64,000 nt of DNA from Oikopleura dioica (taxonomy: Eukaryota; Animalia; Chordata). The stretch is taken from assembly GCA_907165135.1 (NCBI GenBank), contig OU015570.1, positions 1,364,001 to 1,428,000 of the forward strand, given 5' to 3'. The notes beneath the pieces are model-generated. The model searched no databases, was not told the DNA's origin, and was given only the letters and a program-made list of their open reading frames with translations. The position numbers and the translations under genes are program-made. Shown piece by piece: positions 1 through 64,000 of this stretch (the first letter of the stretch is position 1; each line of letters opens with the position of its first letter).

Positions 1-737
1 GAAGGCGGAAAAAATCGCCATTTTCACGCTTAGTACTATTTATACCCATTTTTACGTGGGCAAAAATTTCGGGTTAAGATGTTTGTTAAGGGATAGTGTG
101 ATACATCAAAATGATTCTCAGAAAGCTAGGAATATATGGCACAAAAACTTTTTAACGCCCATTTTTCTCTTTTCTTCCATTTCTTCCATTTTGGTCACTA
201 GACTGGGATGGACACTAGGTTCATGTTCGAGTTTAGGTTTCGGGCTCTGTTTTGGTTTGGGTTAGGCTTTGGTTTCGGGCATTCTATTGATCAAACGATG
301 GCATTAAAATCCATGTGCCATACATGCCACAATTGTCGTCGGCGGGTGAAATTCCGGTTTGTCGTTGTAAGGTTAACATGCCATGAGACCTGTGATAAAG
401 AGTTGAAAAAACAGGGGAATCCCTTGAATTCAAAAACCAAGGAGGGAGAAAAAGGGGGGAATCGGCCATTTGGCCGTCAAGCTCAATTTAAATTCAAGGC
501 GAGGGAAGGGGGCCCCGGGCGGCTGAAAAAAATTTGTACGGGCGCGGGCGGGCGCGGGGGCCAAATCAGAAATTTTTTGCGGTCGCGGGCGGGCGCGGGG
601 GCCAAATCAGAAATTTTTGCGGTCGCGGGCGGGCGCGGGGCCAGATCCGAAATTTTTGCGGGTACGGGGGGCGCGGGCGCCCGCAGCCCCCGCCCGCCGC
701 CCCCGCGGGGTTCGCGGGCGGGTTTTTTCCAACACTG
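1..737 (-). mobile_element. Non-autonomous hAT-like DNA transposon, partial (runs off left edge), inserted in the 5' LTR of element A1
   Basis: Near-exact reverse complement of 39436-40170; ends in TIR ...TTTTCCAACACTG at 737; GC-rich subterminal repeats (GCGGGCGGGCGCGGGG). The full copy at 39436 has an 8-bp TSD. Confidence 0.85.
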
Positions 738-768
738 GATAGAGATAGTAGAAGTAGCACCCTAACAA

Positions 769-781
769 TGGTGTCAGAAGT
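769..781 (+). promoter_or_regulatory. Primer binding site of A1 (tRNA-Leu type)
   Basis: TGGTGTCAGAAGT one base after the LTR end; complementary to the 3' end of tRNA-Leu (...ACTTCTGACACCA). Same motif at 11178. Confidence 0.8.
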
Positions 782-810
782 AAACGAACTCAAAGAAGAC
801 CTAACAGGTA

Positions 811-1208
811 CAGTTATTTTCCTATTTTGTGGACATTTTTTGTCCCAAATTTTCATAAAAATGTCCACAAAAGTGGGCAAGAGTCTTCAAAAAAATGTCC
901 CGCCGTACTGCCTTAAAATTTTTTTCTTCGATAAATTTTTCTTCATTAATGGCGAATTATATCATCAAAATGCCTTTGTTTTGACTGTTATACCAGTTTT
1001 GGTCAATTAAACTGTATTAGACTTTGATTTCTTATCAAAAACATCCTTATTTTTGAAAAAAACACCCTGTTAATTCCTCACAAATTTTCTTAGCTGGACA
1101 AATGTCCACAAAAGTGGAACATTATCCTTGCAAAAGTGTCCCACAAAAACCCCTTTAAATGAAGAAAATGTCCACAAAGTTGGGGTCCACAAAAGAGGAA
1201 AAAAACTG
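811..1208. mobile_element. Tc1/mariner-like MITE in the A1 leader
   Basis: TIRs CAGTTATTTTCCTATTTTGTGGAC / GTCCACAAAAGAGGAAAAAAACTG, TA on both sides. Related element A2 shows the empty site (TAACAGGTATGTAAA, ~11213-11227). Partial copies at ~9288 and ~25072. Confidence 0.9.
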
Positions 1209-1420
1209 TATGTAAAATTGGGGAAAACAAAAAGTAAATAGGAATTTAACCAAGTAGACAAATAAGACAGTATATAACTCACTCCTAAAGGCCTTACTGT
1301 GAAGTTCAGCCCTGAGTCATTGCGATAGCTTGCATCCAGAATTCTGGCCCCAAGTTTAGTGGCTCACACCTGAACAGGTGACAGTTTTTGACCTTATATC
1401 GATGTAACCCGTTTAGGAGC

Positions 1421-1755
1421 TTAATTACCCCCTGATTTGCCATGAGGCCATTGTAAGACCTGAGCGGTCGCAGGGATACCTGTTGTAATGCCGCCGGGCT
1501 ATGCGTGCCGGAATCAAATCGGAACCCCTAATTATGTTTAATCCCCCTGATTTGCCATGAGGCCATTGTAAGACCTAAACGGTTGCAGGGATACCTGTTG
1601 TAATGCCGCCGGGCTATGCGTGCCGGAATCAAATCGTTATCCCTAATTATGTTTAATTACCCCCTGATTTGACATGAGGCCATAGTAAGACCTAAGCGGT
1701 TGCAGGGATACCTGTTGTAATGCCGTCGGGCTATGAGTGCCGGAATCAAATCTGA
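1421..1755 (+). repeat. Three tandem ~115-bp units in the A1 leader
   Basis: Unit CCCCCTGATTTGCCATGAGGCC...CAGGGATACCTG...GCCGGAATCAAATC repeated three times; a fourth, truncated copy in A2 at ~11560-11645. Confidence 0.92.
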
Positions 1756-1879
1756 TAATCCCTAGATAATTCTAATTCATTACTTGTTTAAAGGGGGAAA
1801 TATAATTACATCAAAATCGGATCTTGATTGACCGCGCTAATATCAAGGCACACTAATAAAAATCAAAGGTCTCCTCACG

Positions 1880-2400
1880 ATCTCGAGTGTTTAACTCCAC
1901 ATCGAAGGGGAAAAATGTTTGTTTATTACACAGCCCACTTATGCACGCGAAGTCAAGCAAGTTTCCGCTTGATATTATCTGATATCGTAATAGTAGACGT
2001 AAAAGTAGTCAATCGGAAAAATCTCCACATGAAGGAAGGATCACGGTTGACCGTGGCTAAGTCATGGCGCACTTATCAGTCATATTGTTGCAGATTTCGG
2101 TCATGAGTTTGATAACTCCCCATCAAAATAAAGTGACTTTTGTCGATAATATCGCTACCGCCTACCCGCGAAGTCAATCATGCTTCCCCTTTATCATGAG
2201 CTTGTTATTTTTTGAAATATTTGTAAAACATATATTTAGATCAAGACAGGATGAGATTTGACCGCATCAAAGCCATGGCTCTCTAAGCAAACAGACAAGT
2301 CCATGATTCCGGTCATGAGTGTTTATACTCCTCATCGGAGCAGGACCATGTTTGTCGATTACACAGCCTATGCTCGTGCGTCAAGTCGAACGCGTTACCG
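1880..2400 (+). repeat. Three degenerate ~210-bp tandem units
   Basis: Recurring (TCATGAGT)GTTTA(T)ACTCC.CATC ... GTCGAT.AT ... CGCGAAGTCAA at ~1885, ~2100 and ~2310. Confidence 0.6.
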
Positions 2401-2769
2401 CATGATCATAAGGTTTATTGCATTTACCGTTTTATTGTCATGAAAAAACAAGAACAAATGAATAGCCTCGAATATTCTGGAGAAGATGCAATCATTTGTG
2501 ATAAAATGGCTACGAGCCAATCTCGAAATGCTTCGAAATGCGCGAAGCCAATTCGAAAAGTAAATTTGAAATAACTTGACCCTTATGTCTTCTCGTAAAT
2601 CAGAGACAAAGCGAGCGTATTATAAGATAAAATCGCTGTTTCAGGGAATCGACAGAAGTGAACGAATCGAACAAAAACTGAATAAGGAAGATGATGGACC
2701 TCCAGGATTTATGGGCAATTGGTCATTGCGAAATATCATAATCTTTTAGACTGAAATCTTCCACGCATT

Positions 2770-3483
2770 ATGAGTCGCGTTAAAAATGATAACATAGACA
2801 GAACGGAAGCCGTCCTTAATCCGGTAAAATGGGGAATAAAGCAATGGAACCCTCGGACGGAATCACTTCTAGACCACCTGAGCCATGCTTTGAGCATCTT
2901 GGAATCTGCCCGACAGAGGGGTACAAACATAGAAGATCTTTGCGCGATTTTGTTGATGTCGCTTCCAAACCGATTGAACTATTTACACCACCTTATTCAG
3001 GAAGAGGAACGAACCAACCTCGCAAGATTTACAACTAACCTCCTGGTTTATTGAGGCGTGTCGCCATCGAAGCTTACCGAAAAATCGCTAGAAAGTAGAA
3101 AACATTCTGGCGAATCATTAATCGCGTATCTGGGAAGACTAAAATTTATCGACGAACTTGCCTGTGCTCAAAGCGGAGAACCGATGATTCAAACATTATT
3201 TCATCGAGTTATGGCTGCGGCTGACATCGGAACAAAGACAGAATTGCGAAGAAGCCTCGAACATAAACTCGACACAAACACGATGAATTTTTTGGACCTT
3301 CAACAAGCATGCTTGAATGCAATGAAATTGAGGAAACCAAAAGAGGATGCCGGGATTTTCCAAATTAACTTGCAAGAAAATACTACAGAGCAAATACGGG
3401 AAAATGATACTGATTCGTCAGATGATTCTGTGTACGAGTTTTTTCCTGAAAATGACGGCTCTTTGTACTCTGCCGAAGAATGA
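2770..3483 (+). pseudogene. Gag (capsid)-like ORF of A1 with one in-frame TGA at 3052-3054
   Basis: ORFs 2770-3054 and 3058-3483 are in the same frame; RKHSGESLIAYLGRLKFIDELAC resembles the retrotransposon gag (Q-x-x-G-E-S-x-x-x-Y/F-x-x-R-L) motif; position after the leader fits. Confidence 0.7.
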
Positions 3484-3572
3484 TTGCTCGAATTTACAAC
3501 GACTTTCCATCGACTTCGAAATAACCAAGATTATCAAGTATCGGGTTTATCATCCTTTATTTAATTTAGAAA

Positions 3573-4007
3573 ATGAGTCGAGTCGAGAATCAAGTCAGTG
3601 TCGCAGAAATACTGCTCATTAGGGATAACATTTTTGGTCGTATCGATCAAGCAATGTATCAAGATCATCAACAGATCCTTGATATTCTGAGTGAAACGAA
3701 AAAGGAATTTCAAGAACGAATGACTGCTGACGCATCTATAATCTGGGAAATACGAGGAATTATCAAGTCTATGAACAAGAATACAAACAAGAAGATTCCT
3801 TTACTGCTGCCTAACGCTTTAAAATCTGCATTACCAGAAGAAAATTTGATTCCTGCCTTTTATTCTGCACTCAATCTCTTGGTCATGTGCAGTCAGAATG
3901 TAGAAAGAGGACGAGTTATACGCGAACAAGTAGGAGTCTGGCTACCTCTGTATGGAGGCCGAGAGCAGTCTCTACGCGAATGTTGTAGTTCAAAAGAATC
4001 AACTTGA
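3573..4007 (+). CDS. Unknown ORF inside A1, followed by decayed coding-like sequence to ~5400
   Basis: 144-aa ORF downstream of gag; no RT, protease or integrase motif recognised. Confidence 0.3.
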   Translation: MSRVENQVSVAEILLIRDNIFGRIDQAMYQDHQQILDILSETKKEFQERMTADASIIWEIRGIIKSMNKNTNKKIPLLLPNALKSALPEENLIPAFYSALNLLVMCSQNVERGRVIREQVGVWLPLYGGREQSLRECCSSKEST

Positions 4008-5676
4008 CGCCAAATTACCGACAAAGCATAGACAAAGCTGTTAAAGCTGTTAAAGATGCACTTGCAAACTGCTTAGCCCAAAGAAAACGGAAAAAATCAA
4101 ACGAAATTGGACAACGTGTGCTCAAGAACGAAAGAAAATAAATTTGACGAAGATTTTCACCAATTTTTGGTATCCTTGGAAACCGACATTGAGAACAAGC
4201 AACAAAAAGCGGATGATCCCTTTGCCCCGTTGTTGGAGATAAATTGAAATGAAAGGAATCATCATGTAAGAATTGAAAAAACAAACGAACGACATCAAAA
4301 CTCACTGCGCTTTCACATTGTCGGAACAAATATGAAAATTTTATTCGAAAACTAAAAGCGATTGAATGTTTAGAAAACCCTTGATGGAGCTGAAGAAGCT
4401 AGCAAGATTTTAAAACCAAAGTCAAGGTAACCTGATCTGTATGATTTCACCGAACAATCTTTAAGATTTGAAACTAGCATACTGGGTGGTGAGTTAGTCC
4501 AAGGAGTTGTAACTTGGATTCACAGCCGCCATAGAGTAAACCAAGCCTAACGACAAAATTGATAGAGATTATTTAAAGTTAACCAATCGAAGTCCTTTTG
4601 TCCGCCTGGAAAACGAAGCGGGCTTGACTTACTTAATATGACCCGTATCTTTCTCTGCACTGCGAGAAACCGATACGACCAGTAGAATTCATTCCGAAGA
4701 TTTCTTGCGAGTAAATTAATTATACAGATATGGAAAAAGTTGTTTGAAAATAATTATTTAGAAAGCAACGATTGTTGCTTTGAAAACGAAGGAATCTAGA
4801 TGTCAATCGAGAGCTTATTTGCGACAAGGACACTTCAAATAAGCCTCCCCAACGATGACGACTTTGGAAATCTGTCGACAGTAAGAATGAGAGGTGGTCG
4901 TTACAAAGTCAAAGTTAAAGTCTAGAATTGAACGAGTCGAAAGAAATCGAGTGTGTTTGAAATCCACCAAGTGTCCGAAGGAAAAAAAAACGTTACCTCG
5001 TATCGACTACAATGGTCTTATTTGAAAAGGTTCTCCACCCAAGGGGAACGGTCTCAATAAAATGCCTAGTCATATTTGTTGTTAAAGGAGAACTTCAAAA
5101 GAAGATCAACAAGCGACGATAATGAAGATTGTCTTCGCTGAAAGTTTACCCTATCAAACAATGCGGAAGAATAAAGCAGATTCCCTACTGACAAAATTCA
5201 GTTTGTCATCCGATACTGAAACTCTTCACAAAATATTGGTGGGGAAGGGTGTATATGACAAGTAGAGGATAACAGCATTTTGCGAAAATTAAATTGAGGA
5301 AAAATTCGACAAGACTTTGAAGGAGATTCGTCAACAATTTGTTTTCGAAATCATAACGCCTTCACTCAAAAGCCATCCTTCAAAAACAAAAACTTAATTC
5401 TTTATCCTCAAAATTTTCGAGATGCATAACGAATGTAAGATAAAACGAAACCAGTTACCAAATAACCTGTTAGATTTAAAAGAAAGAAACAAATTTCTTG
5501 GTTCAAAAGTTCTCTCTCCCCGAGCTGAATCCGATAACCCGAACCATTTGGGAGCCTGCTATGGATGGGCGCTTCAGTCACGCGCCGAAATATTTTTTGG
5601 ATTCCGAGCGCCGTGTGGGCACAATTGTGCGACTCCAAGCGGCCGGGCTGTAACTTCTTGTGCGGGCAGGGGAGAG

Positions 5677-5941
5677 TGTAACGGTGCTACTACTATTATG
5701 TAATCGGATTGTTCTGGAGAATTCTAGAAGCGTAGCGCTTCCGGCTCACCGTCGCTCCTAGCGAGCACGCACCTGCGGCGAGTATATAGAGAAGCGTAAC
5801 CGCCTGAAATAGGCATTCGGACTGAGTGTCCCAAAGATAAGAATTTAGATAATAAATACCCCTTTTTACACTTAACCGGTTTGTTGTCCTTTTTTTATAT
5901 GCAAAAACAGAGATAGAGATAGTAGAAGTAGCACCCTAACA
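5677..5941 (+). repeat. 3' LTR of A1 (265 bp)
   Basis: TGTAAC...CTAACA, preceded by a PPT; TATA-like TATATAGA and AATAAA inside; clearly homologous to the LTR at 10895-11175. Confidence 0.9.
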
Positions 5942-6958
5942 ATAGAAGTAATTCGTCTTTGAGTCTTCGAGACAGGATATTTTTGAGCGAAAAATCGGCT
6001 TCTCAAGAGAAAAACTTCTTTCTTTATGCATTGCTAGTTGCTCTTTTTACTTTTCCAAATGATTGTAATTTATAAAAATTGAATGAAATCAAATTTGAAA
6101 TTTTAAAGTATTTTAAATTAAAAAAAATAGTAGAGTTTTATTGCCAATGTTTAGCTTTCGGAGTTGAGCTCCATTGTCAAAACACTAAGGATGATTAAGT
6201 ACAGAATGCAGTTAAATACTCTCTTACGTGAGTCCGAGGTGGCACATGATTTAATCGGAACTGAAGAATATTGAGAAGAGAAAGAGATGAAAACATTTTA
6301 TCTGGAAGATTTTTGGTTTTAACAGAGGTGTTAATTGGATAAAAGGCTGTTGTCCAGGATGCCAAGGCTAGTATGATCTTTGAATGACGTGAAGCCTGCT
6401 TGCTGATCCAATATAGTAGCTTGAATGACTGTATGTCGATGCAGTAGCGAGACGTTTACAAAGAGGCTCACAAAGAGCTTTCTTTATATTTGTTTATTTA
6501 AATTATAGTAAATTAGTCCCGATCTCTCGCTAACATAGCTATTTATGGTCAGTAGTGATAACGCCTAATAAGGGCGCTCTCACTTACTTCCTTCACTAAC
6601 ATTCTTCCTCCTCGGGGGTTTACGAAAAGCTAAGTTAATGAGAGATACGGTAGAAAAATCACCAAAAATAGATGAGAATGGCTAAGTAGAAAAGAATTCA
6701 GAACCGATGACGAGGAGAGCTAAAAGAAAAAGGTTGAGAGTAGAGAACAGAAGAGAATGAATTTTTTAACAGAATGAAAAGGTTGTTCATAAACGATTCG
6801 TTGATCTTCTTAAGTATGTCGTTTGAAAAGGTCGTTATCTTTGAACGTGATCAAGCCCCGGCTGTCGTGGATTGAGCAATACATTCGTCAATAAATTGTC
6901 ATTAATCCATATCGTAAAGTTTGGCGAATACAGGAGATTGGTAGCCTAGCAATTCAAA

Positions 6959-7336
6959 TTGAGTACCACTCCATCGATTATTTTTGACCAGAGAATGTTT
7001 TTGAACCAGCGTCGTCCAGTAACCCCCTTTCGTTGCTCCCAGTGCGTTTTTCTCAGCGATGTCCGCAAGACGGTGCAAAACCATGCCAGGAGCCAGCATC
7101 CGGCTGACGGAGGTCGACCCAGGGAAGAGCACGTAACAGAGGTCGGCCGCGTCGTTATCAAATTCAAGCGGTTGCTTCACAACTCGGCTCTCGGTTTGCA
7201 TTCCCAAGCAGAGTTAATATCGCATTATATTGGCGAGAATGACCAAAACTTTTCGCTGCTTCACTCTGCTCGTTCCATTGGACTGAAAGATTCACTTTCC
7301 TGTCCAGCATTTCGCACGTTTTTCTTGAGCGTCTGA
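6959..7336 (+). pseudogene. Gene fragment with one C2H2-type zinc finger
   Basis: FRCSQCVFLSDVRKTVQNHARSQH fits C-x2-C-x12-H-x4-H; no complete gene model visible. Confidence 0.45.
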
Positions 7337-8071
7337 GAAAACTACAAGGATCGTGCCGGATTCCAGGAGCCAGTACGTGCTCTTCACGCACTGTCTCACT
7401 TGCAAGTTGGATCCTCGGCAACTCTGACGCCTGGACGAATATTGCCCTCACGAGGCCAAACTTACTGGCAACAAAACCTTTGCCGAGAACATCCAGAGCG
7501 TAACTTACGCCGCAGTATTTGAGCACGCTCTTTGTTGGGATCAAGTTGGACAGCTCGGATATATTTGTGGCTCTGGAAACCACTATCTATCCTTGTCTGC
7601 TGCAAATTCGATCTGGCGGACTCGACATGGTGAAGGTTTGATTGTTATTTTGTACTATTCCACTCATCTGTTTTTAGGAGGAATTGTTCCTGAAGACGAG
7701 AGGCCATTGGAGATTTCGGTTGAGCCAGAACTTCTAAAGAAAACGATTTCTCGTGTTTGTCGTGACCTGGTCCTACAACTCCAAAGGTCGTCTCATTATG
7801 GCCCAAATCGAGAACACGAGACCATCATCCGTCCTCTTTCTTGCTCTGCGTGTTACGCATGTATCCTATTTCCAAAAGAATAAATCAATTGACACTTTGG
7901 CATCTTGTTATTTTGAGACTTTCCAGTACGGTGGGCATTCCTGCCAAGGAAATTTAATTACAGCGATAGAGTGTTGTTGAACGTACCACTTGTCCAGCGT
8001 TTTACGACGGTTCACCGTGGCATTTTTAAGAGTATCCCCTCATTAAAAACAAGATAAGTGTTAACGACGTA

Positions 8072-8232
8072 CAGTGGGTTGCGCAGGTAGTTGCCCCCTA
8101 AAGAGCGGGCGAAGGGTCAACCAATCCTGCAATCACTTTGAGCAAGTCTAGAAAGAAACAATAGAAAAAGCGCGGGCGAAGGGGCAACCAAAGCGGCAAT
8201 CGCAAAGGGGCAACTACCTGCGCAACCCACTG
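8072..8232. mobile_element. Tc1/mariner-like MITE
   Basis: TIR CAGTGGGTTGCGCAGGTAGTTGCCCC and its perfect reverse complement; TA flanks. Confidence 0.9.
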
Positions 8233-9388
8233 TAAGGGTATGTCGCGACATCGCTTTGTCCAGCTTTTTATGAGGTATCGAAGCCACCACCACTTAAGGT
8301 TATCTTTCATAGAGTGCCAAGTTTAACATCGCGCTGCTAAAGATTTTTCCAGGTCTCCAAGTTATCGCCAAATAGGATTTGAAAAAAAAGTTAAGGAGTG
8401 AATTTTCTGATTAAAGTTTTGATTGTTTTGAGGCGATCTGATGATTCGTTAGTTCTGAGAATTGGGCGTATCGGAGCACGTAGATTCAGCTCTCTCACTC
8501 AACATCCATAAACGTTTGTTCATTTCCATGATGAACTTCTTTTTGCTTCTTCCTTCTCGTGTTGTTGGCGCGTTTTGGGCCCGTACTGTTGTGTCATTGA
8601 CCTTTGTTTCTTGTAGTCAAAGCCAAGGAATTGGATTTTCATCCCATGCTCCTGACTAAGTCGTTGACACGCCCGATGAAGGGATTTTTCCATTTCTGCT
8701 TTTTCCTTGTCTTGCGACTTGTCGAGCGCTTGTTTTTTCTGAGGTGTATCTCCTTCCTTTTGTGATCGCGTTTTTCTCTTTCCGTGGCCACTCATTTTTT
8801 TGGATAAACTGGAAGAATGAAGTTGCTGACCAAGCAGAGGGGTGGAGTTTTCTTTACCGTTTGCAAGGTTCTAAGAACGCATGGCTTCCTGCGATTGAAT
8901 GTTGTCTTTGATAGACGTGCGTAAGTCAATGAATATGGAAAGCCAAAACAGGTGCCATCCTCGGGATGGAACCAGTGTGCTTTGACAGAAATTTTGGAAT
9001 TATTGGTGAATCAAATGGCTTTGAGTACGGCTTCAGAGGCAGGTCCAGTGGCAAGTCGATGGCGCATGATAAATGTCTTACTGGCATGAATGCTATAAAG
9101 AAATCGGTCGCATCGGAATGGTTTGTACAGGATCTCAAATTGATTTTGGGAGACTTGAAAAGAGCATCGTTCGAATCTGATGGAACGCTCCTCACCAAAC
9201 AAATAACCCTTAAACAGGCCTCTGCTGACAGCGACTAAGACAAAAACCCCAACCGGAGAGAATTCCTCAAAGAACAAACACTTAATACAGTTATTTTCCT
9301 CTTTTGTGGACATTTTTGTATCTGGTCAAGAGTCGCCTCTGATCCACGATGTCAGTCAAAAGCTCGAGAAATAATCCTGAAGATTATA

Positions 9389-10822
9389 CAGTTTGAAGCA
9401 CTTTTAAGGCCGACCCTTTTAAGGGATCCCCCTGTTTTTTCAAGTCTTTCATAGGGGATTATATCTGGCATATTTAGATTCCTCGTGATCTGAGGATCAT
9501 TTTGATGTATAACAAGACCCCTTTACGAACATCTATCCCTGAAATTTTAGCCTTCGAAAATTGCAAAAATGCATGTTATTTATACTTAGCGTAAAAATCG
9601 GAATTTTTTTCGACTTTTCAATAACATCGAAATGAGACATTTAAGGTGTCTTTCGAAAGCTTAGAATATGCTTATTAAGAATTTTTTAACCGCACTAGAC
9701 TTTTTGACAAAATGTTGGCGCTAGAGAGCATTTTACCTCCAAAAAACGCCAAAAATGGTCCCAATCGCTTGTTCTAAAGAAAAGTTTTTAATTACTTGGC
9801 CAAATTTTTTCTCTGTACTAGAGATTAAAGATTACGCCTCGGTCTATCTAAATTTAGTCGGAGATTGTGTCTATCTAAGCCCAAATTGGCTGAATTACGA
9901 CTCAAAAATAGCCTTAAATGGCCTTTTTTTCGAAATTCTCGAACTTTGGCCCCTCCTAGTGGTAGGTTTGCCTTGAGCAAAAAACTTCTCTGTACTAGAG
10001 AATAGCGGATAGCATCTGAGCTTTACGTAGAGCTATTGTACGCCCAAATACATAAGCGCAAATCGGCTGAATTTCCAGTCAAAGATGGCCAAAACGGGGG
10101 ATCCCTTAAGGCCACTTTTTCGAAAAATTCCGAAAATCTGTCATCCTAAAAATCCACTTTAAGGCCACTTTCCCTTCAATTTCAGTTCAAAATCCGAAAG
10201 TTACAGTGTCACTTGAAAAAGCTTTCTATCTTAGACTGCGTGATGCCTTGTGTTTTTATCTTTATTTTTCTTTTTGGTATTTTTCGATGTTTTTTCTCGA
10301 CTTTTTCAATTAACGATGATTTCTTACGGTCTTGTTTGAATTTACACTTAGATTTAGCTAGGGTTAACCATTTTTCTTTCGAAAAAGCTCAGCAATTGTC
10401 TTCTTCACGTCACTATTCTTTGACGTCTTCACTAGAATCTCTTTATATCTTTTTTCTAAGCATTTGCCATGTTGATTCTTTTTTAAGACATGCTTTAAGA
10501 ATATAATTTTTTAAAAAAAAGGAAAGAAAGAATCAGAATTGAGTTCAATTTAACGGACATATTCTGAAAAAGGCTGCAATTCATACTTTGTTCGGGCGAA
10601 AAAAATAACACTTTTTCTATTCTTTAGAAAATAAGTTGAAAGTATATTCCAAGAACAGTGAAAGAAAGTTAAGTTCCAAATAATTTTATAAACCCTCATT
10701 TATCTTTTATTCCCAAGAAAGAAAAATTTGTAGTCATCCGACTCGAGACAAAATATCCATTTTAAGGCCACTTTTGAAATTCGCTGTCATCCGAAAATCG
10801 GCCTTAAAAGTGCTTCACACTG
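9389..10822. mobile_element. Non-autonomous Tc1/mariner-like element (~1.43 kb)
   Basis: TIRs CAGTTTGAAGCACTTTTAAGGCCGA / TCGGCCTTAAAAGTGCTTCACACTG, TA flanks, internal repeats of TTAAGGCCAC and GTCATCC. Confidence 0.85.
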
Positions 10823-10894
10823 TAAATAATACGTCAACAGTTTATGACCTAATGCATCTTCAGACGAATTACGGTGAGGACATTGACTAAATAA

Positions 10895-11645
10895 TGTAAT
10901 GGTGCTACTACTATTATGTAATAGAGTTGCAGGGCGAAAGTCTGGAGAATTCTAGAAGCGTAACGCTTCCGGCTCACCGTCGCCTCTAGCGGGCACGCAC
11001 CCGCGGCGAGAATATAAAGAAGCGTAATTACGCATTTGGCCTGAAATAGGCATTCGGACTGAGTGTCTCATTAAGATAAGATTAAGAAAAAGTACCCTTT
11101 TTACTGAAACCCTTTTTGTTATCTTTTAATATGCAACTGCAAAGATAATATAGAGAGTAGCAACACCGTATAACAATTGGTGTCAGAAGTGAAAACGAAC
11201 TCGAAGAAGAATTAACAGGTATGTAAAGATTTAAAGAAAATAATAGTAGAATAGGAAAATAATGGGTTATATAGACATGGTGACTGTTTTTGACCTGATA
11301 CCGTCGTAAACCCTTGCAGGCGTGGGGGCTAAAATGTCGTGACTATATCCGACCCCCGATACAGTAAGCCTTGACAAGGTTAAAGTGTAATGGTCAAAAC
11401 GGAAAGCCTACAATAATTGAACTTAATTTCCACCCGATTTTGACCTAAAACCGCGTAAACCCTTGCAGGCGTGGGGGCTAAAATGTCGTGACTATATCCG
11501 ACCCCCGATACAGTAAGCCCTGACAAGGTTAAAGAGTAACGGTCAAAAAGGAACCCCTAATTATGCTTAATTCCCCCCTGATTTGCCATAAGGCCATAGT
11601 AAGACCTGAGCGGTTGCAGGGATACCTGTTGTAATGCCGTCGGGG
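10895..11645 (+). mobile_element. LTR element A2: 5' LTR, PBS and truncated leader, same family as A1
   Basis: LTR 10895-11175 (TGTAAT...ATAACA) homologous to the A1 LTR; PBS TGGTGTCAGAAGT at 11178-11190; leader has a duplicated ~150-bp unit (~11290 and ~11440) then an A1-type unit, then breaks off. Confidence 0.85.
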
Positions 11646-12404
11646 TATTTTATTACTGAAGATGACTAAGGGACGGGGCTGAAACGGCCCGTAGGGCCGT
11701 CAAGCCCCTTAAATTTAAAAATCAAGGGACGGGGCTGAGATATTGTAGGTAATTTTGTGCCGGACCTTTTTGCTGGGAGACCTACAATTGTTACAGAGAA
11801 CATCATAAATAACAACAAATGGTAACCTAATACTTATCGAACTTTACTGTTATTTTAAGGGTGGGTTAATTTCTTCTAACAATTCGTAGCAATTTCGCTG
11901 AATTATTGTCCACAGTAGGTTAAATTTATCCGATCGACTGAGTTGAAGCGAAAATTGGTTTCTCTTACTTTTGAAACCCTAATCGACCTTTTTAAATTCT
12001 GATTTTTATATATTTTCAAAAAAGGACCTTTTTTAATAACATATGTTAGTTTGAAAACCGGGGGAGCCCTAGAATGTCTGAAATTTCTCGATAACTGACT
12101 GGAACTGACGACGCGGTGGGAGATGATGCGCCGAGCGCGGCGGCTGAACTAGCCTTCCTTCCATGCGCTCGGACTCTATTCACATTGCGCCCCATGTAAA
12201 GTTCGAACCTTTATGCATAAGGTGACAAAACCAAGTGGTTCGATGCTAAAATCTAGGGATTTCCGGTACTCATTGCTGTTGCTACATGTAAATAATGAAA
12301 TTAACACTTTTTGAAATCGAAAAAATACTTGTCGAGCATGGAATCGCAAGTCAAAAAGAGATTGACAAAACAAAAGAGACTTCTCACTACGGAATGAAGA
12401 AGAT

Positions 12405-15400
12405 CAGCACCTTAGAAAACCTAAGTCTAACAAAATTTTCGAAAAAAGATCGAATTTTATGATTTACTCCAAGCGCACCGGGCGCGCACCGAGCCGCTCC
12501 ACCACCAAGCTAAGCTCCGATGGTTTTTTCTCTTGCATTTTCAGAATCAGTGTAAAAAAGTGATCTAATGACCTTATTTTCGAGAAAAAGACACAAATCT
12601 GATTTCCCGATACAAATACCTAATAATTTACCTTCCAAATTGTTTGAAATTTGTTTTCTAGGGGTTTTCAAGTATACTGACTGCGATTATGGTGGATTTA
12701 TTACTTAAAGTCAGTTTTATTCTTCTGAAATTTTTGAGTTAGATCAAATTATGGCAGTTTATTTTTTCTTTTAGCTTTTTTCCAAGCTCAATCAATTTTT
12801 TTCCTAAGGTTTCAAGCGCTTATTCCATAGCTTACAGCAATACAATCATGACTGACCGGAAATCCCGGTGATTTCCTCAATTCAAACATTGAACCACTTT
12901 ATTTTGTCACCTTCTGCATAAAGGTTCGGTTCGCGCACCAGGCGCTCCGTAAACAGGCGCGCTCTTGCTCAAAGACCACCTTAGTCTCCACCACTTTTGA
13001 CCAACTTCCCGATATTTCCCTTTCTTCAAATTTTCAGAGGACATAGATGGATGAGTTTGCAACTTGTTTTAAAAATAAAAAAGGCATTAAGAAAGCATTA
13101 ATGGGTCTCAAAATGATGATTTTCTGAAAGAAATCGCTTTTTAACAATGAAAATGAAGACTTACGAACATAAAATATAGATATTTGAAATCAGCATCATT
13201 TTTCATCCTTTTTTGGTTATATACTCGTCAATTTTTTCAAAATTTATGAAAAAAATTATTTTTATATTCGTTTAAGGCAACCAATTCACCCCTCGAAATT
13301 TCCAATCATTTACTTGTTGGATAATAAAGTTAGAATTTTTGGGACAAACCTGAAATTGTCAACAAGGCCATCAAGGCAATCACGGCCAGCAATGCCATCA
13401 AGGCCATCAATTCCCAATTTCAGAATTTGAGAAGTTTTGTAGATTTGGTTGTTGTTGTTTTTATAAGCGCGATCCTAGAAACGTTCTTGCTCTCAGAAAT
13501 TACTGCGTAGCTGAATTATTAACTTTTGAAGCAAAAAACGACGATTAGAAAGCAGAAAAAGCGGGCGTGCGCTCCGGGCCTGTCTTATAGCCTATAAGTT
13601 ATAGGAAACCCAAGAAGTAACTTTCTAGAATTAATGGCCTTGATGGCGGTTTTGGCAAATTCAGGTTATCGGAAATTTTGATGATTTCTAAAATGAACTC
13701 GATGGGCTTGATGGCCTTATTGACAATTTCAGGTTTTCCCAATTTTTGTGTGCGCCGCACAGTGCGGACCCTAGATATGGCCCATATGATATGGCGGTCA
13801 TCTTCGATTCTAGATAACCCCTTTTCATTAAGATCATTCAGGCCATTCAAAAACCCCTCGCAAAGAAACCTTATCAAATTGGAAAAATTTTCAGAACGTT
13901 TATAAAAAAAACTGTACATACCTAGGGTGAATTTACAAAAAAAATCAACTTTTTTCCTGTGAATCCTATCTTGTTGAAACTTGGCATGGTGAAAGATCAT
14001 ACCCGAGTTTTTAACAAAATTTTTTTTTCGAAAATTTTTTTTTCGTTTTTCAACCCTTTTCGCCCCGATAAACGAGTATCTTTTGAGCGCCTCCAGTCTG
14101 GGTGCTCTTTTTGGGCGGAATCGATGGTCGTCGGTCTTCTGATCATTATTCTAAAAAAAAATTTAGTGAAGCTATCACCGATGACTCAGAATCGGCATTT
14201 AATTGTGACGTAACAGTGTTATGTAACATAATTATCAATTAACAATAAGTCCTCCAGTACAGAGCTTGTAGCTAGTGGGCTGAAATTTTGGGATAATAAG
14301 GTATTGGCCCCCACTAAAAATATTGAAATTGTAAATTTTTTGGTCTGACCACGTGATCACGTGATACTGGTGATTTTTAAAAATTTTAACTTATTAAAAT
14401 AAAACGGGGCCGTCTCAGCCCCGTTCCTTGATTTTTTAATTTAAGGGGCTTGACAAAGGCTGGGAAGTCTGAGTTGATCGGCTACTTTAGAGGGCGCTAG
14501 AAGAAAATCACATGATATTTTTGAAAAAAAAATTTTCAATATGAAGTTAATATGCATAGGAGAAGTCCCATACAAAAATTGAAAGCCGTACGACCCCTAG
14601 ATCAAAAATTGATTTTTTGTAAATTCACCCTATACATACCACTAACGACGACTTCAAAAATTATTGAAGAATTCGTGCAATCTGTCGGTGACGGTTTTTA
14701 TTACGTTGTTAAAACTGATTTCCACAGTCAAAGAATTTTGACTTTTTGTGAATTCGTTGCAAAATTGTAACAAATTAATTACTTGATTTTTTTATTTAAA
14801 AAAATTCTTGTGAGAAACATATTTTGAAAACATTTTGATTTAACATACACATGATACACCGAGCGTACCCAAACTAAAATTATCAATTGGACACAGAAAA
14901 AGATTATTTTCTTGAACGCTTCAAGTTGAAGCAATACATGAAATTTTCATTAATAAAAATTATTTCACCTACAAAAGGCATTAAAAACGATTAGGCCTGA
15001 TCTTTTTATCGCAGTGAAAACTTAAAATTTTGCCTACAGTGGTGTGAGGAGTTTCCGCACCCTTTACGGTAAAAGTTTTACCCGCTCTTTAGGGGTGCGG
15101 AAACTCCTCACACCACTGTACTCCAAATTTGGCTGGTTTTGGTCGTAATTGACTGATTTAAGAATCTGGAAAAGACTAAAAAATTGGCCGCTTTTTCAAA
15201 AATAAAAAATTTTGGATCAAAATTGCGACCAAATTATGCTATTCCTTGGCATTTGAGTTTTTAAAGTGTTAAAATGGTTGTAGGCGGTCTCTTGCGAATT
15301 TAGTCCTACGAACACTGAAGTGCCTGTCGTGGGATTTTTAATCCCATGAAATAAAATATGCTGTCGTGGGTTTTTAAAAATCCCACGACAGACACTTCGG

Positions 15401-15888
15401 GTGTCGTAGGATTTTCAATCCCACCAAACCGCATTTCGGACCATTATTTTCGTGGGATTTTTCTGCTCAAAAGTCGAAAACATATTTGGAGTTACTAGTG
15501 CATCTCCAGAACAAAAATAATATTTTCAAAAATGATTGAGGAATTCGAAATGGATTTTAAAAGAGAATAAGAAGCTCTTATTCGCGGAGGATCCTTGTCT
15601 TCAGCTGATTTGAAAGAAATTATCAATGAAGCTAATGAAGGAATAATATATAAGTTATAATTAGGGTTTGTATCGGGAAATCAGATTTGTGTCTTTTTCC
15701 TCAAAAACATGGTCATTAGATCAGTTTTTCACACTGATTCTGAAAATGCTAAAGAATAAACCATCAGAGCTAAGCTTGGTGGTGGAGCGGCTCGGTGCGC
15801 GCACGCCCCCGGTGCGCTTGGAGTAAATCATAAAATTCGATCTTTTTTCGAGAAATTTGGTAGACTTAGGTTTTCAAAGGTGCTGATT
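12405..15888. repeat. Inverted pair of a ~225-bp repeat (~12405-12625 and ~15660-15888)
   Basis: CAGCACCTT...GAGCCGCTCCACCACCAAGC...TTTCCCGATACAAA and its reverse complement. Confidence 0.8.
15037..15118. mobile_element. 82-bp hairpin MITE
   Basis: Perfect TIR CAGTGGTGTGAGGAGTTTCCGCACCC; TA on both sides. Confidence 0.92.
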
Positions 15889-15969
15889 AATAATAAATAA
15901 CTTGTTTTATTAGATCCAACAGTTGAAAATAAATATTAATAAAAAAATAACATATTAAAGTTTCTTTCT

Positions 15970-16422
15970 TGCGAGACGTTTTGGGCGAATCGGAGTTTCA
16001 GCAATCGCAAGTTTCCTTTTTCCACTTTTTTCTTCTTTGATCTTTTTCCTCTCGATCTCCTTCTTTTCAGCTTCGATTCTTTGCTTCTGAATGTCCGCCC
16101 GCTTTCGACGAAATTGTTCCTACAGCTGTTTTCGGACTTCCTTCATTGTCTTCAGATCATTTGAGCTGTCGATTTTTCTCCAAAGTTCACCACGCTTCTT
16201 TTTCGACATTTTCTTCAAGTAAACAGATAGATTGTTGACTTGAGCGACAGTCATGTCAGCGATGTTAACGAAGGAAGAGCCGATGCTTGTGATTTCTCGT
16301 TGTTTCATCGAGCCGAAGACTCGCTCGCAGTGACGGTTCGAAGTTTCATATTTTCCTCGAAGATGAATAGAGTTCATCTGGTTGAAATCCATCAAAAGCT
16401 TTTTTCGGCTTCTTTCAGACAC
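15970..16422 (-). pseudogene. Possible DNA-transposase C-terminal remnant
   Basis: ETSNRHCERVFGSMK resembles the (T/S)N-x-x-(C/S)ER-x-F(G/S) motif of hAT-like transposase C-termini, followed by a Lys/Glu-rich tail with stops. Confidence 0.4.
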
Positions 16423-19400
16423 TCTCGAGTCGCTGAATTCATATCATCGCGAAGTTGCGCAAACCTTGGCATCGCTTTGATTTCAGCAAGCTTCCTTTAA
16501 GAAAAGGATAAGAATTTTTTTGAATTTATTTTTTGGGTAGAGCATAATTTCAGATCTTTATGAAAAAGGGTTGACGAGTTACAGGCCAAAAATGTCTAAA
16601 AACTATGAAGAACAGGTAAAGAGAAATTTTTATTCCACCAGCGTAATTCTCGGCCTAATTAAACCTAGATTCCATAAATTCTTTCTTGTAGGGGGAGTTT
16701 TTGTCTGTAATCCCCTAAAAAGGCTTGAAAATTGCGAAAATCAGCGGCGCGATGCCCTCGAGGCATCGTAAAAGCGAGGAAGGGTGTCCACAGCAATTTT
16801 TGATTATAAAATCGTTCTTTTTCAACTACAGTTGTTTCCTAATTCCAGGGCGCTGAATTTCCGGAAATTTTGCCATAAATATTTTTAAAAAGCTCTTGTT
16901 CGTGAATGGGTCCATTTGAACTTCAATCGGCGTTTAAACGTATCTTTGAGTATAATTTAAGACTCACCATTCACGACCCCAAAAAATTATTAATTAAGAT
17001 ACCGTGTTTGCTCAGATTTTTATTAGAAGAGACGTTTTGTAGTCGTTATAACTATGCTGCGAATATGACTTTTGCAGCAAGTTTAAATCGAGCGCGCCCA
17101 ATGGTCATAAAACCATTAGCGCGCGCACTTCAAAACCGCTCACCTCCAGCGCTGGCCCAACATGGCCCATAAAACGATTACCGCCCTAGCCCACTACAAA
17201 ATTTTACGACTATCTCCCTTTGTGGCTACCACCTACCACTACCTTATTGGCTACTACCGACACGGTTGGTACCCATCGTTCTGAATACGGCTACCACCTA
17301 TTGTCTATAAATAGCGCCTCATTTCCTTTTCTGTACACTCATTCACCATTCACGCAAATCCACGCAAGCCCAAAAAGGGTAAAATACTGTTTTCTGATTC
17401 TGCTCCTACTGACTGCTCTGTCAGTACAATAAACGCTCCGTAGTTGTTCAACTACCCCAAAAACAATCGCCTAGTCTCACCTTAATTTGTTATTGTTTTG
17501 CATAGTAAAAGCACTACAGTTTATTGATTCGATTTCTTTTACATGTCTCTTCTGAAATTTGATATAAATAAATAGCCTAAAATTGACCTAGATTTGGTTA
17601 TATAATTTTAATAAGAAAACATTGAAGTCATTCACGAAATTCGCCTATTTGCCGTTATGCCTATTTGTACTTTCTTTATCAGCGCTATATAATAACCATA
17701 CAACGATGGTGTTGCTACGTAGTTTACTTAATAAAATGAAAAACTTACGAAAATTTTTGGAATTTGAAAAAGGGAGCAAAATTGGGAGCTCCCAAAGGGA
17801 GCTCCCTTTTGGGAGCAGGAGCACGGGTTTTTACGAGGGAGCTCCCTTTTTTAGGGTGAGGGAGCAGGGAGGGAGCGGGAGCACGGATTTTCTACCAGAT
17901 TTCGAACTCTGTTCGCAAGTACCCGTGAGAGTACTTGTTACCACTGAATTGGAGGCCTGTAAGTGGCGATTAAAGTCGCGTTTGTTGTATTGACAGCCGT
18001 TTTACTTTGCAAACCACTAAATTAATTATTTCAATGAATTGAAAATCAAAAATTTTTACTCACAATTCTATTTGCGCATCCTTGGCTTGCGCATCGACAC
18101 CAGCCGGTTTTATTTTCCCCGAGGAAAAACTCCTCCCATCTGTGATTACTCAAGGCCCGGTAAAGTTCAGTGGGTGATGACTGACTTGTTGCGTTCTTTT
18201 CGACCGTCCAGAATTTTTTATCTCTTTTCGATCATTTTCGGAGAATCCTTGGGCTTCATAAAATTTCTCTACGCACTCTCGCCTCTCCATCTTTGGAGAA
18301 TAAGCGACAAAAAACCTTGTTTCTGCGTGATGCAGAAACAGACCGTGATTGGCTAGATCCGCTTATTTAGAAGGCAGAATTTTTATATGAGTCATTTTCT
18401 CACGAGAGAAAAGCGTAGGTTTCCGACAACCGACTCGACCAAAAATCGACCACAGACCACTTTCCGACCACTTTTCGACCAATTGTTTAAAAATCAATGT
18501 CCGGTCGGGTCGGTCCGACCAAAGCCCGATCGACACCCGACAATGTCGATTTGGTCGATGGTCGGCGCTGACCCTATGCGTCAAGCCGAGAGTCAACAGA
18601 TACAAGGGACCACGCCGCCGGTGCGAACCCATGCAGAGACAACAACAAGGCCCAAGTTTGAGCAAAGACTCGTTGTGAGCTCTGAGTAAACATAATCAAG
18701 GCCCAAAACCGAGAGAAATCGGCGACTCCGATGGTGAATCGGAATATTAATATCATCATTTTTTCGCCGTATTCGAAAACCTAAACTTTATAAAAAGTCA
18801 ATTCTTAATACAATAAGGATTTGGATTTTGAAAAATAAGGTCCTCCAATCGTGCGGAACCCTAATCAAGGGTGTATTGAGCATGAGATTCGGATCAAGCT
18901 CAGCCGCGGATAAGCCACAAAAGTGAAAAAGAGAAGATTCAAAAATGGAATTCGCTAAAACTTTGCCTTGGCCACACGTGCAAAACATTCCAACCGAATC
19001 CGACGTCACCCGGTTTTATCAGATTTGGGCCAATTGGTTGCAAGTCGGGTGGCACAATTAATACCCATCATTTTTGGTTCGAAGCGGGGAAATTTGAGTT
19101 TTCATTTTAATAGGTTTTTGTAATGCACGTTTTCTTGACAAAACATTCTGCTGATTTAAGTCTACTTGTACCATCAAGTCCTCCACATGCATAAATATAT
19201 CCATCTTGATGATATGTCGCTTAATTATGCTCGAATTCAGAAGGATTTTACAAAAACGTGTCCTTTTTCAAGGCGTTATACATAGTCTATGTACTTAGCT
19301 AAGTTCCTGCTAAGTAAGCATACTTTTATTCGATTTTACATGTAATGGTCTTGAGTTGTGATTCTGGGCAAGGCCAGAGTAAGGTAAAATGGGCATGGAC

Positions 19401-19732
19401 CATAGGCAGGGTTCTAAACGGACATGTCCGTGTACGGATTTTATCCGTGTCTGTCCGGTCTTCTCCGTACGGACAGACTAGACTTTTAGTCTATTGGTTG
19501 AGGAAAAACAGACAGCCTAGATCGGACTTTTGTCACGATCCGGACAAAATCCGTATTTGTCCGTGAAATCCGGACAACCCCAGACTTTTGTCCGTGGTCG
19601 TGAGTTGTCACCTGGGGACCAGGTACCAAGATTGGAAATTTTTCCTAATCTGGGGACCTGGTACCAAGATTAGCTTTTATTTCTAACCTGGGGACGAGAG
19701 TACCAACATTGGGATTTTTTCTAATCTTCAGA

Positions 19733-21859
19733 AAGGTTCGGGCTTATAGGTAGCGGCACTGACGGACATGAGGTCGTCGAAGCCGAGTTGGCGGTGACGT
19801 CGGTGATGAAGCAGCAGCTAACACGTGAGTTAAATAAAAATTGGGATGACTTACCGGGCTGAAAGCGTGGAAATGCTGGACGTAATTGGCGAGCGTAGCA
19901 ATTTTTTCAGCTGACGACAACGGCCTGATCTTAATGCGATCGCGAATCTTGGGACTTCATTTTTGGCTTATATCATGTTCTAGATCAGGGTGGGGAATGT
20001 CTTAAGAAAATTCAACGGCACCGGCACGGCACGGCACACCAAAATTCCTGTGCCGCGGCACGGCACGGCACGGCAAAAAATTTAAGAAAGCGTGCCGGGA
20101 CACGGCACAGCACGGCACGGCACAGTTTTTCCTTTTTTCTCGTAAAAACACTCAAAAATATTTGAATATAATTTTATTTAAGGACCCCCGTCAACAATTT
20201 TCGAAAAATCTATTTTTGGAGTTTCAAAATTTTGACCCAAGAAATGGATTCTACAGGTCAAAAACGATTTTGAGGCTTCATTTTTTGGGGGTCTATCTCG
20301 ACTCTAACACCCTCAAAATCGCGTTTGAAAATCGGACTTTTTGACGAAAAATGACGAAAAAGTTCCAATTTAGCTAAAATTTCAGATTTTTCTTGGTCAA
20401 AAAGTGCTCCGAATAAGTTTTTATGATAAATTGAACTTCAAGGATAACTAAGAAGCCAAAATATGGCTTTTTTGAAATTTTCGATTATTTGAGGAAAATT
20501 GTTGACGGGGGTTGGGGGTCCTTAATAAATTCGTCTGCAACGAAGGTATCGGCCGAGAAATCTCGTGAAAAATTATTTTCGAAAAATTTTTAATTTTTTT
20601 GAAATCTGAATAAAAACCATAATTTGAATTAAAACCTGGCTAAATTGTATTTTAACAGTTAATGGGGGTGGGTGGGGTTTGGGAAGTAACAGTAAATTGA
20701 TCACCTCAGAGTTCCCTGCCATTGTCAAGCCCCTTAAATTAAAAATCAAGGAACGGGGCTGAAACGGCCCGAAGGGCCGTCAAGCCCTTAAATTAAAAAT
20801 AAAGGAACGGGGCTGAAACGGCCCGAAGGCATTTTTGCCTTTCGTCGGATGACAACAAATTTTCCCATATTTTTGAGACAAAAATGAATCATAAGGGTTA
20901 TAGGGGAAGGCCCGAGTCTACCGCATGTTTCTATCGCCCGAACCAAGTATGATTCAAAATGTGTTCTTTAAATTGGACTCTTGATGATTCTTTCTTTCAT
21001 TCTTTCAAAAATATTTTTCTGCCAACAAATCAGAGAAATGGATCAAAAATCCCCATCGAGATCTTCATGCACTTGAACCCAGCAATCTTCAAGCGATCAT
21101 GGATCAACAAAGGACTACCTCAAAAGAATTATTTTCGAGAAGAAATCGAGCAGTTTGAAGATCTCGATGTTGCAGAAAATATTCTGGACAAACAAGAATT
21201 AGTCGAGCATTTTCTGGCGCTTCAAATGGAAGAGCTACGACTCGGCGAGTCGTAGCTCCCCGCTTTAAATTGATGAAACACGTCCTTGGACTCCGATGGA
21301 GATGGAAGAAATGCTTCAAGTTCAAGTGACAAACAATGCTGACACTGAATTTTTAGCCATCGAGTTCAAAATGGCCGAAGACACAGTCGATGATAACTAG
21401 CTTTTACAAGCGAAACTGTAACTTTCGGATTAAAAAAGTGGCCTTAAAGTGGATTTTTTAGGATGACAGATTTTGGAGATTTTCCGAAAAAGTGGCCTTA
21501 AAATGGGTTTTCACTGTATTATATTCATATATAAATTATATTATATTATGCCGCATGGTCCATGCCGGAAGTGACCCTAGGATGAAAAAGTTTAGTAGGA
21601 GTTCAAATGGATTGAATTTACCGTTCCCAGGGACAGGCCCCACCATATCTCATCGTGGTAGAAGCGAAGGACTGTTCCATGAAAGGTTCGGGCTTATAGG
21701 TAGCAGCACTGACGGACATGAGGTCGTCGAAGCCGAGTTGGCGGTGACGTCGGTGATGAAGCAGCAGCTAACACGTGAGTAAAATAAAAATTGGGATGAC
21801 TTACCGGGCTGAAAGCGTGGAAATGCTGGACGTAGTTGGCGAGCGTAGCAATTTTTTCA
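19733..21859. repeat. Direct repeat of ~178 bp (19733-19910 and 21682-21859)
   Basis: GAAAGGTTCGGGCTTATAGG...GCAATTTTTTCA nearly identical in both; contains a minus-strand GTAAGT...TTAG mini-intron-like segment. Confidence 0.85.
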
Positions 21860-22175
21860 CGGAAAACTAAAACAGCGGAAGCGACGAGTAGAAAAAGGCG
21901 AAGGCGAAAATCGTGAAAATGGTCGTTTGGATTTTCGTGCACGTGAAGGAGAAATAAAGACGATAGGGAGCGAGCTGTTACTCTCGAGGTCGACGATTCG
22001 TGTCATACTAGACGAGAAAAGGTGGTCGGTAGTCGTGCCCGAAATTCTGAGTGAAAAATAAATCGCAAAAAATGGGCGAGCTCAGCTAGGCGGCGCTTAT
22101 GAGTTTCCGTTCAAGCCTGAATGAAACAATTTCCGCAAAAGTATTCGCTGAGTGAAGTATGATGATACGGGAGAC

Positions 22176-22576
22176 ACTGAATTGTGCCGCCCTGCGCCGC
22201 CTTGCGCCGCCCGGTCTCGCCGGATCCGAAGATATTTTGTCTTTCAAAAGCGCGTTATTTAGATTTTTATATAAAATTAGTTATTCTGACATATTTATAT
22301 TGTCTGAAAATTAAAAAAGGTAATTCTATAATTTTGGGTGCCAGTAGAGTAATTCTCAACCAAATTCAGATTTTCGCATAAAATCACAAATTTATTGAGC
22401 ACGCGACGGGCCAGAGGCCCTTACGCGCGCATTTCCTGGTAGAGAACTCATTGGGTTGGCGGGGCCCAACTCTCGCTCTTGTTCAGAACTGTTTCCTAGG
22501 TCATAGTTGGGTCGAATGAGAGCCGAATGGTTTCGGACCGGACGACGCTGGGCGGCGCAGGGCGGCACAATTCAGT
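22176..22576. mobile_element. TIR element (MITE), ~400 bp
   Basis: TIR ACTGAATTGTGCCGCCCTGCGCCGCC and its reverse complement. Confidence 0.75.
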
Positions 22577-22944
22577 ACCCCCCAATAATACGTGAGTAGA
22601 CCGCGCAAGGAACTGGCATGGAAGAGCTTCAATCGCCAAGTTTAGACTCTTGGTGAACAACTCTTTTTCAGGTGGGTAAACAGTTTGGTCCACAGACATG
22701 ACGGACGCAAGCGAGTCTGTGAGCTGTATCCGACTTTCGTCGAAATCAACGTCAACAGCGGCAGGGTTCTGTTTCAAAGGAGTCAAAGATACAGTCGCAC
22801 CGGAGGAGCTGTTCAATTTAGAAGGCAGTTAAGGCAAGAAAAATTCCGAACGAGGGGATGATGGACCCGCAATGTCTCCGAATGTTTCCGAAATTTGGAA
22901 AATAAACATGTTCTAGAGATTTTTCGAAAATACGCAAAAATATA

Positions 22945-24608
22945 CAGTTAAAACCCATTTTAAGGCCGATTTTCGGATGACAGCGAATTGCAAAAGTGGT
23001 CTTAAAATGGATATTTTTTGTCTCGAATTGGATGAAAAAAATTTTTTTCATTCTTTGGAAAAAAAAATGATGAATGAGGGTTAAGGGTAATGGACCTATG
23101 GTATACTATGGTATACTAATGGTATACATCGGCGCGGCGCCGCTTGCTCGATCCGCTCTCCGCAAGAACCTATTTCTCACGAGGCCGTGTGCGCTCTTTT
23201 GAAAAGAGAGTTATTCTCGCCCGCGCCTCTCCGCTTCCTATTTCTCGCGGCGCGCTCCCGCTGCGCTCTTTACAAATTGCGATGTAAAATTAATGAAAGC
23301 TTAAAACAAAAATCTAAAACACAGAAATTCTAGAGCTGACGATTCTCTACAAGACAGTCAAATTTTCAAAAAATTTGGATGAGAAATTATGGAGAAAATG
23401 TCATTTGAAGGAAACTGGCACTTTTCACATTGTTCCTCTTTGAAAATTGTTTTAATTTTCGATCAGTTTATAGAAGAGACTTTGAGGATTCCAAATCTGT
23501 TTGAATCTCAAGAAAATCTCGATCCGTTCAGATTTTACGGCCTCGTGAGAAATAGGTTCTTGCGGAGCGCGGATCGAGCGAGCGGCGCCGCGCCGATGTA
23601 TACCATTACCCTTAAAGGGGTGGCGGGCGCCCAGGTTCACAATCGGTTGGTTCACAATTTTGTGAACCCGGTTCACAATTTTGTGAACCTGGTTCACAAT
23701 TTCGGTCAAAAAAAGTGACTGAAATTGACTGAAGGCGCGGTTGTAAAGAAAGCTCATAACGTCAAAAATGAGTTTCTCTATGAAATCAGGCGCGGAGCGC
23801 ATACAGACCCCTGATTTCATACTTTTAAAAATTTTGTGAACCGGGTTCACACAGATTGTGAACCGGGTTCACAAAATTGTGAACCTGGTTCACAATTGTG
23901 AACCTGGGCGCCCTACACCGCATATCGCATATTTCTTTCGCTGAAGAAAGTGTAAATCATGGACTTTTTCCAAATGTGTCTTTTGAATTGAACTCAAGGT
24001 GATTCTTTTTTTTCATTATTTCAAAAATAATATTCGAAGAACACGTCTGAAAAAAGATAAACATGACAAATGCTAAGAAAAACGATATGAAGAGATTCTA
24101 GTGAAGACCTCAAAGAACAGTGACGTGGAGAAGACAATTACTGAGCTTTTTCGATAGAAAAATGGTCTGTAAATTCGTCTGCGTGTATATACACGCCTAT
24201 TTAATGATAGATTGGAACTCTTGGACTCAAATCTATGTGAAAATTTGAAGAGAAAAAATCATCAAAGAGTACCGAAAAAGAGAAATAAAAAGTATCATTT
24301 TTTACCAACTCTTGATTAAACACAAGACATCCCGCAGTCGAATAATATAAGTTTTTTCAGGTGACACTGCAACTTTCAGATATTGAATAGAAATTGAAAG
24401 AAAGTGGTCTTAAAATGGATTTGTTGAGGACATTTTTTATTTTGTTTATTATGTCCGTTTGTTTATAATGTCCGTTTTGTTTATAATGTCCGTTTGTTTA
24501 TAATGTCTGTTTGTTTATAATGTCCGTTAACCGTTGAGGATGACAGATTTTGAGGATTTTCCGAAAAAGTGGCCTTAAAAGGGCAGGCCTTAAAATGGGT
24601 TATCACTG
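22945..24608. mobile_element. Non-autonomous Tc1/mariner-like element, related to 9389-10822, with nested inserts
   Basis: TIRs CAGTTAAAACCCATTTTAAGGCC / GGCCTTAAAATGGGTTATCACTG, TA flanks; nested GTGAACC/GGTTCAC-rich element at ~23625-23915; (TTTGTTTATAATGTCCG)n at ~24443-24528. Confidence 0.8.
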
Positions 24609-25259
24609 TAAATAAGCTAAAAAATATTGTTTGATACTGTAAAAATGATTTTCTTTTTTAAAATCCGTAGAATTAAGCGCTCCGCGCAATTTGTGGTAGA
24701 AAACTCATTGATCAGATAGGTAACCCTCTCATTTACACGCCTTCTATTGTACCGACAAAATTAAGATATTCGTAGTTTCTAGAACATTTTTGTTATTTTC
24801 GGAGACATTCGGAGACATTCCCAGGGAAAAAGAAAACTCGTGGTAAAGAGGAATTTTTTTAGATTGAAAATGGAAGCTCGTTGGCAGCGCGTGAATTTGC
24901 GCTTGTTCTTGGACAACTTTCTGAATTCGATGCTGGGAGCTTGCTCCATTCGCTTGCGTGAGATTGATTTCTCGCGCCGATGCTGCATTGTGCACTCGTG
25001 TGACAATCACGTGTGCATGAATTGCGCAAGGGAATGCGCGGTCTACCCATATTGCGGGTGGACGATCGATACAGTTTTTACCTCTTTTGTGGACTTTTTT
25101 TGTCCCAAATTTTCAAAAAAATGTCCACAAAAGAGCGTTTAAATTTTTTTCTTCGAAAAATGGCAAATTTCCGACCTCCTGAGGTAGCTTTTGGTGAAAA
25201 AGCATGTGAGCGTCGAAAATGCGAAAAGTCGTGTATCCTAGCAGATGAACCAGGAAGCG

Positions 25260-26230
25260 TCGACAAGCGATGGTTCGATGGTCACGGGTATTGCGGTTTC
25301 TATCATCATGAATGCGGTTTACAGCAGATTGATACTCGCAGTAGAGGGTATAGACGTTGACGTGGTTGTACCCAGGGAAAACAGGAAAATTTCGGCTCGC
25401 TGATCTTCTGGATGACCGTCACGGTCAAAGGTCACGCGGATCGGAATTTTCCCGGCTAGAATGTATGCAGGTGTCACGTTTGCACCAAGAACGTCGGAAA
25501 GAACCTTTAGAGAAATGATACACAAGGTAGAATTAGCCACATTGTCGTCCCGGTCAGCTCGGCGAGTCCCACGCTGGGGATTCACGCTGCAGGCATCGAA
25601 CTCGTACTTGTAAAGAATGTCATCAGCAATGGGCGTTCGAGATATAGTTCACGGCGTGAACTTCACGCCGCCGGGCGAGGTTGTTGAAAAAATGGCAAAA
25701 CGTTTGAAATTTCTTTCAGATAACTCCGCGGAAGTCAAGGAGGAAAACGAGGAGATTTAATTCGAGCTGGTAGGCCAAAGGCATTCATTGTACTATCTAA
25801 ACACTTGTGGTTAGTTCTTTTGAAATGATTTAGGAGAAGAGATAAAATTCTAATAGATTTAGACTTATGCCTCGAAGAAAATCGACGCCAATGAAAATGG
25901 TAACGTCTACGCCGTCGTTTCGTGACCTCGACGACGGATATAAGCCGCCAGAAACCACGAGCATTTTCAATACGGACGATTAGCGCCGAATGACGTCCGG
26001 TAAATTGGATCTGACACGAGACGCCAAGCTCTCAGAAGAGTCTGCACGTGCAAAACACGAGCTAAAAATGGGAGTTCCCCTTGGCCAATTCGTTAACACG
26101 TTCAGCAAGATCGAGGATGTTAAGCCCAACGAGAGCGACACGAAAATCAAAACGCTCATCGGGGCGCTTCGAATCCTGTGCGAAAGAATCGCGAGAGCAG
26201 GAAATATGATCTTTACTGTTGACGAGCAGG
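25260..26230. mobile_element. Element D, left part: degenerate relative of element C (divergent gene pair)
   Basis: ORF 25990-26230 (LKMGVPLGQFVNTFSKIEDVKPNESD...DEQ|GT) aligns with the C ORF at 61396 (LRIGVRLNKFIDILKNVKEFKLNEND...EEE|GT) with the same intron position. A minus-strand remnant at ~25319-25740 lies head-to-head, as in C. Confidence 0.75.
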
Positions 26231-26833
26231 TAAGAGTGGGACTCGGCTTGGGCAAGACTAGGCAAGACTCTGGGCCAGACTCCTCAAGACTGATCTCTCC
26301 CTATCCTGAGGCCTGAGGTAGCGGGGCATGCTCGGCAGCGCCGGGGGTCTACCCGACCGCCTTGCACACTCCTCCACACTCACCCCCAGATAGTTGAGAT
26401 TGTGTTTATTTTGAAAATTTGACAGAATAATAAATAAAGAACAGTAATTTTTGTGAAAGATAAATTTAACATGACCTATCAATAATTGTTTGGAGTAGTG
26501 ATCGCGCGTCCCGAAATTCTCAGGAGTGGTCGCGAGACGCTGAGAACGAAATTATCGGAAAATGTCTCTAGAACCCCTGAGCATCCCGCGTCGCGCGATC
26601 AGAACTCAAAAACACTCCATTCGGATTTTTATCCTGCTCGCGCGAGGACCGATTTTCGAAAACACGCCAGCTCCCGCCCGATTGGTGCGTTCGCACGCAC
26701 AATCTTGAGCGGTGAGCGGCACTCATCGGTTCCTCAGCGCTAGAGCGGATATTTTTCCTGCACTCTTTGTCTCTGTCAGGATGTTGCGGAAAATTTTCAC
26801 CTATTATATTTAGACTGCATGCGATAATCGCGG

Positions 26834-27390
26834 ATGAGAGAATTAAATCCAGCGGAAGCCGATGCCTGTAGCTGGCTGCGCCAGAACTCGAAGTTCTGGG
26901 GATCGTTATGCATTAACCAGTGGCAAATCAACCCGAACACCCAGTTTTACGTCGTCGACCTGTTCTCGCGAACTAGCGGCGACGGCCCGGCGTTTGATCC
27001 CACCCAACGTGATCACGCGGGCGCAGCTCGGCTATATGCCCGTAAGAACTGGTTCCCTCTAAAACTGGAAGTCTCAGAAGACGAAATCGCAATCTGCCTG
27101 GTCTCAATCGAAATCAGGTAACATTACACACCTTCTTCCTACAGTTTAAGACCCGTTTGAGGCTTCGGATTAGCCTCGAGGGCGTTTTGGAACGTTGTTT
27201 TGATTATAAGCCTCCTCAGGTTCTAGAAAAGGTGGAAACCAGGGTTAGCTCGCAAGCCGAGCTAATCAACGGACCGACTCAGGACACCCAAACTTTCCAA
27301 AACAAAGCGAGTTCTAGAACCTCCCGCGCTAACCTCTCGACTCTAGCCTGCGAAAATCCGTTGCGTACTAAAACCAATAACGAGTTATAA
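26834..27390 (+). CDS. Spliced gene of unknown function in B
   Basis: ORF 26834-27121 joins in frame to ORF 27157-27390 through a short GTAACA...CTACAG intron (...SIEIR|FKTRLRLRISLEG...). Confidence 0.45.
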
Positions 27391-27529
27391 TGGCCGAATT
27401 ACACGTTTATTGTCACGGGAATTTAACACTTGTTGACAAAGCCACCTGACCTCGCGGTCAGGCGGCAGTAAGAGGCAGAATTATCTTTAGATGATATAGC
27501 ACTAATGGGCATAAGAACTCAGGTCAGTT

Positions 27530-27965
27530 ACGCGCGAATAGAAAAGGGGAGATCTTGCGCAATGCATCGCTCCACCTCAAGGTGCAGATTCAGGACAGCT
27601 TGTCGGATGGCTCCGAAAGGAGTTCGTCGAGGCTGGGTTCGCCACCATTCATCGGAGAGTCGATTGGCGATTCGGCGGCCCTCGCGTCGTAGCTAAAGTA
27701 GCGTTTAAATAACCTTTTATAATAAAAGAAACAAATATATAGTTTGTAGAAATTATTTTGATCATTTCGGGAAACTTACGTAAACAGCAGTGGCGCCGAA
27801 CGATCGGAAATCGTCGGGAGAAGGGGAATCCTCGAGAATCTCTCGGATGTCACTGACGAATTGTTCTGCATCTCGGCAGTAGTCGCGGATGTCTCTCAAC
27901 TCTCCGAAGGAGGCGATCTCGCCGCTCGCGACGAGCTCGTTGATCTTGTCTGCAATTCCACTCAT
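27530..27965 (-). CDS. Spliced sense-strand gene of B, divergent from the 655-aa ORF
   Basis: Exon MSGIADKINELVASGE...GATAVY followed by GTAAGT; downstream open frame LRREGRRIANRLSDEWWRTQ...; start codon ~145 bp from 28110. Confidence 0.5.
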
Positions 27966-28109
27966 GGAAAATTAAAAAAGTGTCTTTGCGATTCTTTGGG
28001 CTCCGAGGAGTGAGGCCGGCGACGGCCCACCCTCGGTTTTATACCAAATTTGTGAATCATAAGCAAAATTTCGAACCTCGCCCGCCCTGGGAGTCGGCGT
28101 TAACCTTTC

Positions 28110-30077
28110 ATGAGCTTATCACCGATACAGCGCCTTGAACGGGTCACTGGCGGCCCTAAAGAATTCCGATCGACGGAAACGCATGATTCAGCACAAAAAG
28201 CTAACGTTTCTTTTAGTACGATGGAACTGGCGACACACATAAGGAGTTGGATTACCTATGTTAGCCCGGCGAAGGCTTTGAATAAAGATATCCTTTGGTC
28301 CCTCCCTTCAAACAATGATGGAAAAGTTTTCACGACGGAAGAGCTTAGTGGTCAAGCAGAACTTGCGAAAGTTCTGTTTGACACTCAAACGGATTCAAGC
28401 CCAAAAATTTGGAATCTGAAGGTCGAGCAATTCATCGCGCATCAAAATGACGAATCCGACTCAGTTAGATCCCTAATTGCCAATTCGATCAGCCCGCTTT
28501 TTACTATTAAAAGAAGCGGCACAAGAATCGTCGCACCGCAAATAGCTTCCGAATTTCTTTCAAAAGATCAGGCCGAAGAAGTTCTTGAAGAGTGGCTTTC
28601 GTTCCAAGAGTCAGACCAGCCGGCAGGAAAAGTGAACATGAACATTCTGAGCCTCGTGAGCTCGCGAGAGCTCAACGAGGTGGCTCAGCTCATCAAAGAA
28701 AAATACGTCAACGCTAAAACGCCGGCTGCGATCTACAGGGAGCTTGCGGCTTTGCTATGGAGAAAGCTTGGCGTAGGCTTCGCTGACTTCGAAGACATCA
28801 ACGGGTTCGCGGCGGCTCTCGCGAGCCGTACCACGGACCCAATTGATCACCACAAAGGAGCAGAAAAGATCAAAGTGGAACTTAGCCTCTTCGTGGAAGA
28901 ATTCAAGCTGAAAGAAGGCTTCGAATCCTTCTGGGTTCAACTTATTCACGTCGTCCGCATCGGTACGGAATGGGCACATCAATGGGCTTCGACGTTCAAC
29001 CAAGGATCCACCCCACCAGGCATCTTCGCATGCCTCAACCTTCTCGACTGGTTTAACCCTCCCTACAGCCCTTCGGACAACTATTCAAGGGTCCCAGCTC
29101 ACGCCCAACAAATGCTCAAAGACGTCGGTGACTTTGCCTTTTGGGTAATATACGGCAACGAGCCGATCAAGTTTCTCATCCTGCCGGAAAAGATCATGAA
29201 CCCGAATCAGGTTAAATACTTGATGAGAATTGGTCGCCTAATCGCAAGAGCCATTTTTGATGCAGAAGAACTGACCTCAGCAGTCGCGAACCTCGAGGAA
29301 ACGATCAGGGCGAATAGCAGGGAAAACCTGGCCCCAGTTGTCAAAAGCTGGGACAAGTTCGTCAAGGAATTGAAGAAACAAGCTCGGGAAATTGAATCGA
29401 CAGAAAAAACGGCTTTGAGCGTCCACATCCTTCCCCAGGCCTTCAAAACTCAAAGAAAAAAGATCATCGGCTGGAATCTATACAAATTCATCGTCAGATC
29501 CTCGCGGGTCTCAACGATGGAGATGTTAGACAGATACTTTACCTGGTTCGATTCCGAAGTCGTTGCCCCAGAAGACCCGAACTGCGAAAAATACAAGTGG
29601 TTTCTCGAAATTGCGCCGAGGAGACGACTCGAAAAGAATGAACAGCTCTCAGGACCCCTTTTCGACAGAGAAAAAGCCTACAGCGACAACGATAACTGTG
29701 CCTTCGTCGGATGCGTAGCAGCCTCGGTCGGTTTTTCACTGCCAGACGGGGAAACAGCAGTTCCCGCCTGTGATTTTCACATCCTCATCACCTCTGAAGT
29801 CGCCTTCAGAGAGAGGAATCGGCTGCTGACAACGATAGTCCCGACAATAGACGGTCTCAAGGTGGAAATAGCCGGTAAAAGACTGGAGAAAGTGGTCCCT
29901 TGGGGCACTGCGAGCCCTGAAATGAGAACAAGGATGATGTTCGAAGTCGTCAACTCGTTCATCAACAGAGCGGGCCCCGGAGTCATGCCGATATACTTCG
30001 CGAGGCTGATTTCGCTGAGGATTTCTACTGGCGCAAAGTTACCATGGGACACTCGAGGAAGTGAAAAAGGGTGGTGA
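28110..30077 (+). CDS. 655-aa uninterrupted ORF of unknown family (antisense to B)
   Basis: Long stop-free ORF in a GC-richer block; N-terminal G-x-P-K-E-F-x-S...KALNKDILW resembles G-x-P-R-E-Y-x-S...KALDEILL of the element C antisense gene. Confidence 0.8.
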   Translation: MSLSPIQRLERVTGGPKEFRSTETHDSAQKANVSFSTMELATHIRSWITYVSPAKALNKDILWSLPSNNDGKVFTTEELSGQAELAKVLFDTQTDSSPKIWNLKVEQFIAHQNDESDSVRSLIANSISPLFTIKRSGTRIVAPQIASEFLSKDQAEEVLEEWLSFQESDQPAGKVNMNILSLVSSRELNEVAQLIKEKYVNAKTPAAIYRELAALLWRKLGVGFADFEDINGFAAALASRTTDPIDHHKGAEKIKVELSLFVEEFKLKEGFESFWVQLIHVVRIGTEWAHQWASTFNQGSTPPGIFACLNLLDWFNPPYSPSDNYSRVPAHAQQMLKDVGDFAFWVIYGNEPIKFLILPEKIMNPNQVKYLMRIGRLIARAIFDAEELTSAVANLEETIRANSRENLAPVVKSWDKFVKELKKQAREIESTEKTALSVHILPQAFKTQRKKIIGWNLYKFIVRSSRVSTMEMLDRYFTWFDSEVVAPEDPNCEKYKWFLEIAPRRRLEKNEQLSGPLFDREKAYSDNDNCAFVGCVAASVGFSLPDGETAVPACDFHILITSEVAFRERNRLLTTIVPTIDGLKVEIAGKRLEKVVPWGTASPEMRTRMMFEVVNSFINRAGPGVMPIYFARLISLRISTGAKLPWDTRGSEKGW

Positions 30078-30704
30078 GTGGAGAACCGCGAGGTCCTCCA
30101 CCAAGTCCACCCCGTGCCTCTTCTTCATCTTTCACAAAACAAGAGGACTTTCGAGAGTTTGGGAAGAAGACCCAGTGCTCGTTGTCAACATTGGGGACCG
30201 CTGCCACAAAATGACAACGACGGACAAGCCGACAAGAGAATACCTCGAGTCAATTGGCCTTCCTCACTACTTCAACTTGGGCGAAATCAAGACACGATTG
30301 AACCTCAAGATGCACAATATGGCAAGAAATGGAAATTACCCAGAGTTTCCGCTGCTCCACTCCATCGAACATGACTACCCCACACTGAAGATAGTCATCC
30401 TTGTCCCCCATCGTACTTGCTGATGATTAAGAAACATCTCAAGTTAGCCCAAGAACCCAGCCTTCCCGAGTCCAAAATCATCATCATCACAAACAAAGTC
30501 AAAGACAACGTGCTTCACTACTACGAGAAGCACGTGGCCGGCAAGACAACCGCTTTCCTCCACCCGCAGCTTGCTCAAGACAGCTGTTTTCCAAGCTTTC
30601 CCCAAGATGGCAGCCTGGCATGGCCTTCCATTTTCTACACGGCAATCTCGGATGATAAGAGCTCGGGTTTAAACCCGGAAAACCTTTTCGGACAAGCTCT
30701 TTGA
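30078..30704 (+). CDS. Small overlapping ORFs between the two large B ORFs
   Basis: ORFs 30061-30423, 30078-30374 and 30417-30704; probably one gene broken by frameshift or splicing. Confidence 0.4.
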
Positions 30705-30806
30705 AACCCTTCAGCACGCGGCAGGGGCTCCGAACTTGACAAAGACGAGCGAGCGGCAGACTTCGCTTCCTTTTTAATCGAGTGGAAGGCCCGCGAGGGC
30801 CTCCAC

Positions 30807-32663
30807 TTGGTCGAATTGGACAATGGAGACTTAAGTTATGCAGCCGCGCCAAAATTCGAATGGGCGCCTACGAAGGAAGAATTCTTCGTTTTAACAACGT
30901 TGACGACGTCGCCGGAAAAACGCCTGGCTCAATACGCCATGAGAATCCGTTCTCGAGAAAGAGATTTTATTTGGTTTATTGATGCCGAATCTTCGATCTC
31001 TCGAAACCTTCGAAGAGACCCACGTCTCACCGCCGAGTTGGCGACAACATGGTTTGAGAAGTGGATTCGCGAGTTCCCTTCTCGAACCACGAACCCAAGA
31101 TTTAGAGTCGATCTCGAATACTGGCTCGAGATCTTCTGTAACAGAAGTTACGCGAGCGACCCTGACAACCGCCACCAACTCCAACAAACCAGATCAGACC
31201 ATCCAAATCCTCCTGCTCTCAACCCTTACTTTCAAGTCAGAGGGGAATCCTTGCTTCACGGCAGAGAGAGAATCGCGGAATACGACTTACTCCCAGTGCC
31301 GACTCCAACCCCGTCGATAGCCTCGTCAGAAACATCGGACGCATCGAAGGTATCAGCCGCGTCGTCAACGACTTCTTCTCCACCGAGAACCCCGGGGACA
31401 GTCGTCACGCGAGTAACGACTCCCGCCCCACCAACGTGGTTCTTGGAAGCGGAACAGACTCTCGATAACAACGAGGACAGAATCGACCTTGAGAGAGAAA
31501 TTCAAGATCGAAAGAAAAGAACGGACGAGCGTCGAAGGGTTAAAAAGCCCGAAAACGTCCCTGTTCCTGAGCCTCAAAAACGAGGAAACGATGAAGGCCA
31601 GGATTCCCCAGGCACAAAAGCGCACAAGGGCGAACCGAAAAAACCCGACTCATGGTGGAGAAGAGCGGATACGAAGTTTCCAACGACAAGATCGACCGAT
31701 TCTGATTCGTCAGATGGAGGGAGACCACAGTTCCCGAAGACAATGCGAATTGTCTTCAACAGTGGGAACACCAACAATCCGCAAGAAGCTCCTCGGGGCA
31801 TCGCTAATAGGCACTCACGCCGCTACGCCGAAATTCTGCGAAACCTGTCGCTCAGACAGTTGGACAAGGATCTTCTTAAAGTGGTGGATACTTATGCATC
31901 TCACGAAATCTGGGAAGAGCTTGAAAGCGTCAACCTCGGCAACCGTCCAGCTCTGGTTCTTAAGGACCAAAAAGGCCGACCATGGATGGCGAAAAGAATG
32001 ACGACTCGAGAAGTATACTTCGATGAAGAAGCGGAGGAAGTTCTTGAGTTTGAAGCTCTTTCGAGCGAAGAGGAAACTGAAGGCCAAGATCGCCCCGCCA
32101 GGTCAGCCTTCGCAGGCGGCCTGCCGAGGGTTGAACGTCGCCAAGATGAGAAAATCAGAAAAGTCACGTCAAACACCAGAGCCCCTCAAAACAGGGATTT
32201 TAGACTCAACGAGAGGGGCCAGGGGCTGCCGATCGTAAGAAAACCAAAATCAAAGAAGCTGAGCAAGAAGAAAGGAAAGAGGGAAGCGCTAAAAAAGTTG
32301 AGAAAGAACATGGTGACGGAAAACGACCTAATTGACCGATCACAAATCAACACCCAGGCGCTTTCCGTTGCTCAGCGGGCAGCCATCAAGAAAGCAGCGT
32401 CGATCATCTCGGCAAAAACGTTCATGCCAAATAAAGCCGACGAACAAGGAGAAATTCTCTTTAAGATCCTCCTCGATATGCCAGCAGAAACTTCGCAGTT
32501 TCTAGCTGACATTGAACGGCAGTTTGGCGACATCAATGGCGCCGCCGTCAGGAACCAGATCTTCAAAGAATCACGAAGAAGAGAAGAACAGGGCTTGCCC
32601 ATCATCCTTCACTGCTTCGCGAGAGACTTCTTCCCATCATTCGACTCAGATGAGGATGAGTAA
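30807..32663 (+). CDS. 618-aa uninterrupted ORF of unknown family
   Basis: Stop-free; aromatic-rich N-terminal region, Ser/Thr/Pro linker, basic KKLSKKKGKR patch, acidic C-terminus. Confidence 0.8.
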   Translation: MVELDNGDLSYAAAPKFEWAPTKEEFFVLTTLTTSPEKRLAQYAMRIRSRERDFIWFIDAESSISRNLRRDPRLTAELATTWFEKWIREFPSRTTNPRFRVDLEYWLEIFCNRSYASDPDNRHQLQQTRSDHPNPPALNPYFQVRGESLLHGRERIAEYDLLPVPTPTPSIASSETSDASKVSAASSTTSSPPRTPGTVVTRVTTPAPPTWFLEAEQTLDNNEDRIDLEREIQDRKKRTDERRRVKKPENVPVPEPQKRGNDEGQDSPGTKAHKGEPKKPDSWWRRADTKFPTTRSTDSDSSDGGRPQFPKTMRIVFNSGNTNNPQEAPRGIANRHSRRYAEILRNLSLRQLDKDLLKVVDTYASHEIWEELESVNLGNRPALVLKDQKGRPWMAKRMTTREVYFDEEAEEVLEFEALSSEEETEGQDRPARSAFAGGLPRVERRQDEKIRKVTSNTRAPQNRDFRLNERGQGLPIVRKPKSKKLSKKKGKREALKKLRKNMVTENDLIDRSQINTQALSVAQRAAIKKAASIISAKTFMPNKADEQGEILFKILLDMPAETSQFLADIERQFGDINGAAVRNQIFKESRRREEQGLPIILHCFARDFFPSFDSDEDE

Positions 32664-33121
32664 AATTATTTATGCCATACACCCACAAATTTACTGCAAC
32701 CAAGTTACCTCTCGCAAAATACGTTTTTAAGTTCAAATTCGGCCTGTCAATGTTACTGTAACATTCCTGTTTATTGCCAAAAGCCCGCGAGGGCTTTTGG
32801 ATTACTTTCTTTATTACTCAAATTCTAAATTCCCTTCTTCCTGTACTCGACCCTCCTTGTGTCTAATCAATATGCTCGAGCGCCTCAACTCGTCGTTTCT
32901 CGACTGTCCAGTAAGTCCCAGAGATGGGCATGAACCTTCAGGAAACGACTAAGTTGTTCCGGAGCCAATAAGCTGTAAGCTCGACATAAAGTTTAGTCAC
33001 AGGGAAGTGATAGTTACAAGTGTTAAAATTAAGAACGAATAAATCATTCATGTGAAAGGAAAATTAAAAAGCAAATGAATATTTCAAACTTAACTCGCGA
33101 AACATCATCTTAAGCTTTAGA

Positions 33122-34219
33122 ATGCCACCCAAAAAGGCCGAGATCCCGTCTATCGACGACGTTCTCGCTCAATCGGCGTCGGCAACTAATTCCCCGCCGG
33201 CACCTGAACAAAAGCCAAAGGTGAACATCAAAACCAAGTCCACTAAGGCCAAGGAAATGGCAGCAGCTCTTCAAGACTCCACGACGGTCAAAAACATCTT
33301 AGACCGCTTGGACATCATCGAGAAAGAACAACTCGAAATCACGGCGGAGCTTGACCGCGAGGTCAAGCCACCCGCCGTCGATAATCAGACAGAAGATCGG
33401 CTACTCAAAATCGAGAAACAATTGCCAAGCTTGCACCGGAAGAGCAGGATCTCCTGCGTCATTGGTGAGCGCTTGTGCCCCGAGGAGTTCACGGTGGCAC
33501 TACGAGACATCGAATCGGAAACAGAACGATTCCGCAAGGAAGCCAACATCACCTTCGCCCAGGCCATTAAGGTTCAGGCTCTTTTTGGCGAAAACCTAGC
33601 TTTGGCCATCAGTAAGGAAATGGCTACTCTTTACAGGATGACCAATGTCAACTTGAAATCCAAGAGGAACGTCTACAGCGATGCCGAACTCGCCGTGATG
33701 AAGATCAACGGCCAAGGGGATGATAAGATCCTCTTGGAAGAGTTCAAGTGGCTCTCGCAGATCCTGTTTGAAATCAAAGGGGAAAACCCAGTTACATCTC
33801 TAGTCGCGTTGTCGATCAAGGATGGCTTAGCTGCCTTGGCGCAATCGGCTTACGTGATGATCATGAAGGACCTCCGAGCCTGGCTGTTGGACCCGGAGTC
33901 TTTGTCCCCACAAAAGCTTACGAAGATCGCCACCAACCTCCGAAAGGACCTCGCGGTCCTTTTCGGAAAAAAATCACAAGGGGTCCTTCGCCTGGACGAG
34001 TTCCTCAAAGTGGCAACGAACAAGGCCCATGACATCAGCAAGCAACAGGCGATGGAGCTCATCCGACAGTTTTTTCCCATGATGGACGAAATGAGCCCTC
34101 GAACCTATGTTGCTCTGGGTTTTGAAACGATCGACAAGAACATCGAAGCGGGATTGCAGAACTGGGAAGCCGCGAAAAGGAAAGAACTAAAACTTCGGAT
34201 TCACAGTTTAAACATGTAA
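33122..34219 (+). CDS. 365-aa ORF, coiled-coil/helical (ORF1/gag-like by composition only)
   Basis: ATG start, stop-free; heptad-like VKNILDRLDIIEKEQLEITAEL near the N-terminus. Confidence 0.75.
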   Translation: MPPKKAEIPSIDDVLAQSASATNSPPAPEQKPKVNIKTKSTKAKEMAAALQDSTTVKNILDRLDIIEKEQLEITAELDREVKPPAVDNQTEDRLLKIEKQLPSLHRKSRISCVIGERLCPEEFTVALRDIESETERFRKEANITFAQAIKVQALFGENLALAISKEMATLYRMTNVNLKSKRNVYSDAELAVMKINGQGDDKILLEEFKWLSQILFEIKGENPVTSLVALSIKDGLAALAQSAYVMIMKDLRAWLLDPESLSPQKLTKIATNLRKDLAVLFGKKSQGVLRLDEFLKVATNKAHDISKQQAMELIRQFFPMMDEMSPRTYVALGFETIDKNIEAGLQNWEAAKRKELKLRIHSLNM

Positions 34220-34619
34220 TTCAGCCCGGAAGGGCTAAACAGCAACCCAGTCCCTGCACCAAAACCTCAACCCTCCCAGCAACTTGAGGAAGACGAGTTT
34301 GCCGGCGGTTTCATGCAACGTGCCAAGAGACCCGGATTAATAAGTTCAATTCCAAACTCTTCTGGCGGAAGATACTTTTTCGATTTCGATTCCAAGTCGA
34401 TGACGATATCCCCAGTCGTCTTCTTCTCATTTTGATCTTTCTTCTTTTCCAAAAGGTGCTGCTTTGCTTCCTCGAGCTCCTCCGCCGTCAGTTCGAGCTC
34501 CAACTCTTCCGAAAAGTCCGATTCTGTTTCGCTAATTTTTTTCACCAACATTTTCTGCTTGAAGTAAATGTCTGGAGGTCCCTAAAGTCGACAATAAGAG
34601 CTTCTGGCTGTAAGAAATC

Positions 34620-34945
34620 TAGCTGTACCTGATTCAAACGGATTCCAACAGCTTCTAATTCAAGCGTCAACTTTGGAATTTGAATTTCAGCTTTGTGCAC
34701 TTCAACTTGTATCACAATGCAATCAGCTGTTCTAGCCACCGCGATAACTTGTTAACCACGACCTTAGATTTTATTGTGAGATCAGGAACATGATTGTTAT
34801 TAGTACCTTTTCCTGGGGCAGCTCCTTCGGTGATACCGGGCAAATCGAGAAGTTGGATATTCGCGTCTTTGTATTCGATGCAAGTCAACGTTGTGAATTC
34901 ATACGCTCCGGCTTCAGAGGTAGTCTTGATGATTCCCATTTTCAA
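34620..34945 (-). pseudogene. DRG2: DRG-family GTPase fragment (DRG2-like) with retained intron
   Basis: [13 protein letters not shown][IPGV missing][24 protein letters not shown]|[13 protein letters not shown]...LELEAVGIRLN; 44-nt GT-AG intron 34763-34806; premature TAA at 34752-34754. Confidence 0.9.
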
Positions 34946-35123
34946 TTCTTGTGCTTTCTTCTATAAAGTTGGAGCTTGTTCTTGATTGCTTCCGAGCTCT
35001 TCTTCTTCATCTCGAGCTTGATCTTGTCTTTGTTGAGCCTAAAAATATCAATATCAATCCATAAAAGTTTACGATTACAATTCAAAAAGATCTGAAGCGG
35101 GCAATTCATCTATTACAAACAAT

Positions 35124-36969
35124 GTGCTCGAAAATTTCAATTCTATCATGAAGCAAAATGGATTCGAAAGAAACCCGACCATTGAAGAATTCATGGTTGT
35201 TATGACAAATACTAAACGAAAAAATCTTTGCAATGAAAGAGCTATCGCTTCTGGAAAAGTGCCGGCTCCACATGAAGATAATTTTCAAACGCTTATGATG
35301 TTCATCCGTTCAAATGCATTGCGACAACTGACTAAACTCCAGAAAAAAAGATTGAGTGGATACGATGTTACATTCACAGATTTGGAAATCCAAAAAATGA
35401 AGGCGCAGATCTATGAGACAGCAAAATCAATCATGTACTCAAAAAGTAAAGCAAAAAAACTACTTGGAGATCAAGCTGAGTACAATACATATCTTGCTAC
35501 TGTTACAGACGATCATTACAAGAGCGATCTTCTTAAAAAATTATCTATGAGGCCAGTTATTATGAAACAAACTGTCGATCTTGAGATCTTGGAGTCCGCT
35601 TCAGCGACAACTACTGGCGCAATCGTTGAAACAGATACTGTCACTGATAAAATTCAAGGTGAAAATGATTGCGACTTACCAGATTTTTTGCGTGAAGAAG
35701 ATGAAATGGTGAATCTCACGCCCGCACCGCCGACCATCAAACATGATGAACAGATCGATGACTCGGAAATGAGACCGTTGCCGATTTCCAGACCATTGAA
35801 AAGAACAATTGATAAAATCCACGATGCTCCGGCTCCGGCAACTGGGCGAAAGAAGTCCTCTCAGCCGCGAAAAATGGTCGATCTTGAAGCTCCTGATGGT
35901 TCTAGCTCTCAGGCAGTTTCCTCCAGTAACGATTCGTCTATTTCCGATAATGGCTCCGTTGATCTTTTTGGAAACGCATTCGCCTCTCAATCTTCATGCA
36001 TCTCATATACTGTCAATGAAGACGGTAGTCTCGTTACTCAATCTTGCAATCATTCATCCAGCTCAGGCGGAGTTGAACGGCTTAAAATAACTGATAAATC
36101 AATGAAAATGGTCAAAAAAAGGCTTGGCAGTACTCATGGGAATCGACGACTTGAAAAAATAGGGAAATTTTTCGCGGTCAAAAATCTATGGGAACTTAAA
36201 AGAAGAGAACAACTGTCTCTCACAACAATTCAATGCTTTATCGAAATTTTGAATGGTCAGCTTCTCAAGGCCAAGTCAAAAAATGTTTGTCTGGATGTCG
36301 GATTCTTTGAATCGCTCAAAAACTCACCTTTGCCAGAGGAATTCGATCCGAGAAGTTTTGACGAAATATTCATCCTGATTCCTCTCTCTGCGTTCTATCT
36401 TTATCACATGACTCTTCTTCGAATTTCGATCAAGAACCGAATCATTCAAATACTTGACAGTGACATCGACAAGCTAAATGAAGATGATTGTTACAGGAAT
36501 CAGTCAGTAAACGTATAATTTAAGGGGGTAGAAAAAGCTTTTTTCCGAAAAAGACGATTTTTGAGCGGCGCTACTGAGAAGAGAATCTTATATTTTCAAA
36601 TTTTCTCTTCAGGTTTAGATAGATACATCTTAGATCTAGGAGCATCTTTCTCGAAATTTGTTTAAGTCATCAAATTTTTGAATAATCGGGCTCAGAAGCA
36701 GCTCATCTTTTTACTGATTGCTTTCAAGAAATATTGCTAAAGTTGTTCAAGAAAAACTACTTGGAAAATTTATAACTGAAGAGTTCAAACTCGAAATCAT
36801 TGCGACTCCAAAGCATCACGAAGAAGACGCCGAAGCGCATGTTTTGATGAGTCTCGCTTTTCTAGCGCTGGAGCCAGCATTTCCCTTGACAAAAGAACAT
36901 TTTGAGCCGCGAGAAAATTTGAGATACAAAATAGCGGAATCTCTCTTGAATCAAAAAATCAAACTGTAA
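35124..36969 (+). CDS. Protein with C-terminal Ulp1/SENP (C48 peptidase)-like domain, apparently catalytically altered
   Basis: IQCFIEIL...DVGFFESL...DEIFILIPL...YHMTLLRI...IQILDS, then in ORF 36718-36969 EDAEAHVLMSLAFLA...RYKIAESLL; the expected HW and DCG positions read HM and DAE. Confidence 0.65.
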
Positions 36970-37395
36970 TTTCTATTTTTATAATCACAAATTCTATTTT
37001 TATACTCACACATTCTATTCTTATATTTACAATAATATATGTCTCTCAAATAAAATAATCATCAATTGAAATTAACGCAGTTTTTTTTTTGCCTACTTGA
37101 ATGTTGTTGGTATCAGTAGCGCAGGTTTTGTGGAAATAAATTACCTCGATAAACAGACTGCAAGACATTTCGGCGAAACTCAGGAGTGGCACCGCGCTGC
37201 TTTAGTTTTCGCTGCATCCAATCTTCGCGCGCGGGTTTCAGCCTACAGTAGCATTGCTCGCTTATCGCCTGCTGCACCCAGTTGCGCTCGTCTATTGACT
37301 CGGAGTAGCTCGGAGTAGATTGAGAATAGTGTAGTCTTGGTCACTGAGAATGATGTTTCCACGATCATAGAGCTCAAAGGGAGCTTTGTTCGAGG

Positions 37396-37453
37396 CAGGG
37401 TGTCCGTGCCGCAGTGCCGTGCCGTGCCGTGCCGTAGACCTTTCCCCACCCTG
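37396..37453. mobile_element. 58-bp mini hAT-like element
   Basis: CAGGGTG...CACCCTG termini, perfect 8-bp TSD GTTCGAGG (37388-37395 and 37454-37461), internal (GTGCC)n; related end at ~19987. Confidence 0.9.
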
Positions 37454-37609
37454 GTTCGAGGCAACTCCATTACCGTAGAAGTTTGTTTCCTTGGCACTCG
37501 ATCGCGAGGCCGAAATCTGCGAGTTTGATTGCTGCGTTTGGCCGCTTTGAATCAAGAAGGAGGTTTTCAGGTTTCAAATCTATGCTTGTTTAAGATAAAA
37601 CGTCTTTTA

Positions 37610-38673
37610 TCAAAGAGTACCTATGTGAACAACATCATTTTTGTGGCAGAAAGAGACGGCTTCGAGAATCTGTTGAATACAACATTTCGCAGCTACGCGT
37701 TCGGAGTAGTACTCTCTCGTCACGATATCTTCAAACAACTCGCCACCGGTAATCAAATCAAAGAGCATGTAGTGACTTAAATAATCGTTAAAAACCAGCA
37801 ATTTGATATGTTACTCACTATCCTCCTTGATCAAAGGTTTCATGGAGACGGACAATGTTCTTATGGCGTAATTTTTGGCAGACGCGCGCTCCTCTTTCGA
37901 GTTTTTCGAAGTCGCGTTTCGTCAGCTTGCTCGTTGTGATGATTTTGACGGCGAATGCTTGCTTCGTTTCCCGCGAAACGCATTTTTTCAAAAAAATTGC
38001 AATTTTCACGCTAAGTACAATTTATATGCAATTTTACGACTTTCGAGGGCCAGAATCCTGGGTAAAGATATTCGTAAAGGGGAAGTATGATACATCAAAA
38101 TGATCCTCAGAACATGGGGAATCTAAATATGCAATAAAGAGACCCCTGATAAAGAGTTGAAAAAACAGGGGGGGATCCCTTAAGGGGCTAAACGGCCCTT
38201 CTCAGCCCCGTTCCATGATTTTTAAGTTTAAGGGGCTTGACAAAGGCTTTGAACTATGAGTTGATCAATCTCAGTTCTGTCCCCAACCCCACCCTCACCC
38301 ATTATTTAAAATATTCAAATTTTTACTGTTTTTGGCCCAATTATGGTTTTGATCAAATTGGGTGAACGGCGACTTGGACAAACGGAGACCACTCATAGGC
38401 GCCCTTTTTTATTGACGGCAATTTTTGACGAAAATTTTGCGAAAACTGCGGACTGTGGTGCGATGTGCATACATGTGCTCTGACTGCGCTGCGAAGTGCG
38501 AAATTCCGCAGTTCGCAGGTCGCACTGCGAAGATTTCTGCGATTTCCCCACTGCGAATGTACATCCCTGTTCACGACTGAAAATGCGCCCTTCCCGACCT
38601 CCTCGCGAATCTCGTACAGATCTGTAAACATTTCGCATCTATGTCGTAGATATTCAGAACATAGTGATGCCAT
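37610..38673 (-). pseudogene. CAMK2: CaMKII-like kinase N-lobe fragment, intron-retaining, disrupted by a repeat insertion
   Basis: FTDLYEIREEVGKGAFSVV; KCVSRETKQAFAVKII...RHKNIVRLHETFDQGG|[26 protein letters not shown]...[15 protein letters not shown]; 43-nt GTGAGT...TTTAAG intron 37776-37818; HRD motif not intact. Confidence 0.92.
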
Positions 38674-39435
38674 AAATTCGCCCGAACTGTTTGCGCCTGT
38701 AATAAAAGAATTTCATGAAAACCCTGTTTTGTCAATAAATAAAAGAACCTTACTGTGCAGCCGCATAGAGTACCGAAACATTCTTATCAGAACATTGGGT
38801 GTTGACTTTGGCACCACGAGCTAACAACCGTTTCACGATTTCCAACCAGTCGGATCGTTCTAAAGCTAATAATGGTGGCCATTATGGCCCCAAAACTGGG
38901 TTTGTAAAAATTCAAAAATAAGAGGAAACATCAAATGTCTAACAGAGAAAAAAGAAAAAGCAAAAAAGGGTTATTATGAAGGTAAATTGACAAGTTTATA
39001 AAAGAGAAAGAAAAAAAGTAGTAAAGATTAAACTCATAGATAAAAGCATTAAAACTAGCTTTTTCCTTTTTTGAAAATTTTCGTTCATTCTTTCTTCTTC
39101 TTTTTCACTTTTTCAATTCAACTCTTCTTTGAAAAAATCATGAAATGAGTTATCGTCGCTAAAGACGGCTGCGCCAATCAGGTGCAAGCGCAACATTTCA
39201 AAAAAAGCGAAGGAAAACTCAAGTTAAGTCAAGAAAAATCAAAAAAAGTTATTGTTCAAAATTATATGCTGAGTGGGGGTAGAGTAAGGCGTATTTTTGT
39301 CAAGACTCTCATTTCTTGTTTTTGAAAATATTTTTAAAAAATTTTCCTTACCTCGACCAAAATCCTTACCTCGACCAAATCCTTACCTCGACCATTTTCA
39401 GAATTTGGAACAATAATGCTTTTCAAGGTCTCATT

Positions 39436-40672
39436 CAGTGTTGGAAAAAACCCGCCCGCGAACCCCGCGGGGGCGGCGGGCGGGGGCTGCGGGCGCCCGC
39501 GCCCCCCGTACCCGCAAAAAATTTCGGATCTGGCCCCCGCGCCCGCCCGCGACCGCAAAAAATTTCTGATTTGGCCCCCGCGCCCGCCCGCGACCGCAAA
39601 AAATTTCTGATTTGGCCCCCGCGCCCGCCCGCGCCCGTACAAATTTTTTTCAGCCGCCCGGGGCCCCCTTCCCTCGCCTTGAATTTAAATTGAGCTTGAC
39701 GGCCAAATGGCCGATTCCCCCTTTTCTCCCTCCTTGGTTTTGAATTCAAGGGATTCCCCTGTTTTTCAACTCTTTATCACAGGTCTCATGGCATGTTAAC
39801 CTTACAACGACAAACCGGAATTTCACCCGCCGACGACAATTGTGGCATGTATGGCACATGGATTTTAATGCCATCGTTTGATCAATAGAATGCCCGAAAC
39901 CAAAGCCTAACCCAAACCAAAACAGAGCCCGAAACCTAAACTCGAACATGAACCTAGTGTCCATCCCAGTCTAGTGACCAAAATGGAAGAAATGGAAGAA
40001 AAGAGAAAAATGGGCGTTAAAAGTTTTTGTGCCATATATTCCTAGCTGTCTGAGAATCATTTTGATGTATCACACTATCCCTTAACAAACATCTTAACCC
40101 GAAATTTTTGCCCACGTAAAAATGGGTATAAATAGTACTAAGCGTGAAAATGGCGATTTTTTCCGCCTTCGGGCCGTCTCAGCCCTGTTCCATGATTTTT
40201 GAATTTAAGGGGCTTGACGGCCCTTCGGGCCGTCTCAGCCCTGTTTCAAGATTTTGAATTTAAGGGGCTTGACAATGGCTGGGAACTCTAAGTTGATCAA
40301 TCTCAGTTTTGTCCCCAACCCCACCCACACCCATCGTTTGAAAAATTCAAATTATCTTAGTTTATAACTCTATTATGGTTTTTATCAAAAATTATTTTTT
40401 ATTTGCTGATTTCTGAACCCGCGGGGCTTGCGGACGCGAGGGTTACGGGCGCCCTCCACCCCCCGGGCGCCCGCGGGCGCGAAAATCTGCGGGGCCCCCG
40501 CCCGCGCCCGCCCGGACCCGCACGAAATTTTTGAGTTGGCCCCCGCGCCCGCCCGGACCCGCAGGAAATTTTGGAATTGGCAACCGCGCCCGCCCGCACC
40601 CGCGGAAAATTTTGAAATCGGCCCCCGCGCCCGCCCGCGCCCGCGGGAAATGTTGCGGGTTTTCCAACACTG
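39436..40672 (+). mobile_element. Complete non-autonomous hAT-like transposon (1237 bp)
   Basis: TIR CAGTGTTGGAAAA / TTTTCCAACACTG; perfect 8-bp TSD GTCTCATT (39428-39435 and 40673-40680); GC-rich subterminal repeats at both ends. Confidence 0.95.
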
Positions 40673-41959
40673 GTCTCATTAATTTATTAAGAGCGGAGAA
40701 CTACGACACAAATACGTGCAAAGATGAGAAAGCGATGAAAGAGATGTAGTGTCAGGATAAGATTGATGAGCACTAGATACAACACTACAACTTCAAATGG
40801 TAAGACCTTTTCCGATAGACAGTTGAGCAGTTTTTTCTGTGCCTTCGAATTTTCAATTTCAATTGCCGTGTCATCAATAACAATTGTTTTCGATTTCTGA
40901 AGCTCCGCTCGTAGCTGCTTTGAATTTGGTTTAATCGGTTGATGAAGCTTTTTCTGGCATTCGAATTTTTCCCAAGTTTGGCGCATTTCAGTAAAGTCAA
41001 CTGTACAAGCTTTATCCAGAATAGGTTGTAATTCCTTCTCAATGCGAGCTTTTTCTTCTGCAGGCTTATTTCTATGGTCCCATGGAAGAGAGGGCTTTGC
41101 GAAATGGCAATCTTTCAATGTTTAAAAAAGAGTGATTTCTACTACTAACGACAGTATTTAGTATCCAGCGACAGAACTACAGGGAGCTTATCAAGTCAGC
41201 TTATGCGATCAAGAAGAAAGCCACGAATAAGGGGAAATAGAAAGGTAATTACCAGTTTATTATTTGATTTTTGATGCATTCTAAACATTCCCTGATACTT
41301 CCTTTACTTCAAAATTCTCAAGAGTCCAAAACAGAGGATTTTCAGGGTCAATTATCGCGAGGTAAAGCACCAGTTTTCTTTTACATGATCGTGATTTTTG
41401 CTTGCATACAAGTCGGATATAGTATTTCCCTGTTTTGCTTTGATTATTTTAAAAGGATATTGGCCTTTAGTCTTTACACCTATTTTTGCATGCTGTTGAA
41501 TAAGTTTAAGCAATTCCTTGTTTGTCTTTCTTGATGTTCTCAACTATAGTCCCACATCTCAGATGATACTCATGCTTGTAGTCTCCTTCCAATGTAAATA
41601 CCCTCAGTGCGCTTATATCACAGCAAATTCCAATTATTGCAGGATATGCTTTTAAACTATTCATGATTTGCTCGACGATGTGTTCTTCGAGCGGTGGTAG
41701 CGGCTTTTATTTCAATTCTTTCTCAGTCATTTTCTTACGTTCTTTTCTTTCTTTTTTTTCGTTTTTTCCATTTTTCTTTTCAGCTTTCTTGTCTTGGTTA
41801 TTTTCAGGTTGATCAGACATATTTTAATCGAAAATCAACTAAAGAACTAATCATAACATTTCGATCTACCAGGGTTCGTTCTAGAAGCTCGAAATCACAG
41901 TCATCGTAATAACTTTATCAATCTGCATAAAGAAGACAAACATTGGTCTAACAAAGCTT

Positions 41960-42620
41960 TTTAGGCCAAAACCTCACAAACGAAACAAATCTTCAAAGTG
42001 CATCTTCCTCAAACCGGCAAAATATTCACCCCCGCGCCTTCGACTACTTTTCGCATGAAGCAATCCGTTCCGGCGTCAATAAAGTCCTCACTCTTTTCTC
42101 ATCAAGAGAGCTTCTGTGCGCAGATTTGGTCGAAGCGATAAGAGAATACTCAAAGTAAATTTTACATGTTTTTTATTTACTCATGCGTCTTTTTAGATGT
42201 GAAGATGAGTTGAAATTGAAGAAAGAGCTGTTGGAATCGTCTGGAATTGAAGAAAGGGACCCGGATCATTTCCTAGAGAAGGTAAAAGAACGAGGACATG
42301 GGCACAGAGCTCGGCAAGAGTTAGAACAATGGAAACAGCTACTGCTTGAGTACGTCAGTTTGCTAAAAACAGCGATAGAGAGAAGAAGGACCTTGCTAAC
42401 TGTGCTTGATCAGAGTTCTGGATTTTACGAGGTTTGGAGAAATGGATATATAGAGGGCCAAGTTTGATTTCAGACGCAATTTCGAGAAGTAACGACGGTG
42501 CTAAAGGCCTATCATGACTACCGAGATCGCATAATTGCTCAGAAACGACGCTGTCAAGATATGATGAATGCCAAGTTCCAAGAGAAAGCAGTTTCGTCTC
42601 AACACACCACCCAATGCTAA
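41960..42620 (+). pseudogene. RPRD2-like (CID-domain family) gene fragment with two introns
   Basis: VNKVLTLFSSRELL...EYSK|CEDE...LTVLDQSSGFYE|TQFREVTTVLKAY resembles RPRD2 (LENAGIFYEAQYKEVKVVANAY); 42-nt GT-AG introns 42155-42196 and 42432-42473. Confidence 0.7.
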
Positions 42621-44044
42621 GTTCCACCTCACCTAACTCTTCTTTTGCTGTTGTTTATAATTTAAAATTTTCTTCTCATCTATTTTGAATAATGTTGAAA
42701 TCAAGGACAATTTGAGATCATCATTGAAATGCAGTTTTTAATACAGTTAATTATGGAATTTTTGGACATTTTTTGCCGCACAATTTTCTCAAAAATGTCC
42801 AAAAATTTGATACACGCTCCCGAAAAAAATGTCCCATCCAAATCGCTTAAAAATTTTTTTTGATGAAAATCTCGGTCGTTTCCTTTCTTTTCCTCGTTCA
42901 AAAGACAAGAAGCAATTCTAGGGGCACTAGATAAACTTTCAATTTTAATTTTCTTTAAAAAAGTAAAATTTTTGATAAGAAAAACGTCATTATTGATAGA
43001 AAAACTGAAAATAAAAAATTTTGCCCCAGAAAATGTCCAAAAATTTGATACAAGAACTCTTAAAAATGTCGCAAGAAAACCCCTTAAAATCGCAAAAATG
43101 TCCAAAAATTTGATGTCCAAAAATTCCATAAAAACTGTATATTTATTCTTCATTTTTACAGTATTTTGGCAAATATCAAGCATTATTTATCAGCTGGTGA
43201 CTTGCATCAACCTGAAAATATACAAAAATCATTTTTGAAAAAAGTTAATTTTTAAGTTTTTCGGCTGAGAGGGGGTAGAGTATGGTGTATTTTTGCGAGG
43301 ACTCACATTTTTAGTTTTCGAAAATATTTTCCTTTCGGTTTCCTTACCTCGACCAAAATCCCTACCTCGAACATTTTCAGAATTTGGTCGAGGTAAGGAT
43401 TTGGTCGAGGTAAGGATCTGGTCGAGGTAAGGATTTGGTCGAGGTAAGGAAACACCACTGCAGATAGTAATTCTCCAAAAATTATCTTGTTCTCCACGAT
43501 CAAATTGAGAAGGCGTTATTAAGACGTAAAAAATTAAGGTTCTTCAGTTGGCGATTTTCCAAATTTATAAGAGTAAAACGTTATTTCTTCTAGTTTGTCT
43601 ACGAGCAGTGTCCAGGTTTTTGTTTCCATAAGAAGTCGTAAAGCATTAATTTAATAAAGATCGAATGTAGTATCCAAAAATTTAAAATCCACAAATTTTT
43701 CTTCTCCAAAAAGCATCAAAAATTTTTCTTACTGTTGAAACAGCGGCGGCGGCAATAATTTTCAGAGGCAATATCAGCTTTCCAAAAGTTTATAGGCAGC
43801 GAGCGGAGCATATTCTCTTTTAGCGGCATCGGATAAAAGTTTTTTTCTTCCAATCCCCGGTGACATGAAGCTTCGATAACCGCTTCAGTCACCAGTAAGA
43901 GTGGGACTCGGCTTGGGCAAGACTAGGCAAGACTCTGGGCCAGACTCCTCAAGACTGATCTCTCCCCTATCCGGAGGCCTGAGGTAGCGGGGCATGCTCG
44001 GCAGCGCCGGGGGTCTACCCGACCGCCTTGCACACTCCTCCACA

Positions 44045-44546
44045 CAGGTTTGATTGCATGAGTTTGAATTATACTTACCGGTAGAATTCAGAAGACCACA
44101 CGAACGCAGACTCTTCCACTCGTGCTGCTGCAGCTGAAAACTTCGCAGGATATAGGCTCGTGGGGGGCTACTACTCTTACCTCGTGACAGTTAACGATGA
44201 TCCAATATTGTGCGAAATAAGGCGAGAAAGCAAAACTTTGCCACGTGCTAGGAATGGACCATCTTCGCCCATGCCAACTCGTGACCGTGACTTTCAACAG
44301 GGCCTACGGTGCCTAGAAACGGCGTTTAATGTCGAAGAAGACGGTCATTTCCTCGAAAGAGTCTCTCTCCCGGATTTGGCCCAAAACTGGAAGGTTTACA
44401 CGTGTGGACGCTCGTCGGGCTCAGAAGCTGTTGGTTTCAGTGGAGAAGAAGCTTACAAATGCCCTGCTACGTCACGTGGAAATTACCATGGGTTCGCGCC
44501 TAAGCGTGGATCATTCAACGGCCGTGGCGGAAGAAAGGGAATGTAA
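44045..44546 (+). mobile_element. Element D, right part: continuation of the gene split by B
   Basis: Intron GTTTGA...AG, then YYSYLVTVNDDP and ERVSLPDLAQNWKVYTCGRSSGSEAVGFSGEEAYKCPA, matching C YCSHLYVETDP and ERVRKPNWCYNWRVVTEGRNLGEADGGFRPPNAYKRPA; both end in an RG-rich tail. Confidence 0.85.
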
Positions 44547-45570
44547 CAAAGACACTTGATGTATGCACTAGAGTTCGAAAGTCCTGCTCTGTTTTTATCC
44601 TAGGGCCTCAGCGAAAATACACGGATGTACTCGCTTGACTACTAGCAGTTAATAAAGGTGAACAAGCCTTAGTACGAAAGAGTAGATTCGTAGGGCTTGG
44701 TGGAGGAGATTTCTAATAGGTATAGAGTTCTATCGTCTTGTTTGCTGTTGGTTGGTTTGCAAGTTGTTTTAGTTGCTGTTGTTTGTTGCGAAGTCAGTAA
44801 AAAGTCAAGTTATTTTGTTTTTTGGGTTTCAAGTTAATGAATTAATTTATTCCGAATTGTTACAGTTTTTATAGGAGAACAGTGAGGGCGCTAAAGTTTA
44901 CAGAGGGCGTTAAAGAGTGACTCTCGTGCACCATCGTTTGGCGTTGTTGGAGAATCTGGCCGTTGGCGAGGGCGCTAGTGTGTGGGAACCGGGTTGGTTG
45001 ATTGACGTCAATTCTCAGATGAGTAAGCCCTCTTATCAGTTGCATGTGCGTCATTGAGGCTTGGTTCTCAGGCGCCATCGTGAGTCAGAGCCAGGCGCGT
45101 GCCAGAGTTTTGGGGGGCGCTGTTGAGAGCCCGAAGCATGCGCTGGATGAGTTCGGATGGCGCTGTTGCGCTGAGACATGAGCTCACTCGGCTGAGTGGA
45201 TGCTCTTGCTGATTCACTGTCCTCATGGTGGACCTATATGGGAATTTGCCTACATCATGGGGCCTAATGGGGAAATATGGGGAAAGCCAGGCTTACATCC
45301 CCTCCCCTCCAAGGAAAAATTGCTCCTCAAGGGGCATTTTATTGGATTCGTTCAACAAGTCTGGCTCCTTGGGCGAATGCGAGGCGGTAGTACTTGATAG
45401 AATCTCGCTGCCCAAGTCGTTTCCACAAGATTTCCGCATTGCTGATGCGATTGAGTTTGTAACCTGCAGATGGGAAGTTGAAGTATCTCAGCATCAAGCC
45501 TGGGTCACAGAGGTATGTGGCCGTTATACTCGCTCGGAAGAATCTTGGGAGGCACTTGAGTGGTAATGGG

Positions 45571-46677
45571 TCAGTTATTTTGAGAGGGATACCCCCTTGC
45601 CATATACCCTTTGTATATGGCAAGCTCAACTTGGCGGTTCAGTCGTTTGATCATGTAAGTGGATAGGCATTCTTGTTTGTTTGCGATGTCAGAGAGTGCC
45701 GATCTGATCTTTCGCCAGTCGTTTGCCTTAAGGGCTTTATCCAGGTCCCGTTTCGAAACTCCGCTCAATTTTTTCGGGTAGACCGTGATCTCTGTCGGGC
45801 TGTACTTGAAAGGCATTCGCTGATGCGGTTTGAGCTTTTCTTGTTTGAGCCATCGATTGCGGTCATTATTGAATTTCGAGCCAATCGCCGTTCTGTATGA
45901 TGCTTGGCCGGTACCTGCATGAGGTCGACTGGCGGCGTAAGCCTGATTGACTCTGTTACCCTCGAAGTTTCGCTTTCTGTTTTTCTGGCAGTTCAGGTGC
46001 GCTACTGAGCCACATCGGACTGGACATTGTCGCTGTCCCCGCTCATTGTGAGTGTAGGTAACTTCAAGTTTACCGAGGTTTTCTCGCACCTGTCTGTCAA
46101 AATTTCGCAGGAGATCTGTTGGGTCAGATCCATTGGTTTTGAAGACGGTTTGGACCGGTGTGTTAGGTGGATTTGGCTGCTCGATGATTACTTCGCCGGG
46201 CGAACAATCATCTTGTCGAACAAATGGGTCTAACTCGTCTCGGCAAGGTGTGCCAGGCATTGTCTCTAAGGATGCTATGCTCATGGCGTCGCTTTCGGCA
46301 AGATTTTCGTCGGGCTCTTCATCGATGAGTAAATCTGTTTCCATGGATTCGTCGTCGGAACGGTTGTCTTGGTCCGTCAGGGAAACACTCATAAACTCAT
46401 CGAGAGCCGCTTGATCTGTGTCAAAGACGTTGTCATCGCCGTTTTCATAGTCCTTGTTGGTATTGGACCTTTCGGTTTTCCAGGATCGGCTCGGTTGATC
46501 GTCCGAAGTTGATTTTTCCTCGAAAGGAAAGTTGTTGGTTGGTTGGTTGGTTTGGTGTGTGTTTTGGTTTTGGTTATCCATTTTTAGATGATGTATTCGA
46601 TCTCTCGCTCGCTTATATACTCTAGTGCTCTTTGGCGCCGTAGTGGGCATGGTGCCCTTGAGCGTATTGGGGCGCAC
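45571..46677 (-). CDS. 368-aa intronless ORF with acidic region and Zn-knuckle-like motif (gag/ORF1-like)
   Basis: CPVRCGSVAHLNC (C-x3-C-x4-H-x2-C) followed by a basic region; no RT found downstream. Confidence 0.55.
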   Translation of the reverse strand: MRPNTLKGTMPTTAPKSTRVYKRARDRIHHLKMDNQNQNTHQTNQPTNNFPFEEKSTSDDQPSRSWKTERSNTNKDYENGDDNVFDTDQAALDEFMSVSLTDQDNRSDDESMETDLLIDEEPDENLAESDAMSIASLETMPGTPCRDELDPFVRQDDCSPGEVIIEQPNPPNTPVQTVFKTNGSDPTDLLRNFDRQVRENLGKLEVTYTHNERGQRQCPVRCGSVAHLNCQKNRKRNFEGNRVNQAYAASRPHAGTGQASYRTAIGSKFNNDRNRWLKQEKLKPHQRMPFKYSPTEITVYPKKLSGVSKRDLDKALKANDWRKIRSALSDIANKQECLSTYMIKRLNRQVELAIYKGYMARGYPSQNN

Positions 46678-46853
46678 GTGAGTAACTCATTGTGCCCTCT
46701 AAGGTGGCGCAGCGGAGAAATTTGTTTAAGTCTAGATTCTCGTGGTGAGGCACGGTGGCGCCCTAGCATGATTCATCGCAGTGCCTGGGATGGGCAAATG
46801 ATGGCGGTGTGCGTCATTTGTGATACCGCTGGTTCCCATGACGCATGGAGAAT

Positions 46854-47660
46854 CTAGCGCTTTGAAATACGGGATCTGCACAATGGACAAGTATTGTGAT
46901 TGGACGCCCATTGTTCTATACAAGCAGAATGGAAGAAATGGCCACAAGAGTCGATAAATGAGGCAGTTTCCTGCATTTCGAATTTACAAATAGCGCACTC
47001 TGAATTTTTATTCGCTTCTTTTAGCTCTTTTTTGATCAGGTCATTGATTCGAGAGTGGGCTGACATTCTTGTGCGTGGATAGGGTCTATGTCTTCTGATC
47101 CAAGACGCAGGCGGTCTACGGGTTCTGACCTGCCTTATATTTCATCGATGACCACAAATGATTTTTCCGTCAGGAGTAAGGGCCTCTGGCAGAAGTCTGC
47201 CCTCGGTATCCCTTGGCGGGAGGTATGACCAACCGTTTGCCTGACCAACTGGAGGTCTGAACATAGATCTCCATGAATTTAGATCTGGTGGATTCAATGT
47301 TTCATCATTTTCTAGTAAGTAGTCGGGTAGAACAATATCTTGTTCCATGAAGCTGGACCGACCATTATCTGCATGATTTAGTTGTGATATATGGTTTGGG
47401 GAGATGATATCCCCTTCTGAATTGACATAGAGCGGGCGATGGGCAGCCGGAAGTCCCCTTCGAGGTTGGACGCCAACCCATCCGTTAGTAGATCTTGTTC
47501 GGATTAAGTTAACAAAATTGTTTGACTGGGGTGAAGGCTCATTGTTTTCAGAATCATTGGTTTCTAATGGTGGGCCTTCCACAAAAGGAGAATTGCATAA
47601 ATTGCAGTTGTGTGGATAGATGATGGGCCGAAAGGCATTGCACATTATGCAGAAATGCAT
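46854..47660 (-). pseudogene. RNF115/RNF126-like E3 ligase (N-terminal Zn finger + RING-H2), one frameshift
   Basis: N-terminal HFCIMC...CNLCNSPFVEG and C-terminal CAIC...CGHFFHSACIEQWASNHNTCPLCR; removing one base from the run at 47162-47166 fuses ORFs 47142-47660 and 46854-47066. Confidence 0.75.
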
Positions 47661-50410
47661 ATTTCGCCTAAAATAAAATAAATATTCTGTTTAAGGTAGC
47701 CCCAGTGTGTCAGAGATAAATATTTTCAGGGTTTGCGGTTTTCGAAAAATTTGAAAAGAATGATGAAATTTTGTTTAAAAATTTTTCTAGCAGAGACTTG
47801 CTTTTAGAATTGTTAAAGATATAAAATCAATTGGTTTTAAACTAATTTACACCAAAATTTTGGTTAAAAATGCCTTGAGTGGTTAATCCTGTGTTTTTCG
47901 GAAAACTCCACTTTGAGTGATCAGTGGACAATTATTTTCATGGAAATAACGTAAAAGGCTGTGACAAAAGTAAGATCTAGTTTAAATCTTCTATATAAGT
48001 TTGTTTTGGAATGCTCAATTATTCTCAGGTACGTTTTATAAGCCTCAAAATTTTGATAATTTTGGCCTCTATACCCTTAAAGTAGACAATTTTTTAGGGA
48101 TTTTTAGTGCTATATCAAGAATATTTAACCGCTGAAGAGATTTTTGCTGGATTTTTTGCGCTAGAGAATTATCGCGGCACGATTTATAAAAAAAAAACGG
48201 AAAATTTCAGAAACGAGTCTTGCACCAGAAGCGAGACTATGGAAGTTGAAGGAATTGTTGGCGCTCTGACTGTTACACTCGCGTATGAAGAAAAATTGAA
48301 TACGAACAAACTCGTCAGACATCGGGAAATGTTTTACCGTTTTCGATTTGGCTCGCACACGCCGGCAGAAAATGCTGATCCATATAGACTAGGATCATTA
48401 TCATGTTTGGATGCGGACACAAACAAGGCTTATTCCGTTCGTAAGTTTCGACTAGAAAAGACAACTTCAAAGAAAATGAGTTACTCTCTTTGATGTGCCT
48501 TTACTGTATTGAGAATACAATCATGTTGAAAGAACAGTTCAGCGAACCCTTGCAACAATTTCAAACAATTATTGAATCTTTCCGAAAAATTGTAAATTCA
48601 AAAGAGTCGATTCAATATTTTGGAATCAACCTTATTTCGAAAAATATTCTTTCAAAATCATCTTGTAGCGAGGCTTAGATTCTCAATTTGTTATTTGTGT
48701 TGAGCAGGAATTTTACGGTTTCTAGAAGCAAAAGATCAACGGTTGGAATTCATCAGCGCGATCGAAAATAATGGGGATCAAAAATGAGAATTTTCAAAAA
48801 TAATTTTTTTTTTCAATTTTCAAAGTTTTATTGATTTTCGCTGATTCTTGAGCTCAAAGCGACCTTTTCTAACCAGCTCGATTTCTACCTGAGCTACTAG
48901 AAAATTAAAAAATTTAGTTCAAAAATTGAATTTGGCAAAATTTGTCAAGGCCCTCACGTCTACATAGGACGTCATGTGACTATGACAATAGGATATTCTG
49001 ATAGAACAGGTCCGAAACCTTGGAGAATGATTAAAATATCATCAAAAAATATAAACCTACGCGTTCTATAAGCGTAATATTCTAAAATGAAGCGGAGGAC
49101 CTTTGCTCAGGTCTTCCACCAGAAGAGGACCCTCTTCTTGGAAAAAAGAGTTTATCCCTTCTCTAGAAGCGTAGGTTAATATTTTTGATGATTTTTTCTT
49201 CAATCCCCAGAGAATCGATGTCACTCTTTCAGAAACTGGTGACCTTACATCACTGTAACCTTACTGTAAGGTGTGAGAGGCTTGACAAAATTTAATGCAT
49301 TTTTCAAATCTTCATTTTCCACACCCAATTCTTAGGCCGCACGTGCGCTTGTAATTTTTTGGACTGAAGATTTCTTCGGCTTCAGTTTATTACAATCGTG
49401 AAAAATACGATTTTAGAAAAATGTTGACTGAGAAACGTGACGAGTGATTTGTTTGATCGGAAATGAGATTTGATAAGTTTGAGAATCGGAAACAGAATCA
49501 AAATTGAAAATCGAGATTTCAGTCAATAAAAATGGAAATTCACTTCGCTATTTTCGCATTGTTGAAAAATCAGACGCTAGAAGAGTGTTCTTAAAACTAA
49601 AAATCTCTCATAAAAGGATATGCAGGGACAATTCAAAAGCTCTTCCCCACATTTGAATTGCTCGTTCAAAAAGTAACGAGTCGAGGACGAAGAGAATTGA
49701 GCGTCGAATTGACTCCCGAATCACTCAGAGGCGAGTATGACTACGAGACGTTTACGGAGATGCTAAAATTCGTTTTTCGAAATAAACTTTTGATCTCGCA
49801 TGTTGGCCTTCTGTTGCTTGTTGACCTTGTTGATTTCAGTTGTGGCGTAAGAAGAGAAAGCGTTGAAATTAAAATTATTTTGGCTTCCGAATTCAAATAC
49901 GATTCATTTTAGATCATTTATCTTTCGAGGAAAGGTACTTTTTTCTTTCAATAAAAATCTTAACTTCTCAAATCAGAGTTTCATTGAATGAGGGCCAGCT
50001 AGGTTTAACTTATGTAACAGGCATGAAAGAAAGGTTTAGCGGCCCGGTGGCGCGCGGGGTGGCGGGCGGCCCCGTTCGAAATCGGTTTTTGGGCCCATTT
50101 TTCAAACGGCGTTCGAAATTTCCGAAAAATCTTGACCTTAGAATGAGCTTAAATCAATGTCATCGTGTAAGCAGATGAAGTTGGCATCATTATGAGGGAG
50201 TTTTCTTACAAATCAGGCGCGGAGCGCATATAAGCTCATTTTTAAAAGCAATTTCAGAAATTTTTCGAACGGCGTTCGAAAAATCTCGAACGGCGTTCGA
50301 AATTTCGAACGTAGCAGCCCTACACCCGGCGCGCGAGTATGTTCGGGTTTTACGGTCGGTTTGAAAGTGTTTTTCAGAAAAGTTTTCACTTTACTGTCAG
50401 ATAGTTCCAG

Positions 50411-52035
50411 TATGAATGTTTTGAGTCTCCCCTTGGTAATCCCAAATTGCTCATGGTGTTACTGGCCCCTTGCGCCTGAGCCAGCCTTTCAGTATTATTT
50501 CAAGTGCACAAATGGTGCATGTCTACAACCCAATTATGTAAGTTTGAAATCAATGATTTTTGAGACTCAAAACGCTCTTAAAATTACGAATGTCATTTTG
50601 CAAGAATTAGACTAGCATATTCTTGATCAGCTTTTCATTCTCTTCCGATAGACTCATAAATCGGCCATATCTCGACGGTGGTTTTTTAAAAAATGGAGCG
50701 AGGGGACTCTCTTTTAATTGTTAGAAAGTTATTCTTGAATTAAGGTTATGCATCAAAATCACCTTTTCGAACTCGCGAATGGATTATGGTCGAATCCCCG
50801 AGAACTATTTTACAATAGTTCTGAAATCAACTGGCAGGGATTTCTCGCCCATTTTGCGGGTACTGCCACTATTTATCAGATGTGTACCGTAACTCCACTT
50901 AACTTGCCGCTTGTGCCCAATGGTAATGATAAATAGATTTTTATTTTTATTTGATCAAAAAGGGCCCGTGGCTGAGCCCGTTGTTCCGGAGCCCTACGCA
51001 TTACCTCAACTCGGAGACCAGGATATGGTTGAACTTGTTCCTGTCAACGAGGAGCATGAAAATGAGTCTGTCATCGATTTCGAAATGCAGAGCATGAACG
51101 GAGAACAAAACATGGGGATTGATGGTTCATCCGGTTATGCCGGTGATGATGATCGATCAATGACCTCCATAGAATCCGACCGGTAAATTAATGTGTATGA
51201 TTAGGGATTTTCACGGAAAAATGCGCGTGGCGCGGTCTTACGCAATCCAAATGAATGATTTTTAAAATTTAGTATTCCAATGTTTGACGGTGAAGATGAC
51301 GGGTCCGAAATATCGGAAGAAGGGCTTTCTGACGATGACGTCAACCTAGATGATCTTGTTAATCGCGACAATAACGTCGCGTTCGAAGCTCCGCCTAGGG
51401 GCTTACAGGAGCTTTGGGAAGAGGATGCCGATTTTTACAGAGGGGAATCGAGTTTGGCGACTATGGATTCCGACCCTGATCAACAGCGTCTCCAGCAAAT
51501 CCGGGACCGCAGCGTTTCCGAAAATCTGAAACATGGGATCAATGTGTTCGGCACCAAACAAGTGTTCGAAGTGTATATTAACCGCTTCACAAGTCCGGTA
51601 GTTATTTGAAACAAAATGATTGTCGCTTACTAACAATATTTGCTTTAGCTTTTTGATCGCGGGCCCTGTTGAAAGAGCCGAATTTGATAACTAGAAATAC
51701 GCTTCCATACTAATGCTCAAAGTTTGCTCTTTTTGGGGCTCTTGTCTGACCAATTTGACCATTTCATAATTTTCAATTGATTCGACATCATTTCACGCTA
51801 ACCATCATCTATTGATTCTACTTATAATTTTGTTCATAAAAACTTAAAAATTGTAGCGAGTATGTCTTCTTTGCGATGAGAACTTTTATGTGGGTGCGCC
51901 TGGGCGATGCCATGAGACTCATGATTTATGTCTGAGCTGTGTAAGTGGATTGACGAGAAGCGATTGGTGTCGTTGCCCGTTTGACAATCAGTACTTGTTC
52001 TTCAAAAACAAATACGAAAGCAACTGCTTGTCGTA
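50411..52035 (+). CDS. Multi-exon gene (or pseudogene) with acidic middle and C-terminal RING-like motif
   Basis: Exon-like ORFs at ~50411, 50748, 50970 and 51280 separated by GT-AG introns; last exon reads CLLCDENFYVGAPGRCHETHDLCLSC...CRCPFD. Confidence 0.6.
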
Positions 52036-54493
52036 AATTTTAGTTCTTTCCTTCTCCTTTATGAAAAATAAAATTTGAACAAAAACTTCGAAAATCGAGT
52101 GACTCAAAAATCTGCAGTGTCGTAGAAATGAATTAAGCGTATTGCATTCATTTGGTTAGTCAGTCAAGTTCACGGTCTATTGTTATCAATGATACGGCGT
52201 CACACAAGTGTCGCTCATTTGAGCGGCATTGAAAAGGAGAAAAAGGAGAGGCTGAAAAATGCTCGAAAATATTTCTTCCCTAGAGATTTTTCTGAAAAAT
52301 TAAGAAAAATTTAAGGTAAATTCGATCGTAAAAACGTTGGCTAAAAATTTCTTGCTTCGATTTTCTGGCGTTTTAAGTTTGTTCCGAGCATCGTTATTTT
52401 GGAACTGTGCGTAATCTTCTCCAAATTTTCGATTTTACTACACTTGCTCTACTTTATTTTCGATTGATTTGACGATAAATGTTATGGAGCCGTTTTATAG
52501 ATCCAAATACTATTAAAGAGTTGTCGCGCGTTATTGGAAACAAAGATAAGCCGGTTGATGATTTTGATTCTCGTGCCCGACGCTTCTGTAGTAAAAAATC
52601 CTGGACAGAAAATGAGCTGGGACCAATTTTTATCTGAGCGTATTCGCGAGTTGGCAAAATAGTAAACGTGACAAGTTGAAAGATGACGTTTGCGGAGACA
52701 ACAAACGGTCAGAGGTGTTTGACATTAAAAATATTCTAGAGCAAAGAGACAAAGACGCGTGAGATCAATTCCATTAGAAGTTGGGTGCAATTTGATTTCG
52801 AAAAAGAAACATCGTCAAACTTGTTTTTCAAGCTGACTTCTGAATTTAAGGAGCAAAAATGATTTCTTGTGTATTCAGGAAAAATATACTCTTAATGAGC
52901 TCTACTTTTAAAAGTTTAAAATCAATATTTTTATTGAGGTAATCCTGTATTTTTTTCTACACAAAGGCTCAAAGATTTTAAAGAAAACTAAGCTTGTAAC
53001 TTTTGTAGGTTTCTTGAAGCGCTTGAGAATTAATGGATAATCGTAACGTTAATCTCGATGATTTTTGAGAGAAGAACTTTTTCTAGTGTTTCTAGCTAGT
53101 CAAGTACGAAGTTGAAAAGAGTTCGGATTTGGTGAGAAAGAGGGGTTGAGAGCTTGTCTGTGGGAGCTGAATTTGAGTCACGTATTGTTCTATTACTATG
53201 GGAGCGCTAGCGCATACTCTCTAAGATTCTCCCGCGGCGGCTGTTCTCACGCCCGCCAGGCCTACGTGTCCGAGTTCATAGCCGTTCAAGGCTTCTGCAA
53301 GTTACGCAAAAGGATTGAAATTGATGATTTTTCAATAAAAATTTGAAAAAGAAAATGGTTTTTTGGACGCTGCGGTGGTCTCAAAACTTCTGAATTTCGC
53401 CTTGCTTCTTTGAGTTCTTTCTGCTTCTCGACTTTTTCCTTCAAAAGCGCAAGTGAAGTGTCGTTTGAAACTTTATTGAGAAAATGTTACGTGTCCTCAA
53501 AATGTCGGCTTAACAATAAATCGAAGTCGTTTTTATTCGACAGATAAGGGTGTCTCTACGCTAATTGAGCATATAAGAAAAAGAGCAAAAATTTCTATTA
53601 ATTCAAAATAATAAAGGGACTAAATGCCATTAATAAACACTCTGAAAATAAAACTTGAATAATCTCGGACGCTATTCGTCATGCGATGAGACAGTAGTCT
53701 TTTTTCAAAGTCAATAAAATTGGACACTGGACGATAGACAGTAAAATAACTAATTGCTTATCAACTCATGGCCAAAAGTCAATTGTAGATTCAATTGTCT
53801 TGTCTGATTTTTGAATTGTGAAAGAAATTGACTCTTTAGAGAGAAAACACGTGTTGAGTACAAAGCGAGTTTTATATATACGACGGAAGTCGCCGAGTTC
53901 GAGCAAAACTTGCTATTACGCCAGATGGGCATGCAGCGAGTTTTGTATTTTGTTTCGCGGTCCCATGATGATTTTTTCAATGGAAATTACTAACAAGTTA
54001 AATGGAGCTGTATATTTGCACTCTCACGGGAATCTAGCGCGCGTACTGACAGAGTAAGCTCGTGAGTTGTGGTGCGGCTCCTCAAGCTGCTCAATCATAC
54101 TTTTTGACGAGAAGCATCACTCTTTTCCTAAAGGAGATTTTGCGAGTCGGAATGCATCAATAAATAAGCCCATTCCCTATCACGAGATTTTTCTTACTTC
54201 CGCGCTGATTGAAAGGAAGAGTCGTCCGAGTCCGACTAAAAATCGATTCTGCTGTTGATTAACTGCGATTTTCAAGAGAATTGAATAATTTCTGGGCATT
54301 AAAATTCAATAATTTGATTAATAGAATGCAAATCTAACTAGGGTTTACTTGTTCGACGATGTTGGCACCCTTAAAATGAATGATTTCAAATAAAGCATGG
54401 CGTTTAAACTTCTTCAATTTTCTGTTCGATTGGTTCAATTTTCTGGCTCTTTCTGCACAATTTTGTACAGTTAGATGTACAGTAATTCTCTTT

Positions 54494-56595
54494 TTAATAA
54501 TTTATCAAATGCGCATGTTGTTTTCGCCTTTGTTGTTTTTCCAAATCACGAATGGTGACCATTTTATGTTTTTGTTTTTGAATGAAATAAAAATAAAGCG
54601 CTAGAAATAAAAAGGCAAAAAGAGATATGGTAATAATATTATTAAGCTCGTTTTTATATCTAAAATAAAAAGTCTTATTTTTATCAATATGAGAAGTCGT
54701 ATAAGTGAGATTATGGTGCATCAAAATAGTACTATTTTCTAAATCATTTTCAAAGTTAACGACGATGTCATCGTAATTTTTCTGGATCTCTAGAAAACTC
54801 ATTATTTGGGTTCCACACTGAAGGTTCAATTTGTGATTCCACCTTCTTAATTTTGTTATCCCAACTGGGCTTAACGTTGCTTTCTCGAGTTTTTCTTTGG
54901 GAAAATGGCTTGGCTCTAATGGTGAGATCTTTGGGACTGTAAAATGGGAGATCCAAACATTGTCTTCTGACAAAACAAAAGCACATGGTTTCTTAAGGTG
55001 CATTTTCTCGAAGCATGATTCTAGCGATTTTGACTGTACAATTTCGTGAAAGCATTTTATTTTTTGATCGTTTATGTCTAATTGCTCGTAATTACAATAA
55101 ATTGAATCTAGATATTTTGGGCATTTATCGATATTGAATGTATATTCCTGGAAGCTAGCCACTATTTTTGGAACAAATGCTTTTCTAAAGACAAAATAAT
55201 CGTCACTTCGGTGGTCTGGGACAGGAATATTATTTATTCTTCTAGTAACGTCCATTTTCCACAATAACGGATGAGTAAATTCTATATAAAATTGAAGCAA
55301 AATTTTATTATGCGTTTTGGTTGCTGCAATGTTGACGAGTCGATAATTTTGGGAGTGGAAATATTTTTGGCAGCCAACCATAAGATTATTTTCGTTCATA
55401 CAGATTGATACAAGCTTCCTGTGAGCCAAATTTCCCGGTGTTTAACTTTGGATACTATTGATTATTTCAGTCACTTCAGTCCTAAAATTCGTGAAATGCT
55501 CAAAAATTATATTTCTAAAGTGGTTTTCAGTGATTGCTTCTATCAAGGAACATTCTTGTTGGATTAATTTGTTTAAAGAGACTTTATTATGATAGACGTT
55601 TTCCTGGAGATCTTCGATGTTTGATCTCTCATCGGCAATAATATTTTTCAAGTCTTTCGTTGATTGGTAATTCAAAAATGATGTTGACAGCGCTGCCAGG
55701 CTCAGAATGCTACCTAACCCGCGGGGTTTTCTATCCAAAACTGGAACAAAGGTTTTAACAGCTGTGATGTTATAAATAACGAATGAGAGACAGTTCCGAT
55801 TGTAGTCAAACTCGGCGGGGCCCATGCCGGGTTCGTGGCTTGTCTCAAACTCGAAAGTTACTGTTGGATTCTGAGATTGGGAATTCCCGAAAGGTAAGAA
55901 AAAATAGCTGTGTTCATCTTTTTCAGTCTCAAGAATGGCTTTTTCGTTATCTGATGCAAAAATTTGAATCGAATTTTTACGAAGTGAAGCTGTATTAAGA
56001 AGGACTGCGCCGGCTGGCTCTTGTAACTGGAGTGAGTAAGTCAACCGAATAGTCCCTTTGTCGGTGCTCTCCGACATTGTTCAAGTGGTGAATATCCTGA
56101 GGCTCTTATTTGATCAATAATTGAGTCCGAAGTTAGCGTTTTTCGACAATTTTCATTTACACAGATTGCGCTCTCGGAATTTTCTATGAGAATATCTTTA
56201 ATAACAATTTCTTTTTCATTTTCAAGAAGAGAGAGCTCGTTATTGATCAAATGACGGGCGGATACATCCTCCATGTGGATGTTCTCCAATTTTAGCCAAT
56301 GAGCGTAGTTACGGTTCATTTCGTGCTCATAGATTTTGCTCAGGTTTTTTCGAATATTAACGCAATTGTGCGTTTCCTCATTGAAATCAGTGAAGGGGGC
56401 ATTAATGTCGATCACGAAGGTGCGGCGGACCTCGTCGGAGATGAAGTAGGCGCCAGGGCCGTACTCGGATATCTCCAGTCCGCTTTTTATCGGATCGGCG
56501 CATGCAACTCTTATAAGAATGAAGGAGATGAAGATTCTACATCTTGTAATTGATCTTCTTCCGAGATCTGAGGTTGTAAGCTTTGTCTTCCTCAT
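54494..56595 (-). pseudogene. env: Envelope (class I fusion-like) gene of the gypsy element, split by frameshifts
   Basis: Signal-like RIFISFILIRVACA; basic cleavage site RKPR followed by hydrophobic GLGSILSLAALS; heptad-like region; C-terminal TM IITISLFAFLFLALYFYFI; lies directly after integrase. Confidence 0.8.
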
Positions 56596-57401
56596 TCTCG
56601 GAATCTTTTCTACGAATGTTGGTTCTGAGATTTTGGACGTCCAAGGGAGAGTTTGTGATGGGAGTTGGCTTGTCAGAATTTTCTATGATATCATGATTAG
56701 TATTAAAAAGTAAATTTTTCTTAGAACTTAGGGTCTCCCTATCTTCTGGAGTCATATCGATTTTGATTAAGTATCGTCGGTTTCGAATAAGCCTTGTGCC
56801 CAATAAAAGATGCTCAATATAATAAGCCGAAACTCCTCTTTTCTCCAAAATTTTGTATGGTCCCAGATTAACCTTTTTATGGGAATTAAGGACGTCCGTC
56901 TGATTCTTGAGAACCACTATTTCTCCTTCTTTCAGTTCATGAATTCTTTTATCCTTTATAAGAAATTTTTCGCGTTTTGCTCTTGCTAGTTCAAGGTGAT
57001 AATTGTCTAAAATCTCAACATATTGCAAGATGTCTTTAAAATTAACTGATTCTTCAGTAATTTTGAGAGAGCCAAAGTGGGTTGGAGGGTCGATATTTCT
57101 TGCGACCTGGGCTGGGGTTAGTCCCTTAAGCCCTTCTTTGCTCCGGTGGTTGTAAAGATTGCAACTCATTTGCACAACGAAATTTGCATCGCTAAATTTC
57201 AATTAGAACGTGAGTTATAAGGGGAAATGAGAGATCGATCGACATGCATGAAAGAAAGTGCTTCATGAACTGCGCAGTTAAGGAATTCACCTCCGTTATC
57301 TGAGACGAGTAAAGCTTGCCCTTGGCAGCCGAATTCACTGAGTAGCAATATAATCGCTGGAATGACATCCTGCTTTTTCTTTGACATGACTCTTCGAACA
57401 G
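56537..57401 (-). pseudogene. pol: Integrase 3' part of a Ty3/gypsy (Tor-like) element
   Basis: LLVSDNGGEF...ISPYNSRSN (second catalytic Asp) and GPYKILEK (GPY/F domain); a frame break at ~57200 removes the segment that should carry the catalytic Glu. Confidence 0.92.
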
Positions 57402-57910
57402 CGTAATGGTTGGTGTATGTCGGTGCTACCAGACGGTTCGCCCCGAGGAAGAGTACACCTACGCGGACCTCGTGTTGAGTACAACTTAGTGCTTTCGCGT
57501 TATTCGCGCTGAGCGTACCTAACTCGAGGTAGAGAAACGGAAGTCCTGTTTTGGGCAAGTAAGAGATTGCCCCGGCTAACAGGTCTTTAGGTTTATCCTG
57601 TTCCTGGACCGCAGCTTCCTCCATCTTCTCCAACGCCGTCCAAGCCGCCGCTGTGATCGCCAAAGTCGTCACCGTGGTCGCACGCGTTTTACCTGAGAAG
57701 GTGGTTAACTGCTGTACAGAATAAACCAGTTTCGTAACGCCAGTTCTGGTCACGAGAGTGTTGATATTGCAGGTTTCGCAGGGGTAAATTACGTGGTGAC
57801 TGAAGTTCACAGCAGGAGTTACCTGACTCTGTGTTGAGAACTTCGGGAACGGACCCCGCGCGGCCACATTATCAAACCTCGAGCCTTGCCGTTTATTGCA
57901 AGAAGCTACC

Positions 57911-59790
57911 ATGAATAATATGTTTCTCGCGCCCAAAGGGCACGAATTTTATACAGGGAAGGCTTTAGTCCCTTTAGCATTCACAAATAGTGATGCAGCA
58001 GTGCGTGATCGGAAAATCATTGCATGGAAGGATCACCTGGTGACAGTCGCCACGAACGACGTCCGGAAGTCCTTAAAGGACAATCGGTTTGTGGATCAAA
58101 TCGCTAACCTCCCCTTACATGGGGTGAGAATAATGGTGAGCTGCCGTCCACGGTAGGACGGTTATCGATACCGTCTACTCTCCAAGAGTTCGAACAATGG
58201 AGAGTAGCAGGTCGATACGCGGGACACCCGAAGTTGGAAAACGCGAAGTTGTCGGATAATGAAGACGGATTTGTCGACTTCAACGGTCAGACAGCCGCGG
58301 AGAGCGAAACCGCGTTTAAAGAACATCATTTTCCAGGTGTTAATTTGGCGTTGAAAAATTATTTCATTGTCCAAGCAGGCTTCACCAAATCCGCGTGCCA
58401 GGAAGCGCTGGATGTTCTCCGGCTGGTTTGCTCGACGATCTGCAATAATGTGGAGGACAGCTCCAAAGAGGACCTAAAAATGGTTACTGCATCAATCTAA
58501 ACCAATATGTCCGCATGATGATAAAGAATTTCTGTGGTAACGCGGGAAAAAATGATTTTTGAGCTTTATAAAGTATCTACGCATCCTTGGAAGGGGCGAA
58601 TTGAGCCACGTTAAAACAGGCACACTTTATGAGGTCTCAAAAAAGGTATTTAAGAAGGTGATGACCGATAACGCGGTAGTAGCTGGACGATTCCCGAAAG
58701 GGACGCCGATGACTGTGTCTATCTTTCGCGAACAATACTGTACAACTCCGTATAAATTTGGCCCTCTGGCAGAATATTTCCTGTTGGGTTTGTGTACACT
58801 TGGGGTGCATGAATCCAAGTGGAAAGAAATCCTGGAGAAAATTTGTGTAAAAGAAACATTGAGTTCCGCGAGATGGATGGACGCGACATCATCTGCGAAA
58901 AGAAGCTTTTCCTGGATGAGTTAGAGAAGGCAAAGCAGTCTACTTCTCACGTAGAGTTAAGTCAGATAGAAGTCGCGTTGGATGTTGACGATGGAGGGGA
59001 CTTCAAATGCGCTGGAAGGTACAAAACAACGAATGCTAAAAATTTTTAAATGAAATTTAGAACCACGCGATGTATAAGAAGCAATCAAGGATACGCGCCT
59101 CGAAATTATAAATGGTCCGCGGGGAATTATCTTCCTGTTGAGTTCAATTAATCTAAGCAAAGAAAAAGCCCGTTCACGTAGCGAGAAAACGCGTAATAAA
59201 AATAAATTAATTCAGACCTCATACGCGCAATGAACATGAACGTGGACGGCCGAAAGGCGTTAAAGAAGCAGGAAGAAAAGGCCAAGACGCGGAGCGAGGA
59301 AAAGCAGCGCGCCCTTAAATGTAAACGCGAAGGTTAGTTCAAAAATCTTTTATTCTTAATCAAGTGAAACGGTGGATTCAGTACTAATGTAGTAACTGCG
59401 AACAGTACACAGTAAGAGAGTTAAATGACACATTTAGAAGATGATGCAGACGCGGAATACAAATTCGCGCAACCAATAAAACGTTCGCGAGCGCGGAGAG
59501 GACAGTTACGAGCGGCGGAATGGGCGAAGAAACATTTCGGTGTATCCCAAGGAAGGGATGAGCTAGCAGGTTTACTCGATAGCGCGGTAACGGCCAAAGC
59601 CACCAAGAGGGCTGGGCAAATCGCGGTATTGCTGCTGCTGACGCTCGACAGCACGGCTACCAGGCCATCGGAGATTGGCTTGCACGCGGCGGTCCAGGGG
59701 TGGAACATTCTGCTCCAGCTGAGAAAAAGGACAGCGGTCCATCGAAGCCCCGGCGGCCAACATGGATGATAAATGTCGCGTGCCCAAAAA
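57911..59790 (+). CDS. Sense-strand multi-exon ORF region of element C (unknown; last ORF has a tyrosine-recombinase-like box)
   Basis: Successive ORFs with ~40-nt GT-AG introns (e.g. ~59019-59060); LLLLTLDSTATRPSEIG at ~59638-59678. Confidence 0.45.
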
Positions 59791-60329
59791 CGCTTCGATC
59801 GTGGGGAAAGGGGAAAGATACGAGCGTGCCCTAGAAGGTTAAAAATAAATGGCCGAGCTAGGAGCAAAGAAATTTACCGGCTTAAGAGAATGTGTCGCGT
59901 GGGAAATATTTGAGTTCTTCGTTTCCACGGCGGACCCGGGTGATAAGGGGCTTGTAGATGCCAGCATCGCGAATGAATTGGAGGAGTAAACGCCAGATTC
60001 CGTGGTAGAGAGCGAAGTCCGGGCTGGCGTAAACGGCGATGAGATAATAAGCACCAGCCGCGTAATAAGTGTACTGCTCATTCTTAAATAAGGTCATAAG
60101 TCGCGAGTCGAGGCGATCAAGCAAAAGACACCGCCGTCTGATGCGAAGAAAATCGGCTTCACGGGATCAAAAAGTAAGTTACCTCTCCCATGAACGAATG
60201 AGTGACGTTGTTATTGTAAAAATAGCAGGCGAGCATCTTCAGCAAGGAGAGAGCAGGGAGAGGAAGGAGCTGAGCGCGATTTTTAAGATTAAACGCGAGA
60301 AGCTCTAAAGAGTGATGTTTAAAAATTCT

Positions 60330-61215
60330 TTAGGTCGTAAAATGGAACTCACTGTAAGAGTTGTCGTGAGGGAAGACCGTAAATTCTCCGTGGTCGAATC
60401 TCTGACCGCCATCACCCGAGAAGATGGAATCGCCAACAACGGATTTAATCGCGGTAAGAATAATTGCTTGGGGCGAACCCGGGATGCGGAGCTGATCCCG
60501 GTCGAAGAGCAGTCGGACAGAAACGCGATTCTGATCGACATCGGGGTTGCGGTTGCAAGCAGCCACGCGCTAGAAAATAGTTTAGAATGAGGACAGTTAA
60601 TGAATAATTTACCGCGTAGAAAAACTGGCTCCAAAGCAAAAAGATGAGCCAGGGGTTCTGCCCGCGGAAAGAGTAGGCAGTAGCTTCAGCAGGATAGGCC
60701 TCAGCGATATGCCGGGGAATACATTTGAGTTCAAAGGAACAGGGCCCAGCTAGGACCCAGTACTTGATCAGCGAAACAACGGTCAAGGTGGCCCACCGGG
60801 CCAGCCGCTCCAAGAATCCGCGTCGAAATTTCACCTGAGCATCGCGTGGAACCTGAGCATCAGGGACCTGGTACATAGCAGAGTCCATAGCAAGGACCAG
60901 GCCATGAACAGCTTGTTTATTTGAGCCTCTAGTGGGGAGCCGGAAATCAACAGGGACGACAACATCTCGGCCCTCAACGCGAAATCGGAGGCGGAGCTGA
61001 AGGCTACCGCGCTGAATTTCTTCGTCTTTGACGCGGGTGAGCAGGATTTCGTCGAGGGCTTTCCGGCCAACAATCTGGTCGTGAACACCAGCTCGGCGGA
61101 AAACAATGCGCGCACCGGGAGCCCCATGATCGTACTCAAATTTAGAAAGCGCGGAGGAGTATTCGCGTGGTTGCCCGTTCCGAGTTGCTTTAGATTGCGC
61201 GATCAGGCGACGCAC
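60330..61215 (-). CDS. Antisense gene of element C (spliced, unknown family)
   Basis: 256-aa ORF 60445-61215 plus downstream frame 60330-60566 (VSVRLLFDRDQ, cf. D IPIRVTFDRDG); head-to-head with 61396. Confidence 0.6.
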
Positions 61216-61395
61216 CCCGTCAATTCGGCCAACAGACGCATCGACGAAAGTGTCGTAGTTTCTAAAAAGTATTTTTAGTTATGGATGAGTGAACGCGGAT
61301 TCGAAGATCAAACAACGCGAGATTGGCATTTGAAATTACTGTCATCAGAAATTTAGAAAATCAGTGGTATTTTAAGCTCTCAAAATAAATTAAGA

Positions 61396-62745
61396 ATGGC
61401 AGAAAAAGGAGTCCCTCAAATGGACACCGATCGACCGGGAAGTTTTCTCGACATTAACGCGAAAGGAAACGAAAGCCAGCCGCGAAATATGTTTGGCAAT
61501 GAATCCCGGTTGATGTCAGCCAGCCAATCACGCGCTGCCATTCAGGCAGACATCGAGGATAACAGCCGCGAGGCAGTTATAAATTTACGGATTGGAGTGC
61601 GTCTGAACAAGTTCATCGACATCCTGAAAAACGTGAAGGAATTCAAGCTAAACGAAAACGACAGAGAAGTCGCGGCGTTTTTGACTAGCTTGGAGGCGAC
61701 AGTGAAAAACGTTGCCGCGGGGGAAGAAAACGCGCTGTTCCTCGAGGAAGAGGTAATAATAACCAACAAATTAAAAAAAGCTTACTTGATAATTTCAGAG
61801 ATGGAATAAGCAGCTCTCCGTTGCCTTTCGCTTGCTGACATTGCGCGCGTCGAGGTAAGTGTTTCTGAAATAAGTACGTCAAATTCAGAAATAGGAGTTG
61901 AGGTAACTAGAATGATCCAAAATTTAGGGATTTACTCACCGCGTGGCTAGAGGCACCGAACCGCGTCAATATGTACTGCTCTCACCTGTACGTGGAAACG
62001 GACCCGTTTAGTCCCAGGAACAGCGGGTTCAGGATTCGTTTAGCTCGCGTGGAAGGTGGTTCGGCTGGTCTGAAAAAGCTTATTGCTCAAACAATGGCTG
62101 AAGTTAGTCCTGAGGACATCGTGGACCACGCTTTATACTGCGGAAAACAGCTCTTGGGCGCGATCGCACCGTCATGGGTAAGTGAACAGTTGATATTTAT
62201 CAGCCGGCCGCGTCAGATGTTATGAATCGGTCGAGCGCCCGGGGAAGATATGTCACGCGTGATAGAGTTTTAAGATCGACCCGCCGCTGAGCGGAACGCC
62301 GAGCGAAGACGAAATCGCGGAATGGGTGGCCAGAGTCAACCAGGAAACGATCAAAACGCGAGAGGGGGCCTTGGAATTCATAAGCCAGCTCGAAGGGATG
62401 AAAAACTGGTCTATTGATCAGACGATCTCCTACCTGAGGAATTGGTCGGAGAAGGCGAAGCTCACCAACGTCTTCGCGCTGGACCACCAAAGCGAAACGC
62501 CCATCATAACGATCCAGAATAACGGAGAACTTAGAGCTTTGGGAATACGATGGAGCCAGGAAAATAACCGTTACCAGGTGGAGCGCGTGAGAAAGCCCAA
62601 CTGGTGCTACAATTGGCGCGTAGTAACGGAAGGCCGGAACTTGGGCGAAGCAGACGGAGGTTTCCGCCCACCAAACGCGTACAAACGACCAGCTCCTTCG
62701 CGACCCGGCTACGGAAAACGCGGTAGAGGTGGAATGCGCCGCTAA
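61396..62745 (+). CDS. 3' sense gene of element C: four exon-like segments, RG-rich C-terminus
   Basis: ATG at 61396; 46-nt intron 61753-61798 and further GTAAGT donors; homolog in D conserves motifs and intron position; stop lies 20 bp before the PPT. Confidence 0.8.
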
Positions 62746-63161
62746 AGGTATACACTTCGATAAAATGTGGGGGACGTAATGGTTGGTGTATGTCGGTGCT
62801 ACCAGACGGTTCGCCCCGAGGAAGAGTACACCTACGCGGACCTCGTGTTGAGTACAACTCAGTGCTTTCGCGTTATTCGCGCTGAGCGTACCTAACTCGA
62901 GGTAGAGAAACGGAAGTCCTGTTTTGGGCAAGTAAGAGATTGCCCCGGCTAACAGGTCTTTAGGTTTATCCTGTTCCTGGACCGCAGCTTCCTCCATCTT
63001 CTCCAACGCCGTCCAAGCCGCCGCTGTGATCGCCAAAGTCGTCACCGTGGTCGCACGCGTTTTACCTGAGAAGGTGGTTAACTGCTGTACAGAATAAACC
63101 AGTTTCGTAACGCCAGTTCTGGTCACGAGAGTGTTGATATTGCAGGTTTCGCAGGGGTAAA

Positions 63162-63953
63162 TTACGCAGAGAGATGAAGAGAGAAGTCATCGAGCAAGGT
63201 AAGGTAGTGGAGGAGTTTGTCTCCAACTGTGAGCTCGATGAGATCGACAAAAACTTTTGTATAGCATGCGTGAGAAGGTTTAAATGAAACGATGTCCTTT
63301 TTAGACTTAAATCTAGATGGCTGGACTATATTACAGTAGAGGCAGCCTCCAACTGCTTCTGCGATCGCTTGTGTCTTGTTTTCCAGCCAGATTGGCTCTG
63401 TTTTGAGCTTCTCTTCGATCGGTGCCTTGCCTGAATGGGCTGTGGCCACATGGTAAAAATTGACAAAATCCTTCGTGAGGGATTTTGGAATGATCGCGAG
63501 AAGATCACCTCTTTTAGTCGAGCGATATAGTAAGCCGTTATGCAATCTGAAAATAGTTTTGTCGATAGTCACTGATGATTTTTTGTGAAGCTTCTCACGA
63601 ATTTTCGAAAATTTATCAGACATCATCTGATGTTTTTTGATGGTTTCAATATCCACCACTGGTCGTTGTTGGCGGAAAATTTGTGTATTGAGCTGATTGA
63701 GAGTTTTATGCTCTTTAGTTATATTTTCAGGGTCAAAGAACCTTTTCTTGACCTTTCCGATTTCAAGGACAGGTAACCTGGAGAGTGCATCGGCGACCCC
63801 TATGAGCGGGTGCTCGCCTGGGATATAATGGACCGTACAAAGCGGATATTCAAGAAGCCTAGAAAAAGCAAGTCGCACTCTGCTGCTACCGGAGGTCTTC
63901 AGTTTGCACGAGTGCTTGGCACCTTCCAGGGACTTATGATCGCAAAGAAGCAT
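63162..63953 (-). pseudogene. pol: RNase H C-terminus and integrase N-terminus of the gypsy element (continues off right edge)
   Basis: LCDHKSL...VHYIPG...VADALSR (RNase H); H-x4-H...C-x2-C zinc-binding motif; VFVDL (first catalytic Asp). Confidence 0.95.
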
Positions 63954-64000
63954 AAATGGTCGGTCTTTTGGGATAAGATCCTCAAAAGCCTTAAGGCAAT

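Follow-up and report, generated by a model that had tools for sequence, protein, structure and literature searches.

Most non-autonomous LTR elements either are non-coding shells or have kept only gag, and in most families of LTR retrotransposons insertion duplicates a fixed number of target-site bases (4-6 bp). Pol-defective elements with non-pol cargo that need a helper include maize Bs1 and the replication-defective transforming retroviruses. Antisense open reading frames (ORFs) occur in the plant Tat/Grande lineage and in deltaretroviruses. The Tor elements are Ty3/gypsy retrotransposons of Oikopleura (PMC4402516, PMC8008620). Their target duplication is 4 or 5 bases, and some express env via an internal promoter, as is documented for the extra genes of Tor3b/4b (PMC4402516). 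Described categories of non-autonomous plant LTR elements are LARD, TRIM, TR-GAG, and BARE-2 (PMC13570524, PMC8704663).

Element C (5,765 bp, or 5.8 kb) lies in the Y-specific region of Oikopleura dioica OKI2018_I69, at positions 57402-63166 of the 64,000-nucleotide stretch analysed here (the window). It is a discrete LTR-bounded insertion without pol. C occupies the same host and chromosome region as Tor elements, has the same layout (LTR-PBS-interior-PPT-LTR), and matches the primer-binding sequence of the neighbouring gypsy element at 11 of 12 positions. In contrast to Tor elements, it has no pol, env, recognisable gag, or gypsy-type RT-RNase H-integrase polyprotein and carries an antisense gene; its LTR is unrelated to that of the neighbouring element and its target duplication does not exceed 3 bp, against 4-5 bp in Tor elements. 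Like the plant categories, C keeps LTRs, a PBS-like sequence, and a PPT while pol is absent, which implies helper dependence. The interiors of LARD and TRIM are non-coding, whereas that of C contains two genes with dN/dS values of 0.05-0.16; TR-GAG and BARE-2 keep gag (a single gag ORF in TR-GAG), whereas C has no gag match and two orphan, intron-containing genes, one of them antisense.

In Bs1 and the transforming retroviruses, the cargo can be traced to a cellular gene and is usually intronless, whereas the cargo of C has no known parent gene and keeps introns on both strands. Tat/Grande elements and deltaretroviruses share with C a gene whose reading direction is opposite to that of the genomic RNA, but they are autonomous and their antisense gene is an add-on, while in C it is half of the coding content. 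DIRS and Ngaro elements resemble C in having no or minimal target duplication, and a tyrosine recombinase is found near paralogous copies of the C cassette; however, the LTRs of C are plain direct repeats accompanied by PBS- and PPT-like tracts, C contains neither recombinase nor RT, and the recombinase (in locus L003) is in a separate neighbouring stretch.

Boundaries and insertion site of element C

The following features define the ends of C and its surroundings (window coordinates):

57402-57793, plus strand: 5' LTR, 392 bp, with AATAAA at 57720-57725
57794-57805, plus strand: PBS-like 12-mer TGGTGACTGAAG, with no gap after the 5' LTR
62762-62774, plus strand: PPT-like purine/G-run tract, 13 nt with 11 purines, abutting the 3' LTR
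62775-63166, plus strand: 3' LTR, 392 bp, with AATAAA at 63093-63098
63167-64000, minus strand: upstream flank, RNase H end and integrase zinc finger of the host Ty3/gypsy element, which continues past the window
54494-57401, minus strand: downstream flank, integrase core (rve domain) and further ORFs of the host element
26230-44045, minus strand: element B, with 150/151-bp LTRs (98.7% identical), a 12-nt PBS at 43883-43894, and a G-run PPT

The LTRs of C are direct repeats with a single mismatch (391/392 identical), and their termini form a 6-bp inverted repeat. The 12-mer, which begins with TGG, recurs on the minus strand at 43883-43894, beside the inner end of the LTR-like repeat of element B (0.2 matches expected by chance), and a version with one mismatch (11/12) abuts the 5' LTR of the gypsy element that hosts C. 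In each of these three elements, the 12-mer is 0-2 nt past an LTR that ends in TTAC. The PPT-like tract is 100% conserved in a paralogous copy, as are all 32 bp (32/32) from the stop codon of the sense gene to the 3' LTR. The near-identical LTRs, PPT, and polyadenylation signals reported in the initial annotation are borne out, and a PBS-like 12-mer is in the expected place. The target duplication claimed there is not borne out: it is 3 bp at most (CAG), or 2 bp with alternative LTR ends, compared with 4-5 bp for Tor elements, and is weak given chance. The likeness of B to C holds for the identical 12-nt PBS and the G-run PPT but not for the proposed gene layout; B has no gene or LTR similarity to C. 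No pol Pfam match and no similarity to the genes of C were found in the B interior, and C, B, and the gypsy host each have an LTR sequence unrelated to the other two.

C splits the integrase of a decayed, older Ty3/gypsy (Tor-like) element. Its two flanks are consecutive parts of one integrase in compatible frames (one carries H2C2 and the beginning of the core, the other rve profile positions 48-102), with the rve match beginning 9 residues past the insertion junction. This host element has gag-CCHC, RT, RNase H, and integrase: RVT_1, RT_RNaseH, and Integrase_H2C2 are located at 6628-8184 of locus L002, and H2C2 is also detected in the window piece. One ORF in the downstream flank is env-like and has a hydrophobic segment at its C terminus.

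The interior of element C

When stop-free pieces of at least 45 aa from both strands of C were compared with Pfam, there was no match to RT, RNase H, protease, integrase, or gag, in agreement with the pol-less interior described initially. The open pieces also gave no match to a gag/zinc-knuckle domain or to Phage_integrase (tyrosine recombinase), and C has no similarity to the gag and pol of its host element. According to the public annotation of the source genome, the 3' two-thirds of C consist of two divergent, intron-containing genes (the cassette). The interior is organized as follows:

57806-59432, plus strand: 5' third, unique sequence without a confirmed gene (unannotated)
59578-59817, minus strand: extra conserved antisense exon, belonging to the 493-aa model of the paralogue and open in both copies
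59882-61345, minus strand: antisense gene, 5 exons, annotated protein P0002 (406 aa)
61346-61419, no strand: 74-bp spacer between the divergent genes, putative bidirectional internal promoter (bounds from gene models)
61420-62745, plus strand: sense gene (gene call in L002), 369 aa, 216 nt of introns, RG-rich C-terminal tail

P0002 maps to 59882-61345 and is 100% identical to the window across the aligned region (78% of a 277-aa query). A splice model with four GT-AG introns (52, 43, 48, and 100 nt) yields exactly this protein. The extra antisense exon has 74% aa identity to the paralogue (dN/dS 0.16). The product of the sense gene is 76% identical to the paralogue protein P0001, and its RG tail, which is kept in three cassette copies, suggests nucleic-acid binding. 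Only 45 of the 74 spacer positions are conserved in the paralogue; its placement between the two genes would be consistent with a bidirectional promoter. Protein searches with the cassette proteins detected no relatives outside O. dioica, the only matches being cassette copies from the same Y region. The predicted folds (pLDDT 43 and 38) are too poor for testing a capsid-like fold. With no homologues and no usable fold, the structural or viral origin put forward for these proteins is not supported. The 5' third fares similarly with respect to the sense ORFs claimed there: this region has no annotation, no Pfam match, and no similarity within the window or loci L001, L002, and L003; its 3-base periodicity signal is marginal (2.9 or less); and it is unrelated to the sequence upstream of the cassette in the paralogues.

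Purifying selection on the cassette

A dN/dS comparison between copies, as proposed in the initial annotation, was made using a 75%-identical paralogous copy as the reference and gave values of about 0.05-0.16, so both genes are constrained. For the antisense gene, dN/dS is 0.05-0.12, with 35, 30, and 118 differences at the first, second, and third codon positions, respectively; for the sense gene, it is 0.06-0.14 in three exons, which occupy different frames. Changes in both genes are concentrated at third codon positions. Whereas the annotated frames have values of 0.05-0.16, every other frame has a value of at least 0.36 or contains stops, and 3-base periodicity is highest in the annotated cassette exons. 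Both genes are under strong purifying selection. The spliced antisense gene (the P0002 model) and the 3' sense gene with its RG-rich tail, as initially described, are each annotated as spliced and coding by dN/dS, and C does have intron-containing genes on both strands.

Other copies of the cassette

C is the only complete two-LTR copy seen; each remaining copy is either a fragment or has just one LTR. Two near-identical single-LTR copies without a PBS are located in L003 inside a 99.965%-identical segmental duplication, and their duplication, single LTR, and lack of a PBS therefore point to spread at the DNA level. The order cassette-PPT-LTR recurs in these paralogous copies. The 3' LTR of C is identical to that of the paralogue at 368 of 392 positions, with homology ending exactly at 63166. 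The block from the stop codon through the LTR is 94-100% conserved, in contrast to the synonymous sites of the adjoining genes, which are saturated. The two L003 copies are separated by 8.8 kb whose contents are limited to a tyrosine recombinase and a weak RNase H-like ORF; these look like a separate DIRS-like neighbour. RT and IN are absent within 3.7 kb upstream of the LTR in every cassette copy. A third, diverged copy was identified by tblastx and alignment:

44160-44546, plus strand: fragment of the cassette (last exon of the RG-tail gene)

This fragment, the diverged homologue D of the initial annotation, has 32-41% aa identity to the RG-tail exon, keeps the RG tail, and is wedged between two other LTRs (neighbours at 43895-44045 and 44540-44878). 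One complete copy, two near-identical single-LTR copies in a segmental duplication, and one fragment fall short of the family and new class of element proposed there.

Proposed origin and mobility of element C

We interpret C as a non-autonomous, helper-dependent, pol-less LTR retroelement with a conserved two-gene cargo (probability approximately 0.6). A full-length, LTR-driven RNA of C would be reverse transcribed from a tRNA primer, and the copy would be integrated by RT/IN provided in trans, probably by Tor-type gypsy elements, given the shared primer-binding sequence. The borrowing of a gypsy RT/IN suggested initially is plausible, given that the 12-mer is common to C and a neighbouring gypsy element with gag-CCHC, RT, RNase H, and integrase. 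Among the loci compared (the window and L001-L003), there is no autonomous partner with the LTR of C and RT/IN, of the kind that shares LTR, PBS, and PPT with LARD, TRIM, or BARE-2 type elements; only the PBS is shared. Both cassette genes may be expressed from the 74-bp spacer, in which case the sense-strand introns could survive in the copied genomic RNA. Introns of an antisense gene are not lost in copying, since they are spliced from the strand opposite to the genomic RNA. The retained sense-strand introns require that unspliced RNA be copied, which we count against this interpretation. Also counted against it are the single complete copy, the duplication of 3 bp or less, the unrelated LTRs, and the DNA-level spread of the paralogues. 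A more specific proposal is that a chordate LTR "satellite" lineage without gag or pol persists by means of two orphan proteins of its own, using the Tor tRNA primer and RT/IN; C would then have self-serving, non-pol coding capacity while depending on a helper, rather than being a decayed or gene-capturing copy. We regard this proposal as tentative.

Alternatively, an LTR retroelement might have acquired a pair of Y-linked host genes, much as certain LTR elements and defective retroviruses carry transduced cellular genes; the selection on the cassette would then serve the host, for example in male function, and the cargo would bring the element no benefit. All copies are within the male-specific region, two of them arose via segmental duplication like ampliconic Y genes, the introns are normal for O. 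dioica, the promoter layout is divergent, and host genes have similarly low dN/dS. However, no LTR-free parent was seen in the protein searches; every cassette copy abuts the same PPT/LTR or, at 44160-44546, LTR debris; there is no annotated homologue in other lineages or species; and RNA-mediated capture usually strips the sense-strand introns that C keeps. This origin is as tentative as the satellite proposal. Somewhat less likely is the derivation of C, by deletion or recombination, from an autonomous Tor-like element that is larger, has the LTR of C, and exists elsewhere in the genome; the two genes would then be its accessory genes rather than marks of a distinct kind of element. Tor elements can contain accessory genes with internal promoters (PMC4402516), and C and the gypsy element agree in PBS, PPT style, and TTAC LTR ends. 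The unrelated 5' third suggests a mosaic or recombinant build, and LTR-module exchange by recombination would be expected to leave the 94-100% conserved stop-to-LTR block next to saturated synonymous sites. Against such an ancestor speak the lack of RT and IN over the 3.7 kb that precede the LTR of each cassette copy, the seemingly separate, DIRS-like content of the 8.8 kb in L003, and the absence of any LTR-sharing element among the loci compared (the window and L001-L003).

An origin entirely at the DNA level, for example through recombination of LTR-like repeats, tyrosine-recombinase integration, or duplication in the repeat-rich Y region, would make the PBS and PPT resemblance inherited debris. 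The weak target duplication is compatible with recombinase integration, which leaves none, and the kept sense introns, the tyrosine recombinase gene near paralogous copies, and the large near-identical segmental duplications of the region also fit. We nevertheless consider it improbable: the PBS- and PPT-like tracts are exactly at the inner LTR edges, as in two unrelated neighbours (one with RT/IN), C has no recombinase, its insertion ends are clean within a single integrase gene, and its LTRs are direct, unlike the terminal repeats of DIRS or Ngaro elements, which are inverted or split. Least credible is that the two-LTR structure is a nanopore assembly artefact; the Y-specific region is repeat-rich, and repeats limit assemblies from finite reads (PMC8008620), but the flanks form a coherent interrupted gene, the LTRs differ by one base, and annotated gene models span the interior.

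Significance

The O. dioica genome is among the most compact known. A pol-less element with two constrained orphan genes on opposite strands would differ from the usual non-autonomous LTR elements and would show that LTR shells can be long-lived vehicles for other genes in a compact-genome animal. It raises the question of how sense-strand introns survive RNA-mediated copying, and the contrast between the conserved PPT/LTR block and the saturated synonymous sites is a clean natural case in which either exchange of LTRs or constraint on them could be studied. Should the cargo instead prove to be a Y-linked gene pair that was captured, C would be a rare animal case of gene transduction by an LTR element.

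Termini and signals of element C

The window belongs to the Y-specific region of O. dioica OKI2018_I69 (record OU015570.1, assembly GCA_907165135.1), a repeat-rich region whose main LTR class is the Tor gypsy elements (PMC8008620). One of three loci fetched from this region, L002, matches window 49882-64000 at 100% (window position = 71346 - L002 position); the other two, L001 and L003, carry paralogous copies of the gene cassette of C. Element C (5,765 bp) has the following terminal features:

Terminal features of C (window coordinates)
57402-57793: 5' LTR, 392 bp
Immediately 3' of the 5' LTR: PBS-like 12-mer, TGGTGACTGAAG
62762-62774: purine/G-run tract (PPT), just 5' of the 3' LTR
62775-63166: 3' LTR, 392 bp, with 1 base different from the 5' copy

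An AATAAA motif is found approximately 70 bp from the end of each LTR. The LTRs span CGTAAT to ATTACG, a 6-bp inverted terminus; these bounds were chosen because a third LTR copy, at the paralogous locus, ends in the same bases. The target duplication reported in the initial annotation is doubtful: the flanks of C have only CAG in common (or only GC if an alternative GT...AC boundary is used), either match may be coincidental, and both fall short of the duplications of 4-5 bp reported for Tor elements (PMC4402516). No tRNA genes were found in the window or the fetched loci, no Rfam families were found, and neither a metagenome scan for the conserved PPT/LTR junction (0 matches) nor a phage database search produced a match. 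A long antisense ORF over the 3' LTR (62203-63165) was rejected as a coding sequence, having a dN/dS of 0.84 in an LTR that is equally conserved in all six frames.

Gene content of C

The absence of pol from C is borne out: among all stop-free pieces of at least 45 aa on both strands, none has a pol or gag match in Pfam, and C shows no likeness to the gag or pol of E, the gypsy element that it interrupts. A PHROGs search was likewise without a match. In tblastx and blastn comparisons of C with L001, L002, L003, and the remaining window sequence, only the cassette copies and a fragment at 44160-44546 were recovered. The cassette consists of two divergent genes, with a further exon on the antisense side:

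Cassette of C (window coordinates)
59882-61345, (-): gene for protein P0002 (YSR.g17110), 406 aa, public annotation
61420-62745, (+): sense gene with an RG-rich tail, 369 aa, public annotation
59578-59817, (-): further antisense exon, conserved like the annotated exons

The intron-containing genes originally proposed for both strands thus correspond to annotated spliced models. The antisense ORF is 100% identical to P0002 of O. dioica OKI2018_I69, whose model comprises five exons separated by four GT-AG introns of 52, 43, 48, and 100 nt (typical for this species, in which the median intron is 49 nt; PMC8008620); joining these exons as they stand by script gives the exact protein. The 369-aa sense model requires 216 nt of introns, its conserved exons are in differing frames, and 32 GT-AG solutions match its length; the exons of this gene were searched singly only. 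Given the equivalent conservation of the exon at 59578-59817, the 406-aa model may be too short for the antisense gene of C; its paralogue has a 493-aa model. The sense ORFs that had been proposed for the 5' third of C (57806-59432) are unproven, as this segment has no annotation, no homologue, and a marginal periodicity signal.

A paralogous copy of the cassette, approximately 350 kb distant (L001 7402-11135), is 75% identical to C 59433-63166. Third positions dominate the differences between the two copies in the annotated frames (35/30/118 by codon position in the large antisense exon), and neither copy contains a stop in these frames. The dN/dS ratio among copies, a check proposed at the outset, is 0.05-0.16 in the annotated frames, in which synonymous changes have reached or approached saturation; all other frames have values of at least 0.36 or are full of stops. 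Three-base periodicity is highest in the conserved exons and near background elsewhere. Judged by these patterns of substitution, the cassette genes are real.

The only relatives of the encoded proteins found in database searches come from the Y region. A HMMER search of P0002 against 1.84 billion representatives returned a self-match only, and word-indexed searches matched only O. dioica Y-region proteins. Neither P0002 nor P0001 (the paralogue of the sense-gene protein) has a Pfam or PHROGs match or a hydrophobic segment suggesting a membrane span. The only PDB matches in sequence and profile searches with both proteins and alignment A3 were to designed helical repeats and reflect composition. 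Models predicted by AlphaFold2 from the single sequences reached pLDDT values of 43 (P0001) and 38 (P0002) and were unusable for fold comparison. The RG-rich tail suggests a putative role in nucleic-acid binding.

Conservation of the PPT/LTR block

The 32 bp between the stop codon and the LTR are identical in C and its paralogue (32/32), as are 368 of the 392 LTR positions, whereas the introns and intergenic spacer are only 50-75% identical. Homology between the two loci stops exactly at the LTR end. The segment comprising the 3' UTR, PPT, and LTR (62743-63166 compared with L001 10712-11135) is 94-100% identical despite the saturated synonymous sites. This pattern points either to strong constraint on the whole cis block or to its recent exchange between lineages; recombination during reverse transcription would be expected to produce such an exchange of the LTR module.

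Insertion of C into element E

C is an insertion in the integrase gene of E. Read along the minus strand, the sequence right of C encodes the RNase H end and the integrase zinc finger and then enters the initial conserved block of the integrase core, and the left flank encodes the remainder of the core, with rve profile positions 48-102 beginning nine residues past the junction. The flanks, compared separately for frame compatibility, are consistent with a duplication of 0, 2, or 3 bp.

Features of E
Window 54494-57401 and 63167-64000, continuing in L002 2591-7345: parts of E
L002 2591-2930: 5' LTR, beyond the window end
L002 2930-2941: PBS, an 11/12 match to the PBS 12-mer of C

Domains 3' of this PBS are, in order, a gag zinc knuckle, RVT_1, RT_RNaseH, and Integrase_H2C2. 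E is a Tor-like gypsy element; it carries gag-CCHC, RT, RNase H, and IN as well as an env-like ORF whose C-terminus includes a hydrophobic segment. The element has decayed: when open pieces are chained roughly from gag to env, the reading is broken by approximately 7 frame changes, approximately 5 in-frame stops, and 1 insertion (C itself). Some of the shifts in frame may mark natural boundaries between genes.

The sole other copy of the E LTR (window 44540-44878) is 97.6% identical. If the two are a pair, E would span approximately 24 kb and enclose a RING-finger gene; no flank duplication matching this pair was seen. The RING-H2 zinc-finger ORF (zf-RING_2, E = 5e-13; 46857-47141, minus strand) is flanked by orphan ORFs on the same strand (45571-46677 and 47142-47660) and may be a host gene or cargo of the surrounding large element.

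Other copies of the cassette

Additional copies and neighbouring features
L003 1-5642 and 14435-20077: repeated block with a cassette copy and its LTR, extending a further 694 bp
L003 5598-6755 and 10001-10966 (= L001 1754-2719): region of a tyrosine recombinase and an RNase H-like ORF, between the L003 cassette copies
Window 44160-44546: third, much older cassette remnant, 32-41% amino-acid identity, RG tail retained

The paralogous cassette and LTR occur twice in L003, 14,434 bp apart, within repeated blocks of 5.6 kb or more that share 99.965% identity. Each copy has one LTR and no PBS. The repetition reflects a recent segmental duplication at the DNA level or, possibly, a duplication introduced during assembly. 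An ORF whose RT_RNaseH match is below threshold lies 3.2 kb upstream of the tyrosine recombinase gene (Phage_integrase, E = 4e-12); together they are probably a DIRS-like neighbour of the cassette copies, separate from the cassette. The remnant at 44160-44546, which confirms the diverged homologue predicted within the window, is wedged between the LTR of element B and the E-type LTR; its lost upstream part was sought to the left of B and not found. Across the window and the fetched loci, the tally is a single complete element, a single fragment, and a single diverged lineage whose duplication took place at the DNA level.

Element B and smaller repeats

Element B (window coordinates)
26230-44045, (-): B, 17.8 kb, with LTRs of 150/151 bp (98.7% identical), the 12-nt PBS of C, and a G-run PPT
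28110-30077, 30807-32663, 33122-34219, and 35124-36518, (+), antisense to B: long intact ORFs of 655, 618, 365, and 464 aa

B had been likened to C on the basis of its signals and gene layout. The identical PBS and the G-run PPT stand; the similar divergent layout is not supported. Neither the LTRs nor the interior of B show similarity to C. No pol was detected in B, its four ORFs lack relatives in Pfam, PHROGs, and the databases searched, and a word-indexed search with the 655-aa ORF gave no match. On visual inspection, the last ORF ends in a stretch reminiscent of the beginning of a Ulp1-type cysteine protease domain (no Pfam match).

Elsewhere in the window, a 745-bp inverted repeat pair (1-745 and 39429-40170, with 39455-39700 and 40420-40665; 98.5% identical, 39 kb across) contains 41-bp tandem units and is part of a repeat family; more copies of this family lie near 9.4, 20.7, and 38.2 kb. 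Direct repeats of 179 bp (19731-19909 and 21681-21859; 98% identical, 1,950 bp apart) are candidate LTRs of a very short LTR element, which lacks the PBS common to C, B, and E.

Classification of C

Tested for membership of Tor, LARD/TRIM, and DIRS, C falls in none of these groups, and it cannot yet be called a TR-GAG. On the loci examined, C may represent its own lineage, descend from an autonomous element outside these loci, or be an LTR shell with acquired Y-linked genes. The initial annotation of C largely holds. C is best supported as a helper-dependent LTR retroelement with a conserved two-gene cargo, and the shared primer site suggests that it is served by Tor-type enzymes.
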